From assembly GCA_963713605.1 (NCBI GenBank), contig CAVQMO010000010.1, positions 608,001 to 672,000 of the forward strand: DNA of 64,000 nt, written 5' to 3'. The stretch is from an uncultured Nitrososphaerales archaeon. Lineage in GTDB: Archaea; Thermoproteota; Nitrososphaeria; Nitrososphaerales; Nitrososphaeraceae. This document shows positions 1-64,000 of the stretch, one piece after another. The position numbers and the translations under genes are program-made. The notes beneath the pieces were generated by a model that saw only the letters and a list, made by a program, of their open reading frames with translations, had not been told where the DNA came from and did no database searches. The first letter of the stretch is position 1. The number at the start of each line of letters is the position of its first letter.

Positions 1-1188
1 TTCCCAATTCGTTTAATACAGTGGTGGATAAGTCAAATCTTTTTAGAAGCTCTGACTTGGCCTCCTGCATATCTCTGCAAAAGGCATGACAATCAGGCAT
101 GCTGAATGCTCTCAATCTTTTCAACCCAACAAGCTCCCCGGTCTTTTCTCTTCGGAAACTATATCTAGTAAGTTCATAAAGTCGAAGAGGCAGATTCTTG
201 TAAGAGATCAATAAATCTTTTGCCATCAGAAATTGGCCAAAACAAGCTGCCAAATCTAAGGAAATAATGTTTCCCATGGTCTGTGGCGATGTTGTATTGT
301 CTAGCAGGAAATCGGTTAAAGTAACTCTCCAGTGATGGATGTTTCGAATCATACATTATAGGAGTTTCTATTTCTATTCCACCGTAGGCCGTCACCATTT
401 TGGTAACGTACTGTTCTATAAGTGACTTGATCAAGCGACCCTTGGGATAAAACCGCATATTTCCCGAATCTGATGCTGGTTCATAATCAGCTATACCTAA
501 TTTCCGCATCAATTTAACGTGAGGCGGAATTTCATCGACAGTTCTCCTCTTCTCGATCTCATATCTTATCAGACTCTTAAGATTGATTTGCTTGTTCGAA
601 TATTGATATTCGTTTAAGGGTATCATTTCCCCATCTGGTTTCATTACAAACCATTGTGATCGCAATGAATCTTCTGCGCTAAGCGCACTGGAGAAAGCAG
701 TCCCAGCATTAATGAGCGCTGTCTTTGATAGGGAACTACCCTCTTCATCCGAATACTTGGCAATAGAGCTCTTATCATAGATTCTAAAATTTTCAGCTAA
801 AGGATGAGCCTTCACCTTCACTGAAAATGACTTCGTCCATCCGAAAGGTGCCCTCCTGACTTCAATATCTTCTTTCCTGGTTTCTTCTTTCATTAAGTTC
901 ATAATCTCTAAAGCTTGCTGTGGCGATGCAAGATTAGAGCTCAAATGAGAATAGGGGTAAATTAGTAGCTTATTGTTCTTGATCCTCCGCATATACTCCT
1001 TGATATCCTGCGCTGCCAGCTTTGACTATGGCTAATTCATCGCCCTCTTCTACTGCTACAAGTATAACAACTAGGTCTTGAAGTCTAACTTCCTCTCGCG
1101 ATACGTCCTGATCGGCGTATATTTCTTGTATCTCTCTTGCAACAGGTTCGTACTCGAAGAATTCAGCGTGAAGTTGAAGTACTCGCAT
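1..1188 (-). CDS. thrS: Threonyl-tRNA synthetase (archaeal type with N-terminal editing domain), 3' end beyond window; frameshifted
   Basis: ORFs 970..1188 and 174..992 join: MRVLQLH start, [11 protein letters not shown] and [17 protein letters not shown] editing-domain motifs, then [12 protein letters not shown] and ETPIMYD of the class II catalytic core. Confidence 0.93.
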
Positions 1189-1308
1189 TCTATGGAAGTT
1201 AGTAGGAATAATCGGATGATTAAAGGGTTTTGAACCGTAGAGCAGTTGCTATTGGGGCAGGAGAGTCAAGAAATGAACTGCTCACACTTTTTCGACATTA
1301 AAACCATG

Positions 1309-1518
1309 CTAGTCCCATCGCGCTCGTTCATTTTCCCGATCTTCTTTGGTAGCCTTTTTCCAATCTTTATAATGTTGTCTACAAAGGTAAATCCGTTTGC
1401 TGGAAGAATCGACCAATAGATCAATGGCCATCGCGGCTTTGCTTCCACTCATGGACCTAAGGGCTATCTGGCCACATCCTTGTACACTACACGTAACTCC
1501 TTTATCCACTTTACCCAT
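1309..1518 (-). CDS. Small conserved hypothetical protein, probable zinc-binding (C-x4-C ... C-x2-H)
   Basis: MGKVDKGVTCSVQGC...IYLCRQHYKDWKK; ATG at 1518 preferred over the longer ORF. Confidence 0.65.
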   Translation of the reverse strand: MGKVDKGVTCSVQGCGQIALRSMSGSKAAMAIDLLVDSSSKRIYLCRQHYKDWKKATKEDRENERARWD

Positions 1519-1804
1519 AATAGTGTAAAATGAAGAGGCGGTGGTATAAAACTTTGATCGGCTATTAATAGCCTCATCAGCAGTTGGTAAGCTTACCAAC
1601 ATAGTATCGTAGTACACGCTAAATATTTATCCCTGGAAATATGAATTAATTCTCGATTAGAAATTTCTAGAAGAATACTCATTTATTATTCCGGACAGTT
1701 ATATTAGATAAAATAATTGCATACTTATCTTCGATTCACACTAACTTAAGGTTTAGTATAGGTTATAGTTCTTTATAAATACTTAATGTTCCAGCGGTTT
1801 GTGA

Positions 1805-4800
1805 ATGAGATCTATTAACGCGTTGTTATCATCGTTAACGATTAAACTATCTAATCTGAATGATAGTAACAATTTTAGAAAAATGGGTGTTACTTTTACA
1901 ATATCCCTGATATTGCTATCAATGGTTTCGGCGTCCGATCTCGCCGGTGCTCAATTAATATCTTCTCAAGACCACTCGAATGTATTGATAGATACTTCAA
2001 AAATACATGACAAAACAATCAATCCAAAAACGGAGTGCAATGAACCAATAGGTATCAGAGAGGTATCGAGCAGACAGCATCGATAATAACATGAATGCTC
2101 AGTCAGCATTCGATAATGATGAGGGTACAGAATGGACTGAGGATAGAGTAGGTGCATACTTAGAATTCGACATTGGAGCAATTAGATCGATTTGTGATAT
2201 TAAGATCCTTTGGGACGAAGGCGATGAAAGATCGTACAATTTTGTAGTTTCAGTATCCGAAAATGGTACTAAATTTAAGGATCGAATAAGAGTCTATAAG
2301 TAGTGGAAATTCAGGCCTCCCAGAATCATACCCAATTCCAGATACGATGGCTAAGCAGATTCGACTTACAGTTTATGGAAACAGTGAAGATGAAACTGCA
2401 GCCATTAAAGAAATAAGTGTGAATGGAAGAGACGTAAGGAAGGTAGGGCAAGAGTACAAAATTTGTAAAATGCTTCCAATAGCTAAGTTCGTGGCCACTC
2501 CTAGCCAATCAGGAGATCCTCCAGAAAATGCAGCTGATGGAGATTATACGACAACTTGGTCAAACTTGGGGGAAGGTTCATTTATACAGGCAGATCTAGG
2601 TGCAATGAAATCTGTCTGCGGTGTAAGTATCGCCTGGTATAATGGAGAGAGTAGACAATATGAGTTTGAAATTTCAGTCTCTAAAGATGGAATCAACTTT
2701 GACCAGGTTTACGAAGGATTAAGCAGTGGCAAATCCATTCGGCCTCAATACTATGCTTTTTCAGATACAGATGCTAAACATGTAAGAATTACTGTGTTCG
2801 GTAACGACAAGAATAATTGGTCAGGTATTACTGAATTGTCTATAAAAGGGTTCACTCCCCCGGTACCACCCAATAAGCCTCCAGTTGCCGACTCAAAAAG
2901 TGTTTCAACCGACATGAATGTTCCTATACCGATCAAGTTATCTGGTTCAGATCCAGAAGGCTCTAAATTGACCTTCAGCATAGTCGATCTTCCTAAACAT
3001 GGTCAATTATCGTCCGTGTCAGGTGACACTGTAAAGTATACCCCAGATAAGGAATATTCAGGCTCTGATAGTTTTACATACACAGTCAAAGATAATAAAG
3101 GTACGACTAGTAGCAAAACGTTAGTTAGTATAAATATTAATAATAAGCCTCCAGTTGCCGACTCAAAAAGTGTTTCAACCGACATGAATGTTCCTATACC
3201 GATCAAGTTATCTGGTTCAGATCCAGAAGGCTCTAAATTGACCTTCAGCATAGTCGATCTTCCTAAACATGGTCAATTATCGTCCGTGTCAGGTGACACT
3301 GTAAAGTATACCCCAGATAAGGAATATTCAGGCTCTGATAGTTTTACATACACAGTCAAAGATAATAAAGGTACGACTAGTGCCAAATCAACTGTTACTA
3401 TTGATATTAAGGAAGTGCTTGAATGTAGGACGCTTAATCCAACAGTGGTAACAGCAATAGGAAGTGATGCTAATGTTCCATCCAATGTAATAGACAAGAA
3501 TCTCAACACAAGGTGGTCTAAGGACGGAACAGGCTCTTGGATTCAATTTGATTTAGGTTCAAAAGCTAAAATTTGTAGCGTCGATATTGCATGGTATAGA
3601 GGGGACGTGAGGCAAAATGCTTTCACGATATCTGTCTCTGATGATGGATCCATCTTTAAGGAAGTATTTGAGGGAAAAAGCATCAGTAGGGCCACAAGTT
3701 TTGAGAAATACAATTTACCTTCAAGCAGTGAAGGACAGTTTGTAAGAATTACCGTAAATGGTAATTCTGAGAATAACTGGGTTAGTATATCGGAGATAGC
3801 AATGTTTGGAGCCAGAAGTGAACCGGAACCTGCGTCAACCTCCATCACCACCTCCAAGTCAACCTCCATCACCACCTCCAAGTCAACCTCCATCACCACC
3901 TCCAAGTCAACCTCCATCACCACCTCCAAGTCAACCTCCATCACCACCTCCAAGTCAACCTCCATCACCACCTCCAAGTCAACCTCCATCACCACCTCCA
4001 AGTCAACCTCCATCACCACCTCCAAGTCAACCTCCATCACCACCTCCAAGTCAACCTCCTCCAACCGGCGGAGACGCGGGTGGCCTTGACAAATTTGGAA
4101 TAAAGAAGATCTATTCCTCTAAGCCGAACGGTGAGCAATGGATCATGAATATGCAAGACCCACAAAATGATCCTAGGTCAAAACCTCCCGAAATGACCAA
4201 GAATGCTGATGGTTCGTGGAGAATCACTAGTGGCCAAGTGAGATACGGGGTATATACTTCATCAGGATATCATCCAGATCAAGTTGTCAAAGATCATTCA
4301 GTTTTGGCAACAAGAGGATATATGCAATCTCCAAATGATTGGAAGAATATCGAGATGACAGGACAGGTCAAGTACAATTCAGGCGGTGACGATGAATGGA
4401 CATGGTACGCAAGAGGAGGAAGACACACGGGAAGCGGAAACCCGGAAGGCTGCGAGGGTGTAGCATACAAAGGTTCATTAGCATACACTGGTGGACAGGT
4501 GAGATGGGCCAAAGAACAGTGGCATGTAAGCTACGTTTACCAACCTTGGAAAGATTCACCTGCAGATGGTAACGGAAAATTTGTCGGGTTCAAAGTGGTC
4601 ATGTATAATATGCAATTGAATGGAAAAACGGTCGTAAAACTCGAAACATATGTTGACCCTAATAACAACAATCAGTGGCAGAAGGTGTATGATTTTATAG
4701 ATCAGGGAGGATGGGGAAATGAAGGAGGAGAATGTAACGGAGAGCCTGATCAGATCGTTACCTGGGGCGGTCCAGCGAGCATCATTTAGATGGGATGATG

Positions 4801-4859
4801 GGAATAGCATAGACATAAAGAACTTGAGTGTTAGGGAGATCGTTCCTCCGGTAAAGTAA
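1805..4859 (+). CDS. Large secreted/surface protein: F5/8 type C (discoidin) domains, two Ig/cadherin-like (Big_9-like) repeats, Pro-rich linker, C-terminal beta-rich domain; frameshifted
   Basis: N-terminal hydrophobic stretch; three discoidin-like units (AFDND..TEW, WIQFDLG..SVDIAWY..F.ISVS.DG); NKPPVADSKSVST...GSDSFTYTVKD repeats; fragments 1805..2086, 2091..2303, 2347..~3830, 3806..4789 and tail ending ..LSVREIVPPVK* at 4859. Confidence 0.8.
2872..3381 (+). repeat. Exact 240-bp internal duplication (2872..3111 = 3142..3381, period 270 bp) encoding two Ig-like repeats
   Basis: Direct sequence comparison. Confidence 0.93.
3834..4059 (+). repeat. 24-bp tandem repeat x9 plus partial (GTCAACCTCCATCACCACCTCCAA), encoding (PPSPPPSQ)n linker
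   Basis: Perfect tandem units; Pro-rich frame is continuous with the downstream domain. Confidence 0.95.
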
Positions 4860-5157
4860 CGGTAGTAGTAATCAGAATATAATAATATTCGAAATGATGA
4901 AAAAGAAGCCAAGGAGGAACAGTTTTTTATTCATTGGATCAACGGGGGTTCTTGGAAGATACGGAATACATTAAATCAGAATCGCTAACCAAACGAAATC
5001 GCTAGCGTATAAGGTTCATACGTTTAACGTTCGTTCATAAAATTCTCTCAAAGATTAGAATCCTCTTGTTCTTGGATGTTACTGTAATATGCAAGAAAAG
5101 AAAAACAACTACACTTATCAATAAAGCATATCACTATCCGCCATAATCAAATTATAT

Positions 5158-6162
5158 CTAGGTGTTTGATTTTGTTACAATATCTTGTTCGGCGGGAAGC
5201 ACCCTCTGATCTGCGGCCGCCCGAATGACTATCTCTTCATAATACCTAATTACAGTAATTTCCTTAATTTCAGGCACCTTCACCTTTTTGTGCTCAACCA
5301 TATCTATTAGCATCATTGGAAAGTTTGCACCCGCCAGTGTTGTAAAAATTGTTCCGCCACCCATTCTCGGATTAATTTCTACGAGCTTCACAATCCCATT
5401 CACATCCTCTTTCATTTGAATGCAACAAGGACCTCTGATCCCTATAAAATCGGCTATTTGCTTACATTCTTCTTCGATTTTCCTATTTTTCAAGATCCTT
5501 CCCTTTGTGGATATTCCTGCTTTAGTTTGGATTCTTATTCTAGGAACAGCCATCATTGCTCTCTTATCTAAATCAGATAAGACATCTATAGTATATTCCG
5601 TACCAGGAAGAAATTCCTGAAATATCAAATCTTTCATCTTGGAAGTGACATACCCTATATCATCACTGTTGTCTAGTCGCATAATATCTCTACTACCTTT
5701 TCCATATCTCGGTTTTGCCATGATAGGAAAAGCACCAATCTCGGTCGGATCTGTGGTAGTAAAAGGAAGGTCGAATTTGCCTTTTAGTCTCTCATACGTT
5801 AGCATCTTATCCTTACATGTTACAAGGCTATCCATGTCGCTGACCACAGGAAACGCTCCTCTTTTTATCAACTGTTCTTTAAATTCACTATATGGATAAA
5901 TATCAAATCCTGATGTAGGTAATAGTAAGTTAACTCCGTACTTCTCGACTATCTCATTTAGCCTATCTATAAAAGAATGATTGTCAGCCTCAGGTATCAC
6001 CTCGTTAACTTCACACATGAAAAAACCTGGGGACAGATAACTTGAATCAGTGGCTACTATTTTCCCCTGAAAGCCCCCCATTCTCAGCGATTTTATTGCA
6101 TTGATGCCCGCAGGAGCAGCTGCTCCAGGAACTAAAATCGTGGACACCTTTTTATTCGACAA
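5158..6162 (-). CDS. ATP-grasp domain protein (CarB-like small family)
   Basis: KPRYGKGSRD, IFQEFLPGTEYTIDV, EINPRMGGG motifs. Confidence 0.88.
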   Translation of the reverse strand: MSNKKVSTILVPGAAAPAGINAIKSLRMGGFQGKIVATDSSYLSPGFFMCEVNEVIPEADNHSFIDRLNEIVEKYGVNLLLPTSGFDIYPYSEFKEQLIKRGAFPVVSDMDSLVTCKDKMLTYERLKGKFDLPFTTTDPTEIGAFPIMAKPRYGKGSRDIMRLDNSDDIGYVTSKMKDLIFQEFLPGTEYTIDVLSDLDKRAMMAVPRIRIQTKAGISTKGRILKNRKIEEECKQIADFIGIRGPCCIQMKEDVNGIVKLVEINPRMGGGTIFTTLAGANFPMMLIDMVEHKKVKVPEIKEITVIRYYEEIVIRAAADQRVLPAEQDIVTKSNT

Positions 6163-6261
6163 ATGGACAACCAGGGCTGTCTAAATGACATTCATTTGCT
6201 TCTTATAAAGATTTGGAGCGCTCGAAAGGCATTAATAAAAATCTAGCGAATGTAATTTGGA

Positions 6262-6891
6262 TTGTTAAATATTAAGGAAGACTTTCACGTCCATACAAGT
6301 TATAACGATCATTCTGCCCCTGATCTGAATGTTGTATCAGCTGCTAAGTATGCTGAATCAATTGGCTTAAGGACGCTGGCATTCACAGAACATGTCAGGA
6401 GAGAATCGAATTGGATCGATAGCTATGTGAATGAAATTGAAACGAACAATACTAAACCCAATCTAAAATTAATCACAGGTTTTGAAGCAAAGATTCTTAG
6501 AGACGGATCGATTGACTGTCCTCCGAAGTATAGCGCAGATTACTTTGTTATTGCTAGTTTCCATACCATTTACGGTAACAAAGAAATTTGGATGAATGCC
6601 ATTAAAAATGCAATTCAGAATCCTGACGTTGATGTGATTGGACATTTGGCTCCAGAACCGACTTTTAGTTTGGATAAAGACGAATTAATAGAAATATGCC
6701 AGCTACTCAAAGACCATGGTAAAATAGTTGAATTAAATGCGAAATATAATAGACCCCCTATGGACTGGGTCCTCAAATTCAAAAAATACAATGTAGAGTT
6801 TCATCTAGGTAGCGATGCTCATTCATTGAACGAAATTGGAGAATTTAATAGAATTCTTAAATTAGTTGAGGCTGTTGGTGCTAACTCCTAG
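6262..6891 (+). CDS. PHP-domain phosphoesterase
   Basis: DFHVHT, FTEH, ASFH, IGH and GSDAH metal-binding motifs. Confidence 0.88.
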   Translation: MLNIKEDFHVHTSYNDHSAPDLNVVSAAKYAESIGLRTLAFTEHVRRESNWIDSYVNEIETNNTKPNLKLITGFEAKILRDGSIDCPPKYSADYFVIASFHTIYGNKEIWMNAIKNAIQNPDVDVIGHLAPEPTFSLDKDELIEICQLLKDHGKIVELNAKYNRPPMDWVLKFKKYNVEFHLGSDAHSLNEIGEFNRILKLVEAVGANS

Positions 6892-7029
6892 ATAATCGTT
6901 ATTCAATGAGAAAAAGCTGTAGTGTTTAACTTGCAGAGGATGATGTCTATTCTCCATAAAGCGGCATACTAAATGACAAATCCTGGAAATTTATATAGTG
7001 GAGCTTAGTTGATAGTCTGTTAATACTCA

Positions 7030-8716
7030 ATGTGTGCTGAAGCATCTCTAGGTCCAACCACACAATGCATCAGATCCCTTTTTTCTCAATATGAAAGAGT
7101 TAACAACTCCATACTTTCAGATTATATTTCGTCCATTCCCGAAAGCTTGTCCGATGCAGTTAAAAGGGTACGAGAGCATTTAACAGTTACTAATACAGAG
7201 GATATTTTATCTAACCGCCGAAAGCTGGCTAAGCATATCGCTGCCTTTCATGGCCAAGCTGGTACTGATTTTCCAGCCGTAGACCAAAACAGAATGAATA
7301 TTCAAGATCCATCAGCACAGATTTTAGTATCGATACATCAACCAAATCTTTTTGCTTATGGTGGAGTATTTAAGAAGATAGTTCTTCTGCAAACTATCAA
7401 ATCGATGCTTGAAAAAGGGAATGGTGCATCGGATACCAAAACCAGATTCGTCAATTTGTTTTTGATAGTTGATCATGATTTTATGGATGACGTATGGGTA
7501 AGAGTCGCTCAGCTGCCAAGCGTAAGACATTCGGATGGTGTTCTAGAGCTAAGAATGCCTATCACAGCTTCGAACAGATGGAAATTGGTTCGAAATATGG
7601 AAGTTCCCCCTGTAGCAATCGTTGACCATTGGAGAAAACAGGTGGCCTCTTGGATTAAGAATGGATCCCTTACTTTAGGTCTTGAGAAAGATGAAAGACT
7701 AGCACTTTTTGGGAACTTGGAACAATTTTGGAAAGAAGTGGACGAATCATACAATAGGGCAAGATCGTATGCCGATCTCAATTCTTTCATTATGTCAAGA
7801 GTGGTCAATAAGTTGTGGGGATACAACACATTATTCGTCCGATTATCAGATATTTCAGAAGTTTTCGAAGGAGGGTTTAATTTTCTGCTCAATAATTTTA
7901 GAAAATATTCAGAAATATTGAGTGAGAGTGATATGATGTTTCTGCGTAGTGGTATTAATACGGGTGTTAGTCAACGAACTTATCTTAATGCCCCAGTTTG
8001 GCTGCATTGTAAATGTGGAAGTAAGGCGTCGGTTAAATTGATTGAAACTGAAAGGGGTATCTTTGACTTGTCCGGAACCTGTATGTCGTGTAAGAGACCA
8101 CTTACCGTAAGGCTCGACGGATCTGACTCCCGCCGTATACCAAGTAGTATACTAAATGAACTGTCTCCGAGAGCTATCCCGATCCTCTTATTACTTTCCA
8201 GAGATTTAGGTCTATGCTGCCTACGCGTCCGGCACAGGTGGCAGCATGGGCTACACAATGGTTGGACGAATGGTATTCAAAGAATTTTCTATAAAGATGC
8301 CCGTCACTGTCGTTTGGGCATCAGAGGACGTCTACTCAGGACTGGGCCAAACAGAAGCACTCCAATCATTAAAATTTAAAAATTCATCAGAGGTTATCAA
8401 ATATGCTGAGCAACTTAGAAATCTTCTTTCCAACTTCAACGCAAAGATAGCCCCGTTGTTGTCTAAAAGAGCAGAGTTGACTAATGATGGACAGGACATC
8501 CAAGATACCCTAAACGAACTAGCTGTCTTGAAGCAAGAACAAAGGAATACAAGGCAGTTATTGAAAATTAGTGACAAAGTAATAAAAGCCTCTACCCTCA
8601 AGCCGTGTATAGTCGACTACGCAATAAATTTCGGATTAAAAGACACCGAAAATTTATGGAGAAATAAGCTGATTCAGAACGACGACCTGGCAGCGCCCAT
8701 TACGATGCTTAGATAG
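7030..8716 (+). CDS. BshC/WbqC-like protein with CxC...CxxC insert and coiled-coil C-terminus; frameshifted near 8230
   Basis: SIHQPNLFAYGGVFKKIV and downstream VDHDF match the layout of BshC (GQQ.GL..GP...K ... EDHD); ORFs 7030..8379 and 8246..8716 join. Confidence 0.55.
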
Positions 8717-8891
8717 CTTTTAGTAGGGACAGAGATCCAACAAATTGATCATATTTTTGGTTAATTTGCTTCAATGCACATTATTTATAGCAGACTCACA
8801 AACAGTCATACTAACATTTTTCGACATAAACACCGATATCAATGAAGGAATTGACTTCTCGACCAACTCATTAACTGCTTGAGGAAGGGGA

Positions 8892-10058
8892 TTGGAGAAA
8901 TTTTCAATGAAAAGAAATGCAACTGTATTAGTTACTGCCGCCGGTGGAATTGTAGGTCAAGGGATCATGAAGTCTCTACGATTAGCAACTAGTTCATCTT
9001 TTTCTCCAAATAGTTATCGAATCCTCGCTGTTGATTCCAGTCCTCTAGCTGCCGGTCTTTACAGATCGGATATCGGTCTAGTCGTCCCAAAGGCATCCGA
9101 TCCAGAGTATATTAATTCAATCATCACGCATCTAAAGAACTATTATGTTGATGCACTGTTCGTGGGCTCGGATGAAGAATTAATGGCTATCGCTACCGCA
9201 AAGAAGAGAATCGAAAGGGAATCTCCAGCCAAGGTGCTAGTCTCCGACGTGGATGTTATAAAAATTGCACGCGACAAATGGGAAACCTACAAGTTTCTGA
9301 AGACTAATAATCTGAGCTGTGCCGAGTCGTGTCTCCCTGAGGAAAAGGATGAATTTACTGAAGAGTTCGGATTCCCTCTGGTGGTCAAACCACGAGAGGG
9401 TTTCGGTTCAGTCAAATTCTATGTCACCAAATCTACTGATGAGTTGGAATATGCACTCACTCAAATTCAGGATTATGGTTGGAAGCCGATGCTTCAAGAA
9501 TATTTGCCAGGTCCAGATGACGAATTTACATCTGGAGTAACAGTTGACAAGAACGGCACATACACCATGTCATCTATCGCGATTAGGAAGTATTTGAAAG
9601 GCGGGCAAACTTACAAGGCGTTTATTGACGACTATCCAATAGTTAGTTTGTCAGCTGAAAATGTGGCAGAAAAATTAGGAGTGACAGGGGCAGTGAATAT
9701 ACAATCTAAGTATGTTCCAAATTATGAAACAACAAGTTCTTCAAAGACTGCTGTAGAATTTGAGCCCAGAAACCTTAATGAATCCATGCAAAATGGAAGA
9801 ATGAAGATATTTGAGATTAACCCCCGCTTCTCGGCTACATGTCCACTTCGTTCATATGCCGGCATTAATGAACCTGATATTGTATTTAGGAACGCCGTGT
9901 TCGATGAGAGAATAGAGAAAGTTAGCAATAGTAGGAGACTTGTCTGTATGAGGTATTGGAATGAAGTTTATGTGGATCTTGCCGCATATGAAAAATTGAA
10001 AAATGTTGGCTCGGTCAAAGAAGGATTAGAAAATTCTAGTATCCCTGATTACTTCTAG
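8892..10058 (+). CDS. ATP-grasp domain protein
   Basis: VLVTAAGG N-terminus, KPREGFGS, LQEYLPG..EFTSGV, FEINPRFS. Confidence 0.87.
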   Translation: MEKFSMKRNATVLVTAAGGIVGQGIMKSLRLATSSSFSPNSYRILAVDSSPLAAGLYRSDIGLVVPKASDPEYINSIITHLKNYYVDALFVGSDEELMAIATAKKRIERESPAKVLVSDVDVIKIARDKWETYKFLKTNNLSCAESCLPEEKDEFTEEFGFPLVVKPREGFGSVKFYVTKSTDELEYALTQIQDYGWKPMLQEYLPGPDDEFTSGVTVDKNGTYTMSSIAIRKYLKGGQTYKAFIDDYPIVSLSAENVAEKLGVTGAVNIQSKYVPNYETTSSSKTAVEFEPRNLNESMQNGRMKIFEINPRFSATCPLRSYAGINEPDIVFRNAVFDERIEKVSNSRRLVCMRYWNEVYVDLAAYEKLKNVGSVKEGLENSSIPDYF

Positions 10059-10220
10059 CTTCAAATGCTTAGCATGATTCAAAAGCACCGGTGACCACTC
10101 AGATTGTACTAAAAAATTTGAATTATTACTGTGATAGTAGGTTCCATAAGGAATGTCTTATTCATTAAATAAGTCAGACCTACGAGACAGAAAATCTTCC
10201 CTAATCCTATCCATTTGAGA

Positions 10221-11532
10221 TCAGGTGCTACTAATGCTGTCTTTGTGACTATTAATTACGGATGAGACGTAATCGATAGAACTAGTTCTTCCTGTCCTGC
10301 GACTAGGCTGTATGTTTGCAGTTTGTGATGCTCGTGATAATCTATATCTCTTGTATTCTTCATCTACTTCCATTGATGCCTTTAATATTCTGCTCCTCGT
10401 AGCAACAGATTTTGAAGATTGTAGAAACATTTTGGTATCTTTTGGCAGACAGTGTCCTCCTATGCCATCCCTGGGCTCGAGTATTTCTACATTCCATTTG
10501 GTATTTAGGGCTTCACGCAATTCTGGGAAGTTTATGCTATTAGCTTGACAGTAGAGGTAGATATCCTCTGCAAAGGCTATTTGAAGATATCTGTGTGCAT
10601 TTTCAGCTATCTTTGTTATTTCAGCAATTTCTACATCAGAAACAGGATGTAATGGTATTCCTAGATTAAGAGGAGTGTAATTGATGTCATTATTTTTGCC
10701 AGCTGAGGAATAGGAAGAAGAGAAGAAGAAGAAGAAGTAGAAGTAGAAGTAGAAGTAGAAGAAGTATTCATAGTTGTAGGGGAAGAAGGAGTAAAGGAAG
10801 AAGTAGTAATAGCATCGTCCATAGTCGAGGGAGTGATTTCGATGCTGGTATCGCCCATGAGGATGCTGTTATTGTTATTATCAATACCATGGCCATTACC
10901 AATACCATTACCATTGCCATTTGCCATTACCATTATTACCATTGCCAATATTGATTTTGTTGTTGTTGTTGCTGTTGCTGTTGTTTATGTCGTTGTTAAC
11001 ATTAATTTGGCCGTAGAACTGTACAGCTGCTTTAAGACAACAATCACACACTCCTCCAACTACACGCAACTGGTTAACTCCGTGTTCTTTTTCTTCTAAA
11101 GCATACCATCTATGAGGTATGTGTGCAACATGTAATCTATGGCTTAGCATCTCAAATACCTTCTTAGATGTTCCTCTTGGAATAGTGCTTTCTATTGAGA
11201 CAAGTGCACCATTTTTGGCTTCCTTTGCAATTTTCTCTTGTACAATAGAGAATAAACCATCTATCTGAGGCGTAAACATATCGTCTGGCATGTGTGTAGA
11301 GATGCAAATAATGTATACATCAAATTCACTGAAACTATCCGCTTTCTTTATAGCAGACTATCTTTTCTGCACGCTGCATTGCTTTTTGACTAATATCATA
11401 TCCGTATACATCAAATCCTCTCTCCTTCACATATTTGGCTACCGGAAGGCCAAGCTGGCCCAAACCTATTATAAGAACCTTGTCGGCTAAAGCATGAGTA
11501 TTCGCTCTTAGGTCAACTTCTGCGACCACCAT
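10221..11532 (-). CDS. Nucleotide-sugar dehydrogenase (UDP-ManNAc/UDP-glucose dehydrogenase family), with low-complexity insert, no evident C-terminal domain; frameshifted
   Basis: IIGLGQLGLP Rossmann motif, SIESTIPRGT, AEITKIAENAHRYLQIAFA and GIGGHCLPKD catalytic motif across fragments. Confidence 0.8.
10715..11000. repeat. Microsatellite-like low-complexity tract ((GAA)n, (GAAGTA)n, (TTG)n, (CCATTR)n) inside the dehydrogenase
   Basis: Visible short tandem repeats encoding Asn/Gly and Ser/Thr runs. Confidence 0.85.
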
Positions 11533-11724
11533 ATCAGACTACTCAACTGCCTATGATTATTAAAGAATTAAGAAACATTAGAAGTAAATTTAATCAGTGT
11601 CAAAACTTACCTTTTATTCATATATTTCAACGAAGCCACACGCTAGAATCAACGCCAATTTAGGTGAGAGGACACAATCCCAGGAAAATTTATACTGTCG
11701 GCAACTCTAAGAACTAGCTGCAGT

Positions 11725-12333
11725 TTGCTCAACCGATTGAGGGGTCAGATCGAACCTCTTTTGCTCAATATTGGAGAGGCGTTCTCCAAGATAAATCCCT
11801 CTCCTAACTTTTGGACGGGATTGAGTCTGATTACTTCTGTCATTGCGGCGGCAATTTATGGGAGTGCATCTGTGCTAGACCATCAATATTCTTATTATTT
11901 TTCTCTAGGAGGCGGAATATTCCTGATTATTTCAGGATTCTTTGACATGGTGGATGGGAGTGTTGCTCGCTTAACCAAAAAGACCTCCAAGAAGGGATCT
12001 TTCCTGGATTCAATGTATGATAAGATTTCAGAATCGATTGTTTATATAGGAATTGCAGTGGGAACCCTTGCTAACCCAATAACGTGCATGATCGCAATAT
12101 CACTCTCGCTTTTAGTAAGCTATGTTCGGGCGCGTTCAGAATCGCTTGGGGTTTCACTACAAGGGATTGGTATCGGTGAGAGAGCAGAAAGGCTTTTGTT
12201 ACTCGCCATTATTGGAATGCTGCCGCTATACGGATTTTCACAGTGGGCAATCATAATCGTATCGATAGTAGCCGGCTTTACATTAGTTCAGAGAGTATTG
12301 GAGGTAAACAAGCAACTATCACCGACGGGTTGA
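11725..12333 (+). CDS. CDP-alcohol phosphatidyltransferase (archaetidylinositol-phosphate synthase-like)
   Basis: DMVDGSVAR...GSFLDSMYDK signature; SYVRARSESLG; GIGERAER. Confidence 0.9.
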   Translation: MLNRLRGQIEPLLLNIGEAFSKINPSPNFWTGLSLITSVIAAAIYGSASVLDHQYSYYFSLGGGIFLIISGFFDMVDGSVARLTKKTSKKGSFLDSMYDKISESIVYIGIAVGTLANPITCMIAISLSLLVSYVRARSESLGVSLQGIGIGERAERLLLLAIIGMLPLYGFSQWAIIIVSIVAGFTLVQRVLEVNKQLSPTG

Positions 12334-12338
12334 AGTAA

Positions 12339-12626
12339 TTATCTTAATCTACCTGTACTCCTTCTTTCACTTTCAGATCTGACTTTTACAACTCCTCGAT
12401 GGACTGCGCAGGAGACACAATAGAATTTAACATCCGACGAAGGGGCGATATAAGCACCCTGGGCTTTTAACTCCTTTGCGAGAGTAGGTTCTACGAGGGT
12501 TACCCGACCAGTTACCTTCTTTGCCTTATCCCTAGGAACCATCGCCCCGCACTGACTACAATGCACCGTACCTGAACTTCCTTTTCCTCCCTTTGTTCTG
12601 CCCCTACTTGCCCTTTTCTTTGGCAT
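12339..12626 (-). CDS. rps26e: 30S ribosomal protein S26e
   Basis: MPKKRASRGR..., CSQCGAMVPRDKA, YCVSCAVH..VVKVRS. Confidence 0.97.
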   Translation of the reverse strand: MPKKRASRGRTKGGKGSSGTVHCSQCGAMVPRDKAKKVTGRVTLVEPTLAKELKAQGAYIAPSSDVKFYCVSCAVHRGVVKVRSESERRSTGRLR

Positions 12627-13075
12627 CCAATAGTTGCTACAAATGAGCTATCCTTTAAATCTTATCCTACCCCAAGATCTAAAGATTTGAATATCCAGGC
12701 GAGAGTGTTTATCTGGTTTATAGGATCATTCATACAATTCACTAAAAATTCAATGAATGTATATATCGCATTCGGTTACCTGCAGAAATCCGTCTAGTTA
12801 CTCTACAAAAAATGAGATGGATTGTTTGTCTATCATGTAAATGCCTATTTTGTAAAAGTTTCAACCCAGTTGATACATTTGTGCTCGTTCAGATCAAGAC
12901 GACACTCCTGTTCCCTCGATGAAATCTGATTACGCGGGTCTTAAGGCTGCTTTTCCCTCACAAAATACTTAGCTCTGAGAATTAATTTTATATTCCACAT
13001 CCGTCTGGACGCTTTGAATTCACGCACGATTCTTCATATTTAAATTGGACTTGCTTATGTGAATTATTAGTCCTC

Positions 13076-14081
13076 ATGAAGGTCGCTATTTCTGTGAATC
13101 AAGCGAGAGACTCGACACTACTTCATCAAATCAAGAAAGCCCTAGACTATGGTGGTTTCAGTGTTCAACTAATGAGAGATGGCGACTATCATGCCGCAAG
13201 GGATGTTGATCTCATCATCTCTGCTGGAGGTGATCGAGGGATTCTAGATTATTTTCATAAGATGGTTACAGATTCTGCCCCTGTCCTGGGAATATACGAA
13301 TCTGATTCGACAGGATTCCTTGCACAACTCGATGTTCGCGATCTAGAAGCATCTCTATCTCGAATAGACAAAGGAAACTTCGAGATCGACCAGGTGTTTA
13401 GAATTGCGGTGAAGGTAGATGGCAGGGAGGTAGAACCAGTACCTCAACGACGTGGCAGTATTCCCAAGTAAAAGTGCAACTCTAATGGAGCATGTTTTGA
13501 GAATAGATGATAAAACTGTCTGGCGTGACAACAGTGATGGCCTGATTCTGTCTACCCCAACTGGTTCCACTGCTTATTCAATGTCCGCTGGTGGTCCCAT
13601 GGTTTTACAGAAATCTCAGGTCTTCGTTGTGGTATCTGTTAATTCGTTGGACAACACGCGACGACCTTTGATAATCCCAAATGATACCACCGTAGAGGTG
13701 GCTGATATAGTTAGCAGGTATCATTGTGAAATTGTTCTTGATGGAGGCACTAGGATGGGAATTAAGAAATCGCTTCAATGCTCCAAACATCAGGTTCCAG
13801 CTAAATTAGTTAGACTCTCAGGAAATTCGTCAGTAATCTCCCTAATTGCCAAAAAAGTAAGACTTGCTGAGGATTTGTTGAGTATGCCACCAAGTGCAAA
13901 GTTGCTTCTGAAGACTTTAGAGTATGAAGGTGCCCTAAGTCAGAGAGATCTATCGACTCGGACTATGCTGCCAGAACGAACAGTGAGGTTAGCATTAAGG
14001 CATCTTCTCACGCGCGGCTATGTGAAAAAGAAGACTTCTCTTCGTGATGCCAGGCAGCGAATCTATGAGCTCAAGCTCTAG
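13076..14081 (+). CDS. nadK: NAD kinase fused to C-terminal winged HTH; frameshifted near 13445
   Basis: GGDRG, (L)ND, DGLILSTPTGSTAYSMSAGGP; C-terminal LSQRDLSTRTMLPERTVRLAL HTH. Confidence 0.88.
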
Positions 14082-15702
14082 CTGAGGCGGATTCTATAAA
14101 AGCCAAAAAACTCTTTTCTGGCTTTCCCAGCCTACTACTAAATTCAGAATGGTATTGTGTTGCGAAATAAAATTTGTGCTTTGGTATCTCCAATATTTCC
14201 GTGCGTTTGCCCCCATCTGAAAATCCAGATAATACCAATCCCCCTTTTTCCAAGGTTTCTAGATATCTTTGGTTAAGTTCATATCGGTGGCGGTGTCTTC
14301 CATAAATAGTGTTTGTATGGTAAATTTTCTCCGCCATAGTGCTCGTTCTGATAGTGACTTTATGACTTCCTAATCTCATAGAGCCTCCTAGTTTAACATT
14401 ATCCCGCTGCTCAGGCATAAATTCCACGATCGGATCTCTGACTTTCGGGTTTACCTCTACCGAGCTAGCCTCCCTAATTCCACAGGCATGCCTTGCAAAC
14501 GCAACCAAAGCGAGCTGAAATCCAAAACAGATTCCCAAGTAAGGTATATTTCTAGTCCTTGCGTATTCTGCGGTCCTAATAATTCCTTCACTCCCTCTTC
14601 TGCCGAAACCTCCAGGGACGACGATCCCATCAAATTTGTTTAAATATTCGATGCTGTGAAAGTTGTCAGTCTGCTCAAATCTTTCAGATTCGATCCATTC
14701 TACTTGCAGTTTCTTTCTAATCTGTGCCACTGAGTGTGATAAAGCATGATAGACGCTGACATAGCTGTCTGGAAGAGAAACATACTTGCCTACGACAGCT
14801 ATTACAACTGACCCCTTGTGATTGTAAAAACCTCTTGTAACTGATTTCCAATCACCCAAAAGAGGTTTTCTCCGTTTAAGCAATATCTTGTTACCTACGG
14901 CATTAACTATGTGCTGTTTTTGGAGCATCTCCGGAACGTTGTAGATCGAAGGAGCATCGTGACATGAAATTACATTTTGTTCTGGTACGCTTGCAAAGAG
15001 TGAAATCTTGTGTCTAACTTCTGAGGTTAAGGGTGTGGTACACCTGACTGCTAGTATGTCCGGTTGTATCCCAATTCTCCTTAGCTCTTGTACGCTGTGT
15101 TGTGTAGGTTTGGTTTTTTGTTCTCCGACTACATCTAAAACTGGTGCAAGGGTAACGTGAATTACAAGTGTATTGACATCTCCCACTTCCAATTCTAATT
15201 GCCTCAATGCTTCTAGAAATGGCAAGCTTTCAATGTCTCCGACTGTGCCACCACACTCAACAACGAGAATGTCTAGGTTATTTTCTCTTGATACCTCCCT
15301 TAATCTTTCCTTTATAGTATCCGTGATGTGAGGGATTATTTGCACACATTGGCCGAGATATTTCCCACCTCTCTCTGCTTGAATGACGTCCGAATATATC
15401 CTTCCAGTAGTTATGTTATGTTCTTTGGAAATTGAGATATCGAGAAAACGTTCATACGTTCCTAAGTCCATGTCGCATTCTCCTCCGTCTTCGGTGACAA
15501 ATACTTCACCATGAGCAGTTGGGTTCATCGTTCCAGCGTCATAGTTAATGTATGGATCTATCTTTACGCAGGAAACGTTGTAGCCACATAGCTGCAAGAG
15601 TTTGGCCACTGAGGCTGTAATTACTCCCTTACCTAAACCAGACATAACTCCGCCGGTAATGAAAATAAATTTACAATTTGTATTGTTCCTTTTAGACTGC
15701 AC
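14071..15702 (-). CDS. pyrG: CTP synthase
   Basis: TGGVMSGLGKG, KTKPTQHSV, GICFGFQ, RHRHRYE, TQYHSEF. Confidence 0.98.
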   Translation of the reverse strand: MQSKRNNTNCKFIFITGGVMSGLGKGVITASVAKLLQLCGYNVSCVKIDPYINYDAGTMNPTAHGEVFVTEDGGECDMDLGTYERFLDISISKEHNITTGRIYSDVIQAERGGKYLGQCVQIIPHITDTIKERLREVSRENNLDILVVECGGTVGDIESLPFLEALRQLELEVGDVNTLVIHVTLAPVLDVVGEQKTKPTQHSVQELRRIGIQPDILAVRCTTPLTSEVRHKISLFASVPEQNVISCHDAPSIYNVPEMLQKQHIVNAVGNKILLKRRKPLLGDWKSVTRGFYNHKGSVVIAVVGKYVSLPDSYVSVYHALSHSVAQIRKKLQVEWIESERFEQTDNFHSIEYLNKFDGIVVPGGFGRRGSEGIIRTAEYARTRNIPYLGICFGFQLALVAFARHACGIREASSVEVNPKVRDPIVEFMPEQRDNVKLGGSMRLGSHKVTIRTSTMAEKIYHTNTIYGRHRHRYELNQRYLETLEKGGLVLSGFSDGGKRTEILEIPKHKFYFATQYHSEFSSRLGKPEKSFLAFIESASARA

Positions 15703-16243
15703 ATCCAGGTTTTACAAATCTTATTAATAAACCAATATTGGTATGATAAACTTTTGATCCCAATGACAATCATGATGATCGTGAAGATATCCCGCTTTTC
15801 ATAACAGGGCTAGAGGCCAATGCTACCCAAAACGGCCAAGTCTTTCCCAGATTGGAGATGATCAAAGTGACGAAAAGCGTCACTTAGCCATACTAAAGGT
15901 GTGGTGATATTAATCTCCTTTCATCTATGGCTTAGGTCTTGGTCAGTTAACAATGATAGGATAATTACACTCAACTGACTAGATAGGCATCTATGTATTC
16001 TACTGATGATCGTCCTGTGGCTTGGCCGGCCACGATGAGTCCTACGTCTAATCCTGCCGTAAAAGGAGAATTAGTCGTGACAGATTAACGCCAACACTGC
16101 ACAGATAGTCGAAATGCATCTAAACCGTTGTCATTTTGAGCAACTTTGTCATATCGGGTAACCTCGTGATGAAGCTGTGTAGATAAATATGGATCTAGAC
16201 TGCTAACATAAAACCATTTTTTGACATTTTTGATATCCTTCTG

Positions 16244-16760
16244 TCAAAGGAGAATACTTTTGATTGCCTCGTGATCTCCAAGTAACGCGTTGATAAGTTT
16301 GTGTCTTTCTTCAGTGGGCATTCCCTCTGCAGATAGAGATGTATCCAGTGAATCAATAGCTTGAAGTTTCCATCGATTGTGGATTGCAAGTCCTATTGTA
16401 TTGTGGGTCTCATAGACCACCTTTCCAAGTGAAGTAAGAACAAATCTAGCTCCCTTCCTACGAATCAAACCTACCTCGCGGAAGCGGTTGATGCGCGAAT
16501 AATATTGCTTACGAGTCAGATTCATACGTGATATCAAAATCTCGGCGATGGGTTGCTGCTGCTCCTGTGATGGTCCATCTTCTGCTGCCTGATGCAGGAT
16601 TTGACGTGTTTGCAATGGTATTGAACAATGAGAGGGATTTGCTATCGGATACAGCAGAGAGCATTGATGAAAGTGTACTGATATCTGAGGCTGTTTGCTG
16701 ATATAAATTTTTGTTACCTTTCTTAGAAAGCGAGTCAAATACTCTCTGATTTAGGGACAT
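16244..16760 (-). CDS. Winged-HTH protein of a Nitrososphaeraceae-type family; frameshifted
   Basis: SDSKSLSLFNTIA ... LTRKQYYSRI..GLIRRKG.F.LTSLGKVVY ... WKLQAIDSL; paralog of 18017..18514. Confidence 0.7.
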
Positions 16761-16888
16761 TTGTCTTTAATGTTATGAGGGTTGAAGAAGGATATTTAAG
16801 TCTTGCTTAACTTAAGCAAAACCTACAAACATCACCCAACATCTATAAATACTCCTTGATAGACAACGGTTGACATAGGAAGGAGGGA

Positions 16889-17305
16889 ATGTTCACTACT
16901 ACTATGTCAATTCATTCATCATCAGTTCTTTCGATTACCAGAGTTAACTCAGCAATAAGAGATCTTATTGCCTTTCTTTTTGATCTATCCCCTTTGGATT
17001 TGGAAGTATTGCTATTCTTGATCAAGATCAATCCAGAGTCTAGTACTCTAGAAGAGTTGGCTAAGAAAGCAGATAGGGATAAAAGTACAACGTTTAGGTC
17101 TTTACAGAAACTAGTAAATCAACGCATTGTGAGTAAGGAAACTAGAACTTTGAAGGAAAGAGGGTACTACCATGTATATGCTTCAATAGATACGGAAAGT
17201 TTCAAGATAGAGACAGAAAAAAGAATAACAGAAATAAAAAGGAGTTTAGACAGAATGCTAAAGAACTTTGAAGTTGAACTAGATACGGCTTTGCAATCGT
17301 CATAA
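16889..17305 (+). CDS. HTH transcriptional regulator (TrmB/MarR-like archaeal family)
   Basis: FDLSPLDLEVL, TLEELAKKADRDKSTTFRSLQKLV, RGYYHVY. Confidence 0.82.
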   Translation: MFTTTMSIHSSSVLSITRVNSAIRDLIAFLFDLSPLDLEVLLFLIKINPESSTLEELAKKADRDKSTTFRSLQKLVNQRIVSKETRTLKERGYYHVYASIDTESFKIETEKRITEIKRSLDRMLKNFEVELDTALQSS

Positions 17306-18016
17306 CAAGCTAATCTTAGTATTTCTAGAGGGAGGTACTACATATTCCAATGTGGTATCCTAGGTGAGGCTGTTTTCTGCTTTCGAAAAAGAAATCACGG
17401 CTAAATCGTCTTCTATTTCTGCGAATATCTGCGGATACCCGACCCCTTTAGCTTGTTTTCATCAGTTGGGTGGCGATCGAATATCGTCAGTAGATGGTGA
17501 CGGAGTAGGAGGAAGAGGGATAAATTTTGAACATTCTGTCGTATCCATATCAGATCGTCCTGGATCCTTAACGCATTATTCGGCAAGACTCTGAAGCATT
17601 AGTACGGAGTCAATATCCTCAAGAACTGCGCAGATATACGAGAGAAGAACAGAAGCGGCGGTAACAGCATTGGCCGAATCAGCACTTTCATTTGTCTTAT
17701 TCGGGAAAGTTTTGTTTGGGATTGCCAGGATGAGTTAAGTTGGAGTAGTGTTAGTCGGTGAATATAGGCATCTCTTCTAAGATTACAGAACATTATTACA
17801 GAATGGCTTTACCTTTGAGCATACCGCAACGTATTTCTTCCGATTATCTTGTAGCCGCTCTCACAAAATAATGCTGTTGCCTTTTTGTGCAGAGTTTACC
17901 GTAGGAGTATCCGGTTAACACGTCTGAGCCTTATCACCTAACACATGACAAATTGCTCTATAGGTTTAACTTCCTACCAGTGGTAGTTGTTGTTGATCTT
18001 GTCGTTGTTGTTATTA

Positions 18017-18514
18017 TCATAATACCTTCATCCCCATCTTCTTTGAAGAAGGTACTGCTTCTACTACAACTGCTGCTCGTGCTCCTGTTGCCATCACCTT
18101 CTCACTATATTTGTCTTGTGAAGACTGGGAAAGGATCTCCCTTATTTCCTCATTGTCTATAAGCAAGTTCATAATCTTAACAAGCTCGTCTTGTACAGGA
18201 GAAGCTGAATTCATTTCCAGGGAGTCGATTGCCTTGAGCTTCCATTGACAACTTACACCTTGTCCTATTAGTTTCTGAGCCTTGTACACAACCTTTCCGA
18301 ATGAAGTTACCCTATACGTTCCCTTCTCTCTCTTTATTAGTCCTGCGGATAGCATACCAAACATTCTAGAATAATACTGTCGTTTAGTGAATCCTAACTT
18401 TTTCAAGATGCTATGAGGATCCAGATCCTGATGAGCTATCATCTCAAATAAAATCAACGTTTTATCGTCGGAGAGTGCTTTTAGAGATCTTTCCACCGTC
18501 ACTGATCGTTCCAT
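18017..18514 (-). CDS. Winged-HTH protein, paralog of 16244..16760
   Basis: SDDKTLILFEMIA, FTKRQYYSRM..AGLIKREKG.Y.VTSFGKVVY, WKLKAIDSL. Confidence 0.75.
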   Translation of the reverse strand: MERSVTVERSLKALSDDKTLILFEMIAHQDLDPHSILKKLGFTKRQYYSRMFGMLSAGLIKREKGTYRVTSFGKVVYKAQKLIGQGVSCQWKLKAIDSLEMNSASPVQDELVKIMNLLIDNEEIREILSQSSQDKYSEKVMATGARAAVVVEAVPSSKKMGMKVL

Positions 18515-18808
18515 TATCGCATTTACATTTAAGGTTAAAAATGAGTTAATATTTACTAGACATTGTATCTTGGTTTTTACGTCAATAGGGTAAATATATC
18601 CTTTTTTAAAAAAAATGAGTGGGACTTGAGTTCTTTTTACATATTTAGGCTACTCTCCCAAATCAGCGGAATCACATAATCATGCCATGCAAGGGAAAGT
18701 AGACAGAGAAACGAAACATCCTGTTACTGTCTGGATTTAATACTAATCACTATATGATGGGCTATTAGTCGAAAGCAGTCAGACAATCTATAGATTCTTC
18801 GGAGGCTC

Positions 18809-19279
18809 TTAGTTGCAAAGCGATAGCCTAAAAGAATCAAGTATATCATCGTGTGATGTTTGCTGTTTGCTGTTTGTCCAGCTTCCATCATCTAACATAA
18901 CTGCTGATCGCAGAGATACTATCAGCTTCTGCAACGAAGGATGGATCTTGGTGAATCTCTTGGACATTAGCATATAGGTCCACTGTAGCATCTGTTTATG
19001 TTTCTTCTGAAAGTTGACTGGAATGATTTGCATGTCTCCGGTCCTCATATTCCATGAATCTTCATTTATTCTTTCAAAGAAGGGAGCAACGTTATTGCTG
19101 CGTCAATGTCTGACGTTGCCGATTAGACCTAGATACTTTAAGTTATACTCCCTCTCAAATGACGGAGATGCTTTCGCTGCTTGGATCTCCTTTGCCGTAT
19201 AGATCTTGTCTAATCCGTAAGTATAATCCAAGAACAGACGACGATATAGACATGTAGACTCTGGTTCCTTTTCAGATGA
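18809..19279 (-). pseudogene. Remnant of a phage-type terminase large subunit (internally deleted)
   Basis: Manual translation EKEPESTCLYRRLFLDYTYGLDKIYTAKEIQAAKASPSFEREYNLKYLGLIGNV, then IIPVNF..HKQML..IHPSLQKLIVSLRSAV..TSHDDILDSFRLSL; HDDxxDxxR is the terminase nuclease C-terminal motif. Confidence 0.6.
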
Positions 19280-19620
19280 TGGGAAAATAAGTTCGCTTAG
19301 GGTGATCTTCGATCCACGACCTTACCTTCAGCGGCAAGGCGATAGTTAGTTTTGGTATGCGTTGAATGGAAGCCATCAGTAACCAAGTAAATCCTTGATC
19401 GCTCGTCGGACTTATTTCCAAAGCTATTTTCTTGAGCGTGTTTTTGACCAGAAATAACCTCAACTTGATCGTTGGGCAATGTCGAACTTATGCTTTGGTA
19501 TCATTTATTATACGTATATCCGTCTTACAAATCTTATTATTATTCCTTTTTTTTGTTACAAACGTACTCGTTAGTTAGTTTGTGAGTATAATTGTATGAC
19601 AATTGCGGGCGGGTTTAGGT

Positions 19621-19911
19621 TCAATAGAGGTGCTCCTCTACATATCCTACGTTCAGAAAAAATGTGGTTAGGTGATGAATATACTCATTATCTTTATTTA
19701 GGCTGTAGACGGAGTTAGCAAGTCTGCTTTCATTTACCCACCCTATGGATTTGAGATCATGGAGATTCCTCTTGATATCTTCTCTCTTCAGATGAGTCTT
19801 TTTTTGCAATGCATAAATCGTGAGCATCCTAGGTTCCTCTGTCAAGGCTTTCAATATCTTCACCCTTCCAATACTTCCTAACCCAATTTCCACAGTCTCT
19901 ACGGCGTTCAT
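19621..19911 (-). CDS. Small winged-HTH protein downstream of cdc6
   Basis: LGSIGRVKILKAL...LTIYALQKKTHLKREDIKRNL..L.SIGWV. Confidence 0.8.
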   Translation of the reverse strand: MNAVETVEIGLGSIGRVKILKALTEEPRMLTIYALQKKTHLKREDIKRNLHDLKSIGWVNESRLANSVYSLNKDNEYIHHLTTFFLNVGYVEEHLY

Positions 19912-19924
19912 TTGTGTTCGTTAA

Positions 19925-21091
19925 TTAATGTCGTCGTGTTAGCTTTACTTTTCTTTGAATCATTGACTCAAGCTCTTCCAAAGATTGAGATGGTATTCCT
20001 ATATCTCTTAATGAGTTCACTTCAATAATTTTTCTAGCGTGAAGATCATGCAAATGGTCTTCTATGTCTAGTTTTTTTAATTTGAATTCTTGCATCAGTT
20101 CCATCGAAGAAAGTCGTATCTCCTTAAGTTCTGCATAGTGTCTCTTTTTCATTCGCAAAGTTCTAACGAGGGCCAGTAACGTATACGTCTGATTCATTGA
20201 TAGATCGTTAAAGTCTTCAGGGGTCATAGAGGGCATTATTCTGCCATACACTTCCCTTATCTGGTCAAGTGTTATTCTGCCCGTAGCTCGCGCCTCGGCA
20301 AGATTTCCTGCATAGAGAAGTAAATCTAGCGCAAACCGTATGTCACTATTGTTGTGCGGCATTATCGTCATCTTTGCTATTTCATCGATCATGTCCGATC
20401 CGATAGCTGTGTCATTAAATGCTTCAGAGCATCTCTTGACCAATATATCAGTAACCTGTTCAAGAGTGTATGGAAAAAATTCCATTGGAAATCGACCAAG
20501 TGTGCTTATTTCAGCTTGGTCCAGTTTACCGTGGAATTCTTTGCTTCTGGCAATGAATATTACTCCTTTCACATCACATGAACTGTCAGGTTCGAATTCA
20601 TTGAGTCTTGTCAAATCATAGATTATTCCAGTATCTTTCGTAGTCTTAATTAAATAGTCAATTTCATCTAATACAATTAGACCATACTTCTTCTTCAGAT
20701 GAAGATGATGTAAAAGATATCGAAGCATTTCCTCCGCACTAAGGCCCTGTGAAGGTAAATCAGGTGCAAATTTTTCTAATAAAAATCTGTAAATACCATA
20801 CTTGTTGCCGCCCTGGAGCTTCAAATTTACATAGGCTACATTGAGTGAATGTCCGTGATTATCAAATTCTTCGGCCACAATCTTCGAAGCCTTGAGAACG
20901 CTAGATGTTTTTCCGAGTCCAGCAGGACCAATCAGCTGTATTATAGAAAGAGGGAATTTATCCGGGTTTGTGTATGACTCTTTAAAAACATCTCTGATCC
21001 TGTTTATCTCTCTTTCTCTATGAGGGAGCTCTGTTGGAATATACCTAGGCGATAGCTTAGATCTATCTTTGAATATTATGCTCTCTGACAT
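19925..21091 (-). CDS. cdc6: Cdc6/Orc1 family AAA+ ATPase
   Basis: LSPRYIP..LPHRE, Walker A GPAGLGKT, Walker B IVLDEID, F.PYT..Q..DIL..R, DIRFALDLL. Confidence 0.93.
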   Translation of the reverse strand: MSESIIFKDRSKLSPRYIPTELPHREREINRIRDVFKESYTNPDKFPLSIIQLIGPAGLGKTSSVLKASKIVAEEFDNHGHSLNVAYVNLKLQGGNKYGIYRFLLEKFAPDLPSQGLSAEEMLRYLLHHLHLKKKYGLIVLDEIDYLIKTTKDTGIIYDLTRLNEFEPDSSCDVKGVIFIARSKEFHGKLDQAEISTLGRFPMEFFPYTLEQVTDILVKRCSEAFNDTAIGSDMIDEIAKMTIMPHNNSDIRFALDLLLYAGNLAEARATGRITLDQIREVYGRIMPSMTPEDFNDLSMNQTYTLLALVRTLRMKKRHYAELKEIRLSSMELMQEFKLKKLDIEDHLHDLHARKIIEVNSLRDIGIPSQSLEELESMIQRKVKLTRRH

Positions 21092-21511
21092 AGTGGATTA
21101 TCCAGAATACCCATAACTGTGATATAATATTACTTGCCGTACTAATTAGACTTGATCAAAATTCAACTAATTCACAATCACTATTTATGAGAAAACATAC
21201 CTCTCTATCCACAAACATCTCATCGATTACGTGGCGGTAATCTTCATCCCTCTTAAAGGTCAGTTCGCCCGTCAGGCGCCACGTTTATCTAACTGTGTTA
21301 ATCAGTTACTCAGTATTAAATTTAACTTTGATAAAAACAAAAATCATTAATCCGTCCTCAAAATATTGAGGCAAATAAAAACGAAAGTATTCAAATATCA
21401 TGCACTTGGCCCCAAGCAGTGAAGAGATGAAGGTTCTCCCTTGAAAAAGTGCAGGTAATTCGAGAATATGAGGCACTAGTAGGTTGCTTCGTTTTTTGGA
21501 CGAAGCAGATA

Positions 21512-21757
21512 TTACTTGGTCGGCACACTCGATACCGAAGTTTCATTCAGATAATATTCTCTTGCACCTACGAAAATCTTGTAATAGCACTCGTTTACAT
21601 CTTCCAAGGTAAGATCAGCATGCTTGTTAGCAGCCCTAGCAGTACAATTGAAATATTTAGTCAAGGCGAGCGCAGGCACTACTGTGCTAAAGACTACGGC
21701 GCATACTAACGCAGCTGACACTATTGCCAGCAATGTGGATTTTCTTGTGAGGCTCAT
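21512..21757 (-). CDS. Small secreted hypothetical protein with Cys pair
   Basis: Signal-peptide-like N-terminus (..VVPALA), YFNC...VNECY. Confidence 0.65.
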   Translation of the reverse strand: MSLTRKSTLLAIVSAALVCAVVFSTVVPALALTKYFNCTARAANKHADLTLEDVNECYYKIFVGAREYYLNETSVSSVPTK

Positions 21758-22021
21758 ATTGATGAGCTTATTCTATTTGTTTTATAAGAAATATGTAGAC
21801 AGGTTCTATGAGAAAGTACATTAATGAATATCGAGGTACCTTTGACAAGGACTATTTTCTGCTCCCAATTAATCATCTAATAAATTGAAACGTACTCACG
21901 CTATAATAGGAATATCAAATCGTTTTTTACACTAGACACTAAAGGTCTAAACTGATTTAAACACCCTTTAAAAAACTGAGTCACAGGTTCGTTCACGCTA
22001 CACCCGGCAAGGGCATCATCT

Positions 22022-22150
22022 TCATGTCCTTATGACCGTTGTATGGATATCAGAAGATAGTGCTCCAGTCGACACGCCTACTCCTGCCACGATAAGTCCC
22101 GCCTCGCCTCGTGAGATCATTCCAATTCCGACCCTGAATGCTATCATCTT
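22022..22150 (-). pseudogene. Fragment of a cation:proton antiporter (CPA2/Kef) C-terminal region
   Basis: RVGIGMISRGEAGLIVAGVG..GALS..I motif with no rest of gene. Confidence 0.6.
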
Positions 22151-22306
22151 GTCTTTCAAAAATATGATTGAGGAAAAGTCCACATCTACCGCGAATGAAA
22201 CAATATCAATATAATTCAAGAAGGATGTCATAGATGAGATTGGTTTGTACTAGTAGATATATACTGAATTTTCTAATAGTCTGTTTTTCTAATAATCTGT
22301 CAATAA

Positions 22307-22531
22307 ATGACGTATAGTCTTTATAAGAACGCTAATGAGGATGAGCAAAGAAGTGTAATAGTATTGTCTACAACGGCAGGAGCAAGGCTGTATGCTATCT
22401 GGAAGCAGAAGAAGGACCGATGGTATATTGAGTCAAGGAATGAAAGGAATACAGGTAACGTGGTGGTGGATATACTTACCCCGCGCCAATTTCAAGATGC
22501 GATCGAGAAGGGATATTACTTCTTTGAGTAA
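22307..22531 (+). CDS. Hypothetical protein
   Basis: 74-aa ORF with ATG start and protein-like composition. Confidence 0.45.
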   Translation: MTYSLYKNANEDEQRSVIVLSTTAGARLYAIWKQKKDRWYIESRNERNTGNVVVDILTPRQFQDAIEKGYYFFE

Positions 22532-22789
22532 GATCTATCGCCTATGTATTCACTGATGATTAGATCTCTCCCCTTCGATGTTATTATATAGGCCCCGCTT
22601 GTGTTCTGCCTAATCCATCCTGTGTCCCTAAAAAAATCCAAGACCTCTAAAACAAGTTTGTCATCGTAATCAAGCGCTTCTGTCATTCTTTCAATACCCG
22701 TCGTGATCCTTTACAAGACTTGAAAGAAGATATTTTGCCATGTCTAGGCCTATTAGTTCACGAATACTGGCGACTTGGTCACGTATCAC
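22516..22789 (-). CDS. Small winged-HTH-like protein, frameshifted (not in ORF track)
   Basis: Manual translation ..GIERMTEALDYDDKLVLEVLDFFRDTGWIRQNTSGAYIITSKGRDL.. (wHTH wing YxITxKG). Confidence 0.45.
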
Positions 22790-24306
22790 AGATACTCACC
22801 ATCTTCGTCATATTGTTCACCTTTAAAGCTGTCGGGGAATGAGAAAGAAGACAAGTGAAAGACTCACAAGTATCACTAATACGTGTACATTGACCGGAGA
22901 AAGCGATTGGTTTGTGTACATTTGAGTTTGTTGGTTACACCCTTAGTGAAAAAAGCTTAGAGTTACCTCATCTTGTGGAAGGGCCATAGAATAGAAGGTC
23001 AGGATAGAAAAAAATACAAAAGGCATCTTCCTGGACAGCGTTAGTGAAACTCGGTAAGTCGATAAGTCTAAGTAGTTTTGTTACGCTTAATCTCTTCATC
23101 AAGACCAGTGCCAACCGCTCTGCTAAGGTTCCTTAACCTTCTTTCTCTCGCAGCTGACTCTAACAAGTCGAGAGGGTAGCTATTACTCTTCTAAGCCGTA
23201 TAAGTATTCTGTTATCATTCAACTTTTATTCTGCGAATACTAGACTTACTTAATCTCCAAATACAAGAAATAATTCGATAGTGTGCAACAGATCATCTCT
23301 TCGCTCAAGAAATGATTCCAAAACAGCATAGATGAAGGTGCATCTCAAACTGGTGGAGGATATCGATTCTCGCGAGGCCAGATTTCAATAAATAAACCAA
23401 CTGTATTTGAAAGCGGTCCTAGCTCACAGGATTCCCAAGGTCGGCTATCATGGGTGACAATCAAAGCTCGCCGGTCCATGTTACTCGGAATAACTGCAAT
23501 GTGCCAGATCACCGGTATAACTTCCTAAGTCTTATTGGTTAAGATGATAAATTATGTATATGAAAAACGCAAACCATTACCTCGTCCGTCATGCATTATT
23601 CCTAGGTGGTTCATAGTTATACAACGCTAGCCTAAATGAATCAAGAATATCATTGTGAGATGTTTGTTGCTTGTCTAGCTTAGCATAGCACAAGTTAACC
23701 AACTACTAATAGTATAGGAGCGTCTATGGTTTAGCTATTTCTATTTCTATTAATTTTTTTTCTGACTTTGGCGTTCTCACTTCTCTTTCTAACTTCTCTA
23801 TCCGTTTAGTGAGCTCTCCAACTTGAAGATCTATTTCCTTCTTTATCTGTGGGACACTTCCAATTAACCAATCGTTATTAAGCCTGATACGGTTCCTTTT
23901 GAAGAACTGAAGTATTGCGGACTTCGATAGGTTTTTGGAAGACGGCCTTGAGATGTTTCTTCTACTTAAGATAGATAAGGAAATCAGAGATTACCTCCTC
24001 TTCCTCCTCTGGTTCTCTCTTCAGCAAGTGCAGCAAATCTCCCTCATTGCTCATACCAATGCCAAGTTATTTCAGGAAGCCGTTGAACTGATACTTATAT
24101 TGCCTCGCCGATTGACTCGACTAGAGCCCCTCTGTCACATAATGAATCTTTGGGTGGCAGTAAGAGGCCTGGTTCCAATATGCCTTCGTCGCGGTGCAAG
24201 AAGAGGCATTGTGACTATCAAATTAAAGGTCTAAGTTGTATTTAGCGCCGTCTAAAGTCCGCAAAATAAAGGTTTAAACGTCCATGTTAACAATTAAGTT
24301 CTTCGA

Positions 24307-24774
24307 TTGACCGAGCCAAATTTTTTGAATATTGTAGTAGCAATTGATGGTTCAGAACCATCATTTGATGCAGCTGGTTATGCAATTAGTCTTGCTGAAT
24401 TGTACCATTCTCAATTAACAGCATTGTATGTGGTATCTGCTCGGGTCCACAGTGATTTCGATTCAGATATGCCTGAAGAAAAAATGCCAGATCAAATTAA
24501 GAAAATCATGAATGAGGCAAAAAAAGAATCTGGACCATGGTTTAACAGAATTAGGAGCGCAATGGACAATGAAAGTTTGATCGATTTTCGTACAATGATT
24601 ATAGTGAGCTCCGTGAAAGTTTCGGGAGTTATCGTCAACTTTTCCGAAGATGCTAAAGCAGACCTCATAGTAATAGGTACACGCGGGAGGTCTGGCTTTA
24701 GAAGGCTTCTTTTAGGAAGTGTTGCCTCTGATACCGTAATGTACGCGCATTGCCCTGTATTGGTCGTAAAGTGA
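24307..24774 (+). CDS. Universal stress protein (UspA family)
   Basis: IVVAIDGSEPS; ADLIVIGTRGRSG..RLLLGSVA; HCPVLVVK. Confidence 0.95.
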   Translation: MTEPNFLNIVVAIDGSEPSFDAAGYAISLAELYHSQLTALYVVSARVHSDFDSDMPEEKMPDQIKKIMNEAKKESGPWFNRIRSAMDNESLIDFRTMIIVSSVKVSGVIVNFSEDAKADLIVIGTRGRSGFRRLLLGSVASDTVMYAHCPVLVVK

Positions 24775-24798
24775 GTGCCAGACATCAGTCTCATGTTT

Positions 24799-25309
24799 TA
24801 CTCAAGAGGACGATGATTAGCACCCATCCTATCTATCTTGATTTGCACCTCTCCATCGGTACTTTGGTTTTACTGCTAATTGGGCCGGTGTATATATCAG
24901 GTGCTCCTTTGTGAAGGCTGATAACTCGTAGTCATCTGTCATGTACAAGGCATAAAATGGGCAGGCGTCAACACATAATCCACAAAAGACGCATTTTCCA
25001 TAATCGATTTGTGGCATGATGGCTTTCTTATTATGCTTCCACTGTTCATCAACTTTGACCATTCCAATAGCTTCTGCTATACCTTCGCATGCAATGGCAC
25101 ATAACTGACATCCGGTACATTTATCATGAAAAAGAATATGTCTTCCTCTATATCCTGCTATACCTACACCACGCTTTGGATCAAACTGATATCCATCGCC
25201 TACAAATTTCAATTTCTCCTCTGGATATCTAAAGGTAAACCTCTTGATCAAAAGATGTTTTGATCCAGATTCAATAGTTTTGATAAATCCACTAGCTGTA
25301 TCTACTCAA
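24799..25309 (-). CDS. nuoI: NADH-quinone oxidoreductase subunit I (2x[4Fe-4S]), standalone; frameshifts at both ends
   Basis: T.RYPEEK, YRGRH, CTGCQLCAIAC, CVFCGLCVDACP, ALYMT.DYEL. Confidence 0.85.
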
Positions 25310-25578
25310 TTCGTAGCAGTAATGATATGTATTACATTGAAGTATATAAGCGATCCCAAGATGCAGGTTCAGACCACTTTTCATGATGGTCAAGCTATAT
25401 TCCAGTTATAGCATGTCCTAACTAACAATAGTAAGAAATAATAATTTGCTACAAGCGATAGTAGGCCATTTAGAGTTCGCACATATCATTTCAGTTGGGA
25501 AACATACCTCGTTTTTAGATTTACTAGAAGATAACGTCTTAATAGCATTATAATTTAATTCTAAAGCGTCACTATAAA

Positions 25579-26791
25579 ATGCCTAAAGATTACCTTAGCA
25601 AGGGAAGATTCGGAAGATACGGGGGATGCTATATCCCTGAAACGCTGGTTCCACCAATCCAGGAACTAGAAAGGGCATACGCTAAATGTAAGAAAGATCC
25701 TCTGTTTAAAAGTCAGCTTCGCTATTATCTAAGTGAATATGCAGGAAGGCCAACACCGCTTTATTTTGCAAAAAATCTAACTCATTACATAGGCGGTGCC
25801 AGGATCTACCTAAAGAGAGAAGATCTGTTACACGGAGGAGCTCATAAAATTAACAATACCTTGGGCCAGGCATTATTGGCTAAAAGGATGGGAAAAAAAA
25901 GGATCATAGCAGAAACAGGTGCAGGGCAACATGGGGTTGCAACATCAATTGCGTGTGGCAGCACTCAATCTGAACGCAGAAGTTTACATGGGTCTCAAAG
26001 ACACCCAGAGGCAAAGCCAGAACGTACTTAGGATGCAGCTACTTGGTGCTATAGTCCATGAAGTTAGTTCTGGAAGTCAAACCTTGAAAGATGCCATAAA
26101 TGAAGCATTAAGGGATTGGATATTGAATGTTGAAGATACATATTATTTGATTGGATCTGTGGTGGGACCACATCCTTATCCAACAATAGTGCGGGATTTC
26201 CAGAGCGTGATAGGAAGTGAGATTAAAAGCCAGGCAATAGAAAAATTCGGACGACTCCCGGACGCTGTAGTTGCTTGTGTTGGAGGGGGTAGTAACGCCA
26301 TCGGAAGCTTCTACCCTCTCCTTAAGAAAGGAGAGGTTTCGCTCTATGGAGTCGAGGCCGGTGGAAAAGGGTTAAGCACGCTAAAGCACTCTGCTAGTTT
26401 AAATGCCGGAACTGTCGGGGTTTTACACGGAATGAGGAGCTACCTTTTGCAAGACAAGTTTGGTCAAGTACTCAATACCCATAGCATTTCAGCGGGCCTC
26501 GACTACCCAGGAGTCGGACCAGAACATGCGTATCTTAAAGATATTCGGAGAGCAAAGTATGTAAGTTGTACAGATCGTGATGCAATCAACGCCTTTAAGG
26601 CACTGTGTAAATATGAAGGGATCATTCCAGCTCTGGAATCATCTCACGCGTTGGCTTATGCTATGAAGCTTGCTAAGAAAATAGGACGAAGTAAGAATAT
26701 AGTTGTGACTCTATCTGGCCGAGGTGACAAAGACATCAATATTCTTTTGGAATGTAATGAAATTTCACGAAATGGAATGAAATCAAAATAA
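25579..26791 (+). CDS. trpB: Tryptophan synthase beta chain; frameshifted near 25955
   Basis: [55 protein letters not shown]. Confidence 0.96.
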
Positions 26792-27623
26792 TGGCTATAA
26801 AAAATAAGGATGATCGGATTGGTAAAAAGTTTAGTGACTTAAGAGAAAGAAAACAGGCAGCTTTGATCTGTTATATGGTAGCAGGCTTCCCCGACTTAAA
26901 AACGATGTACTTCTGTTATTGAGACATTGGTTAAAGCAGGAGCAGACATGATTGAAATAGGAATCCCTTTTTCCGATCCTATAGCTGATGGCCCAACTAT
27001 TCAGGAAGCCTCATACCATGCATTAACTCATGGAGTTAGGCCTCAACAGTGTATTGCATTAGCTAGGGCTACCAGGAAGATATTTCCCGACTTACCACTC
27101 ATTCTTATGACTTATAGCAATATCTTGTACCGTGCAGGATTTGAGCACTTTATGTGTAAAGCCAGAGATTCAGGTATTGATGGGTTTATTTTACCTGATA
27201 TGTCAATAGAGGAATCAGAGGAATACACCAGAATCTCTCACGAGCTTGGGTTGGCTTCCATTTTCATAGTTTCTCCAAACACAGAAGATAACCGTGTACG
27301 AAGAATTATGAATGCTTCTACAGGCTTCATGTACGCCGTCTCAGTTTATGGTGTCACAGGTGTCAGAAATACGCTTTATGATCGTTCCATAAAAAGGATA
27401 GTTGAACTTCGAAAGAATTCAAATCCCTATCTTCCGGTCGCTGTAGGCTTTGGAGTGCAAAAACCAGGATCATGTTTCCATGATGGTTGCAGCTGGTGCC
27501 GACGCGATAATTATGGGGAGCGCCCTGGTAAATATTATAAAAACAGCAGAGAAGAATCCAAAAATGTTAAATGACCTCTACGATTTAGTTCGTCGTATGA
27601 AGAATGCCTGTCGTCACCAGTAA
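26791..27623 (+). CDS. trpA: Tryptophan synthase alpha chain; frameshifted
   Basis: EIGIPFSDPIADGPTIQ, LMTYSN, VSVYGVTG, AVGFG; ATG overlaps trpB stop. Confidence 0.95.
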
Positions 27624-27694
27624 TCTTCTCAGGAACCATTGTCAACCGATATGCCGAACAGTGCTTAAGGAAGCCAGCCATCATCGAAATAAAA

Positions 27695-28507
27695 ATGAAT
27701 GAGCAAGACCTTCAGAAACTGTTTATTGAATCACTTCTTTCAGGTGAAATCCAAGGGATGGATGAAATAATTGACATACCATCACTTCAGAAAGCAGAAA
27801 GAATAGTAAGAATAAAGAAAGAAGCTTACTTCAGATATTTTGATCTCGTTATCGGTGTCATCAGCTTGCAAAGAAATTTGCCAACGCAAATAAAGGTTGA
27901 ATCAATTGACATGTATGATAGATACCAGAACCTGATAATGCGTACTTCAGAATTACTTGCCTTTGCTAGGGAAGAGAATTGCCGGGTTGATTTGGTTGAT
28001 TTGATTCCTGTAGAATTTAAATCTGATAATGATTCACTTGATGAAAGACTTCCTAGGCAGGTTATCAATGCGATATTGGCTTTCGGACGATCTGTTGTAG
28101 TTTTTGACAAGAGACACACTGCGAGAATTCAAAAATACGGATTATTCAGATTATTGCCTGCTTCCATAATCGGATATTCGATTGACAATAAGTTCAAGGT
28201 GATTTCGTTGAACAAACGTATCGTTGGGGATTCTTTAGTCAAGCCTCAAAAATCTGTGATTGCGAAAATACTTAGTGATAACGGCTTAATGGATAATCTT
28301 ACAGCCATTTATTCGCACATAGATATGACCCAGAGGATCTATCTAAAAATGCTCTTCAACCAAATATTTGAGGAAAAGATTGATCTTTTGCAAGAAGAGA
28401 TAGAATTTCTCTCTGGGCTCAATAAGAATCCGAAATTTTATGCAAAGGAGCAGATAAAAAAAATTGTAAGAGAAAGCATGAATCGAAAAATTACCGATTA
28501 TGCATAA
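27695..28507 (+). CDS. Hypothetical protein with PD-(D/E)xK nuclease-like motif
   Basis: E..FRYFDLVI ... IPVEFKSDND.LD.RLPRQV...AFGRSVVV. Confidence 0.5.
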   Translation: MNEQDLQKLFIESLLSGEIQGMDEIIDIPSLQKAERIVRIKKEAYFRYFDLVIGVISLQRNLPTQIKVESIDMYDRYQNLIMRTSELLAFAREENCRVDLVDLIPVEFKSDNDSLDERLPRQVINAILAFGRSVVVFDKRHTARIQKYGLFRLLPASIIGYSIDNKFKVISLNKRIVGDSLVKPQKSVIAKILSDNGLMDNLTAIYSHIDMTQRIYLKMLFNQIFEEKIDLLQEEIEFLSGLNKNPKFYAKEQIKKIVRESMNRKITDYA

Positions 28508-28623
28508 TCGCTGCTTTATGTTACTTGGTGTTGTGGTAAATGACATGAATTATCTACTTAGAAAGAGAAGAAGAGTACCGCATCTGAATTATTAAATGAT
28601 GGCAAGACAAAATATAGGTTAAT

Positions 28624-28947
28624 TTATGGCGTCACAATTCCAGAAGAATCTGTGGCAAACAAGATATTATTTATGGTAACCTGAAACTTGTGCCCGTTTC
28701 TTTCAACTATAACTTCTATATCGTCAAGGGAATCAGATATTTCTGTACCCTCAATTCGAGCAATCACTACATGAAGTGATTCATGGGCAATTAACGAATC
28801 CATGTAAGGCTCTATCTCATCGAAATCGCTTGAGCCTCTCCTAGCTGTTTCGCGGGATGTGATAACTACCATAGTGGTTCCCTCATATGTGAAGTAAGCA
28901 GGGGAATTATCGATAGCACACGCGAATGCGAAATCATTTATTGGCAA
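28624..28947 (-). CDS. Conserved hypothetical protein with HExxH motif
   Basis: LIAHESLHVVI in a 107-aa ORF. Confidence 0.65.
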   Translation of the reverse strand: MPINDFAFACAIDNSPAYFTYEGTTMVVITSRETARRGSSDFDEIEPYMDSLIAHESLHVVIARIEGTEISDSLDDIEVIVERNGHKFQVTINNILFATDSSGIVTP

Positions 28948-29050
28948 TGGTCAATAAAGTTTGCATCATATGCTATATATACAAACAGATCTATAGGTGT
29001 TTTGCGATATAATATGGAAGAATTGCTACTTGTTAACAAATTATGGAGTT

Positions 29051-31586
29051 TCAGATGACGAAATACTCAGCCTCAGGATGGTGGACTACAATTGCCGCAG
29101 TTGATTGGTCAGGAATTATTTGCCCGGCTTCCGTAAGGAATATCTCTGACATAGACGGATCCAACAGTTTCCAAACTAGGTGATGTTGGGCAACATCTGG
29201 GCAGCTTGGATAGCCCCAACTATACCTCAATCCCCTTGGCGGAGCGATATTCAAGTCATACCTAATTCTGTGATTAACCCATTCTGCCAACGCTTCAGCT
29301 GTTTCGACAGCAAGACCATGCAGATAGTAAGCGTCGGTGTATCTATTTTCCAGGTTCCACTCCTCAATAACTGAGCTAGCTCTTTTTCCTACGGTAACCA
29401 CCTGAAATGCTACTATGTCGTTTTTACCAAAGTAATCTGTAATGCACAAGTGTTTCTCCAATGATGATCTCGGAAAATCAAAACCTACCTCTCCAGTACC
29501 ATTTGGAATCTCTACCTGAAGCACGTTGTTACTACTGTGACATTTGAAATATCCATAAACGACGTTACACGCAAACAATTTCTGCTTCATAACCCTGTCT
29601 TGCCATTCTATTAGCAAGGCTTCGGGATCCGTCTCTGTCTTGTTGATGGATTTACCCCGCATTCCCCACGACAATACGAATAGAGATTTTTTGTTTAGAA
29701 ACTTCCATACCTCGTAAAGATCGATATTATTCTGACCGATTCTGATAATCTTGTTAATGTGAGGGGGCTTTGGTGGTATGACTGGGACTATCTTGCTATG
29801 AGGAAACACTTCAGCCTTTTTAGTATAAGAAATATTGTCTTTCCATTTACTCAATTTGTACTTCCAGTCAGACAAGAACGATTCCTTTTGATCTGACGTA
29901 ATACTATTCATTACTTTTAATCCATCGAACGCTGTCTTACAGTAGAACACACCGGTATCATAGATTCCTCCATCCTTTGCTATCCGATTTATGTAATTGC
30001 TATTTATTGCAGCTCCTCCACAGAGAATAGGAATCTTAATGTCATTTGTTCTTGCATACTCAACAAAATATTGCATCTGCTTCGAAGTTGAAACTAGCAA
30101 TGCAGACAATCCTATGGCGTCAGGTTTCACCTCCTTTATCTTATCTACTATAGTCTGAAGCCCTACTTGTTTACCAAGGTCATAAACGGTATACCCGTTA
30201 TTGGTCACGATGGTCTTTACCAGGTTTTTCCCGATATCATGAACATCACCGTAAACGGTACAGAGTACCAATTTACCCTTAGTAACCCCTTCCTGTTTGA
30301 TCAGATACTTCTCCAATTCTGCAACTGCTGCCTTCATACATTCTGCAGATTTGAGAACAAAAGGCAGGATGATTTCACCGGCACCAAATTTATCGCCTAC
30401 CTCTTTCATGGCAGGAAGTAGAACTTCATTCAGGGTTCTGACAGCTGAATCGTGTGCAATCTTACTAGAACAGTGTAGGGTCTTGTGAGAAACTCCAAAT
30501 TCATCAATCTTATCTTCCAATACTGCATCATAATTCTTGTCACATCTTTCGGCGATAGCAGCAACGACGTCGTTTTCAATTCCTTCCTTCAGTCTATTTA
30601 CAATGCGGAAGTAGCATCTCCGGCCGGCGTCCCACGAGGGATCTACATCTAGTCTGCTGGTTGATTTACTATAATTATCTGTATTCGATGACAGTTCGAA
30701 ATAAGAAATAAAATCACTTAGCGAATTATTATTTCGATTAAATATCAGATCTTCGGCTAGCTTTTTCTCGTGCGAACTAATAGAAGCATAAGGTATTACA
30801 TCCTTTGCATTAACAATGACGGTATCTAAACCATATTGCAATGCGTGGTAAAGGAAGACGGAATTAAGGATCTTCCTGGCATTATGAGCTAAACCAAAGC
30901 TCACATTGCTAAGTCCTAACGTTGTGAAGCTTTCTGGAAATCTCTTCTTTACTCGTCGTATCCCATCCAGCGTATCTTTTGCTGAATTTACAAATTCGCT
31001 CTCTCCTGTAGCTAAAGTGAAAGTTAAAACATCAAATAGATACTGCCAGGGCTTTAAATCATATTTCTCGCCAGTACCTAAAAAGGAGCTCAGCAGTCTT
31101 AACTTTTTCTTCTGCAGTCTTTGCCATTCCTTGAGGACCGATACACATGGCAATTGCTGGAACACCAAATCCCCTCATAAGCGGAGCTAGTTTATGAAAT
31201 CGATTTCCATCTCCTTCGAGATTTATGGAGTTTATTATGGGTTTTCCAGGTATTTGTCTTAGCGCGGATTCAACAACAAGCGGATCGGTAGAATCTATGA
31301 CTAAGGGAGCCTCAATTTCGATGCTAAGCTTCTTCACCAGTTTCGTCATGAATTCCATTTCGTCTGAGCGTTCAGTTGTAGCTACGCACACATCTAGGCA
31401 ATGAGCTCCGTCTTCAACTTGGGTTCTAGCCAATCTAAGGAGTCCGTCAAAGTCATTATTGAGAACTAAATCCTTGGCTCTCTTTGACCCTTGAGTGTTG
31501 AGTCTTTCCCCTATAATTAAAGGAGGTGGATTCTGAACGATATCTACAGCCTTCAATGCTGAACTAACTCGCGGTGTTATTGACAT
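29051..31586 (-). CDS. metH: Cobalamin-dependent methionine synthase, pterin-binding + B12-binding + reactivation domains; frameshifted near 31080
   Basis: IIGERLNTQGSK, LGLSNVSFG, GDVHDIGKN, GLSALL, RYSWGYPSCPD. Confidence 0.95.
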
Positions 31587-31659
31587 TTCCTATAATCCTT
31601 CAATCAAGGTTAATTTTCATAAACAAAGAATCAGAAGATAGATAGTGTATCAAATACGT

Positions 31660-32621
31660 TTAGTCATTCGGGGTAGTAAATCCTTCTTCCTTCAACATTT
31701 CCCTTAGTTTGTTAATATGTAGAGGAGTCGTGCCGCAACAACCACCAATAATCCTGATTCTGCTAAATTGTTTGATGAATCCGCGCATTTTTAGGGACAT
31801 GTCTTCAGGAGTCATCTTGTATACTGCCTTTCCACCGACATTTTGTGGCATCCCCGCGTTGGGAACTACTAGAATAGGTAGACCGTGCTGTTCATCCAAC
31901 CATCTTATACTTGGAAGCATTTCCTCAGGGCCGGTTGAACAGTTGAGACCAAAAATGTCTATGCCCATGTCACAAACTGTCGTATATGCTGCTTTGTACG
32001 TCAGTTCCAAGGAGCATGTTCCCGTATCTATCCAGAGTAACGTTCCCAATAAGAGGAACTCTTCTACCGACATTCTGGATTGCCACATGACAGGCTTCAA
32101 TTGCCAACTTGACCTCAAGTATATCTTGGCTTGTCTCTATCAGAAGAGAGTCAACCCCTCCCAAGAGCAATCCCTCGAATTGCGGTATGAACCCTTCAAT
32201 AATTTGTTGTGGAGAGACCTTTCCTAGGTCCTGATCCTCTGAACTTGGCAAAAACCCTGTAGGCCCCACAGAACCAATGACGTAGCGGTATCGATCCCCA
32301 AATTCATTACATACCTCCCTTGCCAATTCTTGCAGCACCTCGGTTAATTTCTACAGCTTTGTCTCCATATCCGTATTCCTTGAGCTTGAACAGATTGGAA
32401 CCAAATGAATTTGTTTCAATACAGTCTGCACCTGCCATAAGGTAGTCACGATGAATTTTTTTTATCCACTCGGGTTTGGTCATATTAAGCCCATCATTAA
32501 ATCCGTCGTTGCTTCCCGGGAAATCATGGGGTTGCGGATTAAGTTTTTGAATTTCAGTACCCATCCCGCCATCAAAAAGGATGATATGTTCTTGGATGGC
32601 TTCGGTAAGAGATAGAGGCAT
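31660..32621 (-). CDS. Homocysteine S-methyltransferase domain protein (split MetH N-terminal part); frameshifted
   Basis: FDGGMGT, AGADCIETNSFG, GSVGPT, GLNCSTGP, PNAGMP, GGCCGTTP. Confidence 0.93.
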
Positions 32622-32788
32622 GATATATTCGAAATATGACCATATTAAAATTAATACTTTTGCATTAGATATCTTGTAAGTATTAGGAATCGTTCGATAT
32701 TAATACGTAATATCGAACGTCGGACTATTTTAGACAAAGTTGGAGTTAGTTCATATTTGGTGCTATCAACATCATCATTGGCATTATC

Positions 32789-32863
32789 GGGCTCATAGTT
32801 CAGCTTGGATAGAATGGCTGCCTGCGGAGCAGTTGGTCGAGGGTTCGAATCCCTCTGGGCCCA
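32789..32863 (+). tRNA. tRNA-Arg (GCG)
   Basis: Acceptor GGGCTCA/TGGGCCC-A, D-arm TAGTTCAGCTTGGATAGAA, anticodon arm GCTGC-CT GCG GA-GCAGT, T-loop GGTTCGAATCC. Confidence 0.95.
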
Positions 32864-32917
32864 CGTCAATCTTGTCACTTTATTTAGGCCCGTGAGCATA
32901 ATCTTAGCAAGTAAAAG

Positions 32918-33250
32918 TTGCAAAAACCAGCACTGTCAATAGTTCAAGACAATAGAGGGGGTAGGAATCACATGACGAGGTTCATGTACGCACTGAAATG
33001 TCCAGAAACAAGAAGACAGTATCCTCGACGACTAAAGGTTTTTCTCGACTTTCTTGTCTCTGACAACACTAGTTTGGACGAACAGGCTTTGAAGTTATTG
33101 AATAAAATTAGAGATAATCCTAGATGGTTTGAAGACAAGTTCATGGATTTAATTTATTTGGACATAGAGATGCAGCGCAAGCAATTCTTGCGGTATGAAG
33201 ATGATTACACGGGCCAATATAGATATCGAATTACTCAAAGAGGGCAGTAA
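32918..33250 (+). pseudogene. N-terminal fragment of a thaumarchaeal tyrosine integrase directly downstream of tRNA-Arg
   Basis: RFMYALKCPETRRQYPRRLKVFLDFL..LDEQAL..W.E..FMD resembles the N-terminus of Nitrososphaeraceae integrases; catalytic domain absent; tRNA-adjacent position. Confidence 0.6.
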
Positions 33251-33410
33251 GCGGTATCTAGCCTTATTTACGGACTAACCCACCACGTAATAGTCCTAAT
33301 ACACTAGTTTTTAGGATCTCCGGTTATTATTATATCAAGTAAATAGTGCAATTATCATTAGGGTGCTTGATAAACAATCATAGAGCATGTAAGTGGAGCG
33401 ATAACATCAC

Positions 33411-33737
33411 ATGCGAATGTCGCTGCCACGCGGTAAATCGGCGATAAAGAAGTTTCCCGGCACTGACGACCTACTACCAACTGAAGAAGAGATAAATGAA
33501 TGGACCAGAAGGTCAAGGAAGGAAGGCGTATGCGGTATAATCAATTGCTTCAACAAGCCAACCGCTCAATGTAAAAAATGCACTACCTATTATTGTTCAG
33601 AACATTTTTCCCCACACATTGACCTATTGGCAGACGGCGACTATAAATACGCTAGTTCAAATGAAGATCTAGAACGGTATATGGGTGAAATTGATGACTC
33701 TAGTTCAAATGAGGGTCTAGATGCATATATGGATTGA
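33411..33737 (+). CDS. Small Cys/His zinc-finger protein with acidic tail
   Basis: CGIINC..P..QCKKC..YYCSEH..H. Confidence 0.6.
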   Translation: MRMSLPRGKSAIKKFPGTDDLLPTEEEINEWTRRSRKEGVCGIINCFNKPTAQCKKCTTYYCSEHFSPHIDLLADGDYKYASSNEDLERYMGEIDDSSSNEGLDAYMD

Positions 33738-34837
33738 CGTTACTAGTTTAATTGATTACGGTCTGTGGTGACGCTATAGGTGAACTGGGTGCAGATTATA
33801 CAAGACAGAGTCAAACTAGTATCTGAAGGTTTTGAGGTAGCGTCAAGAATCAGGCTCAGCCTCAGACTTAAAAGAATGAAGCTCGGTAAATAATATTTGA
33901 GGTCCTCAATAAATCTGGATTGGAAGCCTAGATTTCCGTGTAGACCAAACAAGTGCCTGAATTTGCCACTTTCATAGCATTTATTGGAATTCTTATCGGA
34001 ATCCAATAGTCGCTCTATCCATTAGATGGTTAAAGAAAAGGAGAAAGCCTGTAGAGCCCTTTTATTAGACTTACCAGTAAAAGTATCCTGCAGTTATCTT
34101 GCAACCGCTGTTAAAGGTATTAGACATGAATTTCAGATTTCTATAAGCCTTTTCAGGTTACTTTTAGTGTAGCTAATGGCATCAAAGTCAAATTAGATCT
34201 AATTGTCAGGGATTTTAAGTTCGGTGTTACACTGCTTATTGACATATTGTAACATATTGAACAATCTTGACCAATCTTGAACATGTCACGTACACTCCTA
34301 GCGGGGTACGTCAAGGAGTTTCTAAGATTGTCTAAAATGTCAGGTGTGTCAGGATCAAATGTCAAATCGAAAACTATTGCATTTCGAGTTACAGAAACCG
34401 ATTTTCAAGCATCGTCAGAATTAGCTCAGACAAATGGGACAGATAAACCATAATAATCCACACGTCCTTGCCCAACTTTTGCTTTCGCCAATATCATAAT
34501 GAAGATAATAACTGGGTCCAGACTTTAGACCAGGATCAGACAGTCTTTGCACTCGCAAGAGAAATTGCCAGTACTCTCATTTTAGCTATAGTAAAGACCT
34601 TAAATCAAGTATGATTGGCTTCAACTGAGATAAATCTACGTATTTTATAACCTAAAATGTAGCCAAAAATTTTAGGCAGATACTTAATCAAAAAATAGGG
34701 TCCACCAACGTAATCGAGCATTAGTAAAACAACCATATACCATTGATTCTGGAAGTTTAGAAGAGCCTCCACGAAAACACCATAATCTAAACATCTAAGC
34801 TTGTATGCATCGACACTACCCATAGTAGAAAGAAGTG

Positions 34838-34910
34838 AGAGGGGAAGGAATCAGTTGTCCAGATTCATATTCGCTTTGAAGAATCGAGTCCAGACGTCAG
34901 TATCCTAACC
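34838..34910 (+). pseudogene. Second, shorter remnant of the same integrase 5' end
   Basis: GAGGGGAAGGAATCAGTTGTCCAGATTCATATTCGCTTTGAAG... aligns with GAGGGGGTAGGAATCACATGACGAGGTTCATGTACGCACTGAAA at ~32955; reads LSRFIFALK/ESRRQYP. Confidence 0.55.
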
Positions 34911-35092
34911 TTACATCCAAGACATACCAGACTAATCACTGCCCTCAGAACCGCAGTGGAGAATGGAGAGAGATCTTTGGATGAGGAAGCAATTTCGCAT
35001 GACGATTTGTTCAACACATTTAGACTAGCATTAAGTTTCTGGCATTAATCACGGAAACTTAATGACTCGTTAGCGGAAGGGGAGAGTTCTGC

Positions 35093-35473
35093 TCACTTAA
35101 TTCTCTCGACCCACTGAAATCGCCACTCAGGTGGTTCGAATGGATCTCCAAAGTAGAGTGTTTCATGAGCGACCTTATCATCTTTGAACTCCATGATGCA
35201 CACCACATTGACTGGACGTCAGTCATATGTAATAACGTATTCAGTTACCCACAGACTTCCTTCTCCGGGTGTTCGCAGGATGTTAAAAGTAACTTTAGTG
35301 GGGTAGTGTGCCCTGAGTTTGTACAGGTTGCGTTCGCCAGAGATACGTTCGCCCGATTGTGGAAATTCAACTATGAGGTCGTCATGATAAATATCGTGCG
35401 CTGTATCTAAATCAAGTGCCACTGTGGCCTCCCAGTGACGTTCCAGAGCAGCACGTATATCGGAATTGTCCAA
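35093..35473 (-). CDS. SnoaL/NTF2-like protein; frameshift near 35220
   Basis: IRAALERHWEA...IYHDD..VEFPQSGERISG...LWVTEYVITYD/ RPVNVVCIMEFKDDKVAHETLYFGDPFEPPEWR. Confidence 0.75.
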
Positions 35474-36037
35474 TACCTTCCTGAAAGGAAAGCCTAGATT
35501 ATAGTCTTCTCTCCAAAGTGATTGGGAAGGAGATGAAACCTTAGACAGAGAGGGCAGCGTCACACGATGATTTGTTCGATGCCTTCAGACTGTCCCTCCA
35601 AAGGGGATGCCAGGTCTATTGATACACTCGTGATAGTCGTGCAAAATCAAAATAACTCATCGTAAAACCTTATCTAAACTGTTGCACGTTAGCAAGCACT
35701 AAAAGAGCTTTTGAGTAAGATTGATTGAATCATGCAAATCACACCGTTTTTTAACCCGAATATTTCTTCTGCGTTATTCTGTATCCTAAGCAGATGAGAA
35801 GAGCCAATAAAAGCAATCAGGCTTACTGCTCATTCCCTTTGCAAAGCACCACAAGGAGATGTTATCGCATTGCAAAGAAATGCTTGAGGATAGGGATGGG
35901 TATGTAAATCCTAGATTCACAAAGTTACTGCGCTAATGACTGCAGTTGAAGATGGGTCGCACACACATATAATACGTGGTGACGGCCGACCAATAATACT
36001 TCAAGCATGGGAGGTCAATGTTTAAAGGAGGCTGTGC

Positions 36038-36319
36038 ATGTTAATTTCTGATATTGACAATAAAGACAACAAACTAAAATACAGATCAAAACCGGACATT
36101 ATGGCACAAATACTTACTGCGACCAAAGACCGACCATTAGGAAAGACTAAAGTTATGTATTCGGTGTTTCTTTCTAGTAATCAAACAAAAGAATACTTGC
36201 GAGAGTTACTCGCAAAAAGATTGCTTTCGTATAATGAAGTAACTAGGATGTATCAAACGACATCACAAGGAATTGAGTTCCTACAATTGTATGAACAAAT
36301 GAAAAATCTAGGTGAGTAG
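36038..36319 (+). CDS. Winged-HTH regulator (archaeal HTH_45-like)
   Basis: YRSKPDIMAQIL, KTKVMY..FLS..Q.KEYL..L, YQTT.QGIEFL. Confidence 0.85.
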   Translation: MLISDIDNKDNKLKYRSKPDIMAQILTATKDRPLGKTKVMYSVFLSSNQTKEYLRELLAKRLLSYNEVTRMYQTTSQGIEFLQLYEQMKNLGE

Positions 36320-36866
36320 TAACAATCGAACGTCATTCAAAAAGGATACGCCTATTACATTGTAGGCGGTCCCCCAACAAAATTGGGCTTTGAAGACAGA
36401 CGACGTGCAATATTTTCTACGGAAGACTTTAGACCATCTATGCATAAATACACAGTTGGTCGGAGTATGATAATGACTTAATATAAAGGATTCAATTAGT
36501 TTGAGAAGAGAGGCTGATCTTTTCAAAGAAGATCCCGGAAAAAAAGAATCTATTACTGTGCAATCTTTAAGTGTGCATGCGGGCACAATTGCGCAATATT
36601 TTGTCTTCAATCCATTTGTGGTCGACTGCTCAATATATGATATATCCATTCATGGTTGCTAGAAAATGGTCTTGGTTTTTTTGCAGAATTAAGTATCTCT
36701 GCATTATTTTGAGGAACTCTGAAATATCAGTTAACGTAGTATTCCCTGGAGCGAGAACAGTAAAGATAACTATAAAAAAACCATGAGTTGCGAATTTATT
36801 ATATGAGGAAAAAAATATTAAAAATATCCCGTTTTATCCGGCCTCTTATTGCCTTTATGATTGCAC

Positions 36867-37331
36867 TTAGGGAGTCACGGTTACTGGGCTAGAAACTTCT
36901 GCCTTTCCGTCGCTAATTTCAGCTGTCTTTTCTCTAATAAAATCCCAGAAATGCTTTTCAAATGCATGCGCCCTGTAAATTTCAGCTAGAGCTACTGGAA
37001 CAACAGCTAATCCTGCCGTCGCGGCTCCCCATATTGCTGTAGGTACAATTATGTCTTTACCCCATGCACCAGTTCTTAGAACTAGGTCGTAGTTCCCCTT
37101 GGTTCCGCTTATCATTACTTCTACATCTCTTATATTACCCACAACTATACTACCTTTGCTACCTTTATGCGCCTTCAAGTTCCAATAGCCGGAAGCAGTG
37201 GAAGCAGTGGAAGCAGCCGTCTCTTCATGAATAATATCTAGCTTTATTTCCTGCAAATGTTTCTTGATGAGTTCAAAAAGTCGTTCGACCTCTACGTTTT
37301 TCAAAGTTACGTGCTCTTGTCTCATACCCAA
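36867..37331 (-). CDS. Hypothetical protein with hydrophobic hairpin
   Basis: 154-aa ORF; TGAWGKDIIVPTAIWGAATAGLAVVPVALAE. Confidence 0.6.
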   Translation of the reverse strand: MGMRQEHVTLKNVEVERLFELIKKHLQEIKLDIIHEETAASTASTASGYWNLKAHKGSKGSIVVGNIRDVEVMISGTKGNYDLVLRTGAWGKDIIVPTAIWGAATAGLAVVPVALAEIYRAHAFEKHFWDFIREKTAEISDGKAEVSSPVTVTP

Positions 37332-38200
37332 CTCTATCGGAGGTCCCTATTATACATTTATGCAGCCCACTTGGGACCGTATGATTGATCATGTCTCTCT
37401 ATACGAAAATCCGTTTCTACGCATCACATCAAGATCTCAATAAGAATCTCCAGAATGACTCAACCAAATCAGTGTAATTCACCCACTAAGAGAGAGCGGG
37501 AGTCTCCCGATTTGGAATATTAGATAATCTCTCTTTCATTCCCTTTACATTCAAGACGGAATGACCTTTCTCTAATAAAGCAAACCTTGCGGCGGTTGAG
37601 AAAATGTTTGATTCGTTCATCTTACATACACAGGAGTCCGAAGTTCCTACTATGGGAACATCGAACGATTCGGTAAAGACGCTTGTGTTGCCGGCATCCA
37701 TTTATCCAGTCCTTACCTATCTGGATACTTGGAGTGAATTACACTCTTAATGTAATTACACTCCTAACAAAATAATAACAGGATAGGGTTAGCCACGTCT
37801 TGAAGAAAGTAATCTGGGCGAATGCGGGCCACTTGATTTAATATAACTATTGGAAATTACTAAAATAGGATATCGCTGTTGATTTCTTTCTAGTCCATAT
37901 CAATTGCAAGTCGAGTTTAAAATACACGTGCTTACTTCCTAGCATAAAATACTCGTGATAGTCCTAGCATAATATATACTTAATACTAAGGTTTTTTGGT
38001 TACTGGTTCTGACATCTTGTTAGAGTAGATGGATACAAAGGATTCCATATCAGAGATCGGTAATTTATGATGCCATATTTACGAAATTGGTTGTAGAAAA
38101 GGGACTTCAATATGTCAGGATTGATTAGAATTGAATTTGGCTGCAGATAACATTACACAGATAACATTACATGAGGAAAAACAGTTGGTCATCTACAGAT

Positions 38201-38632
38201 TTATTTTAGAACCAACACTTTAAGCAGTCCATCAACCAAGAGTTTTCCGAATCCGTCCTTAATGGTCGCCTTGATGGTAATAATTCTTGTAGATTCGCTT
38301 TTACCTGTAATTATGCCATCAATTATCACGTCTTGGTTCAGATAGCAAGGAGAAAGATGCTTGCCAGAATAGGAAAGCAGGAGTCCATTCTCTCCAGGTA
38401 GATGCATTCCTACCAAACGTGAGAAGAAAGATCCTATAAGCATACCGTGGCATATTCTGTGTTTGAATTCAGTTTTGCGAGCATGCTCTTCGTCCATGTG
38501 GATTGGCGCATAATCCCCGGTAATTTTTGCAAATTCATTGACCATTGATTCAGTAATACTAACTCTGAACGATTTTGTAAGGCCTTCCTCGATATCTTTC
38601 AGTGTGTATTGTGAGATGGTAGCTTCATCCAT
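38201..38632 (-). CDS. MaoC-family (hotdog-fold) dehydratase
   Basis: FAKITGDYAPIHMDEEHA...F..RICHGML, LPG motifs; overlaps ACP stop. Confidence 0.9.
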   Translation of the reverse strand: MDEATISQYTLKDIEEGLTKSFRVSITESMVNEFAKITGDYAPIHMDEEHARKTEFKHRICHGMLIGSFFSRLVGMHLPGENGLLLSYSGKHLSPCYLNQDVIIDGIITGKSESTRIITIKATIKDGFGKLLVDGLLKVLVLK

Positions 38633-38864
38633 TTAACGATGCACCGCGTACTGATAGTATATTTTTTATATCCTTTATCTTCTTGATGTTTAATAATTCA
38701 TTAAGAGTAAATTTTACATTAAATTTGGATTCAAGTTCCTCAAATAATATCAATCCACGGAATGAATCCCAATTTTCGATTGTTTCGGGTCCAGAATCAT
38801 CATCAATCTGAGAAACCTGCACCTCCATAATATTAGCAACAATATCCAAAAGATTGTTAGACAT
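38625..38864 (-). CDS. Acyl carrier protein
   Basis: 79-aa acidic helical protein, NWDSF phosphopantetheine-Ser motif, LESKFNVKF. Confidence 0.9.
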   Translation of the reverse strand: MSNNLLDIVANIMEVQVSQIDDDSGPETIENWDSFRGLILFEELESKFNVKFTLNELLNIKKIKDIKNILSVRGASLNG

Positions 38865-40628
38865 TAATCTTCATTTAGTTCAATATGACTTGTCTGTTTA
38901 ATAGGTACGTGATAAGTATACACCCATTGTTCCCCTTCCTTTTTGAACCCAAAGTTAGGTAGGAGATGCTCGCATGGTTTGTTTTTTTTAGTTGGTATGA
39001 ACTCAGCCTTGACCTTTACAACCCCTTCTTCCTTCGCCTTACTCAAGATATATCCAAGCATCACGTTCTCTATTCCTCTCCCCATTACTCTGCAGCTTAG
39101 CAGAAAAGTATCAATGAACCATTCTTTATCGGCGTGGTTTTTGTTGACAATATATACGCCGGTAATACCATTGTCGCCAAATTTGTCCTTGGTTTGCGCA
39201 CACCCGATCAATTTGGTTTGATCATGAGCAAACATTTGAACATCTTCTTCTTGATAACGATGAGTTGTAAGATTGAATTGATTGGTCTTGAGTGTGAGCT
39301 GAGCTATTCTCGGAATGGTGAAATCATTTGCCTTCTTCATCGTCACTTTGATTCCCAGTTGCTTAAGAAAATCTTCCAAATTCGAAGCAGAATTCTTTAA
39401 CTTAATTCTTTTCTGTTCCTGATTGTACATCTGACCTCTATTTTTATCTTCACTAGTCACGGCGAGGGTGTTAAAATCGTTAATTCTCATCAAGGTGGAG
39501 GCATATAAAGACGGATCATCAGGCAAATTGATCGTCATAACCTGTGGTATGGCCTTTAACATTAATTCTCTATTTACGGGGTCATCGTCAAAGTAGACAA
39601 TGCTCTCTAATCCAATATTTAATTCCTCTGCTATTTCTTTCATATTAGAAATTTTGTCGTTCCAGTTTATTTTTATAGTTGCAAAATTTTCTTCCCGAAG
39701 AACCATGTACGGATGTTCTCGAATAGCCCTTAAAGCCTCGTCTTCATTGTTTCTGCTGTTAATCGCAAGAATCAATCCTCTTTGATACAGTGCTAGAAGT
39801 ACACGCTGAAATTCCACGAACGCCATGCCAGGCGGTTTTAATGAAAGGTCAATTCGATCAAACCCATCCTCTCCAATTATGCCACCCCATAAGGTGTTAT
39901 CTAAATCAAGTACTATACACTTTCGATTTACTCCCAGGTTAGCTTTGACATATGCCATTAACTCCTCCGCTAGGTGCGGGATATGGCTCAAGGAGACCTT
40001 GATATCACCAACAAGAAATTGTCGATAATCTAAAACATTGACCTCGCCGTATTTGGACACAAAAGAATTGAAATCGAATAAGAACACTTGGGAGTCGCTT
40101 CTGAACACATCAGACAATTTGGCGTTGAAATCATATACCATGTCCCTAAGACCATATTCAGACTTGCCTTCACAGATGCCGTACGGTGAATACGTCGGGA
40201 TACTGCAATTCGTCAAGACCAATTTTGAACCGGTCCTATTTTTGAAGGCTCTGACTAAATTCACGAGATCTGCGACGCGTTTGTCAATGTAACTTCTCCT
40301 CTCGTTGACAGATATGGCATAAGGGGTATAGAAAAGAGTAGACATGACTGTTCTAGTGTCGATAATTATGAAAGTAATATCAGGAGAAAATTCATACAAT
40401 TTACTCGATTGATCAAGAATATCTTGATTGTATTGTCCATATCCGCAAATATAAGTCGCGCAGGTTATGTCGCTTTCTGCACATTTAACTCGAAGGGCTT
40501 CTTCTAAGCCATTAATCGTAAAACTGCTAAGAATAGCAATTTTGATTTTCTTTTGGAAAATCCGGCCCTCTATAGACCTTGCTTTCGCTATGAAGTACCG
40601 ATAGGTTAGGTTCCACCTGCGACTGCAT
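38864..40628 (-). CDS. fkbH: FkbH-like glyceryl-ACP synthase (HAD-IIIC phosphatase/transferase); frameshift near 5' end
   Basis: KCIVLDLDNTLWGGIIGEDG, KINWNDK, FDDDPVNRE, KTNQFNLT, DKFGDNG, FLLSCRVMGR; N-terminal KIAILSSFT..YGQYNQDILD continues upstream to ATG 40628. Confidence 0.93.
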
Positions 40629-40936
40629 TGACTTAGATTGTTTTGCGTTGAATTCTTATATAGATTCCGGAATAATTGACTAGGAGATTGGATCTATGTC
40701 AATACCATCTTATTCATAATTATATTGCGGTTATTATAGGTTCAACAGCGCATAGCTGAATAACTGAAGTTTTTTTATAGATTTCAAACTGAATTACAAT
40801 AAAGATGATTAATGACTTTAGGCGAGGTTTTGTACATCTCGCAAGTTAGAATTAGATTAACCCGAACGGCAAGTTAATCGAAACATCTTTACTGAATTGT
40901 CAATATTGCCATTTGTCATCTCGTTCCGCTTTACAA

Positions 40937-41935
40937 TTAGTGACCTATGCTTTTGGCAACGGTTGTTTCAGGTTTCACAAATGTATCCGCCTGAATGTGT
41001 CTTCCTGGCATGATAATGACAGATGTGCTAATAGTACAATTGTTTCCAACAAGTGCTCCAAAGCGGTCTACTCCAGTATCTATTGATTTGCCTTTCTCAA
41101 TTTCGTATGATATTTTTTGTTTAGTGGATAGAGCATTCAAGGTTGCCGCATAAGCTCCGAACCATACGTTTTCTCCTATGATGCTATCAACCAATATGTT
41201 CTGTTGTGATATTTTATCACTGCCTAATAGATAGGACCTAGCGATTTCACAGTTGAATCCTATCCTTGTTTTATCACCTAACATGCAGTTTCTAATCAGA
41301 GAGCTCATCCCGATGAAACTGCCTTTACTAATATACGTGGGTCCTTTTATTTTGCAAAAGTCATCGATTGTAACGTCATCTTCAATTATGCATGGACCAT
41401 CAATAACAGTAGATTTGGATATTGATGCATTTGGTGATATTGATGCATGCCTCACTTCATCTTGCAAAATCTTTTGAATTACATAATGAAGGTCCCAAGG
41501 ATATTTGATTGGATTTATTAAGATGTTTTTTTCTTTTTCTGATTGTAAATACCATATGGCTGAATTTAGTGGTATTTCCAAAAAATCCATATTCTCTTTG
41601 ATTGATATGCTGTAACTACGAGCAGCGGTACTATTATTGTCGATGTCATTAGATGAATTGCTATCATTAGATCTGATATCATCATCCTCATCCTCATATT
41701 CCTCCACATCAATTGCTGAAAAATTATCTTGAAGTAGCTTCAAAGTGGTACCGCATTTGGAAGGTACTTTAATTCTATGAATATTCTGAATCCTACTTGC
41801 TATGCTTACATTCCGAACTATTAGCGGTTGGTGGTGCAATACTTTAAGAGAAGAGACGGGGGTTTGGCTTTCATTCTCATTTGTATCTACAATTGAATGT
41901 AGAAAATGCTTAGATCGGCGAAAGATCAGCTCCAT
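40937..41935 (-). CDS. Left-handed beta-helix (hexapeptide) acyltransferase-like protein, GlmU C-terminal-like; copy 1
   Basis: IKYPWDL linker, hexapeptide repeats (IDGPCIIEDDVTI, IKGPTYISKGSFIG, DSIIGENVWFGA, FGALVGNNC). Confidence 0.8.
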   Translation of the reverse strand: MELIFRRSKHFLHSIVDTNENESQTPVSSLKVLHHQPLIVRNVSIASRIQNIHRIKVPSKCGTTLKLLQDNFSAIDVEEYEDEDDDIRSNDSNSSNDIDNNSTAARSYSISIKENMDFLEIPLNSAIWYLQSEKEKNILINPIKYPWDLHYVIQKILQDEVRHASISPNASISKSTVIDGPCIIEDDVTIDDFCKIKGPTYISKGSFIGMSSLIRNCMLGDKTRIGFNCEIARSYLLGSDKISQQNILVDSIIGENVWFGAYAATLNALSTKQKISYEIEKGKSIDTGVDRFGALVGNNCTISTSVIIMPGRHIQADTFVKPETTVAKSIGH

Positions 41936-42034
41936 ATTGCAATGTAGATATATACAAGTGGACTAGTTTAAATCAATTTGTGTTTACATAATCATGAATT
42001 GCCTTACTCATGTCTTGTATGGAGAAGTTATCTT
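40983..42034. repeat. About 1.05-kb direct duplication, copy A (copy B 45467..46518), including about 100 bp upstream of the start
   Basis: Near-identical sequence at offset 4484; differences cluster in the 3' part of the gene. Confidence 0.93.
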
Positions 42035-42576
42035 CTTTATGAAATAAAGTCTATCCTATCTATTTCATGATATGCGCCATTATCCCCTTTTAAATATATT
42101 ACAGTTACTTTATGGCTGGATCCGACTTCAAATTAGAAACTGTAAAGTAGTTTCTAGTCTCAATCAAAACCTCCCAGAATGCTAAAAAATATTATGGAGC
42201 TTCATAATCAGTATGTATTCTGCCTAAAATAATTAATTAAGATCTGATGTACTATCACAATTTTTAGCATTGTTGGAACCATTTCTAACAAGTGGTAATG
42301 ACGACTAGTAAGTTATGTAGCATTCTGAAGTACTGGTAGGAATAAATTTTGTCATTTAGCCGTTTAGATTGTCGATCATCTTGGATGAATCTATTAGAGA
42401 TTCACGGAAACAATATTGCTATACAAGCAGATAATATTCGCTTATGTCACCTCAGGATATTAAAGGATCATACTATGGATTGACTGATTCAATACAAAAG
42501 TGAATCTCATATCTACCAAAGTCGATTCATTTGGCTCGTAAACATTAAAAAGGAGGATGCCTATTACGCTATTAAA

Positions 42577-42687
42577 ATGTCAGCGGCAACTGAAATAAGA
42601 TGTCCACAATGCAATAGTCTTTATGTTGCACCAAGCCCTGAGAATAAGAATAGGCTCGAGTGCAAGGAATGCGGCACACTCTTCTGA
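42577..42687 (+). CDS. 36-aa zinc-ribbon microprotein
   Basis: MSAATEIRCPQCNSLYVAPSPENKNRLECKECGTLF* with two CxxC knuckles. Confidence 0.55.
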   Translation: MSAATEIRCPQCNSLYVAPSPENKNRLECKECGTLF

Positions 42688-42936
42688 TAGGATTAATTAT
42701 TATCTGATAACTTGGCAGATAGCCAATTTTAATTGATTCAATCTAGGCGACTAATTCGATACTAAAGTGCTCAACCTCGTTCCAAACAACACCTATTTCA
42801 ACATTCTTTAATTGTGTTGTTCTGAACAAATGGCCAACTAAAACACTAGTATTCTGTATAATAGGAACGTTATCTTTATAATTCATTGAATATGTGGAAC
42901 ACTTTAATTACTCTATTTTACGAATGTGTAAAAGAA

Positions 42937-43071
42937 ATGGAAGAAATTCAAAAAGCAAATTGCTCTTCGTGTGGAACGTCATTTATGGGACAGAATGAAG
43001 CCACCATATATCCATCATGCTCTGCGGGGCAACAAGACCATTGACACAATGGCTGTGGCTGCTGACATTGA
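42937..43071 (+). pseudogene. Degenerate Cys/His-rich microprotein
   Basis: MEEIQKANCSSCGTSFMGQNEATIYPSCSAGQQDH*HNGCGC*H*. Confidence 0.35.
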
Positions 43072-43255
43072 CCTAAGCAGAGTTTAACATTCTTTTTTTG
43101 AATTACTAGTCTTTAGGGACTGAATGCGAGCCTTCGCAACTAAGGTAAGGGACTGATAATTTTCCGTGGGAAACATGTTTTTACTATATAAACTAATTGA
43201 ATTGACCTTGTCCCAAGAATTGGATATGTGCATTAGCGTATCCGAATACACCTGA

Positions 43256-43591
43256 TCATTTTCCACCATTTCCAATAGTATCTTCATAACATCCTCTAAC
43301 TTCTGCTCTTGTAGGTTCTTCTTTAAAGTAATTGGGCTCGGTGCTCGACAAACTATTGTCGACAACCTCTTCGATACAATCGTAAAATAGTGGAAGCTCA
43401 TTATTTAAGTTAGAATTCCCTGTATTGATGGGGATAAGCGGTACTGCCTCACCAAAAGCAATGCCTACTGTTGGGGTTTGAGATAGTGCGAATGCACCAA
43501 TTACCATCAGGACAGCAAAAATACCTGTCACCTTGGTCACAAGAAACACTTTTGATTCATTCATACTTATTGTCTTCCCAATAATTGCCAA
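43256..43591 (-). CDS. Secreted/membrane-anchored hypothetical protein with Cys pair
   Basis: Hydrophobic N-terminus; LPLFYDCIEE...EPTRAEVRGCY. Confidence 0.65.
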   Translation of the reverse strand: MAIIGKTISMNESKVFLVTKVTGIFAVLMVIGAFALSQTPTVGIAFGEAVPLIPINTGNSNLNNELPLFYDCIEEVVDNSLSSTEPNYFKEEPTRAEVRGCYEDTIGNGGK

Positions 43592-44355
43592 ATTGATTTA
43601 AGTGAGTTAAGATAGAATACACTTATCATTACTTCAGTGAAATATTATGTATCGAAAAAGCATCCATTTTACGAGCTTCATACGTAGCTGCCTTCGCCTC
43701 AATACTAGAGATCCAGTTTTAGCCACTATTCGTTACCCTATAATCTGTGCTGTAAATTCGATGCATGATAGAGGTATTTGGGAGAATATTCTTAGAAATC
43801 AGATTATCAAGGTATATACGGCAGCGTAGCTGAATCCATCACCATCCCCGACCAGCGAAATCTGGCTTGTGTCCTTCACGAAAGGTCTGGCTACTGACTT
43901 GAACTCAAGAAAATAAGCTTTGTAAATGCATCATTTGAATAACAAGTCGTACTCTAGTACATATTAACCCTATACCACTAGCGGTGCATATGACCATATT
44001 TAAAGAGTGACTGACTACATTAAGTACAGAATTCCGAATAACATGATACTTGCTATTTCTTTCTCTTGAGGTTCAGTTGGTTAATTCCAAAGTTGTAAAC
44101 AGCAGGTATATGACATCCTTGCCGTTATTTGTCCAGAAGCCTTTCTACGTTATATTGGTAACTTTATGATGTAAACATCGGTTCAGCACTCTTAGAGGTG
44201 CAATGAATATCCACATTGGATCACCGAATTTATATGACACTCTAACATAGGAATATCAATAACGTTAGACGTAATTGCTTATCATATTCATAAAGACGAT
44301 CTAAATTCAGCACGGTCAAGGATCTCATTATATAATCGATTGGTGTAATAATGCT

Positions 44356-44748
44356 GTGGTCAGAATATTCAAACGACGATATTACTATATTATAGCTGCA
44401 ATACTAATAGGAGGTACCGTTTTGTACTTTTACAATAGTTATATAAATAGACCCATGTTCGCGCTAGAATTAGATCCAACTAAGGATACTACAGATATCT
44501 CTGGAACGCAATACAGAATCAGACTTACAAATGTCGGTCAAAATGAAGTGACTGGAATACTAGTGAATTTGGGAGAAGATGACCTTCAGAATTTAACATC
44601 ACTTCAGCCAGGCCAATCATATTTTTTTTATCCCAAGCCAGACACTAGGCCTGCTATGATTAGCGTTATTACAAACGAAGGATTACATATTGAAGGCGAT
44701 TACAGGTCTCCAACAAAGGTTTTAGGATTACCTGGGGGAGGCAGATAA
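44356..44748 (+). CDS. Membrane-anchored Ig-like hypothetical protein
   Basis: N-terminal TM; YRIRLTNVG...LQPGQS pattern. Confidence 0.7.
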   Translation: MVRIFKRRYYYIIAAILIGGTVLYFYNSYINRPMFALELDPTKDTTDISGTQYRIRLTNVGQNEVTGILVNLGEDDLQNLTSLQPGQSYFFYPKPDTRPAMISVITNEGLHIEGDYRSPTKVLGLPGGGR

Positions 44749-44970
44749 TCACTGTAAAATCACATCCTTCTTTTGAATAAAAGTGAGGTTATTCTTTGGC
44801 CACCATCTGATGAACACAAAATTTCCACATAAAGATGGCCGTACCTGAGCCTGTCGGTTATAGATTATGGTATAAAAGGTTAGGAGCACTTTATCAAAGT
44901 TTACCCAAGTAGCCGGTGAACCTCATATTAATGGTTTTGCAGATGTTAGGAGATGAACGTATCTTATGCG

Positions 44971-45327
44971 CTAGTCAGTTATTGCGACTGCTATAGCAAG
45001 TGATTTGGTATGGGAAATTGATATCCGTGCTGAGATGATGTTCTTCCTTTTCCGATGAATAATAGCAGTGGGTTTTCCGTATTGTCCATGAATGATTTCT
45101 ATATCAATCATTTTTGTGGGTTTGTTCAAACATTTTAATATCGATTCCTTTGCAGCAAATATTCCAGCTAGATGAGGATACGGGTCAGAAAATTTGGCAC
45201 AATATTTCATTTCAGATTTTGTGAAAACTGAATGATAGAATCCTGTATTTCTGTCATTTAGTGGCTTGCTGCGAAATCGTTTGACTTCTATTATGTCTGT
45301 TCCAACATTCAAACTTTCAATAGTCAT
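44971..45327 (-). CDS. acpS: Holo-ACP synthase (AcpS-type phosphopantetheinyl transferase)
   Basis: VGTDIIEVKRF, FT..E..YC, LAGIFAAKESILK, GKP, ISISH..A.AVA. Confidence 0.93.
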   Translation of the reverse strand: MTIESLNVGTDIIEVKRFRSKPLNDRNTGFYHSVFTKSEMKYCAKFSDPYPHLAGIFAAKESILKCLNKPTKMIDIEIIHGQYGKPTAIIHRKRKNIISARISISHTKSLAIAVAITD

Positions 45328-45417
45328 ATGAGGACGCTGTCAAGATATTGCGATTGATACATACAATATACTTTCGAAGTCTATAGCCTTTTATTTTAGT
45401 TCAACTGTCGTTTGACG

Positions 45418-46419
45418 CTAGTTCTTACTGCTTACTTCATATGTTTTCCATAAGGCTTGAATCATCGTATCAGCCTGAATGTGTCTTCCTGGCATGATAA
45501 TGACAGATGTGCTAATAGTACAATTGTTTCCAACAAGTGCTCCAAAGCGGTCTACTCCAGTATCTATTGATTTGCCTTTCTCAATTTCGTATGATATTTT
45601 TTGTTTAGTGGATAGAACGTTCACAGTCGCCGCATAAGCTCCGAACCATACGTTTTCTCCTATGATGCTATCAAGTATTATATTTTGATGTGATATTTTA
45701 TCACTGCCTAATAGATAGGACCTAGCGATTTCACAGTTGAATCCTATCCTTGTTTTATCACCTAACATGCAGTTTCTAATCAGAGAGCTCATCCCGATGA
45801 AACTGCCTTTACTAATATACGTGGGTCCTTTTATTTTGCAAAAGTCATCGATTGTAACGTCATCTTCAATTATGCATGGACCATCAATAACAGTAGATTT
45901 GGATATTGATGCATTTGGTGATATTGATGCATGCCTCACTTCATCTTGCAAAATCTTTTGAATTACATAATGAAGGTCCCAAGGATATTTGATTGGATTT
46001 ATTAAGATGTTTTTTTCTTTTTCTGATTGTAAATACCATATGGCTGAATTTAGTGGTATTTCCAAAAAATCCATATTCTCTTTGATTGATATGCTGTAAC
46101 TACGAGCAGCGGTACTATTATTGTTGATGTCATTAGATGAATTGCTATCATTAGATCTGATATCATCATCCTCATCCTCATATTCCTCCACATCAATTGC
46201 TGAAAAATTATCTTGAAGTAGCTTCAAAGTGGTACCGCATTTGGAAGGTACTTTAATTCTATGAATATTCTGAATCCTACTTGCTATGCTTACATTCCGA
46301 ACTATTAGCGGTTGGTGGTGCAATACTTTAAGAGAAGAGACGGGGGTTTGGCTTTCATTCTCATTTGTATCTACAATTGAATGTAGAAAATGCTTAGATC
46401 GGCGAAAGATCAGCTCCAT
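45418..46419 (-). CDS. Left-handed beta-helix acyltransferase-like protein, GlmU C-terminal-like; copy 2
   Basis: As copy 1, but with KISHQNIILDS. Confidence 0.8.
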   Translation of the reverse strand: MELIFRRSKHFLHSIVDTNENESQTPVSSLKVLHHQPLIVRNVSIASRIQNIHRIKVPSKCGTTLKLLQDNFSAIDVEEYEDEDDDIRSNDSNSSNDINNNSTAARSYSISIKENMDFLEIPLNSAIWYLQSEKEKNILINPIKYPWDLHYVIQKILQDEVRHASISPNASISKSTVIDGPCIIEDDVTIDDFCKIKGPTYISKGSFIGMSSLIRNCMLGDKTRIGFNCEIARSYLLGSDKISHQNIILDSIIGENVWFGAYAATVNVLSTKQKISYEIEKGKSIDTGVDRFGALVGNNCTISTSVIIMPGRHIQADTMIQALWKTYEVSSKN

Positions 46420-46518
46420 ATTGCAATGTAGATATATACAAGTGGACTAGTTTAAATCAATTTGTGTTTACATAATCATGAATTGCCTTACTCATGTCTT
46501 GTATGGAGAAGTTATCTT
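45467..46518. repeat. About 1.05-kb direct duplication, copy B
   Basis: Matches 40983..42034. Confidence 0.93.
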
Positions 46519-46804
46519 TAATTCAATCCGATGTGTGACAAATGAGAAGGAATTAGGAAAATTAGAAGTGCTTATGATGCAATTCCCACAAACATTTGTA
46601 ATCAAGTTTGGATTGGCAATGCTGTCAAAACATAAGATTCCAGACAAATAAATTTCGAAATTGTTGGAGTCGAGTTTAGTTCCGTGCTGTCTAGAAGGAT
46701 AAAAGTCGAATTGTCTTATGTAAACGTATATTAAGAGGAGTTCAGCTATTTTTTGCACCTTTGACAAGGTACACGAAAAATCATGATATTTTAGGTGGTT
46801 TGAT

Positions 46805-47441
46805 ATGACAAAGAATCGAGTAATGATCGCATTTGGGGCGCACCCAGATGATATAGAAATCGGGATGGGAGGAACAGTAGCGAAATTGGCCAGAGTAGGT
46901 TATGATGTGAGACTAGTTATTGCTACTCTTCCAAACTTTGTAAAGACTGATACTAAAGAGGAGCGCAAGCAAGAATCTATTATGTCAGCAAAAGTTATGG
47001 GTTGTAAAACGCCAGAATTTCTCGATCTTAGTCCCGAAGAAATCGTTTTCAACAGAAAGTTTGTTACTCAAATTAGTAAGTTAATCCAAGAACTAAATCC
47101 TGAGGCTATATTTACTCAGTGGATCGGTGACACACACCAGGACCATCAATCATTAACGAGAGCAGTTGTGGCCGCAGGCTCGCGATTCTAACGATGTATT
47201 TATGTACGAAACCACTATTCCAGGAGGCATTAGTGAACATGCATTTAGACCTCAACTCTATGTAGACGTCACTGAAACATTAGAAATTAAAAGGAACGCA
47301 CTTGACTGTTTTGATTCTCAAAAAATCCGATGTGGACCTCTGTGGATAGATTCCCTGGTAGGAAGATGTTCTTACAGGGGGTATCAAATGAATGCAAAAT
47401 ACGCAGAAGCATTTGAAGTTATCAAGGTTTCCAAATGGTAG
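46805..47441 (+). CDS. PIG-L/LmbE family N-acetyl-sugar deacetylase; frameshift near 47178
   Basis: GAHPDDIEIG.GGT, RKQE, DTHQDH, YVDVT, YAEAF. Confidence 0.9.
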
Positions 47442-47558
47442 AAACCTGAGACATCTTTACATTGAATTCTTGAATTCCTGGCTGACCATCTTAAGCCAGC
47501 ATAATTCAAAGCTGTTCGTAAATCTGGCACAATGAGCTACTGCATATAGTCAGCTCCG

Positions 47559-48050
47559 CTAGATCTTTCCTGCATCCTTAAGTCTGGATTTCATCCTTAA
47601 CTCACCTTCACTATACCTCTTTTTGTCGTTATCATCCTCAAAAATTAAACGGGGAACCATTGTAGGCTTCCCATACTTGTCCAAGGCTACCATTGTTACG
47701 AACGCAGTAGCCGCATGCACTTTGGTATTATCATCTAGGTCCTCAGCCTCGACGTTTACCTCGATTTCCATGGAGGATCTACGAACGTATGTTATTCTAG
47801 CAGAAATTATGAGTGCATTTCCTATAAAGACTGGTTTCAGGAATACCATTCGGTCTATGCTTGCAGTGACAACATTCGCCCTACCCGAATGTCTTTTAGC
47901 TACCAAACCTGCAATTAAATCAACATGTTTTAGTATTACTCCCCCAAAGACATTTCCTTTGGGGTTGGCATCAGAAGGTAACATCATCACAATCATCTCT
48001 GCTTCAGATTCCGTTGGACGTTTCCCCTTCTCCCCACTATTAACAGACAA
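47559..48050 (-). CDS. Acyl-CoA thioesterase (hotdog, YciA-like)
   Basis: PSDANPKGNVFGG.ILK.VD, VVTASID, F..PV..G, TAFVTMVALD. Confidence 0.9.
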   Translation of the reverse strand: MSVNSGEKGKRPTESEAEMIVMMLPSDANPKGNVFGGVILKHVDLIAGLVAKRHSGRANVVTASIDRMVFLKPVFIGNALIISARITYVRRSSMEIEVNVEAEDLDDNTKVHAATAFVTMVALDKYGKPTMVPRLIFEDDNDKKRYSEGELRMKSRLKDAGKI

Positions 48051-48287
48051 GACTATAGATCCGATTTTATTATTACTATATATATTAAATACATAGAATT
48101 CATTCAATAACGATAGATTTCATTTATCCAGCCTCACCAAGGCGTTCCCAACCGTTCCCGGCACTTCTGATCTAGGTTAGGTACAAGACCCCTAATCGGC
48201 CCAGCTATGCGAAACACTCTCATAGAATGCCCAATGAAAGGAACTTACGGTAATACTTTTATATATCAAAATACTATTAGAAAGAAA

Positions 48288-49442
48288 ATGAAGCATATAA
48301 TTCTAACCGGAATTTTTGCTAGCATTCTGGTTGCCGGATTCGTTTTTTACCCCCTTCTTATGGGAAGTTCGCAATCGGCAAAAGCTATGAACGTAGAGTT
48401 TACACCAAGCGGTGTAAATAAACATGTGACGCTCGTGACAAATGAAACTGTTGTGCAAGTAGCACCAGATAATGCGTTGCATCCTGGTGGAATTGAATAT
48501 AACGCATATACCTTTAATGGAACTATCCCAGGACCAGCAGTTGCAATAGATCAGGGTGATAATCTTACAATTACTCTTCAGAATGATGGTAAACTTATCC
48601 ATAGTGTCGACTTTCATGCAGGAATAGGGGATACTCATGTCAACTCTGGCCCTGTCGAACCAGGCCAATCACATACCTGGAGTCTTCAAGGAATTAACGG
48701 AGGAGCATTCATGTATCATTGTGCTGCAGATGCTCTTAATGGCGTCTGGGAGCATATCGCCAATGGAATGTATGGTGTGATTGTAGTTCACCCACAGAAC
48801 GAGGAACCAGCAAAGGAGTTTTATGTGTCATTTGGAGAGATCTATAACAGCGCTGACCAAGGTCTATTCAAAGGAACCAATGGAACGGTAGGTTCATTTG
48901 ATATCACCAAATTTGCTACAGATCAACCTGATCTAGTCCTCACGAACGGTATGGCTCACAAATATGCACCAGCGGTAGGCAGTGTCTCAAAGCTCGAGCT
49001 TAATCCAAACGCAACTCTGTTCTATGCCAAACCAGGAGAATTGACAAGATGGTACGTTCTTAGTCCAGGACCAAATGACGGCGTTTCATTCCATTTCATA
49101 TCCGGACAGATGGATGTTCGAGATGGCTTTAATCAGCAAGCCAACAGCTATGGAACAGTCCTAATGAACGATGAGACATGGTGGGTACCACCGGGATCAG
49201 CCTCAGTATTCGAGACCATATTCCCTGAAGCAGGCCCATATGTGGGTGTAGATCATTCAATGGTAGATGTGGTCAAGGGAGGAGCGTTCGTGGTACTAGC
49301 ACAAGACAACTCAACGGCCACTGATATTCCTGAAGGGGCATGGGTTCCACCAAAAGGAAGTGAATATGTTGGCGGAAACCAGCAAGCCCAATGGGTAGCG
49401 GAGGCTGGTGGAAGCGAGGCTAACCAAACAGCTACGAGCTGA
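48288..49442 (+). CDS. nirK: Copper-containing nitrite reductase, AOA type
   Basis: Signal peptide; FNGTIPGP, HSVDFHAG, YHCAAD.LNGVWEHIANGMYG, SFHFISG, VGVDHSM. Confidence 0.88.
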   Translation: MKHIILTGIFASILVAGFVFYPLLMGSSQSAKAMNVEFTPSGVNKHVTLVTNETVVQVAPDNALHPGGIEYNAYTFNGTIPGPAVAIDQGDNLTITLQNDGKLIHSVDFHAGIGDTHVNSGPVEPGQSHTWSLQGINGGAFMYHCAADALNGVWEHIANGMYGVIVVHPQNEEPAKEFYVSFGEIYNSADQGLFKGTNGTVGSFDITKFATDQPDLVLTNGMAHKYAPAVGSVSKLELNPNATLFYAKPGELTRWYVLSPGPNDGVSFHFISGQMDVRDGFNQQANSYGTVLMNDETWWVPPGSASVFETIFPEAGPYVGVDHSMVDVVKGGAFVVLAQDNSTATDIPEGAWVPPKGSEYVGGNQQAQWVAEAGGSEANQTATS

Positions 49443-49932
49443 AGCGACCAAACAGCTTCTCAGGGAAGGCTGAAATCCTTTCCTTTTTTTTAATTCTTTA
49501 AGTTGATTTGGCGAAATTATCATTTGATTCAATTGAACGACTCATTCATTCATCAATACAATTTGCGTCGTAGTATCTGATTCCTTTATCTGTGAAGCTA
49601 TAGGAGATCGGATCTAGCTCCGACTTCATGTAAGAGGCTACACACTGAGGAGCCACTGATTCAATTGATTGCTCGCGTTCCTAATCTGTTGAAAAACACA
49701 CTCGGAGGTCGTTACGGATCTGATATTTCAACTTGAAACAATATCTTTATCGATTGTGGTGCTAGCAATCATGCAATAGAGAATTTACCTGATAATCCTT
49801 AGGTAAAATGATTTATAATATAGTCCCCTCTTTTCAATAGGAAATTGGACTTCCATGAATATATTTATACTAATATACAAGATATTAAGGAATATCTGTA
49901 AAGTTTAACTAGTCGTTTGCAGTATATAATGT

Positions 49933-51120
49933 GTGTTGACTTTAGGTACGCATTCTGTAGTATTTGATGGGGCCAAATATGGGGCAATTGCGGGGGCCAT
50001 TGCGACTTGGTCGATATCCTCTATCCTAGCTTTGATAGAGGCAGGTATGGGTTTGCCTATAGGTGCATTCTATTCTATCATTGGAATAGCATTGGGAATG
50101 GATAATGTGATAACTGCTTCCTATTTGGGATTTGGTCTTCATATCTTGGTAGGAACTCTGATGGGAGCTCTTGTAGGCGCGGCAATCGTAAGATTGGTGT
50201 CGCACAGTCTATTCAGGGGAATATTAGCAGGTATGGTAGCAGGAATCATGATTTGGCTAATCGTATTTCTTCCGATCACTGCTTTTCTTGTGCAACCTTC
50301 TATGGTTCAAATCGTTACATTATTGGCACTTACTACTAACTTTTCTTTATCAACGACTGAGATCAATCAATTTATGCAAACCACCGCTTTGAGCTCTGCG
50401 ATCTTTCATCTGGTTTGGGGGGCTCTGTTCGGTTTTATCATAAGCTCCCTCTTAAGAATCAAGTCGTATAGAAATGCGAATTGGAAGACAAAGCTGGAAA
50501 GTTATATGGCCGACAATGGAGATCAACAGGTTACAAGAATCAGGTTTAGGGTCCTTGGCGTCGGTATATTGGCTGGATTCCTGGCTTCTGCCTGTATTAG
50601 CGGGCTGATCTTTGTAGTAGAAAAAACCATTGATATCCCTGTGGGAACTTTTTACCTAGTACTAGTATCGTCAGTCACTCAGTCCCATGTAGAATCAGTG
50701 AATATGATCGTCGCCGGTCTACTTTTGCATTTATTCACTGGTAGCATTATTGGCGTCATAATATCAATACCTTTTGCCATAAGAGACATGAGAATCTTAT
50801 CTATTATGCACAAGTATGCTCCTATTTATGGACTCGTCTGCGGAGTGACAGTTTGGGCATTTCTGTTTGTTCCAGTTACATTTTGGGTCATTATACCCTT
50901 GTTAGGTGATCTAGATCAAAATCAACTTATAGTCCAACAGACTCCTGTAGGAACTGCATCATCAATTACGGTAGGTGAACTCCTCTCGATAAATGATAAA
51001 ATTCTAATTGGTGCACTAGCCTTTAACATGTTTTATGGATTAGTTGCATCAATCATAATTAAATCCATGACAAGTAAATTAGTGAGTCAGCCAAATACTA
51101 TTCACGAAATCTCTATGTGA
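49933..51120 (+). CDS. Polytopic membrane protein made of two homologous halves with intramembrane His residues
   Basis: LPIGAFY/IPVGTFY, GFGLHILVG/GLLLHLFTG, WLIVFLPIT/WAFLFVPVT, IFHLVWG/AFNMFYG. Confidence 0.75.
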   Translation: MLTLGTHSVVFDGAKYGAIAGAIATWSISSILALIEAGMGLPIGAFYSIIGIALGMDNVITASYLGFGLHILVGTLMGALVGAAIVRLVSHSLFRGILAGMVAGIMIWLIVFLPITAFLVQPSMVQIVTLLALTTNFSLSTTEINQFMQTTALSSAIFHLVWGALFGFIISSLLRIKSYRNANWKTKLESYMADNGDQQVTRIRFRVLGVGILAGFLASACISGLIFVVEKTIDIPVGTFYLVLVSSVTQSHVESVNMIVAGLLLHLFTGSIIGVIISIPFAIRDMRILSIMHKYAPIYGLVCGVTVWAFLFVPVTFWVIIPLLGDLDQNQLIVQQTPVGTASSITVGELLSINDKILIGALAFNMFYGLVASIIIKSMTSKLVSQPNTIHEISM

Positions 51121-51892
51121 TACAATTTTCATTCCTTTCTCACTCGCCTTAGAGGTCAAACTCCAGAAAACATGATACGATGTTATTGGACTCATTGAAT
51201 TCCCATGAGAACATATTTTTGATGTATACGGGTGTTTACCGAGAGAATGACGAGACTATCAATCTTGTTTAATTCGATATCTGACGGATTGAGAATAACA
51301 AGCTGATGAGACCTGTTATTGCATTGATTTCAGTAGCTACAATGTTGATTCGTAAACAACATTTCTCAGAGTGCTTAGACCAATACTTGATACACGCCTT
51401 CTGATGCTGTAAGAGAATCAAATTCAAAAAGACAAATTGAAATGGCTAATAATAAAACAGATCCGAATCTCTGAGTCTTTGAATTCAACCTTTAGAAATA
51501 CTATGAAAAATAATTCTAACGCCGTTAGAATTATTCAAGTTTTGCTGAGAGTGGCATTTCAGCCATTAACGTTCTACAAAAATCAGAGAATGCGGTGCAT
51601 TCATCGAATATTGACCGTTTCCATTTGTAGTCTCATTCGCTCTGTGTGGGTCCAAGGTATATCACTCCATTCTTTTCGCCCACATTGCTGCATATACATA
51701 TTCAGTCGAGTCAATGGAAATTTTGAGTCAGCAACATAACGACGAAAATGATATCTTGACTTGTATCTGATTTACCTAGGTACTTTCATGGTCATTCTAA
51801 GCCAACTACTGTGAGATTATTGGAAGGTATAAAATACTTCTAAATTATGTGGGCTACTGCAAAAACCAAAGAGTACTTTTATATCGTAAGGT

Positions 51893-52322
51893 GTGAAATA
51901 TATTGTATTGAATCGAATACCTGCAAAGCGAGATCCCGTAATCGTGATTAGTGGCTCCTGTCAAAATTTTGAGAAGGAAAGAGGCAAAATCATTAAATTC
52001 ATTGGGGATCTTGAATTGGGAGCAAAGACGAAGGTCGAATATCAGTGTTATTCGACAGGAATTTCGATGGGATGGGAGTTCTTCGAATTGTGTTTAGACC
52101 CGGACCTTGTTTATTCGCTATTTAGTATATTTCCGGACATGAAAAATGAAGAGGGTACAATGCTGGAGCGAGCAGTTTGTTCACTGGCTTTCCAAGCAGT
52201 TTAAGAAGAGAAAACTTGAATTTTATTTAAAGCTAAATGATGTTCCACGTGAGAAAACATTTGGGTTTAGACTTGATCCTAATAGTTATAGAGATGACAG
52301 CCTGCTGGAGGAATGGAGATGA
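51893..52322 (+). CDS. Hypothetical protein; frameshifted
   Basis: ORF 51893..52204 continues in another frame to ..DDSLLEEWR*. Confidence 0.5.
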
Positions 52323-52505
52323 CTAACCATTCTGACTCAAAGTCAATGTATATGATACGGAAAGTTTTTGATCCAGTAAATTATGGATTACCATAGTTAG
52401 CGGAGTTAATAGTGGTTACTATGTTTTAATGCTATTGAATTCTTTTTGTATCTACCCTGTATTAATATATGTACTAGTAAAACACTCTAATTCCACGGAC
52501 TTTTA

Positions 52506-53333
52506 TTATAACATTGTGATCAAATTAAATGAATTCTTCCATCCTTTAGGTCCTATCCCAGTAGACCGGACAAGATTTTTTATCTTTGAGTCGCACCATG
52601 AACCATTAGCCTTCTGGACTAGCACAGCAATGTCCATTAATTTTAGCATAGGTAGATCGTTTTCGCTGTCGCCCAATCCAACAAAAATAGTTCTCCTTGG
52701 TTGGTACTTTCGTCTGAAGAGATCAATTAGTATGCGAGTAGCCTTCCCTTTGTCATTTCCCTGTGTAATGTCACTGTACCTTCCCCCATGTATTACTTTT
52801 AGGCCAGTTCTTGTGCAGACTTTAGCTAACCTGCCCAAGTCAGATGGATCTATTTCTAAAATTGTTTCCCCATATTCACGTTTTGACATTCGCCTCGCGA
52901 AGGGCAATGGAATTTGTACCTTCTTTCTAATTTCGTTCAATGCCATATCTGTCGTCCCTTTAAAGTTAATCTGGAGCTCCTCTCTAATCCTTGCTAATCG
53001 CTTTCTTATTTCAATTGAATGACCCCCAATTTCAATAAGGCTATATCCGTTCCTTCTAGTACGTGGTACTGATATTTCAAATTCATCGAAATATCCGTCT
53101 GGGATCACCACCGCCCCTCCATTTTCGACTATGAAAGGGTCAGACAATCGAAGCTTATTTCTGATGTACTCCTGCTCACTGCGTGTCTTGGCAGAACAAA
53201 GAATGACTGGGATTCCCATATTTGCCAACTTCTTTACTAGCAGATCGGTCCCTTCAAATTTTCCGCTGTATATGTCTATAAGAGTGCCATCAATATCGGT
53301 GAAAATTATCTTTTGAACCGTAGAATTATTCAT
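52506..53333 (-). CDS. mpgP: Mannosyl-3-phosphoglycerate phosphatase (HAD-IIB)
   Basis: IFTDIDGTL, CSAKTRSE, PFIVENGG, KREYGE, GGRY, DKGKA, GLGDSENDLPML. Confidence 0.85.
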   Translation of the reverse strand: MNNSTVQKIIFTDIDGTLIDIYSGKFEGTDLLVKKLANMGIPVILCSAKTRSEQEYIRNKLRLSDPFIVENGGAVVIPDGYFDEFEISVPRTRRNGYSLIEIGGHSIEIRKRLARIREELQINFKGTTDMALNEIRKKVQIPLPFARRMSKREYGETILEIDPSDLGRLAKVCTRTGLKVIHGGRYSDITQGNDKGKATRILIDLFRRKYQPRRTIFVGLGDSENDLPMLKLMDIAVLVQKANGSWCDSKIKNLVRSTGIGPKGWKNSFNLITML

Positions 53334-53677
53334 TAGTAGATATGGGACCCAATCTCCTACACTTATTTCTTGAGCTCTATGTTCTCTGATCCAATCGAGA
53401 ATTTAATGGTCGATCTGCATACTTGTTGCTGTTATGTGTAATGCCATTTTCCAGGATATCGACTACTAAAGTTTATCTCATAAAAAGAGATATCTCATAA
53501 ACCAAAAAAAGGGAAAGGATGTATTATCACCAAGGGTCAAAACCGTCCGCCTCTAGACTCTATATCATTTTAGAGTAATTCGGATTGGGACAATCCAAAG
53601 AAGTGACTGAGAACCATCAATCGCGAGAAGCGTTTAAAGGCAACTAGGAATAATTAGAATCTCTGGGATATAAATAG

Positions 53678-53923
53678 ATGAAATTCCCACTACGGAATTT
53701 GATATTTGAAAAGATAAAACAGGCAGGAAACATCACTGATGTTGAGCTCCTGAATAGCCTCAATAAAGAGGAAATTCAAGTGACCGACGATACATTTAAC
53801 AAGATCCTACTTGATCTTGAAATATTCGGGCTCATTAGGGTCTCCTGGATCGAAAAACACAAACGTAGAATAGAAGTATCTCCCGGGAATCTAAAAATTG
53901 ACTACGTTGACAGCGTAGACTGA
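53678..53923 (+). CDS. Small conserved winged-helix-like protein
   Basis: FPLRNLIFEKIK..TD.EL...FNKILLDLEIFGLIRVSW. Confidence 0.7.
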   Translation: MKFPLRNLIFEKIKQAGNITDVELLNSLNKEEIQVTDDTFNKILLDLEIFGLIRVSWIEKHKRRIEVSPGNLKIDYVDSVD

Positions 53924-54104
53924 TTGTTGCAAAGCTATTGAGGAAGGGGTCCGATTAACCGGTAGTAATCATAAAAGTGTTTCAGTGTACCAGTCGGTGT
54001 CGCATGTTTCCTGCTCCAGTTAAGATTTCAAGGTTTATTCAAAACAAATTTTTGCAACCATGTGAAATACATCGACGAGAAGGAAGAAATTAAATGAAAG
54101 ACTA

Positions 54105-54425
54105 ATGTATTGTTACCACATGACAAAGGATCGTCCACAACAAGATCTTTTGTTTAAGCCTCTTATTGTCGCGGGACTTGTGATAGTTACTTTTAGCCTT
54201 GCCTGTCTCTGGATTGCAAATATGGCATTACCAGAAGATGAGTCGGAAGGATTTCGAATCATTGGGTATCGTTTCTTGGTAGGTGGGATAATATCGATCA
54301 TCGTCGGCTTTGTTTCGAAGCATTATTACTTTCTTTACAATTATGGCAGATTTTATTGGAATCAGCTTCCGTTTAGAAGAGGTGGAAAAAATGCAAGCAG
54401 GTTTTCAGATTGGTATAAACCGTAG
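54105..54425 (+). CDS. Small two-TM membrane protein
   Basis: Two hydrophobic segments. Confidence 0.55.
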   Translation: MYCYHMTKDRPQQDLLFKPLIVAGLVIVTFSLACLWIANMALPEDESEGFRIIGYRFLVGGIISIIVGFVSKHYYFLYNYGRFYWNQLPFRRGGKNASRFSDWYKP

Positions 54426-54820
54426 GTGCATTTAGCAGAGTTCTTGATAATGCACCTTTGATAAAGTGTGCTCTAAGCCAAGCTTCAGTCCCTAGACGAC
54501 CGTCTTGTGATAATCTAGCAGAATTGAAGCTCAAATGCATTGTCCAGTTACACGTAGTGAACAACTAGCTGTTTTTGCCAGGTAATTTTCATACTCAGGA
54601 ACATTTTAGATTCTTGAATTAAAACTCCCAAATTGACTGTATTCATACTTGGGTGAGATCCAGCAAAGTTTATCTCTATTGAAGGCTATGATACGTACGA
54701 TGTTAACGGGAGGTCCTTTTTTGCTTAACAGACATAATTATACTTCATTAGGGAATTTGACTGTACCAATTGAGGTATTTCGTACTTGCTTGTATGGGTG
54801 ACAGGAGGCAAGACAGGGCT

Positions 54821-55219
54821 ATGTCTTTTAATATCGAGCAAGAAAATTCTTCGCCGGATAGAATTTTGGTCGTAGATGACGAGTTAGACGTGAATATCTC
54901 TTTGCACATGGTTCTGGAAACTAATGGTTTCAAGGTGGATTCATATAGTGATCCTCGAGAAGTCCTTCAGAATTTTCGTCCCGGTGTTTATGGGCTCATA
55001 ATACTTGACATAAAGATGCCCCATCTCAATGGCCTTGCCCTATATCGTGAGCTAAAAAAAATCGATCATGATGCGAAGATTTGCTTTTTGACCGCAGGAG
55101 AAATGTTCTATGGCGACTATAGCGACATTTTCAATAGCGTGGGTGCTGACGGTTTTATGCGTAAACCTATAGAAAATCAAAAACTGGTCGAAAGGGTAAG
55201 GAAAATAATATCCAGTTAG
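54821..55219 (+). CDS. Single-domain response regulator (receiver)
   Basis: ILVVDDE, ILDIKMP.LNG, CFLTA, RKPI. Confidence 0.92.
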   Translation: MSFNIEQENSSPDRILVVDDELDVNISLHMVLETNGFKVDSYSDPREVLQNFRPGVYGLIILDIKMPHLNGLALYRELKKIDHDAKICFLTAGEMFYGDYSDIFNSVGADGFMRKPIENQKLVERVRKIISS

Positions 55220-55748
55220 TCCTATCAGAGAGTTTTATAAAAATATTAGCAAACAATATTATTCCACACTTCAAGATCGGTACTGATTTGATAGAAATCC
55301 TGAGAATACACTTTTGGTAGTAGAGTAGACATATATGAAGATATAATTCTCTCAAGAGAGCCAATTTGAACAAGTGCGCGTAATATGATAAAGACCAAGA
55401 TATCAAAACTTGTAAATCATAGCCGGGGGATAATCGACATACATCTAAATATTCACCGATTACAAATTATTTCTAGGATAACGGAGCAAGCTCAACAAGA
55501 CCTTCGATTTCAACTTGGTGATTACACATTGCCGTATTTAAGGCATCATCACCTCAGATAGTTCGAGAAGAGTAAGGTGTCCCGTGAATGTGAGTCTAAA
55601 CGTTCCGTCTGAACCGTTTTACCTGTTGTGTTAAAGCAACTCTTTATGTTTTGTGTGATGTTTGATCTTTATGCTGTTTGGGTATCATCTTTGTGCGACC
55701 ATTGAAAGTCATCATTAATATTATGAATTCTACCTTAACATCATTGTA

Positions 55749-56456
55749 ATGACCGATTCAAGCAATGGGAATCCTAATCTAGTACATCTTGGTCAACTAA
55801 AGGCTTCAATTTCCCAACCAGAGCAAGAAACTATCATTGATTCACTAAAAAACATAGATCCTATTAGGCATCATTATTATTTCAACCTCTTTCTCGGCAA
55901 GACGAAGGAAGGAACTGTGTGCTATTTTCCTGAAAGTTATAGGAAAGGCTATCAAGATTTTCTGGATGACCAGAAATTGTTGATCGAATTAGAACTATTT
56001 GCCACAGGTCAATCCTCAGATGGAGATTGGGTTTTCTTGCCAAGTTATTTCCAAGGAGTCGATGCAGCTAGGAATGAACTGAAGTTTGCGTTGCTCGCCG
56101 AAGGTCAGAGGAGGCTTTTTGATGAAACCTCAAAGGCTGGACAAGAGGCTTTGAAACAATCGCAGTCAGTTGGGAATGTCGTTGCTGAAAACACACGGAA
56201 CAAAGATGCTTTAACTACGCTTCAAACTGGATATGAAAATTTGCGTTCCGAGAATCAGAATCTAAAGGAAATGGTCGAAAGCCAGAGGAAAATTGTTGAT
56301 GAGTACAAGAAGGAAATTGAAGAATTGAAAGGGCAATTGCAAGAGGTAAGGACCGTGCTCCCGGGTGCCAACGTACAACAAACTAAGAGTTCAAGCACCG
56401 CCACGCGCAGCAACGATAAGCGAGGAGAAAAGCGAAAAGGATCTGCGTTCTCTTGA
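55749..56456 (+). CDS. Hypothetical protein with C-terminal coiled coil
   Basis: 235-aa ORF; heptad-rich E/K/Q/L segment. Confidence 0.65.
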   Translation: MTDSSNGNPNLVHLGQLKASISQPEQETIIDSLKNIDPIRHHYYFNLFLGKTKEGTVCYFPESYRKGYQDFLDDQKLLIELELFATGQSSDGDWVFLPSYFQGVDAARNELKFALLAEGQRRLFDETSKAGQEALKQSQSVGNVVAENTRNKDALTTLQTGYENLRSENQNLKEMVESQRKIVDEYKKEIEELKGQLQEVRTVLPGANVQQTKSSSTATRSNDKRGEKRKGSAFS

Positions 56457-56553
56457 GATTATATATATTGTCGTGTTGAGATCGCATGTCCACAAACCAA
56501 AATCCTGAAAATGTATTATTCCTGAAAATGTGAGTGATTGCTGTCCAAAATCT

Positions 56554-56659
56554 ACGATGCCTTGAATAATGTCTTCAAATAACGATGCCTTGAATAATGT
56601 CTTCAAATAACGATGCCTTGAATAATGTCTTCAAATAACGATGCCTTGAATAAACGATG
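56554..56659. repeat. Intergenic 28-bp tandem repeat x3.5 (ACGATGCCTTGAATAATGTCTTCAAATA) with internal TTGAA-N7-TTCAA palindrome
   Basis: Units at 56554, 56582, 56610, partial at 56638; no spacers. Confidence 0.92.
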
Positions 56660-56844
56660 GATATGACTATTCACACACTTCGGGCTCGCTATTTTAATTC
56701 CTATCTCTATCCGATTGATCGACACGACTACAACATATAAGAAGCATGCTTTGAGTTGGTTAGGCGGATAACTTTGCCGTAATTCTGCTTAGCCAACCAT
56801 GATACTTTTTCCTCTGAAATGATAAATAGGGAGTAGACTAGTTT

Positions 56845-57195
56845 CTACTTATTAAAAAAGGCTTGGACATTTGGTCTATATAGATAGTAAATTATTATGG
56901 CATTGATGATAATATGAAATATCAATCCAAGGTTTCCAACTACTATAGAACCTATCCCTACTATTATTCCAATTCCAGATAGAATTAGCGTTAGTGTCCA
57001 AGCCCAACCCTTCCCCTTCCATAACCCGTAAGCCATCAGAAGATAAGCCAGTCCCAGAATGAACAAACCACTACCGATGAAGATTCCAGCTAGTGGAATA
57101 AATAACGTCCCAAATCCGCTGGCAAGGAAAGCAATGCCACCAAGTATGGCAAGCAAAGCAATTATTGTAACCCCTATAGGTCTCTGTTTGTACAT
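56845..57195 (-). CDS. Small four-TM membrane protein
   Basis: RPIGVTIIA, AYGLWKGKGWAW, YYLYRPNV..FF motifs. Confidence 0.8.
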   Translation of the reverse strand: MYKQRPIGVTIIALLAILGGIAFLASGFGTLFIPLAGIFIGSGLFILGLAYLLMAYGLWKGKGWAWTLTLILSGIGIIVGIGSIVVGNLGLIFHIIINAIIIYYLYRPNVQAFFNK

Positions 57196-57930
57196 TTTTG
57201 GTAATCTCTGTGAACTATATACAATCCAGAATATAACCAAATTGGAATTTTCTTCTCTAACTGAAATAACTGAAATATATTGAACTAATGATCTTTTTGA
57301 GAACCTCTATATATTAAGCGTCAACTATTTACACGCTGTAGTCTGCCTTGTTTTCAAGATAGCGCGATTTTCTGGATATTTTAGGTGTCTTTAACTTCGA
57401 CAGAGAAGGATTCAACACTAAAGCGAGATACATACCATTGCATTTCATTATGACATCCACCATGGATGAGGGCGTAAGAGATGATTCTCGACTATCGTTT
57501 TCATTCTCGAACATTAGAATTAGTTCCTAAAATGACTATTACGAATGCCCACGGGGAAGGAGATGAAGATAAAGATGAATTGGGATTCGCGATGCAAAGA
57601 ATTCAATTTTCGTAAAATCGGTTAGATCATGCTATTACTGTCATTCGACTGGTATTGTCGAAGCCTTAAAGAGGTAACAGATGAAAAATATGAGCTTCTC
57701 GTATTTTAACAATCTTATAGGTAATTCCAGAATCCCTTTGGTTTCCAGAATGTAATAACAAATAGTTCAAAAAATGAAGGGACTGCTTTTGGAAGGAAGA
57801 AAATAAAGATAAGTAGCATTATCTGCATTTGCAATCACACATCGATTCAAGTAATGCGGTATGGTTACGGATACAAGACTATGGAAGACATATAGCTAAA
57901 ATATATAAGCCATAGCGTTCGGTCAAATTT

Positions 57931-60900
57931 GTGCATATTAGAGGGACGTCTTTACAAACATATTTGTTTCTAACAATGGCGTTGGCCGCGATAGGCCTCC
58001 AGGTCGTGCCAATAAGCCAAATTTTCGCCACATCATCAGCTGGCTCAGCATCTGCAGCGTCGGGAGGATCAGCTTCAGCAGCTGCTGCAGCTGCGGGTGA
58101 CGCGGCTTCAGCAGCTGCTTCAGCGGCAGGTGCCTCATCAGGCAGCGGCTGCATCAGCAGGCGAGGCAGCATCTGCAGCAGCCTCGTCAACAGGAGAAGG
58201 ATCAGCCGCTGCCTCAGCGGCGGGTTCTTCCGGACAACGTTCAGCCGCAGCTGCGGCAGCAGCAGCAGGATATTCAGCTGCAGCGGCTGGAGCAGCCTCG
58301 TCCAACGGTGATGCAGCCGCGGCAGCGGCAGCCGGTGCATCAGCCGCGGGCAGCGGCAGCCGGTGCATCAGCCGCGGCAGCGGCAGCAGCGGGTTCAGCC
58401 GCTGCAGCCGCGGCCGCTTCTGGCTACGAGTCGGCTGCTGCTGCCGAGCAGCAGCAGCGGCAGCTGGCAACGGTGGTTCAGCAGCTGCAACGGCGAGCAG
58501 CAGCCGGGGGAGCTGCTGCAGGTGTAGCAGCTGCCGACGGTTATTCTGCTGCGGCCGCAGCTGCAGCAGCGTCTGGTCGGTCTGGTGCTGCCGCCGCAGC
58601 AGCCGGCAGCACAGGAGCTTCATCAGCCGCTGCCGGTTGTTCAGCTGCAGCCGCAGCTGCAGCAGCTAACGGTGCGGCCGCTGCGGCCGCTGCCGCAGCT
58701 TCTTCCGGCGGTGGATCGTCTTCTGCAGCTGCCGCAGTAGCAGCGGGCCAAGCAGCAGCCTCAGCAGCAGCATCAGGTGGGTGTTCCGTATCAGCAGCTG
58801 CAGCGCAGCAAGTGCAGCATCTTCGGCAGCCGCAGGAGGTTCAGCCCGCCGCAGCCGCAGCCGCAGGAGGTTCAGCCGCCGCAGCCGCAGCTGCAGCAGC
58901 CACAGGAGGTTCAGCCCGCGCAGCCGCAGCGGCAGCAGGGGCGGCTTCGGCAGCTGCCTGCAGCTGGCGGATCATCTGCTGTTGCAGCTGCCGCAGCAGG
59001 TGGCGGCGCAGCCGGGGCGGCAGCTGCTGCAGCCGGGAGTGCAGGCAGCAGCAGCAGCATCGAGCTCAGGGCTTAGCGGCGCAGCGGGCAGCAGCAGCAG
59101 CTGGTGGGGCAGCCGCAGCGGCAGCAGGCAGCAGCTGGTCGGGCAGCCGGAGGCAGCAGCAGCCTCAGCAGGTGGCGGTGCAGCCGCAGCAGCAGCAGCG
59201 GCAGGAAGTGCAGCCGCAGCCGCAGCTAGTGGTAGTGGTGCAGCAGCCGCAGCAGCAGCAGGAAGTGCAGCAGGTGCAGCAGCAGCCGCAGCTGCAGCAG
59301 GTAGCGGCGGTGCAGCAGCAGCCGCAGCCGCGGCTGGCCAGGCGAGCAGCCGCAGCCACAGCATCAGCCGGTGGCTCTGCAGCAGCAGCAGCAGCAGCAG
59401 GTGCAGCAGCATCAGCCGGAGCAGCAGGTAGTTCAGCCGCAGCTGCAGCAGCAGGTAGTGGTGCAGCCGCAGGAGCAGCTGCAGCGGGTGGTGGTGCAGC
59501 CGGCAGCAGCCGCAGCAGCTGGTAATGCAGCTGCTGCAGCAGCATCATCAGCCGGTGAGGATGATGCAGTCAGCGAGCAGCCTCAGCAGCAGCATCCGGT
59601 GGTGGTGCAGCGGCAGGTGCAGCAGCAGGTGAGGGCAGCAGCCGCAGCAGCAGCATCCGGTGGTGATGCAGCAGCAGGTGCAGCAGCAGCCTCAGCAGCC
59701 GCAGGCAGCAGCCTCATCAACAGGCAGTGAATCAGGCAGCAGCAGCAGCAGGCAGCATCATCAGCCGGTGAAGATCCAGCAGCAGCCGGCAGCAGCAGCA
59801 GCAGGGCAGTCAGGCAGCAGCAGCAGCAGGAGCGGGTGAAGCGCGGCAGCAGGAGCAGTAGCAGCGGGTGAAGATCCAGCCGCAGCAGCTGCCCTCAGCA
59901 GCTGAAGAAAATGGAGGCTCAGCAGCCGCCGCAGCTGCCGCAGGTCAAGCGAGCAGGACAGTCAGGCAGCAGGCAGCAGCAGCAGCAGAAGGAGCTGGTC
60001 AGGATCCAGCAGAAGCCGGCAGCAGCTGCAGCAGCGGCAGGCGCATCGGAACCTGAACAGGCGCAAGAAAGCGCTGCCTGGGGCAGCTGGAGCTGCGCAG
60101 ACTCTTCAAACTCAGATCGAAGAGCCTACTGAAGAAGGAGCGCCACAGCAGCAACAACAACAATTAGCACCTCCAGAAGACGGTGTAGCACCTCCAGAAG
60201 ACGGTGTAGCACCTCCAGAAGATGATGAACAACAGCGGCAATTATTGGCCCCAGATGGTGCGCACTCCAGAAGGGGGCAGCTCCAGAGTGTGATCCTCCT
60301 GAAGTACTAAATCCAGATACAAATCAATGCGAAGCTCCTCAAGAAGCAGCTCCAGAGTGTGATCCTCCTGAAGTACTAAATCCAGATACAAATCAATGCG
60401 AAGCTCCTCAAGAAGCAGCTCCAGAGTGTGATCCTCCTGAAGTACCTAAATCCAGATACAAATCAATGCGAAGCTCCTCAAGAAGCAGCTCCAGAGTGTG
60501 ATCCTCCTGAAGTACTAAATCCAGATACAAATCAATGCGAAGCTCCTCAAGAAGCAGCTCCAGAGTGTGATCCTCCTGAAGTACTAAATCCAGATACAAA
60601 TCAATGCGAAGCTCCTCAAGAAGCAGCTCCAGAGTGTGATCCTCCTGAAGTACTAAATCCAGATACAAATCAATGCGAAGCTCCTCAAGAAGCAGCTCCA
60701 GAGTGTGATCCTCTGAGGACTAAATCCAGATACAAATCAATGCGAAGCTCCTCAAGAAGCACTCCAGAGTGTGATCCTCCTGAAGTACTAAATCCAGATA
60801 CAAATCAATGCGAAGCTCCTCAAGAAGCAGCTTCCAGAGTGTGATCCTCCTGAAGTACTAAATCCAGATACAAATCAATGCGAAGCTCCTCAAGAAGCAG

Positions 60901-61523
60901 CTCCAGAGTGTGATCCTCCTGAAGTACTAAATCCAGATACAAATCAATGCGAAGCTCCTCAAGAAGCAGCTCCAGAGTGTGATCCTCCTGAAGTACTAAA
61001 TCCAGATACAAATCAATGCGAATCTCCTCAAGAAGCAGCCTCCAGAGTGTGATCCTCCTGAAGTACTAAATCCAGATACAAATCAATGCGAAGCTCCTCA
61101 AGAAGCAGCTCCAGAGTGTGATCCTCCTGAAGTACTAAATCCAGATACAAATCAATGCGAAGCTCCTCAAGAAGCAGCTCCAGACGGTGGTGCGAGCCCC
61201 AGACGGTGGTGCAGGTCCACAGGCAGCAATTTGCAGCTCCAGAAGATACAACTCCTATCTGTACTCCTCCTGAGGTTTTGAACACTGACACCGGTGAATG
61301 CGAGGTTCCGGAACCGCCTCCAGGTGACAATGAAGCAGTAGCTCCTCAAGTAGGCGTTCCCTCCTGTCTTCCTGGCGAGGTGTTCAATCCTGCCACAGGA
61401 ATATGCGAGGTTACTCCTCCAACTGAATCAGGCGATCAACCACCTAACAATGGTGGAATACCGTCAGGACCACCAGCGAATGGAGAAACTGATGGCGATG
61501 GAGACCAGCCAGACCAAGAGTGA
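57931..61523 (+). CDS. Giant secreted low-complexity protein: signal peptide, poly-Ala/Gly-Ser blocks, acidic linker, Cys-hairpin tandem repeats; multiply frameshifted
   Basis: Signal peptide (..MALAAIGLQVVPISQIFA); GCN-codon runs 58036..60110; 69-bp repeats; single logical end GDQPDQE* at 61523. Confidence 0.75.
60283..61179 (+). repeat. 69-bp tandem repeat x13 encoding PECDPPEVLNPDTNQCEAPQEAA
   Basis: Units start at ~60283, 60352, 60421, 60491, 60560, 60629, 60698, 60764, 60834, 60903, 60972, 61042, 61111; two diverged units follow. Confidence 0.95.
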
Positions 61524-62113
61524 TCATTATACGCGAGCAAATCATATACGACCCATTTTTTTTAGAATTTCATATTATTGTCAAGAATGCGAAATATCTT
61601 TGACAACTATGGCGCCATGTCAAGCCGCCGGAGAGTACGTAATTACGAAATATTATAGGTTTACCGAAGCGACAGAATTTCGTGATAACAATATAGAACG
61701 TGGAAGTAGGTAGTGGAGTAGAGTATATAGCTTTTGCTTGAGTAATATTTTATGGAATGGCCTATCTTTCGCCTATCTTCAGGATCGTGAATGTTTTGTG
61801 GTCCCTCTCCTTGAAGTCCAGCTCTAAACACATACAATTAAAACCATACTCTTTTGAAGAATGAAATAATTTGTTATGGTGCTTGAATTGATGCGTGATT
61901 CAATATGCTTCAACCGTGTCCAAGATTGAACAACGTTACCTGTTGTTGAATTCGTGACTAAACTATTCCAATGCTAAATCGACTGCAGTGATATGAAATT
62001 GACATTTCTGCGCTATCACGGCGACAAAATCACGTACGAGAAACGCAGTCGGTGTCGTACATATTTCAAAACCACATTTCGAACTTATTTGAGGAAAATA
62101 TTACTGCTTACAT

Positions 62114-62986
62114 TCAGAAGACCGATTTAAGTGCCTTTACGAATTTGGATGAATCTGAAACCCATCCAAAGACCCCACCTTGCATCTTTATTTGCTTTAT
62201 AGCAGCCTGATAATTGTCGTAGTCAGTAGCTCCAGTACCATCTTTTAGTAACAAGCACCAGTATCCATTGTCGTTGGCTTCCCTCATTATGGTGTGTACA
62301 CACACATCGGTCGTGATTCCTGTTATGATAAGATGGGTAATACCAAGATTCCGTAAAATCAATGGCAGGTTACTCTGGCCAAATGCGCCTTTACCTGCCT
62401 TGTCTACCACATATTCTCCTGGAATTGGATAAACGTCATCTATGATGTCCCAATTTTTTTCACCCCTTATGAGTAGCCTGCCCAAACCTCCTTTAGGAGT
62501 ATCACCGATTCCTATTCCGTTTCCAATAATTTTACTGCGGAGTATTTTATTGTAAGGCGCGTCAGAGAGATCCGGAAGATGCCCTTCCCTAGTATGGACC
62601 ACCTTGATGTCTGTTCCATTTCGAATTGTCTCCAAGGCATACATAATCTGTTTTATGGGAGCCGAGGTTAACCCAAGATCATATCCCATTACATCCACGT
62701 ATCCCTTTGAACCACAAAAATCAACTTGCATATCCACGCTTATGAATGCAGTTCTAGCTGAATCAAATTCAACAAATGCTTTGTCACCAAACCGTGGACA
62801 ATCCTCAACTTCTACTGTTAAAAGTTTACCTTTAACAGGACCATAAAGCCAGGTAGGAAATTTGAATGTATGACTTACCTTAAATTCCTCGTAGTCTCTT
62901 TCAACCTTGCTCACAATTTCATCTTTAACTCTAGTTGACATACTATTTTCAGATTTTCTTGCTCTTAGAGAATTAGTCTTCCTCAT
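62114..62986 (-). CDS. biuH: Biuret hydrolase-like cysteine hydrolase (isochorismatase superfamily)
   Basis: DMQVDFCG..GYVD.MGYDL.L, HTREGH.PDL.D, RGE..WDII, DKAGKGAF, GITTDVCVHT.MREAND, KMQGGVFG. Confidence 0.8.
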   Translation of the reverse strand: MRKTNSLRARKSENSMSTRVKDEIVSKVERDYEEFKVSHTFKFPTWLYGPVKGKLLTVEVEDCPRFGDKAFVEFDSARTAFISVDMQVDFCGSKGYVDVMGYDLGLTSAPIKQIMYALETIRNGTDIKVVHTREGHLPDLSDAPYNKILRSKIIGNGIGIGDTPKGGLGRLLIRGEKNWDIIDDVYPIPGEYVVDKAGKGAFGQSNLPLILRNLGITHLIITGITTDVCVHTIMREANDNGYWCLLLKDGTGATDYDNYQAAIKQIKMQGGVFGWVSDSSKFVKALKSVF

Positions 62987-63274
62987 TAAAATTCGTCACC
63001 AAATTCAGTTACCAGCGTTTCTTTCGTCAACTTGTATAGTCAATCCTGAGAATAACGCTGTTGATGCACAGTACAAAATCCCATTAGATGAGAAGCAAGT
63101 TTGGTCACTCCAGGAGGCAATTCTAAATTTCGATACAATTGACAGGCGATATCATGTCGATTAATATAAGGATTAACTATCATTCTTTCTATTTGAAGAA
63201 AATATGATTAGAAAAAAAAACAATTTCATTTATGCAAAAATCTAACTACGACGTATTAGGGAGCCATAATCAGC

Positions 63275-64000
63275 TCATACGTTCCTATCGCTCAAGCAGG
63301 GTGCAAACATTCTTTCAGAAATTTTTGAATTACTCTCATACACGTTTGCAAGACTAAGAAGAAGACCTTCGTCGAATTCCCTTCCGACGAGCTGAACACC
63401 AACAGGAAGGATGCCGTTTACAAGTCCTGCAGGGACGTTAAGCGAGGGTAGACCTGTGACATCAAAGACAGTGGTAAGTCTACTGAGTGCTATATAGACC
63501 TCCGTATTTTTACCATTGATCTCTATCGAAGTGTCTTCCAACTTGGGAGCACTAATGGCAGTTGTTGGGTACTAACAGGCCATCCAGTCCCCTCATGGCT
63601 CTCAAAAAGTCGTCCTTTAGCTCCTTCTTGTAGCGAAGTGCAGTTATATATTCAACAGCAGTAATTTTGGTCCCTCTTTCAAGCATGGCCAACACATCAC
63701 TTCCGTACTCATTGCGCCTAGAATTCAGCCATGTAGAATGAACCGCTGCCTGATTCACCTAATCGGAACGCCTTCCAAGCGTCAGAAATCTTGTGTGTCT
63801 CATTTAAGGAAACTGGGACCGTTGAGATCCCACATCCGTGCATCTCATCCAAACAGTCTTCAAAAATTTCCATAACGCTTGAATCGATTAGATCAAAAAA
63901 GTACTGTTCGGGTACACCCAAAGTAAATTTTCTAGACTTGTTCAAGGTCTCGGATACAATTTGAAGGTAATTAGGAACGGGCAAGTCCAGTGTTGATTCA
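63275..64000 (-). CDS. Amidase-signature family enzyme, C-terminal part (5' end outside window); frameshifted
   Basis: LGVP..YFFD, L.RG..I.A.EY..A, D.LLVPT, T..FD.TGLPSLNVPAG, LPVGVQLVG..FDE..LL. Confidence 0.85.

Follow-up and report, generated by a model that had tools for sequence, protein, structure and literature searches.

In the DH-KR-FkbH-ACP loading modules of bryostatin and FR901464, glyceryl-ACP is dehydrated to pyruvyl-ACP, which then gives lactyl-ACP. In lipid A biosynthesis, deacetylation by LpxC is followed by ACP-dependent re-acylation by LpxD, an LbH enzyme. FkbH/OzmB of PKS and NRPS lines is described as a HAD-family loader which dephosphorylates 1,3-bisphosphoglycerate and transfers the glyceryl group to a carrier (PMC8949500). 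The cj1295-cj1302 locus of Campylobacter jejuni NCTC 11168 is described in connection with di-O-methylglyceroyl pseudaminic acid on flagellin, the fkbH-domain gene cj1302 lying beside the annotated epimerase gene cj1301 (PMC7099621), and cj1295 is reported to be needed for the modification (PMC3068675). In the available excerpts of the literature, ACP and ACP synthase are said to be almost entirely lacking from archaea (PMC3533463; bioRxiv 10.1101/2024.07.05.601840), or not to be known from them at all (PMC6138646).

Here we describe a locus at positions 38,201-48,050 of a window of 64,000 nucleotides (the whole stretch of DNA that was analysed) from an archaeon of the family Nitrososphaeraceae. 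We hypothesize, with a probability of roughly 0.6, that an amino-sugar pathway of this family has received an old FkbH-ACP-MaoC-AcpS cassette as a graft, which changes the N-acyl group of the sugar. Our literature search found no description of an archaeal sugar-acylation module of this composition.

The FkbH-ACP-MaoC-AcpS cassette

The cassette is encoded on the minus strand. The long-form fkbH (38864-40628; 587 amino acids in relatives) comprises FkbH_N, a HAD-IIIC domain and a C-terminal domain with the SCR cysteine. It overlaps the ACP gene (38625-38864; 79 amino acids, Ser34 in a WDS motif) in the sequence TAATG, and the ACP gene overlaps maoC (38201-38632; MaoC-type hotdog dehydratase, 143 amino acids) by 8 bases. 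An AcpS-type phosphopantetheinyl transferase of 118 amino acids is encoded at 44971-45327. A protein of 130 amino acids with a hydrophobic N-terminal stretch (44356-44748, plus strand) lies beside acpS across the genus and has no family match in profile searches. A scan for sigma-70 promoters and terminators gave results at chance level (47 versus 41.6).

The dedicated FkbH/ACP/AcpS/MaoC system proposed in an earlier note on this DNA is borne out, and all eight genes named there are real and archaeal. FkbH scores 310 bits against TIGR01686 (cut-off 146.65), MaoC 57.5 bits against PF01575 (cut-off 27), and AcpS 55.1 bits against PF01648 (cut-off 25) and 58.5 bits against TIGR00556 (cut-off 45.35), remaining below the equivalog cut-off of TIGR00516 (49.2 versus 59.8 bits). 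The motifs LDLDNT and SCRV previously noted in FkbH are present; DxDxT, DD and the SCR cysteine, which we take to be the acyl-carrying residue, are invariant in all 18 aligned sequences. The ACP of the window has no Pfam (including PF00550) or NCBIfam match. Its assignment is based on the nearest Atlas clusters, which carry PF00550 in 47-89% of members, on Ser34, which all 27 aligned sequences have in common, and on a relative in genome G080 above the PF00550 cut-off (24.4 versus 20.8 bits). Searched with the ACP profile, this 87%-complete genome gives no other match, and neither a ketosynthase nor a condensation domain was found in it, and hence no PKS, NRPS or fatty acid synthase signature; a PGK gene was found.

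The MaoC motif GDYAPIH contains Asp and His of what is presumably the (R)-hydratase dyad, with Ala where Asn is usual. Asp and His are retained in all 15 sequences listed; the replacement of Asn across the soil clade speaks against our preferred reading. Synonymous to non-synonymous differences between genomes G000 and G003 amount to 89:40 for fkbH, 42:18 for maoC and 9:5 for ACP; the ratio for acpS (12:11) is a further point against it.

FkbH resembles FkbH/OzmB as a predicted glyceryl loader of the same HAD family. The archaeal system differs from the PKS and NRPS lines by its long form with FkbH_N, a stand-alone MaoC and a sugar acyltransferase as partner, and no ketosynthase or condensation domain was found in the genome. 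Compared with the bryostatin and FR901464 modules, the domains are separate genes with neither a linked reductase nor a PKS, and just two of the 24 sister archaeal loci combine MaoC with an SDR. The earlier observation that no ketoreductase is visible extends to the genome, in which the search for cassette-type SDR proteins found nothing close (best match 30% identity). With the C. jejuni locus, the archaeal system would share an amino sugar that bears an acyl group derived from glycerate. The C. jejuni locus differs in having an aminopeptidase-like protein instead of PIG-L and a nonulosonic acid as acceptor, and the available excerpts of its description name neither MaoC nor LbH and report no experiment on the function of cj1302 (PMC7099621, PMC3068675).

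All of the 24 other archaeal fkbH loci contain ACP, and 22 contain LbH, both exceptions ending inside fkbH. Either MaoC (20 loci) or a VOC epimerase-like protein (4 loci) is present, never both; an SDR is found in two. In the marine family and more distant lineages, 11 of 11 loci pair another, short LbH with a CE4 deacetylase, most lie within glycan islands, and one adjoins an STT3/AglB gene. Metagenome loci include pigL-LbH-acpS (L150), DH-pigL-LbH-acpS (L157) and a DH-pigL-LbH set duplicated on either side of the cassette (L153). The expected co-occurrence of LbH and deacetylase genes with fkbH elsewhere is therefore observed. N-terminal extensions of 17 FkbH relatives mostly consist of TPR, with one CE4 and one VOC domain; none of the 17 gave an LbH match. 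The CE4-FkbH fusion is represented by one record. Close relatives are abundant in soil metagenomes, the best 120 homologues listed all being at least 88% identical.

The LbH pair and the host amino-sugar pathway

Two LbH proteins are encoded on the minus strand, LbH1 next to fkbH (40937-41935) and LbH2 next to acpS (45418-46419; C-terminal tail ALWKTY). Both are present as first described, but they are not independent: positions 40983-42035 and 45467-46519, covering most of the gene and some 100 bp in front of its start, form one repeat of 1,052 bp with 1039 of 1052 positions identical (98.8%). Within any one genome the two copies have been homogenised, with the surroundings of the active site as the exception. 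By alignment, His244 of LbH2 corresponds to His308 of ST0452 and His363 of E. coli GlmU, which we take to be catalytic in the acyltransferase domain of GlmU; LbH1 has Gln244 instead. The fkbH-side copy carries Gln in 6 of 7 genomes of the genus, and the absence of this change from G006 and outside the genus weighs against our reading.

A kinship with LpxA/LpxD, cited in the earlier note as LbH enzymes that can use acyl-ACP, does not hold, since the best scores against HMMs of this group are 44.8 (cut-off 207) and 29.5 (cut-off 226); the LpxD models, with cut-offs of 207-242, give 38-45 bits. ST0452 (PDB 2ggo, 5z09), an archaeal GlmU, is the top match in sequence and fold; the fold alignment spans most of both chains, and equivalents of His308 and Asn331 are retained in LbH2. 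The score against TIGR03992 is 104.3 bits (cut-off 292.1), the match being confined to the C-terminal half, and the N-domain matches no NTP_transferase or nucleotidyltransferase family. LbH1 and LbH2 represent a degenerate, ST0452-like form of archaeal GlmU and do not derive from LpxA/LpxD. This closeness to a CoA-dependent enzyme rather than to the ACP-dependent LpxA/LpxD is a point against the main reading. With LpxC and LpxD the locus shares the logic of deacetylation followed by re-acylation; the deacetylase fold is different, and a C3 acyl group would take the place of a long-chain one. The equivalent of ST0452 Tyr311 is lost, and those of E. coli Y366, N377 and K392 are not retained. These residues are presumably relevant to the acceptor, and their loss argues against glucosamine-1-phosphate in this role.

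Residues 303-304 of LbH align with G404-S405 of E. coli GlmU, which we assume to be the acyl-thioester site. Over 79 LbH loci they read GA in 53, ST, GS or GT in 21, and are unreadable in 5. A cassette gene is present in 19 of the 21 ST/GS/GT loci and in 0 of the 53 GA loci, of which only 26 extend over at least 5 kb; this association reflects mostly one clade and not independent events. In the structure model of LbH2, pLDDT is below 50 at residues 229-243 around the active site, so the pocket geometry was not read; a model of ACP in complex with three C-terminal domains of LbH2 scored 0.00 and is counted neither way.

The PIG-L/LmbE N-deacetylase (46805-47441, plus strand; 211 amino acids in relatives), with AHPDD and HQDH motifs, is divergently encoded from LbH2. 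Among 36 genomes of the family, LbH is found in 24 and PIG-L in 29, in many of them without fkbH, which implies a cassette-independent job for both. They are part of an older family-wide amino-sugar pathway together with NDP-sugar dehydrogenase, ATP-grasp ligases and a GT2, and the system is not self-contained, contrary to the earlier proposal. In the window, the host cluster (5158-11514; ATP-grasp B, PHP, a 560-amino acid protein, ATP-grasp A, NDP-sugar dehydrogenase) lies about 27 kb away. Here, the gene of the 560-amino acid protein is split, the dehydrogenase is in pieces, and no PIG-L gene fills the slot that separates dehydrogenase from ATP-grasp A; in this genus, PIG-L adjoins LbH. Three observations weigh against the preferred reading: in this genome the cassette has no glycosyltransferase as a neighbour, the GT2 lies on a separate contig with a stop inside the match, and G023 (87% complete) has the cassette and no PIG-L match. 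The gene beside LbH in G021 and G035, considered as a GT2, is a glucose/sorbosone dehydrogenase. The YciA-like hotdog thioesterase (47559-48050, minus strand) was rightly suspected to be a neighbouring core gene: it occurs in 25 of the 36 genomes, but all 24 loci lack it over the 7 kb around fkbH, and it was dismissed as part of the pathway.

Proposed pathway and alternative explanations

The data may suggest the following sequence of reactions. AcpS would with high probability arm the single ACP at Ser34, given its family and its co-occurrence with FkbH: over 61 genomes, FkbH and AcpS occur together in 10, singly in 5 (fragmented genomes) and not at all in 46. FkbH, with intact motifs and an established family chemistry, would very likely dephosphorylate 1,3-bisphosphoglycerate and load glyceryl onto ACP. 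MaoC may then dehydrate glyceryl-ACP to pyruvyl-ACP, which we slightly favour; formation of a lactyl group by an unlinked reductase seems rather unlikely, and a glyceryl group left unchanged a little more so. PIG-L would probably N-deacetylate a nucleotide-linked N-acetylhexosamine, or a uronic acid made from it by the dehydrogenase, and LbH would, with similar likelihood, transfer the C3 acyl group to the freed amine. The catalytic His would be provided by LbH2, with LbH1 probably being a second type of subunit or acting at a second site. The product may plausibly enter a surface polymer, with the family-wide membrane GT2 as candidate synthase.

Integrity and origin of the locus bear on this model. 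Two frameshifts inside 7 kb, the missing His of LbH1 and the split genes of the host cluster could indicate genuine frameshifts and a strain that is losing the cassette, with LbH1 as an inactive duplicate. By comparison with relatives, fkbH (start at 40628) contains one extra base near 40598 and the PIG-L gene one near 47176. However, frame changes affect 7 of 32 compared genes of the assembly, housekeeping-type genes among them; the base at 40598 is absent from run X1 at all depth and from about half of run X5, and the X17 and X7 pieces spanning the PIG-L site have lengths compatible with a one-base gap. Both extra bases are very probably assembly errors, and as Gln244 is common to most of the genus and the fkbH frame is open in most of these genomes, genuine decay appears very unlikely. 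Contigs of the RNA-library run X17 lie on fkbH, acpS, LbH and PIG-L; as others cover 42795-43003, which has no open reading frame of at least 60 amino acids, they do not demonstrate expression. A chimeric contig, or a very recent import from bacteria, might be suspected from the mostly bacterial Atlas clusters nearest to FkbH and from the patchy distribution of fkbH (14 of 201 family genomes). Against this, ten of the 14 genus genomes contain FkbH, G003 has the same gene order, the LbH-fkbH-ACP-maoC block recurs in 8 further genus genomes, and nirK and archaeal-type genes flank the locus; this conserved synteny refutes a chimera. FkbH rows of soil and 9 of 10 marine ammonia oxidisers form one supported clade (FastTree), full-length bacterial plasmid-borne FkbH reach at best about 33% identity versus 45-60% for marine ammonia oxidisers, and GC3 of fkbH, maoC, LbH1 and acpS lies inside the 5-95% range of the genome. 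The probability of chimera or recent import is therefore negligible, and the horizontal acquisition earlier proposed is not a recent one. An origin from the plasmid matches was dropped, since they are too distant for placement, and no donor is named because 44 rows of the tree carry no taxonomy.

Two further explanations concern the use of the acyl group. The same acyl swap might yield a soluble small molecule, such as a bacillithiol-like glycoconjugate or a compatible solute: BshB1 is the top NCBIfam match of PIG-L, the host cluster contains two ATP-grasp ligases and the 560-amino acid protein, which weakly matches the N-domain of BshC (E 0.017 in one member; PF10079 on 1 of 120 listed homologues), and the cassette has no adjoining glycosyltransferase. 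Yet PIG-L reaches only 115 bits (cut-off 182.5), and the 560-amino acid protein has no PDB match and an unusable fold model (pLDDT 46). Furthermore, a membrane GT2 lies in the host cluster of G014 and G030, a flippase-like gene in three loci, and sister cassettes sit in glycan islands, which makes a soluble product improbable. Somewhat more doubtful is the idea that LbH and PIG-L perform host acetyl chemistry only and adjoin the cassette for historical reasons. Another enzyme, or the extra N-terminal domain of long-form FkbH (PF21211), would then deliver the C3-acyl-ACP, perhaps forming an O-acyl group. The family-wide occurrence of LbH and PIG-L without fkbH and the descent of LbH from GlmU would fit this idea. 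It is opposed by the lack of Asp-x-x-His, presumably the motif of the SGNH-type catalytic His, in the expected stretch of the FkbH N-domain, by unrelated LbH and deacetylase types adjoining fkbH in separate lineages, and by the altered predicted acyl site of cassette-linked LbH copies.

Extending our preferred reading, we tentatively speculate, at low probability, that the surface polymer of this genus is supplied with N-pyruvoyl (keto-amide) amino sugars. LbH would consist of a catalytic type of subunit and another devoid of the His, the two being kept identical outside the active-site patch by gene conversion, and the archaeal cassette would act as a dial, with VOC giving inverted glyceroyl, MaoC alone pyruvoyl, and MaoC plus SDR lactyl groups.

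Meaning for ammonia-oxidising archaea

In LbH1 and LbH2, nature offers an experiment on the LbH residues that set the choice of donor and acceptor, and the system is small, as five small soluble proteins would suffice for reconstitution. The locus provides candidate genes for glyceroyl, pyruvoyl and lactyl decorations of sugars, the enzymology of which we did not find described in the literature. If the more speculative N-pyruvoyl reading is true, an archaeal enzyme of CoA type would have been re-tooled for a carrier protein, and an abundant soil nitrifier would expose reactive ketones on its surface. In this soil ammonia-oxidising archaeon, the locus gives archaeal ACPs a concrete, testable role beyond fatty acid synthesis.

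Gene models and integrity of the locus

All genes named in the earlier note (fkbH, ACP, maoC, acpS, LbH, PIG-L and thioesterase) are present in the window, and fkbH, ACP and maoC, which it described as translationally coupled, have overlapping junctions. The fkbH gene starts at 40628 and carries one base too many relative to intact 587-aa relatives; PIG-L, ending at 47441, has one base too many relative to intact 211-aa relatives. Frame changes affect 7/32 genes of the source assembly (G000), each compared with relatives. Base 40598 (fkbH) is missing at all depth in sequencing run X1 and at about half in X5, and this gap is not seen in runs X7 and X17 (an RNA library). At the PIG-L site, spanning pieces of X17 and X7 have lengths fitting a one-base gap; the site is absent among the 12 of 28 gaps that are listed. 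Both frameshifts are probably assembly errors. Since the runs contain related strains, a frameshift may instead be a strain-specific lesion.

The two LbH genes (fkbH-side LbH1, 40937-41935, and acpS-side LbH2, 45418-46419, both on the minus strand) lie in direct repeats identical at 1,039 of 1,052 bp, ~100 bp ahead of the start codon included. Between acpS and LbH1, two small proteins that match no known family (44356-44748 and 43256-43591) are conserved genus-wide, the former with a paralogue on contig C1. Elsewhere in the window, two imperfect 36-nt direct repeats with 48 nt spacing lie at 33649-33732, and the stretch 57900-61000 has a GC content of 53-68% (vs ~39% elsewhere), strong AT skew and many overlapping, spurious-looking ORFs.

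Distribution of the cassette and its predicted product

FkbH exceeds the cut-off in 12/61 relatives, including 10/14 of the organism's own genus, and AcpS matches occur in 13/61. Both are found together in 10 of these 61 genomes, just one of them in 5 (fragmented genomes) and neither in 46. Wider counts for FkbH are 14/201 family (Nitrososphaeraceae) genomes including the unpublished G522 (13/200 without it), and 12/401 phylum genomes, 10 of these 12 among the 56 genomes of one marine family. The gene order from nirK to maoC is identical in G003, a genome of the same genus. Given this shared order and the recurrence of FkbH in the genus, the contig is not a chimera with bacterial DNA, an eventuality the earlier note had raised. 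The FkbH-ACP cassette locus is a real system. A literature search, with subscription journals and supplements outside its scope, found no description of an archaeal FkbH-ACP cassette.

In a FastTree phylogeny of FkbH (64 rows), the 9 soil rows group together (support 100), nested in a clade with 9/10 marine rows (support 100); G280 and G080 are placed outside it. As soil and marine rows share one supported clade, the cassette is old in this order, where its retention or transfer has been patchy. With midpoint rooting, and 44 rows without taxonomy, we name no donor.

The DxDxT and DD motifs and the SCR cysteine of FkbH are kept in 18/18 sequences, and the ACP serine is invariant (27/27); the inspected stretch of the extra N-domain of FkbH holds no Asp-x-x-His. 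The source genome (87% complete) encodes a single ACP and a PGK. No ketosynthase or condensation domain was found in it, and the ACP therefore has no assembly line to serve. ACP accompanies fkbH in all 24 other archaeal fkbH loci, each of which has either MaoC (20) or a VOC protein (4) but not both, the latter resembling methylmalonyl-CoA epimerase below cut-off; an SDR occurs along with MaoC in 2/24. We propose that these genes adjust which C3 product is made. VOC replaces maoC at L122, L124, L126 and L121, and is fused to FkbH in the database protein P0207. The metagenome locus L194 has a cassette with neither MaoC nor VOC; in addition to a divergent LbH, it carries a tandem pair of PIG-L genes that belong to a different subfamily. 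In G010 (C129; L024:3234-3470), maoC is directly followed on the opposite strand by another ACP gene, with 77% identity to the first.

No close relative of the cassette-type SDR was found in the source genome (best 30% identity). With MaoC alone and no such relative, pyruvyl would be the simplest product; fifteen SDR matches in this genome make an SDR-type reduction in trans possible.

The LbH pair and its predicted acyl site

The match of both LbH proteins is to archaeal GlmU, over its C-terminal half; ST0452 is the best match in sequence and fold. In LbH2, His244 is aligned to His308 of ST0452 and to His363 of E. coli GlmU. An LpxA/LpxD identity was rejected at scores far under the cut-off. 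Further LbH-family copies in the source genome are intact (C3:264334-265404, ~40% identical) or broken (C5:3-522).

Full pairs are few, as short-read assemblies break within the repeat; three independent pairs, each on a single contig, were compared. Over codons 1-240, identity within a genome is 99.6-99.9%, vs 93% (G000 vs G003) and 71% (vs metagenome locus L153) between genomes. Codons 241-270 reach just 83-88% within a genome, and the two copies have distinct C-terminal tails in all three pairs. Such a pattern is that of old duplicates homogenised by gene conversion, with the active-site patch left out. Residue 244 of the fkbH-side copy is Gln in 6/7 readable genomes of the genus (His in G006) and at 2 metagenome loci, whereas His is found in the two copies alike beyond the genus. 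Mosaic copies at L142, L145 and L148 show that the patch itself is sometimes converted.

LbH residues 303-304 align with E. coli GlmU G404-S405. Position 261 corresponds to A380; it is Gly in the family, but cassette copies mostly have Ala. In E. coli GlmU the acyl thioester is held by A380 and S405. The residue pair 303-304 was surveyed at 79 metagenome LbH loci. It is GA at 53 of them, and no cassette gene lies on any of these; it is ST, GS or GT at 21, and a cassette gene is present at 19 of these. The remaining two are short contigs (1.2-1.4 kb), and the pair is unreadable at 5 loci. This link to the cassette is suggestive rather than statistical, the association lying mostly in one clade.

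Glycan context and proposed pathway

A family-wide host cluster (window 5158-11514; G014:C1:22600-30700; G030:C37) comprises an NDP-sugar dehydrogenase, two ATP-grasp ligases, a PHP protein and a protein of 560 aa that gives a faint BshC-like signal (matches in 28/36 family genomes). A membrane GT2 or flippase-like gene belongs to it in some genomes. A GT2 candidate occurs in 31/36 family genomes and in the source genome (contig C5, one stop within the match). PIG-L, itself a gene of the family, has matches in 29/36 of its genomes and, outside the genus, lies between the dehydrogenase and an ATP-grasp ligase. Within the genus the cluster persists (in the window and both G003 copies) with this slot empty, and PIG-L adjoins LbH, divergently in the window and in tandem in G004. 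The G003 assembly (C12, C4, C11) holds the cluster twice and GT2 twice ~9 kb apart, either a real duplication or two merged strains. Next to the cluster in the window, 2347-4789 encodes an apparently split protein in which Ig/cadherin-like and F5/8 type C domains occur together with a proline-rich repeat. The source genome also has four NDP-sugar dehydrogenase copies, two in pieces, and many glucose/sorbosone dehydrogenase paralogues on several contigs.

The expectation that LbH and deacetylase genes accompany fkbH or its cassette elsewhere held in metagenome loci ordered pigL-LbH-acpS or DH-pigL-LbH-acpS, and at L153, where a DH-pigL-LbH unit stands on each side of the cassette; ATP-grasp-LbH-acpS also occurs. 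The thioesterase is, as had been suspected, a neighbouring core gene, family-wide and within 7 kb of fkbH in 0/24 loci. Cassette-free LbH copies of the family also adjoin PIG-L (5 loci) or a dehydrogenase (5 loci), from which we conclude that LbH and PIG-L already worked together in a host pathway when the cassette arrived. It seems improbable that they are mere neighbours of the cassette. At all 11 marine-family and distant fkbH loci, one of them adjoining AglB, the LbH is a short, unrelated type and the deacetylase an unrelated CE4 protein, and these would fill the same role; one database protein is a CE4-FkbH fusion.

Arming of ACP by AcpS and loading of glyceryl by FkbH are predicted from family chemistry, as described in PMC8949500. 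Drawing on gene context, MaoC would then probably dehydrate glyceryl to pyruvyl, PIG-L would expose an amine of an amino sugar carried on a nucleotide, LbH would re-acylate this amine, and the sugar would probably enter a surface polymer. A small molecule as end product is unlikely. The closest glycan precedent is the C. jejuni flagellin locus (PMC7099621, PMC3068675). We hypothesize, at a probability of about 0.6, that a C3 acyl-ACP serves to re-acylate a deacetylated amino sugar, probably for a surface polymer, and the host cluster is probably an amino-sugar polymer pathway of the Nitrososphaeraceae.

Follow-up and report, generated by a model that had tools for sequence, protein, structure and literature searches.

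The closest characterized relatives of the hydrolase considered here are the BiuH enzymes of Rhizobium leguminosarum 3841 (6AZO/6AZQ; PMC5806882) and Rhodococcus sp. Mel (6XJM), together with TrtA of Herbaspirillum sp. BH-1 (6XIX; PMC7948467), which belongs to the same family. In BiuH, the residues reported to contact biuret are D36, F41, Y47, K142, K145, I170, T171, V174, C175 and Q215 (PMC5806882). TrtA and BiuH have nearly all first-shell residues in common, yet their specificities lie four orders of magnitude apart; six sites discriminate between them, namely TrtA F35, N41, E160, Y187, I205 and A134, and the substitution A134S is described as without effect on TrtA (PMC7948467). On the side of the amidase-signature enzymes, AtzE is known to have an obligate partner, AtzG, and a linked AtzH (PMC6219798).

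A cluster uniting biuH with a ‘gatA-like’ amidohydrolase gene, purE, a FAH gene, bmpA-nupABC and allFGHK has already been described in ammonia-oxidizing archaea (AOA) of the Nitrososphaeraceae by Rasmussen et al. 2025 (PMC12625717). According to that study, which credits a Nitrososphaera biuH to Robinson et al. 2018, biuH occurs in 19 AOA MAGs and in 27 of 554 GTDB representatives, N. viennensis among them; the hydrolase has an extended N-terminus, atzD and a linked atzF are absent (no atzD being reported in the study's own nitrifier MAGs), and the amidase, which is set apart from GatA, AtzE and HpxY, is proposed as an allophanate hydrolase. Biuret-type compounds were proposed there to support nitrification.

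The window (the whole stretch of 64 000 nucleotides that was analysed, G000:C10:608001-672000) belongs to an assembly of 4.09 Mb in 15 contigs that is 87% complete. Its attribution to an AOA in the first-pass annotation is borne out by an archaeal amoA on the same contig as the hydrolase gene; the nearest named homologues of the hydrolase (89–96%) are Nitrososphaeraceae and Nitrososphaerales records, and a urease alpha gene is present on contig C1 of the same genome. The hydrolase gene and the co-oriented amidase gene upstream of it, an arrangement that had been noticed correctly from the outset, head a 15-kb cluster with a PurE paralogue, a FAH protein, a BMP ABC transporter and allFGHK (table 1), the names allK and allG being based on translations, synteny and PMC12625717 rather than on a family scan. 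Nothing essential differs from the cluster of PMC12625717, in which the purE copy is treated as an ordinary PurE. Both the arrangement and the inference of an ammonia source are already published, the function being predicted from sequence in each case; the passages of PMC12625717 covered here do not mention the lost phosphate loop of the PurE copy or the invariant Arg of the amidase described below, and literature searches found no enzyme or culture test of the AOA biuH cluster.

Table 1. Features of the hydrolase–amidase locus; positions are those of the window unless contig C10 is named.
Feature	Position	Strand	Remark
BiuH-type cysteine hydrolase, 290 aa	62114..62986	(-)	intact ORF; subclade with long conserved N-terminal extension
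AT-rich block with TATA-like core	63159..63182	(-)	conserved; in the 288-bp amidase–biuH gap, with the BiuH start about 170 bp downstream
Amidase-signature enzyme, C-terminal part (‘GatA-like’ AOA clade)	63275..64000, on to about G000:C10:672740	(-)	
PurE paralogue	C10 673087-673686	(+)	beyond the window
FAH protein	C10 673747-674676	(+)	beyond the window
BMP ABC transporter	C10 674785-679882	(-)	beyond the window
allF/allH/allK/allG-like genes	C10 680200-685709	(+)	beyond the window

The gene order of the cluster is conserved in five same-genus loci up to where their contigs end; in other genera it is rearranged, and codB-type permease and creatininase-like genes often accompany it. Among 69 loci, many of them short, the neighbours include the PurE paralogue in 35, FAH in 35, the codB-type permease in 19 and the creatininase-like gene in 13. 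Homologue searches with the FAH and BMP proteins indicated no specific substrate. In six RNA runs, 5–8% of words were present, a proportion that indicates nothing either way on expression. Elsewhere in the window, positions 57900-61520 are occupied by long Ala/Gly-rich repetitive coding followed by tandem Pro/Cys/Glu-rich 22-codon repeats with many frameshifts, and an Ala-rich region resembling it lies at C10:686700-688500.

The hydrolase itself displays every BiuH feature that had been named for it: the triad (D85/K196/C229), the second Lys (K199) and Q269 are in place, as are the motifs DFCG, GYVDVMGYD, DKAGK, GITTDVCV and KMQGGVFG. Its start ATG is conserved in all six same-genus sequences, and six pairwise comparisons, with 61–87 synonymous versus 18–30 non-synonymous codon changes, indicate purifying selection. 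The match to Rhizobium BiuH (6azo) is far beyond chance (E = 3.6e-71), and among PDB entries BiuH (243 and 225 bits) ranks above TrtA (156 bits) and RutB (80 bits), the identity to the solved BiuHs being about 50–56%. An AlphaFold model (pLDDT 90, residues 1–14 disordered) has BiuH (6azq) as its best Foldseek match. With the Rhizobium numbering taken from the printed alignment minus a 20-residue tag, all 10 biuret contacts are present. Across 62 homologues with a coverage of 255 residues or more (taken from 68 of the 69 loci of the subclade, L079 being left out, plus L001 and L053–L055), eight of the 10 are invariant, namely the triad, F41, Y47, K145, T171 and V174, while Q215 is kept in 59 (two Glu, one gap) and I170 in 52.

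A comparison of signature residues with those of BiuH, TrtA and GuuH also comes out on the side of BiuH. Five of the six discriminating sites are BiuH-type (Y96, Y102, D227, T254 and V272); at the sixth, that of TrtA A134, a Ser would be expected for BiuH and the protein has an Ala, as do 56 of the 62 homologues (the other six having Gly) and Rhodococcus BiuH 6xjm. None of the five TrtA residues F35, N41, E160, Y187 and I205 is found, so that by this signature the protein is not a TrtA, whereas the control sequences Agro_ich2, L125_second and L133_second do carry all five. In the guanylurea hydrolase GuuH, a Glu stands where BiuH has its Gln; by this signature the protein is not a GuuH either, the residue here being Q269 and a Glu occurring in only two Nitrosospira copies. 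These two proteins (L122 and L138) belong to the same subclade, are encoded near a urea-carboxylase-type gene, and have possibly shifted to a guanidine-type substrate.

Residues alone do not fix the substrate, because the first shells of TrtA and BiuH are nearly the same and their specificities very different. Moreover, the protein scores 281.3 bits with the NCBIfam BiuH equivalog NF050097, which is by far its best model but whose cut-off is 370; for this reason we call it ‘BiuH-type’ and place it in a sister subclade outside the equivalog. Compared with the solved BiuHs, it has about 50 extra N-terminal residues, formed by a conserved helix (18–38) and an insertion, and it carries NKILRS in place of NKRWRS; indeed, R98-W99 are replaced and NK[IVL]LRS (with a V instead of the L in a single copy) is seen in 62 of 62 homologues. 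A quick 27-row tree, two rows of which are spurious frames, separates the long-N-terminus proteins from the canonical BiuH/TrtA rows (SH-aLRT 99). Residues, fold and gene context agree, and we infer from the sequences a sister subclade that would work like BiuH.

These departures could nevertheless be read otherwise. The long-N-terminus subclade might hydrolyse another ureide, for instance a carbamoyl compound that derives from purines or pyrimidines and is made by the PurE-paralogue, FAH or creatininase-like neighbours, biuret being at most a side substrate. The score below the NCBIfam cut-off and the clade-specific changes with the extension would fit such a role, as would the most constant neighbours in AOA, which are not genes of a biuret pathway (PurE paralogue, FAH, codB-type and creatininase-like), and the fact that neither atzD nor trtA was found in this genome to supply biuret. 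However, the biuret contacts without exception and five of the discriminating sites are those of BiuH, and outside the AOA the same subclade keeps different company: in two haloarchaea its gene stands directly before an allophanate hydrolase gene, in Natronolimnohabitans (L132) one whose product is above its family cut-off and in Natronorubrum (L163) an annotated atzF; a TrtA-signature hydrolase is encoded within about 4 kb of it in L125 and L133, and AtzD-family and all-type genes lie near it in L124 and L133. The allophanate hydrolase and TrtA-type neighbours support biuret as the substrate, and we consider another ureide rather unlikely. As a separate observation, a gene for a stand-alone allophanate-hydrolase C-terminal domain directly follows the hydrolase gene in Nitrosopumilus (L118:8800-9204), in a region with IS66 transposases.

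Only the C-terminal half of the amidase lies inside the window; its start is near window-equivalent position 64740, and the codons of its catalytic Lys/Ser/Ser are at 64476, 64251 and 64179, outside the window. Two single-base +1 insertions, one near 63750 and one near 63568, split the frame, which would agree with a pseudogene decaying in this organism. However, both insertions lengthen short base runs, both are absent from four of four same-genus relatives, and similar +1 insertions break other genes of the cluster. In contigs from four short-read runs (two studies, one possibly the source), the base at 63567 is absent in four of four, three of these contigs being otherwise identical, and the base at 63747-63749 is absent in the three covering runs, the contigs of which carry 8–11 other differences. 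As relatives and short-read contigs lack the insertions and other cluster genes are likewise hit, the two frameshifts are most likely assembly errors, and decay of the gene is hardly credible. The amidase tests were run on the intact relative L049, 87% identical. Between the two genes, the AT-rich block (table 1) is near-invariant in all six same-genus sequences, the alignment of which has a mean identity of 79%; judged from this conservation it is possibly BiuH's own promoter. A sigma-70 scan gave nothing above chance.

The first-pass annotation had brought the amidase together with AtzF and AtzE, a proposal that comparison with these families did not support. The amidase-signature Lys/Ser/Ser triad is invariant in 36 of 36 AOA cluster copies. 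As AtzF, the enzyme was rejected by family score, an intact relative reaching 232 and 254 bits against cut-offs of 511 (TIGR02713) and 487 (NF006043), whereas the control from Natronolimnohabitans (L132) gave 580 and 633 bits, above both. It was rejected as AtzE, four intact relatives scoring 332–375 and 321–356 bits against cut-offs of 461 and 426, with an AtzE model as the top-scoring model in three of the four, and as GatA, with 334–352 bits against a TIGR00132 cut-off of 481. A separate GatA-like gene on contig C1 groups with the GatA gene adjoining gatB in L118. In a quick tree, the 36 cluster copies and a paralogue on contig C5 form a clade of their own (37 rows, SH-aLRT 99, with long-branch warnings), separate from AtzF, the identity of this clade to AtzE, AtzF and GatA being 30–34%. 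AtzF and AtzE of pADP-1 (NC_004956) have the triad in common with it, and the AOA W-x3-R-L motif resembles that of AtzF; in contrast, identity to these two enzymes is 30–32% and the C-terminal domain of AtzF is lacking. In this 87%-complete genome, AtzH was not found by a search whose control worked, an AtzG search saw none, though no control scored either, and tblastn with pADP-1 AtzG and AtzH gave 0 matches. By its sequence, the amidase is a separate Nitrososphaeraceae clade, neither AtzF nor AtzE nor the GatA of the genome. A homologue search returned 7802 matches, the best 120 of which are all at least 63% identical and bear automatic GatA or amidase names only.

Further amidase genes were met in passing. 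A second amidase of the GatA-like clade, 42% identical, is encoded among unrelated neighbours at L153:8562-10073 (G000:C5, about 258600-260100), and similar matches of 40–50% occur in many genomes without biuH. An AtzF-clade amidase gene, unlinked to biuH and frameshifted in the assembly, is found at L154:7013-8880 (G000:C12, about 357000-358900); its product has an LLY...R motif and a hydrophobic N-terminus resembling a signal or membrane anchor.

Within the cluster clade, the Arg of a W-x3-R-L-G-E helix is invariant (36 of 36 copies). MAFFT and hhalign, with nine AtzF sequences, put this Arg on AtzF R328, for which gaps of one and four residues are needed; in the gap-free register, R328 falls on a Ser and the invariant Arg lies one helical turn earlier. 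The gapped alignment places a Tyr on AtzF Y320 in 27 of the 36 copies (Ser in this genome). We take Tyr320 and Arg328 of AtzF to be substrate-binding residues, R328 binding the substrate carboxylate. The invariant Arg suggests that the amidase may act on a carboxylated substrate, the identity of which it does not name; no mention in print was found of such an Arg of this amidase, close to where AtzF binds its substrate.

The distribution of the genes bears on the partnership of the two enzymes. Among 201 genomes of the family, BiuH homologues occur in 52, spanning 11 of 18 genera at 77–96% identity, the cluster amidase in 41 (cut at at least 530 bits, the next score being 500, with two partial high-identity matches left out), the PurE paralogue in 36 (cut at a score gap, 239 versus 229 bits) and allH in 32. 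biuH is present in 36 of the 41 amidase genomes, in 32 of the 36 with the PurE paralogue and in 27 of the 32 with allH; without the unpublished G077, G099 and G160, which these tallies include, the figures are 35 of 38, 31 of 33 and 27 of 31, and the biuH total is 51. In all of these counts, related genomes are not independent of each other and the majority of the assemblies are fragmented. Conversely, the amidase is absent, at the chosen cut, from 16 of the 52 biuH genomes, including the single-contig G001, so that it seems dispensable in some genomes.

BiuH could also act on biuret while the substrate of the amidase is oxamate (made by AllFGH) or oxalurate, the allophanate decaying to urea for urease. 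Such a division would account for the failure of the amidase at the AtzF cut-offs and for the Ser facing R328 in the gap-free register; the genome has a urease and the unlinked AtzF-clade gene on contig C12, G001 carries biuH alone, and allophanate is reported to decay to urea (PMC6219798). However, allH is present in 23 of the 41 cluster-amidase genomes versus 36 for biuH, and is thus missing from 18 where biuH is missing from only five, in genomes most of which are fragmented and whose kin are not independent. We hold oxamate or oxalurate to be an unlikely, albeit serious, candidate for the amidase.

The first-pass annotation had also sought the origin of the biuret in urea fertiliser or cyanuric acid, which our results do not favour. 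A search for atzD, effective on two positive controls, found none in this genome, which in this respect differs from the systems of the solved BiuHs, and the gene was found in only two of the 201 family genomes; a cyanuric-acid pathway was rejected. In two Nitrososphaeraceae genomes as binned, L244 (G142:C89) and L245 (G190:C133), an AtzD-family gene 48–50% identical to pADP-1 AtzD sits in a block of allG, an unidentified ORF, atzD and allK. A separate TrtA was rejected too, all 38 matches to a TrtA-type query (E ≤ 1e-62) being the biuH loci themselves; in this genome the other isochorismatases are less than 37% identical and no separate trtA was found. For TrtB, a weak search with one Agrobacterium-cluster cupin presumed to be TrtB-like gave no match. 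Because the hydrolase gene is widely spread (52 of 201 genomes, 77–96% identity) and under purifying selection, its substrate would be old and natural rather than fertiliser-derived; urate oxidation is a described source of triuret (PMC7948467).

The canonical purE of this genome is located elsewhere, on contig C1, among genes read from their translations as purine biosynthesis. The paralogue of the cluster has in common with class I PurE (N5-CAIR mutase) its fold (TM 0.87), a score above the TIGR01162 cut-off and, in 33 of 33 copies, the catalytic His as well as the motifs HLPG and QMP. The phosphate-binding Ser of class I PurE is located 27 residues before this His (PMC10484210). In contrast, the MGSxSD loop is replaced in all 31 paralogue copies that cover it (33 copies, two truncated), with Pro for Gly and with the Ser replaced by K (17), E (8), R (4) or Y (2). 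Among 80 control PurEs, which are the ordinary PurEs of the metagenome scan for the paralogue and were retrieved with patterns built without the phosphate loop, the loop Gly is kept in 79 and the Ser in 76. As the phosphate-binding loop is replaced, the paralogue would be expected to act on a non-phosphorylated substrate. No report of this loss was found in print, including by term searches of PMC12625717, within a coverage that leaves out most subscription journals; the part of PMC3261824 covered has nothing on the PurE loop. In seven of the 33 copies, the Arg following the catalytic His is replaced by a Trp as well.

Our main reading, with a probability of about 0.6, is that the hydrolase converts biuret to allophanate and ammonia within a natural-ureide scavenging cluster of AOA. 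The substrate, which likely arises in soil when purines or urate are broken down oxidatively and not from fertiliser or triazines, would be imported by the BMP ABC transporter. C229 would quite probably attack the terminal amide of biuret via a thiocarbamate intermediate, by analogy with BiuH. The allophanate might then be hydrolysed by the adjacent amidase, for which we see slightly less than even chances, or would decay to urea, followed by urease. Either route would release 3 NH3 + 2 CO2 per biuret, the NH3 going to ammonia monooxygenase and biosynthesis. Such an ammonia source for an AOA, as put forward in the first-pass annotation, is plausible and equals the published hypothesis (PMC12625717).

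Even with enzymes working as predicted, the flux may be too small to fuel nitrification, the cluster serving nitrogen scavenging or the clearance of endogenous purine-oxidation products. The patchy presence of the gene (52 of 201 genomes) is consistent with this, and in the soil incubations cited by PMC12625717 the nitrification of biuret and triuret is far slower than that of urea. A dedicated importer, either the BMP ABC transporter or the codB-type permease, is however often linked and points to an external substrate, and we regard a merely minor flux as possible but unlikely.

A wider proposal, that the cluster is an undescribed complete ureide-to-energy pathway in which AllFGH, AllK, the PurE paralogue, BiuH and a new allophanate-hydrolase family act jointly, is a long shot. 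AllFGH, with phosphate, would split triuret or another polyurea into biuret and carbamoyl phosphate, replacing the missing TrtA, and AllK would turn the carbamoyl phosphate into ATP; the PurE paralogue, devoid of the nucleotide-phosphate loop yet with the catalytic His in place, would be a new decarboxylase of N-carboxy compounds (carbamates), its substrate being a non-nucleotide, for example 1-carboxybiuret, and BiuH and the new allophanate-hydrolase family would complete the breakdown. If this were true, a soil AOA would gain substrate-level ATP as well as ammonia from purine oxidation products. The likeliest sources of new enzymology are the repurposed PurE paralogue and the amidase, the AllFGH chemistry being also of value.

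Returning to the main reading, the cultured carrier N. viennensis (as listed in PMC12625717) makes the idea directly testable. Provided that the enzymes act as predicted, nitrification of the nitrogen in biuret and related purine-oxidation products could be open to about one in four of the Nitrososphaeraceae genomes sampled. The substrates of AOA would then widen beyond ammonia, urea and cyanate, and the finding would bear on the fate of the biuret present in urea fertiliser.
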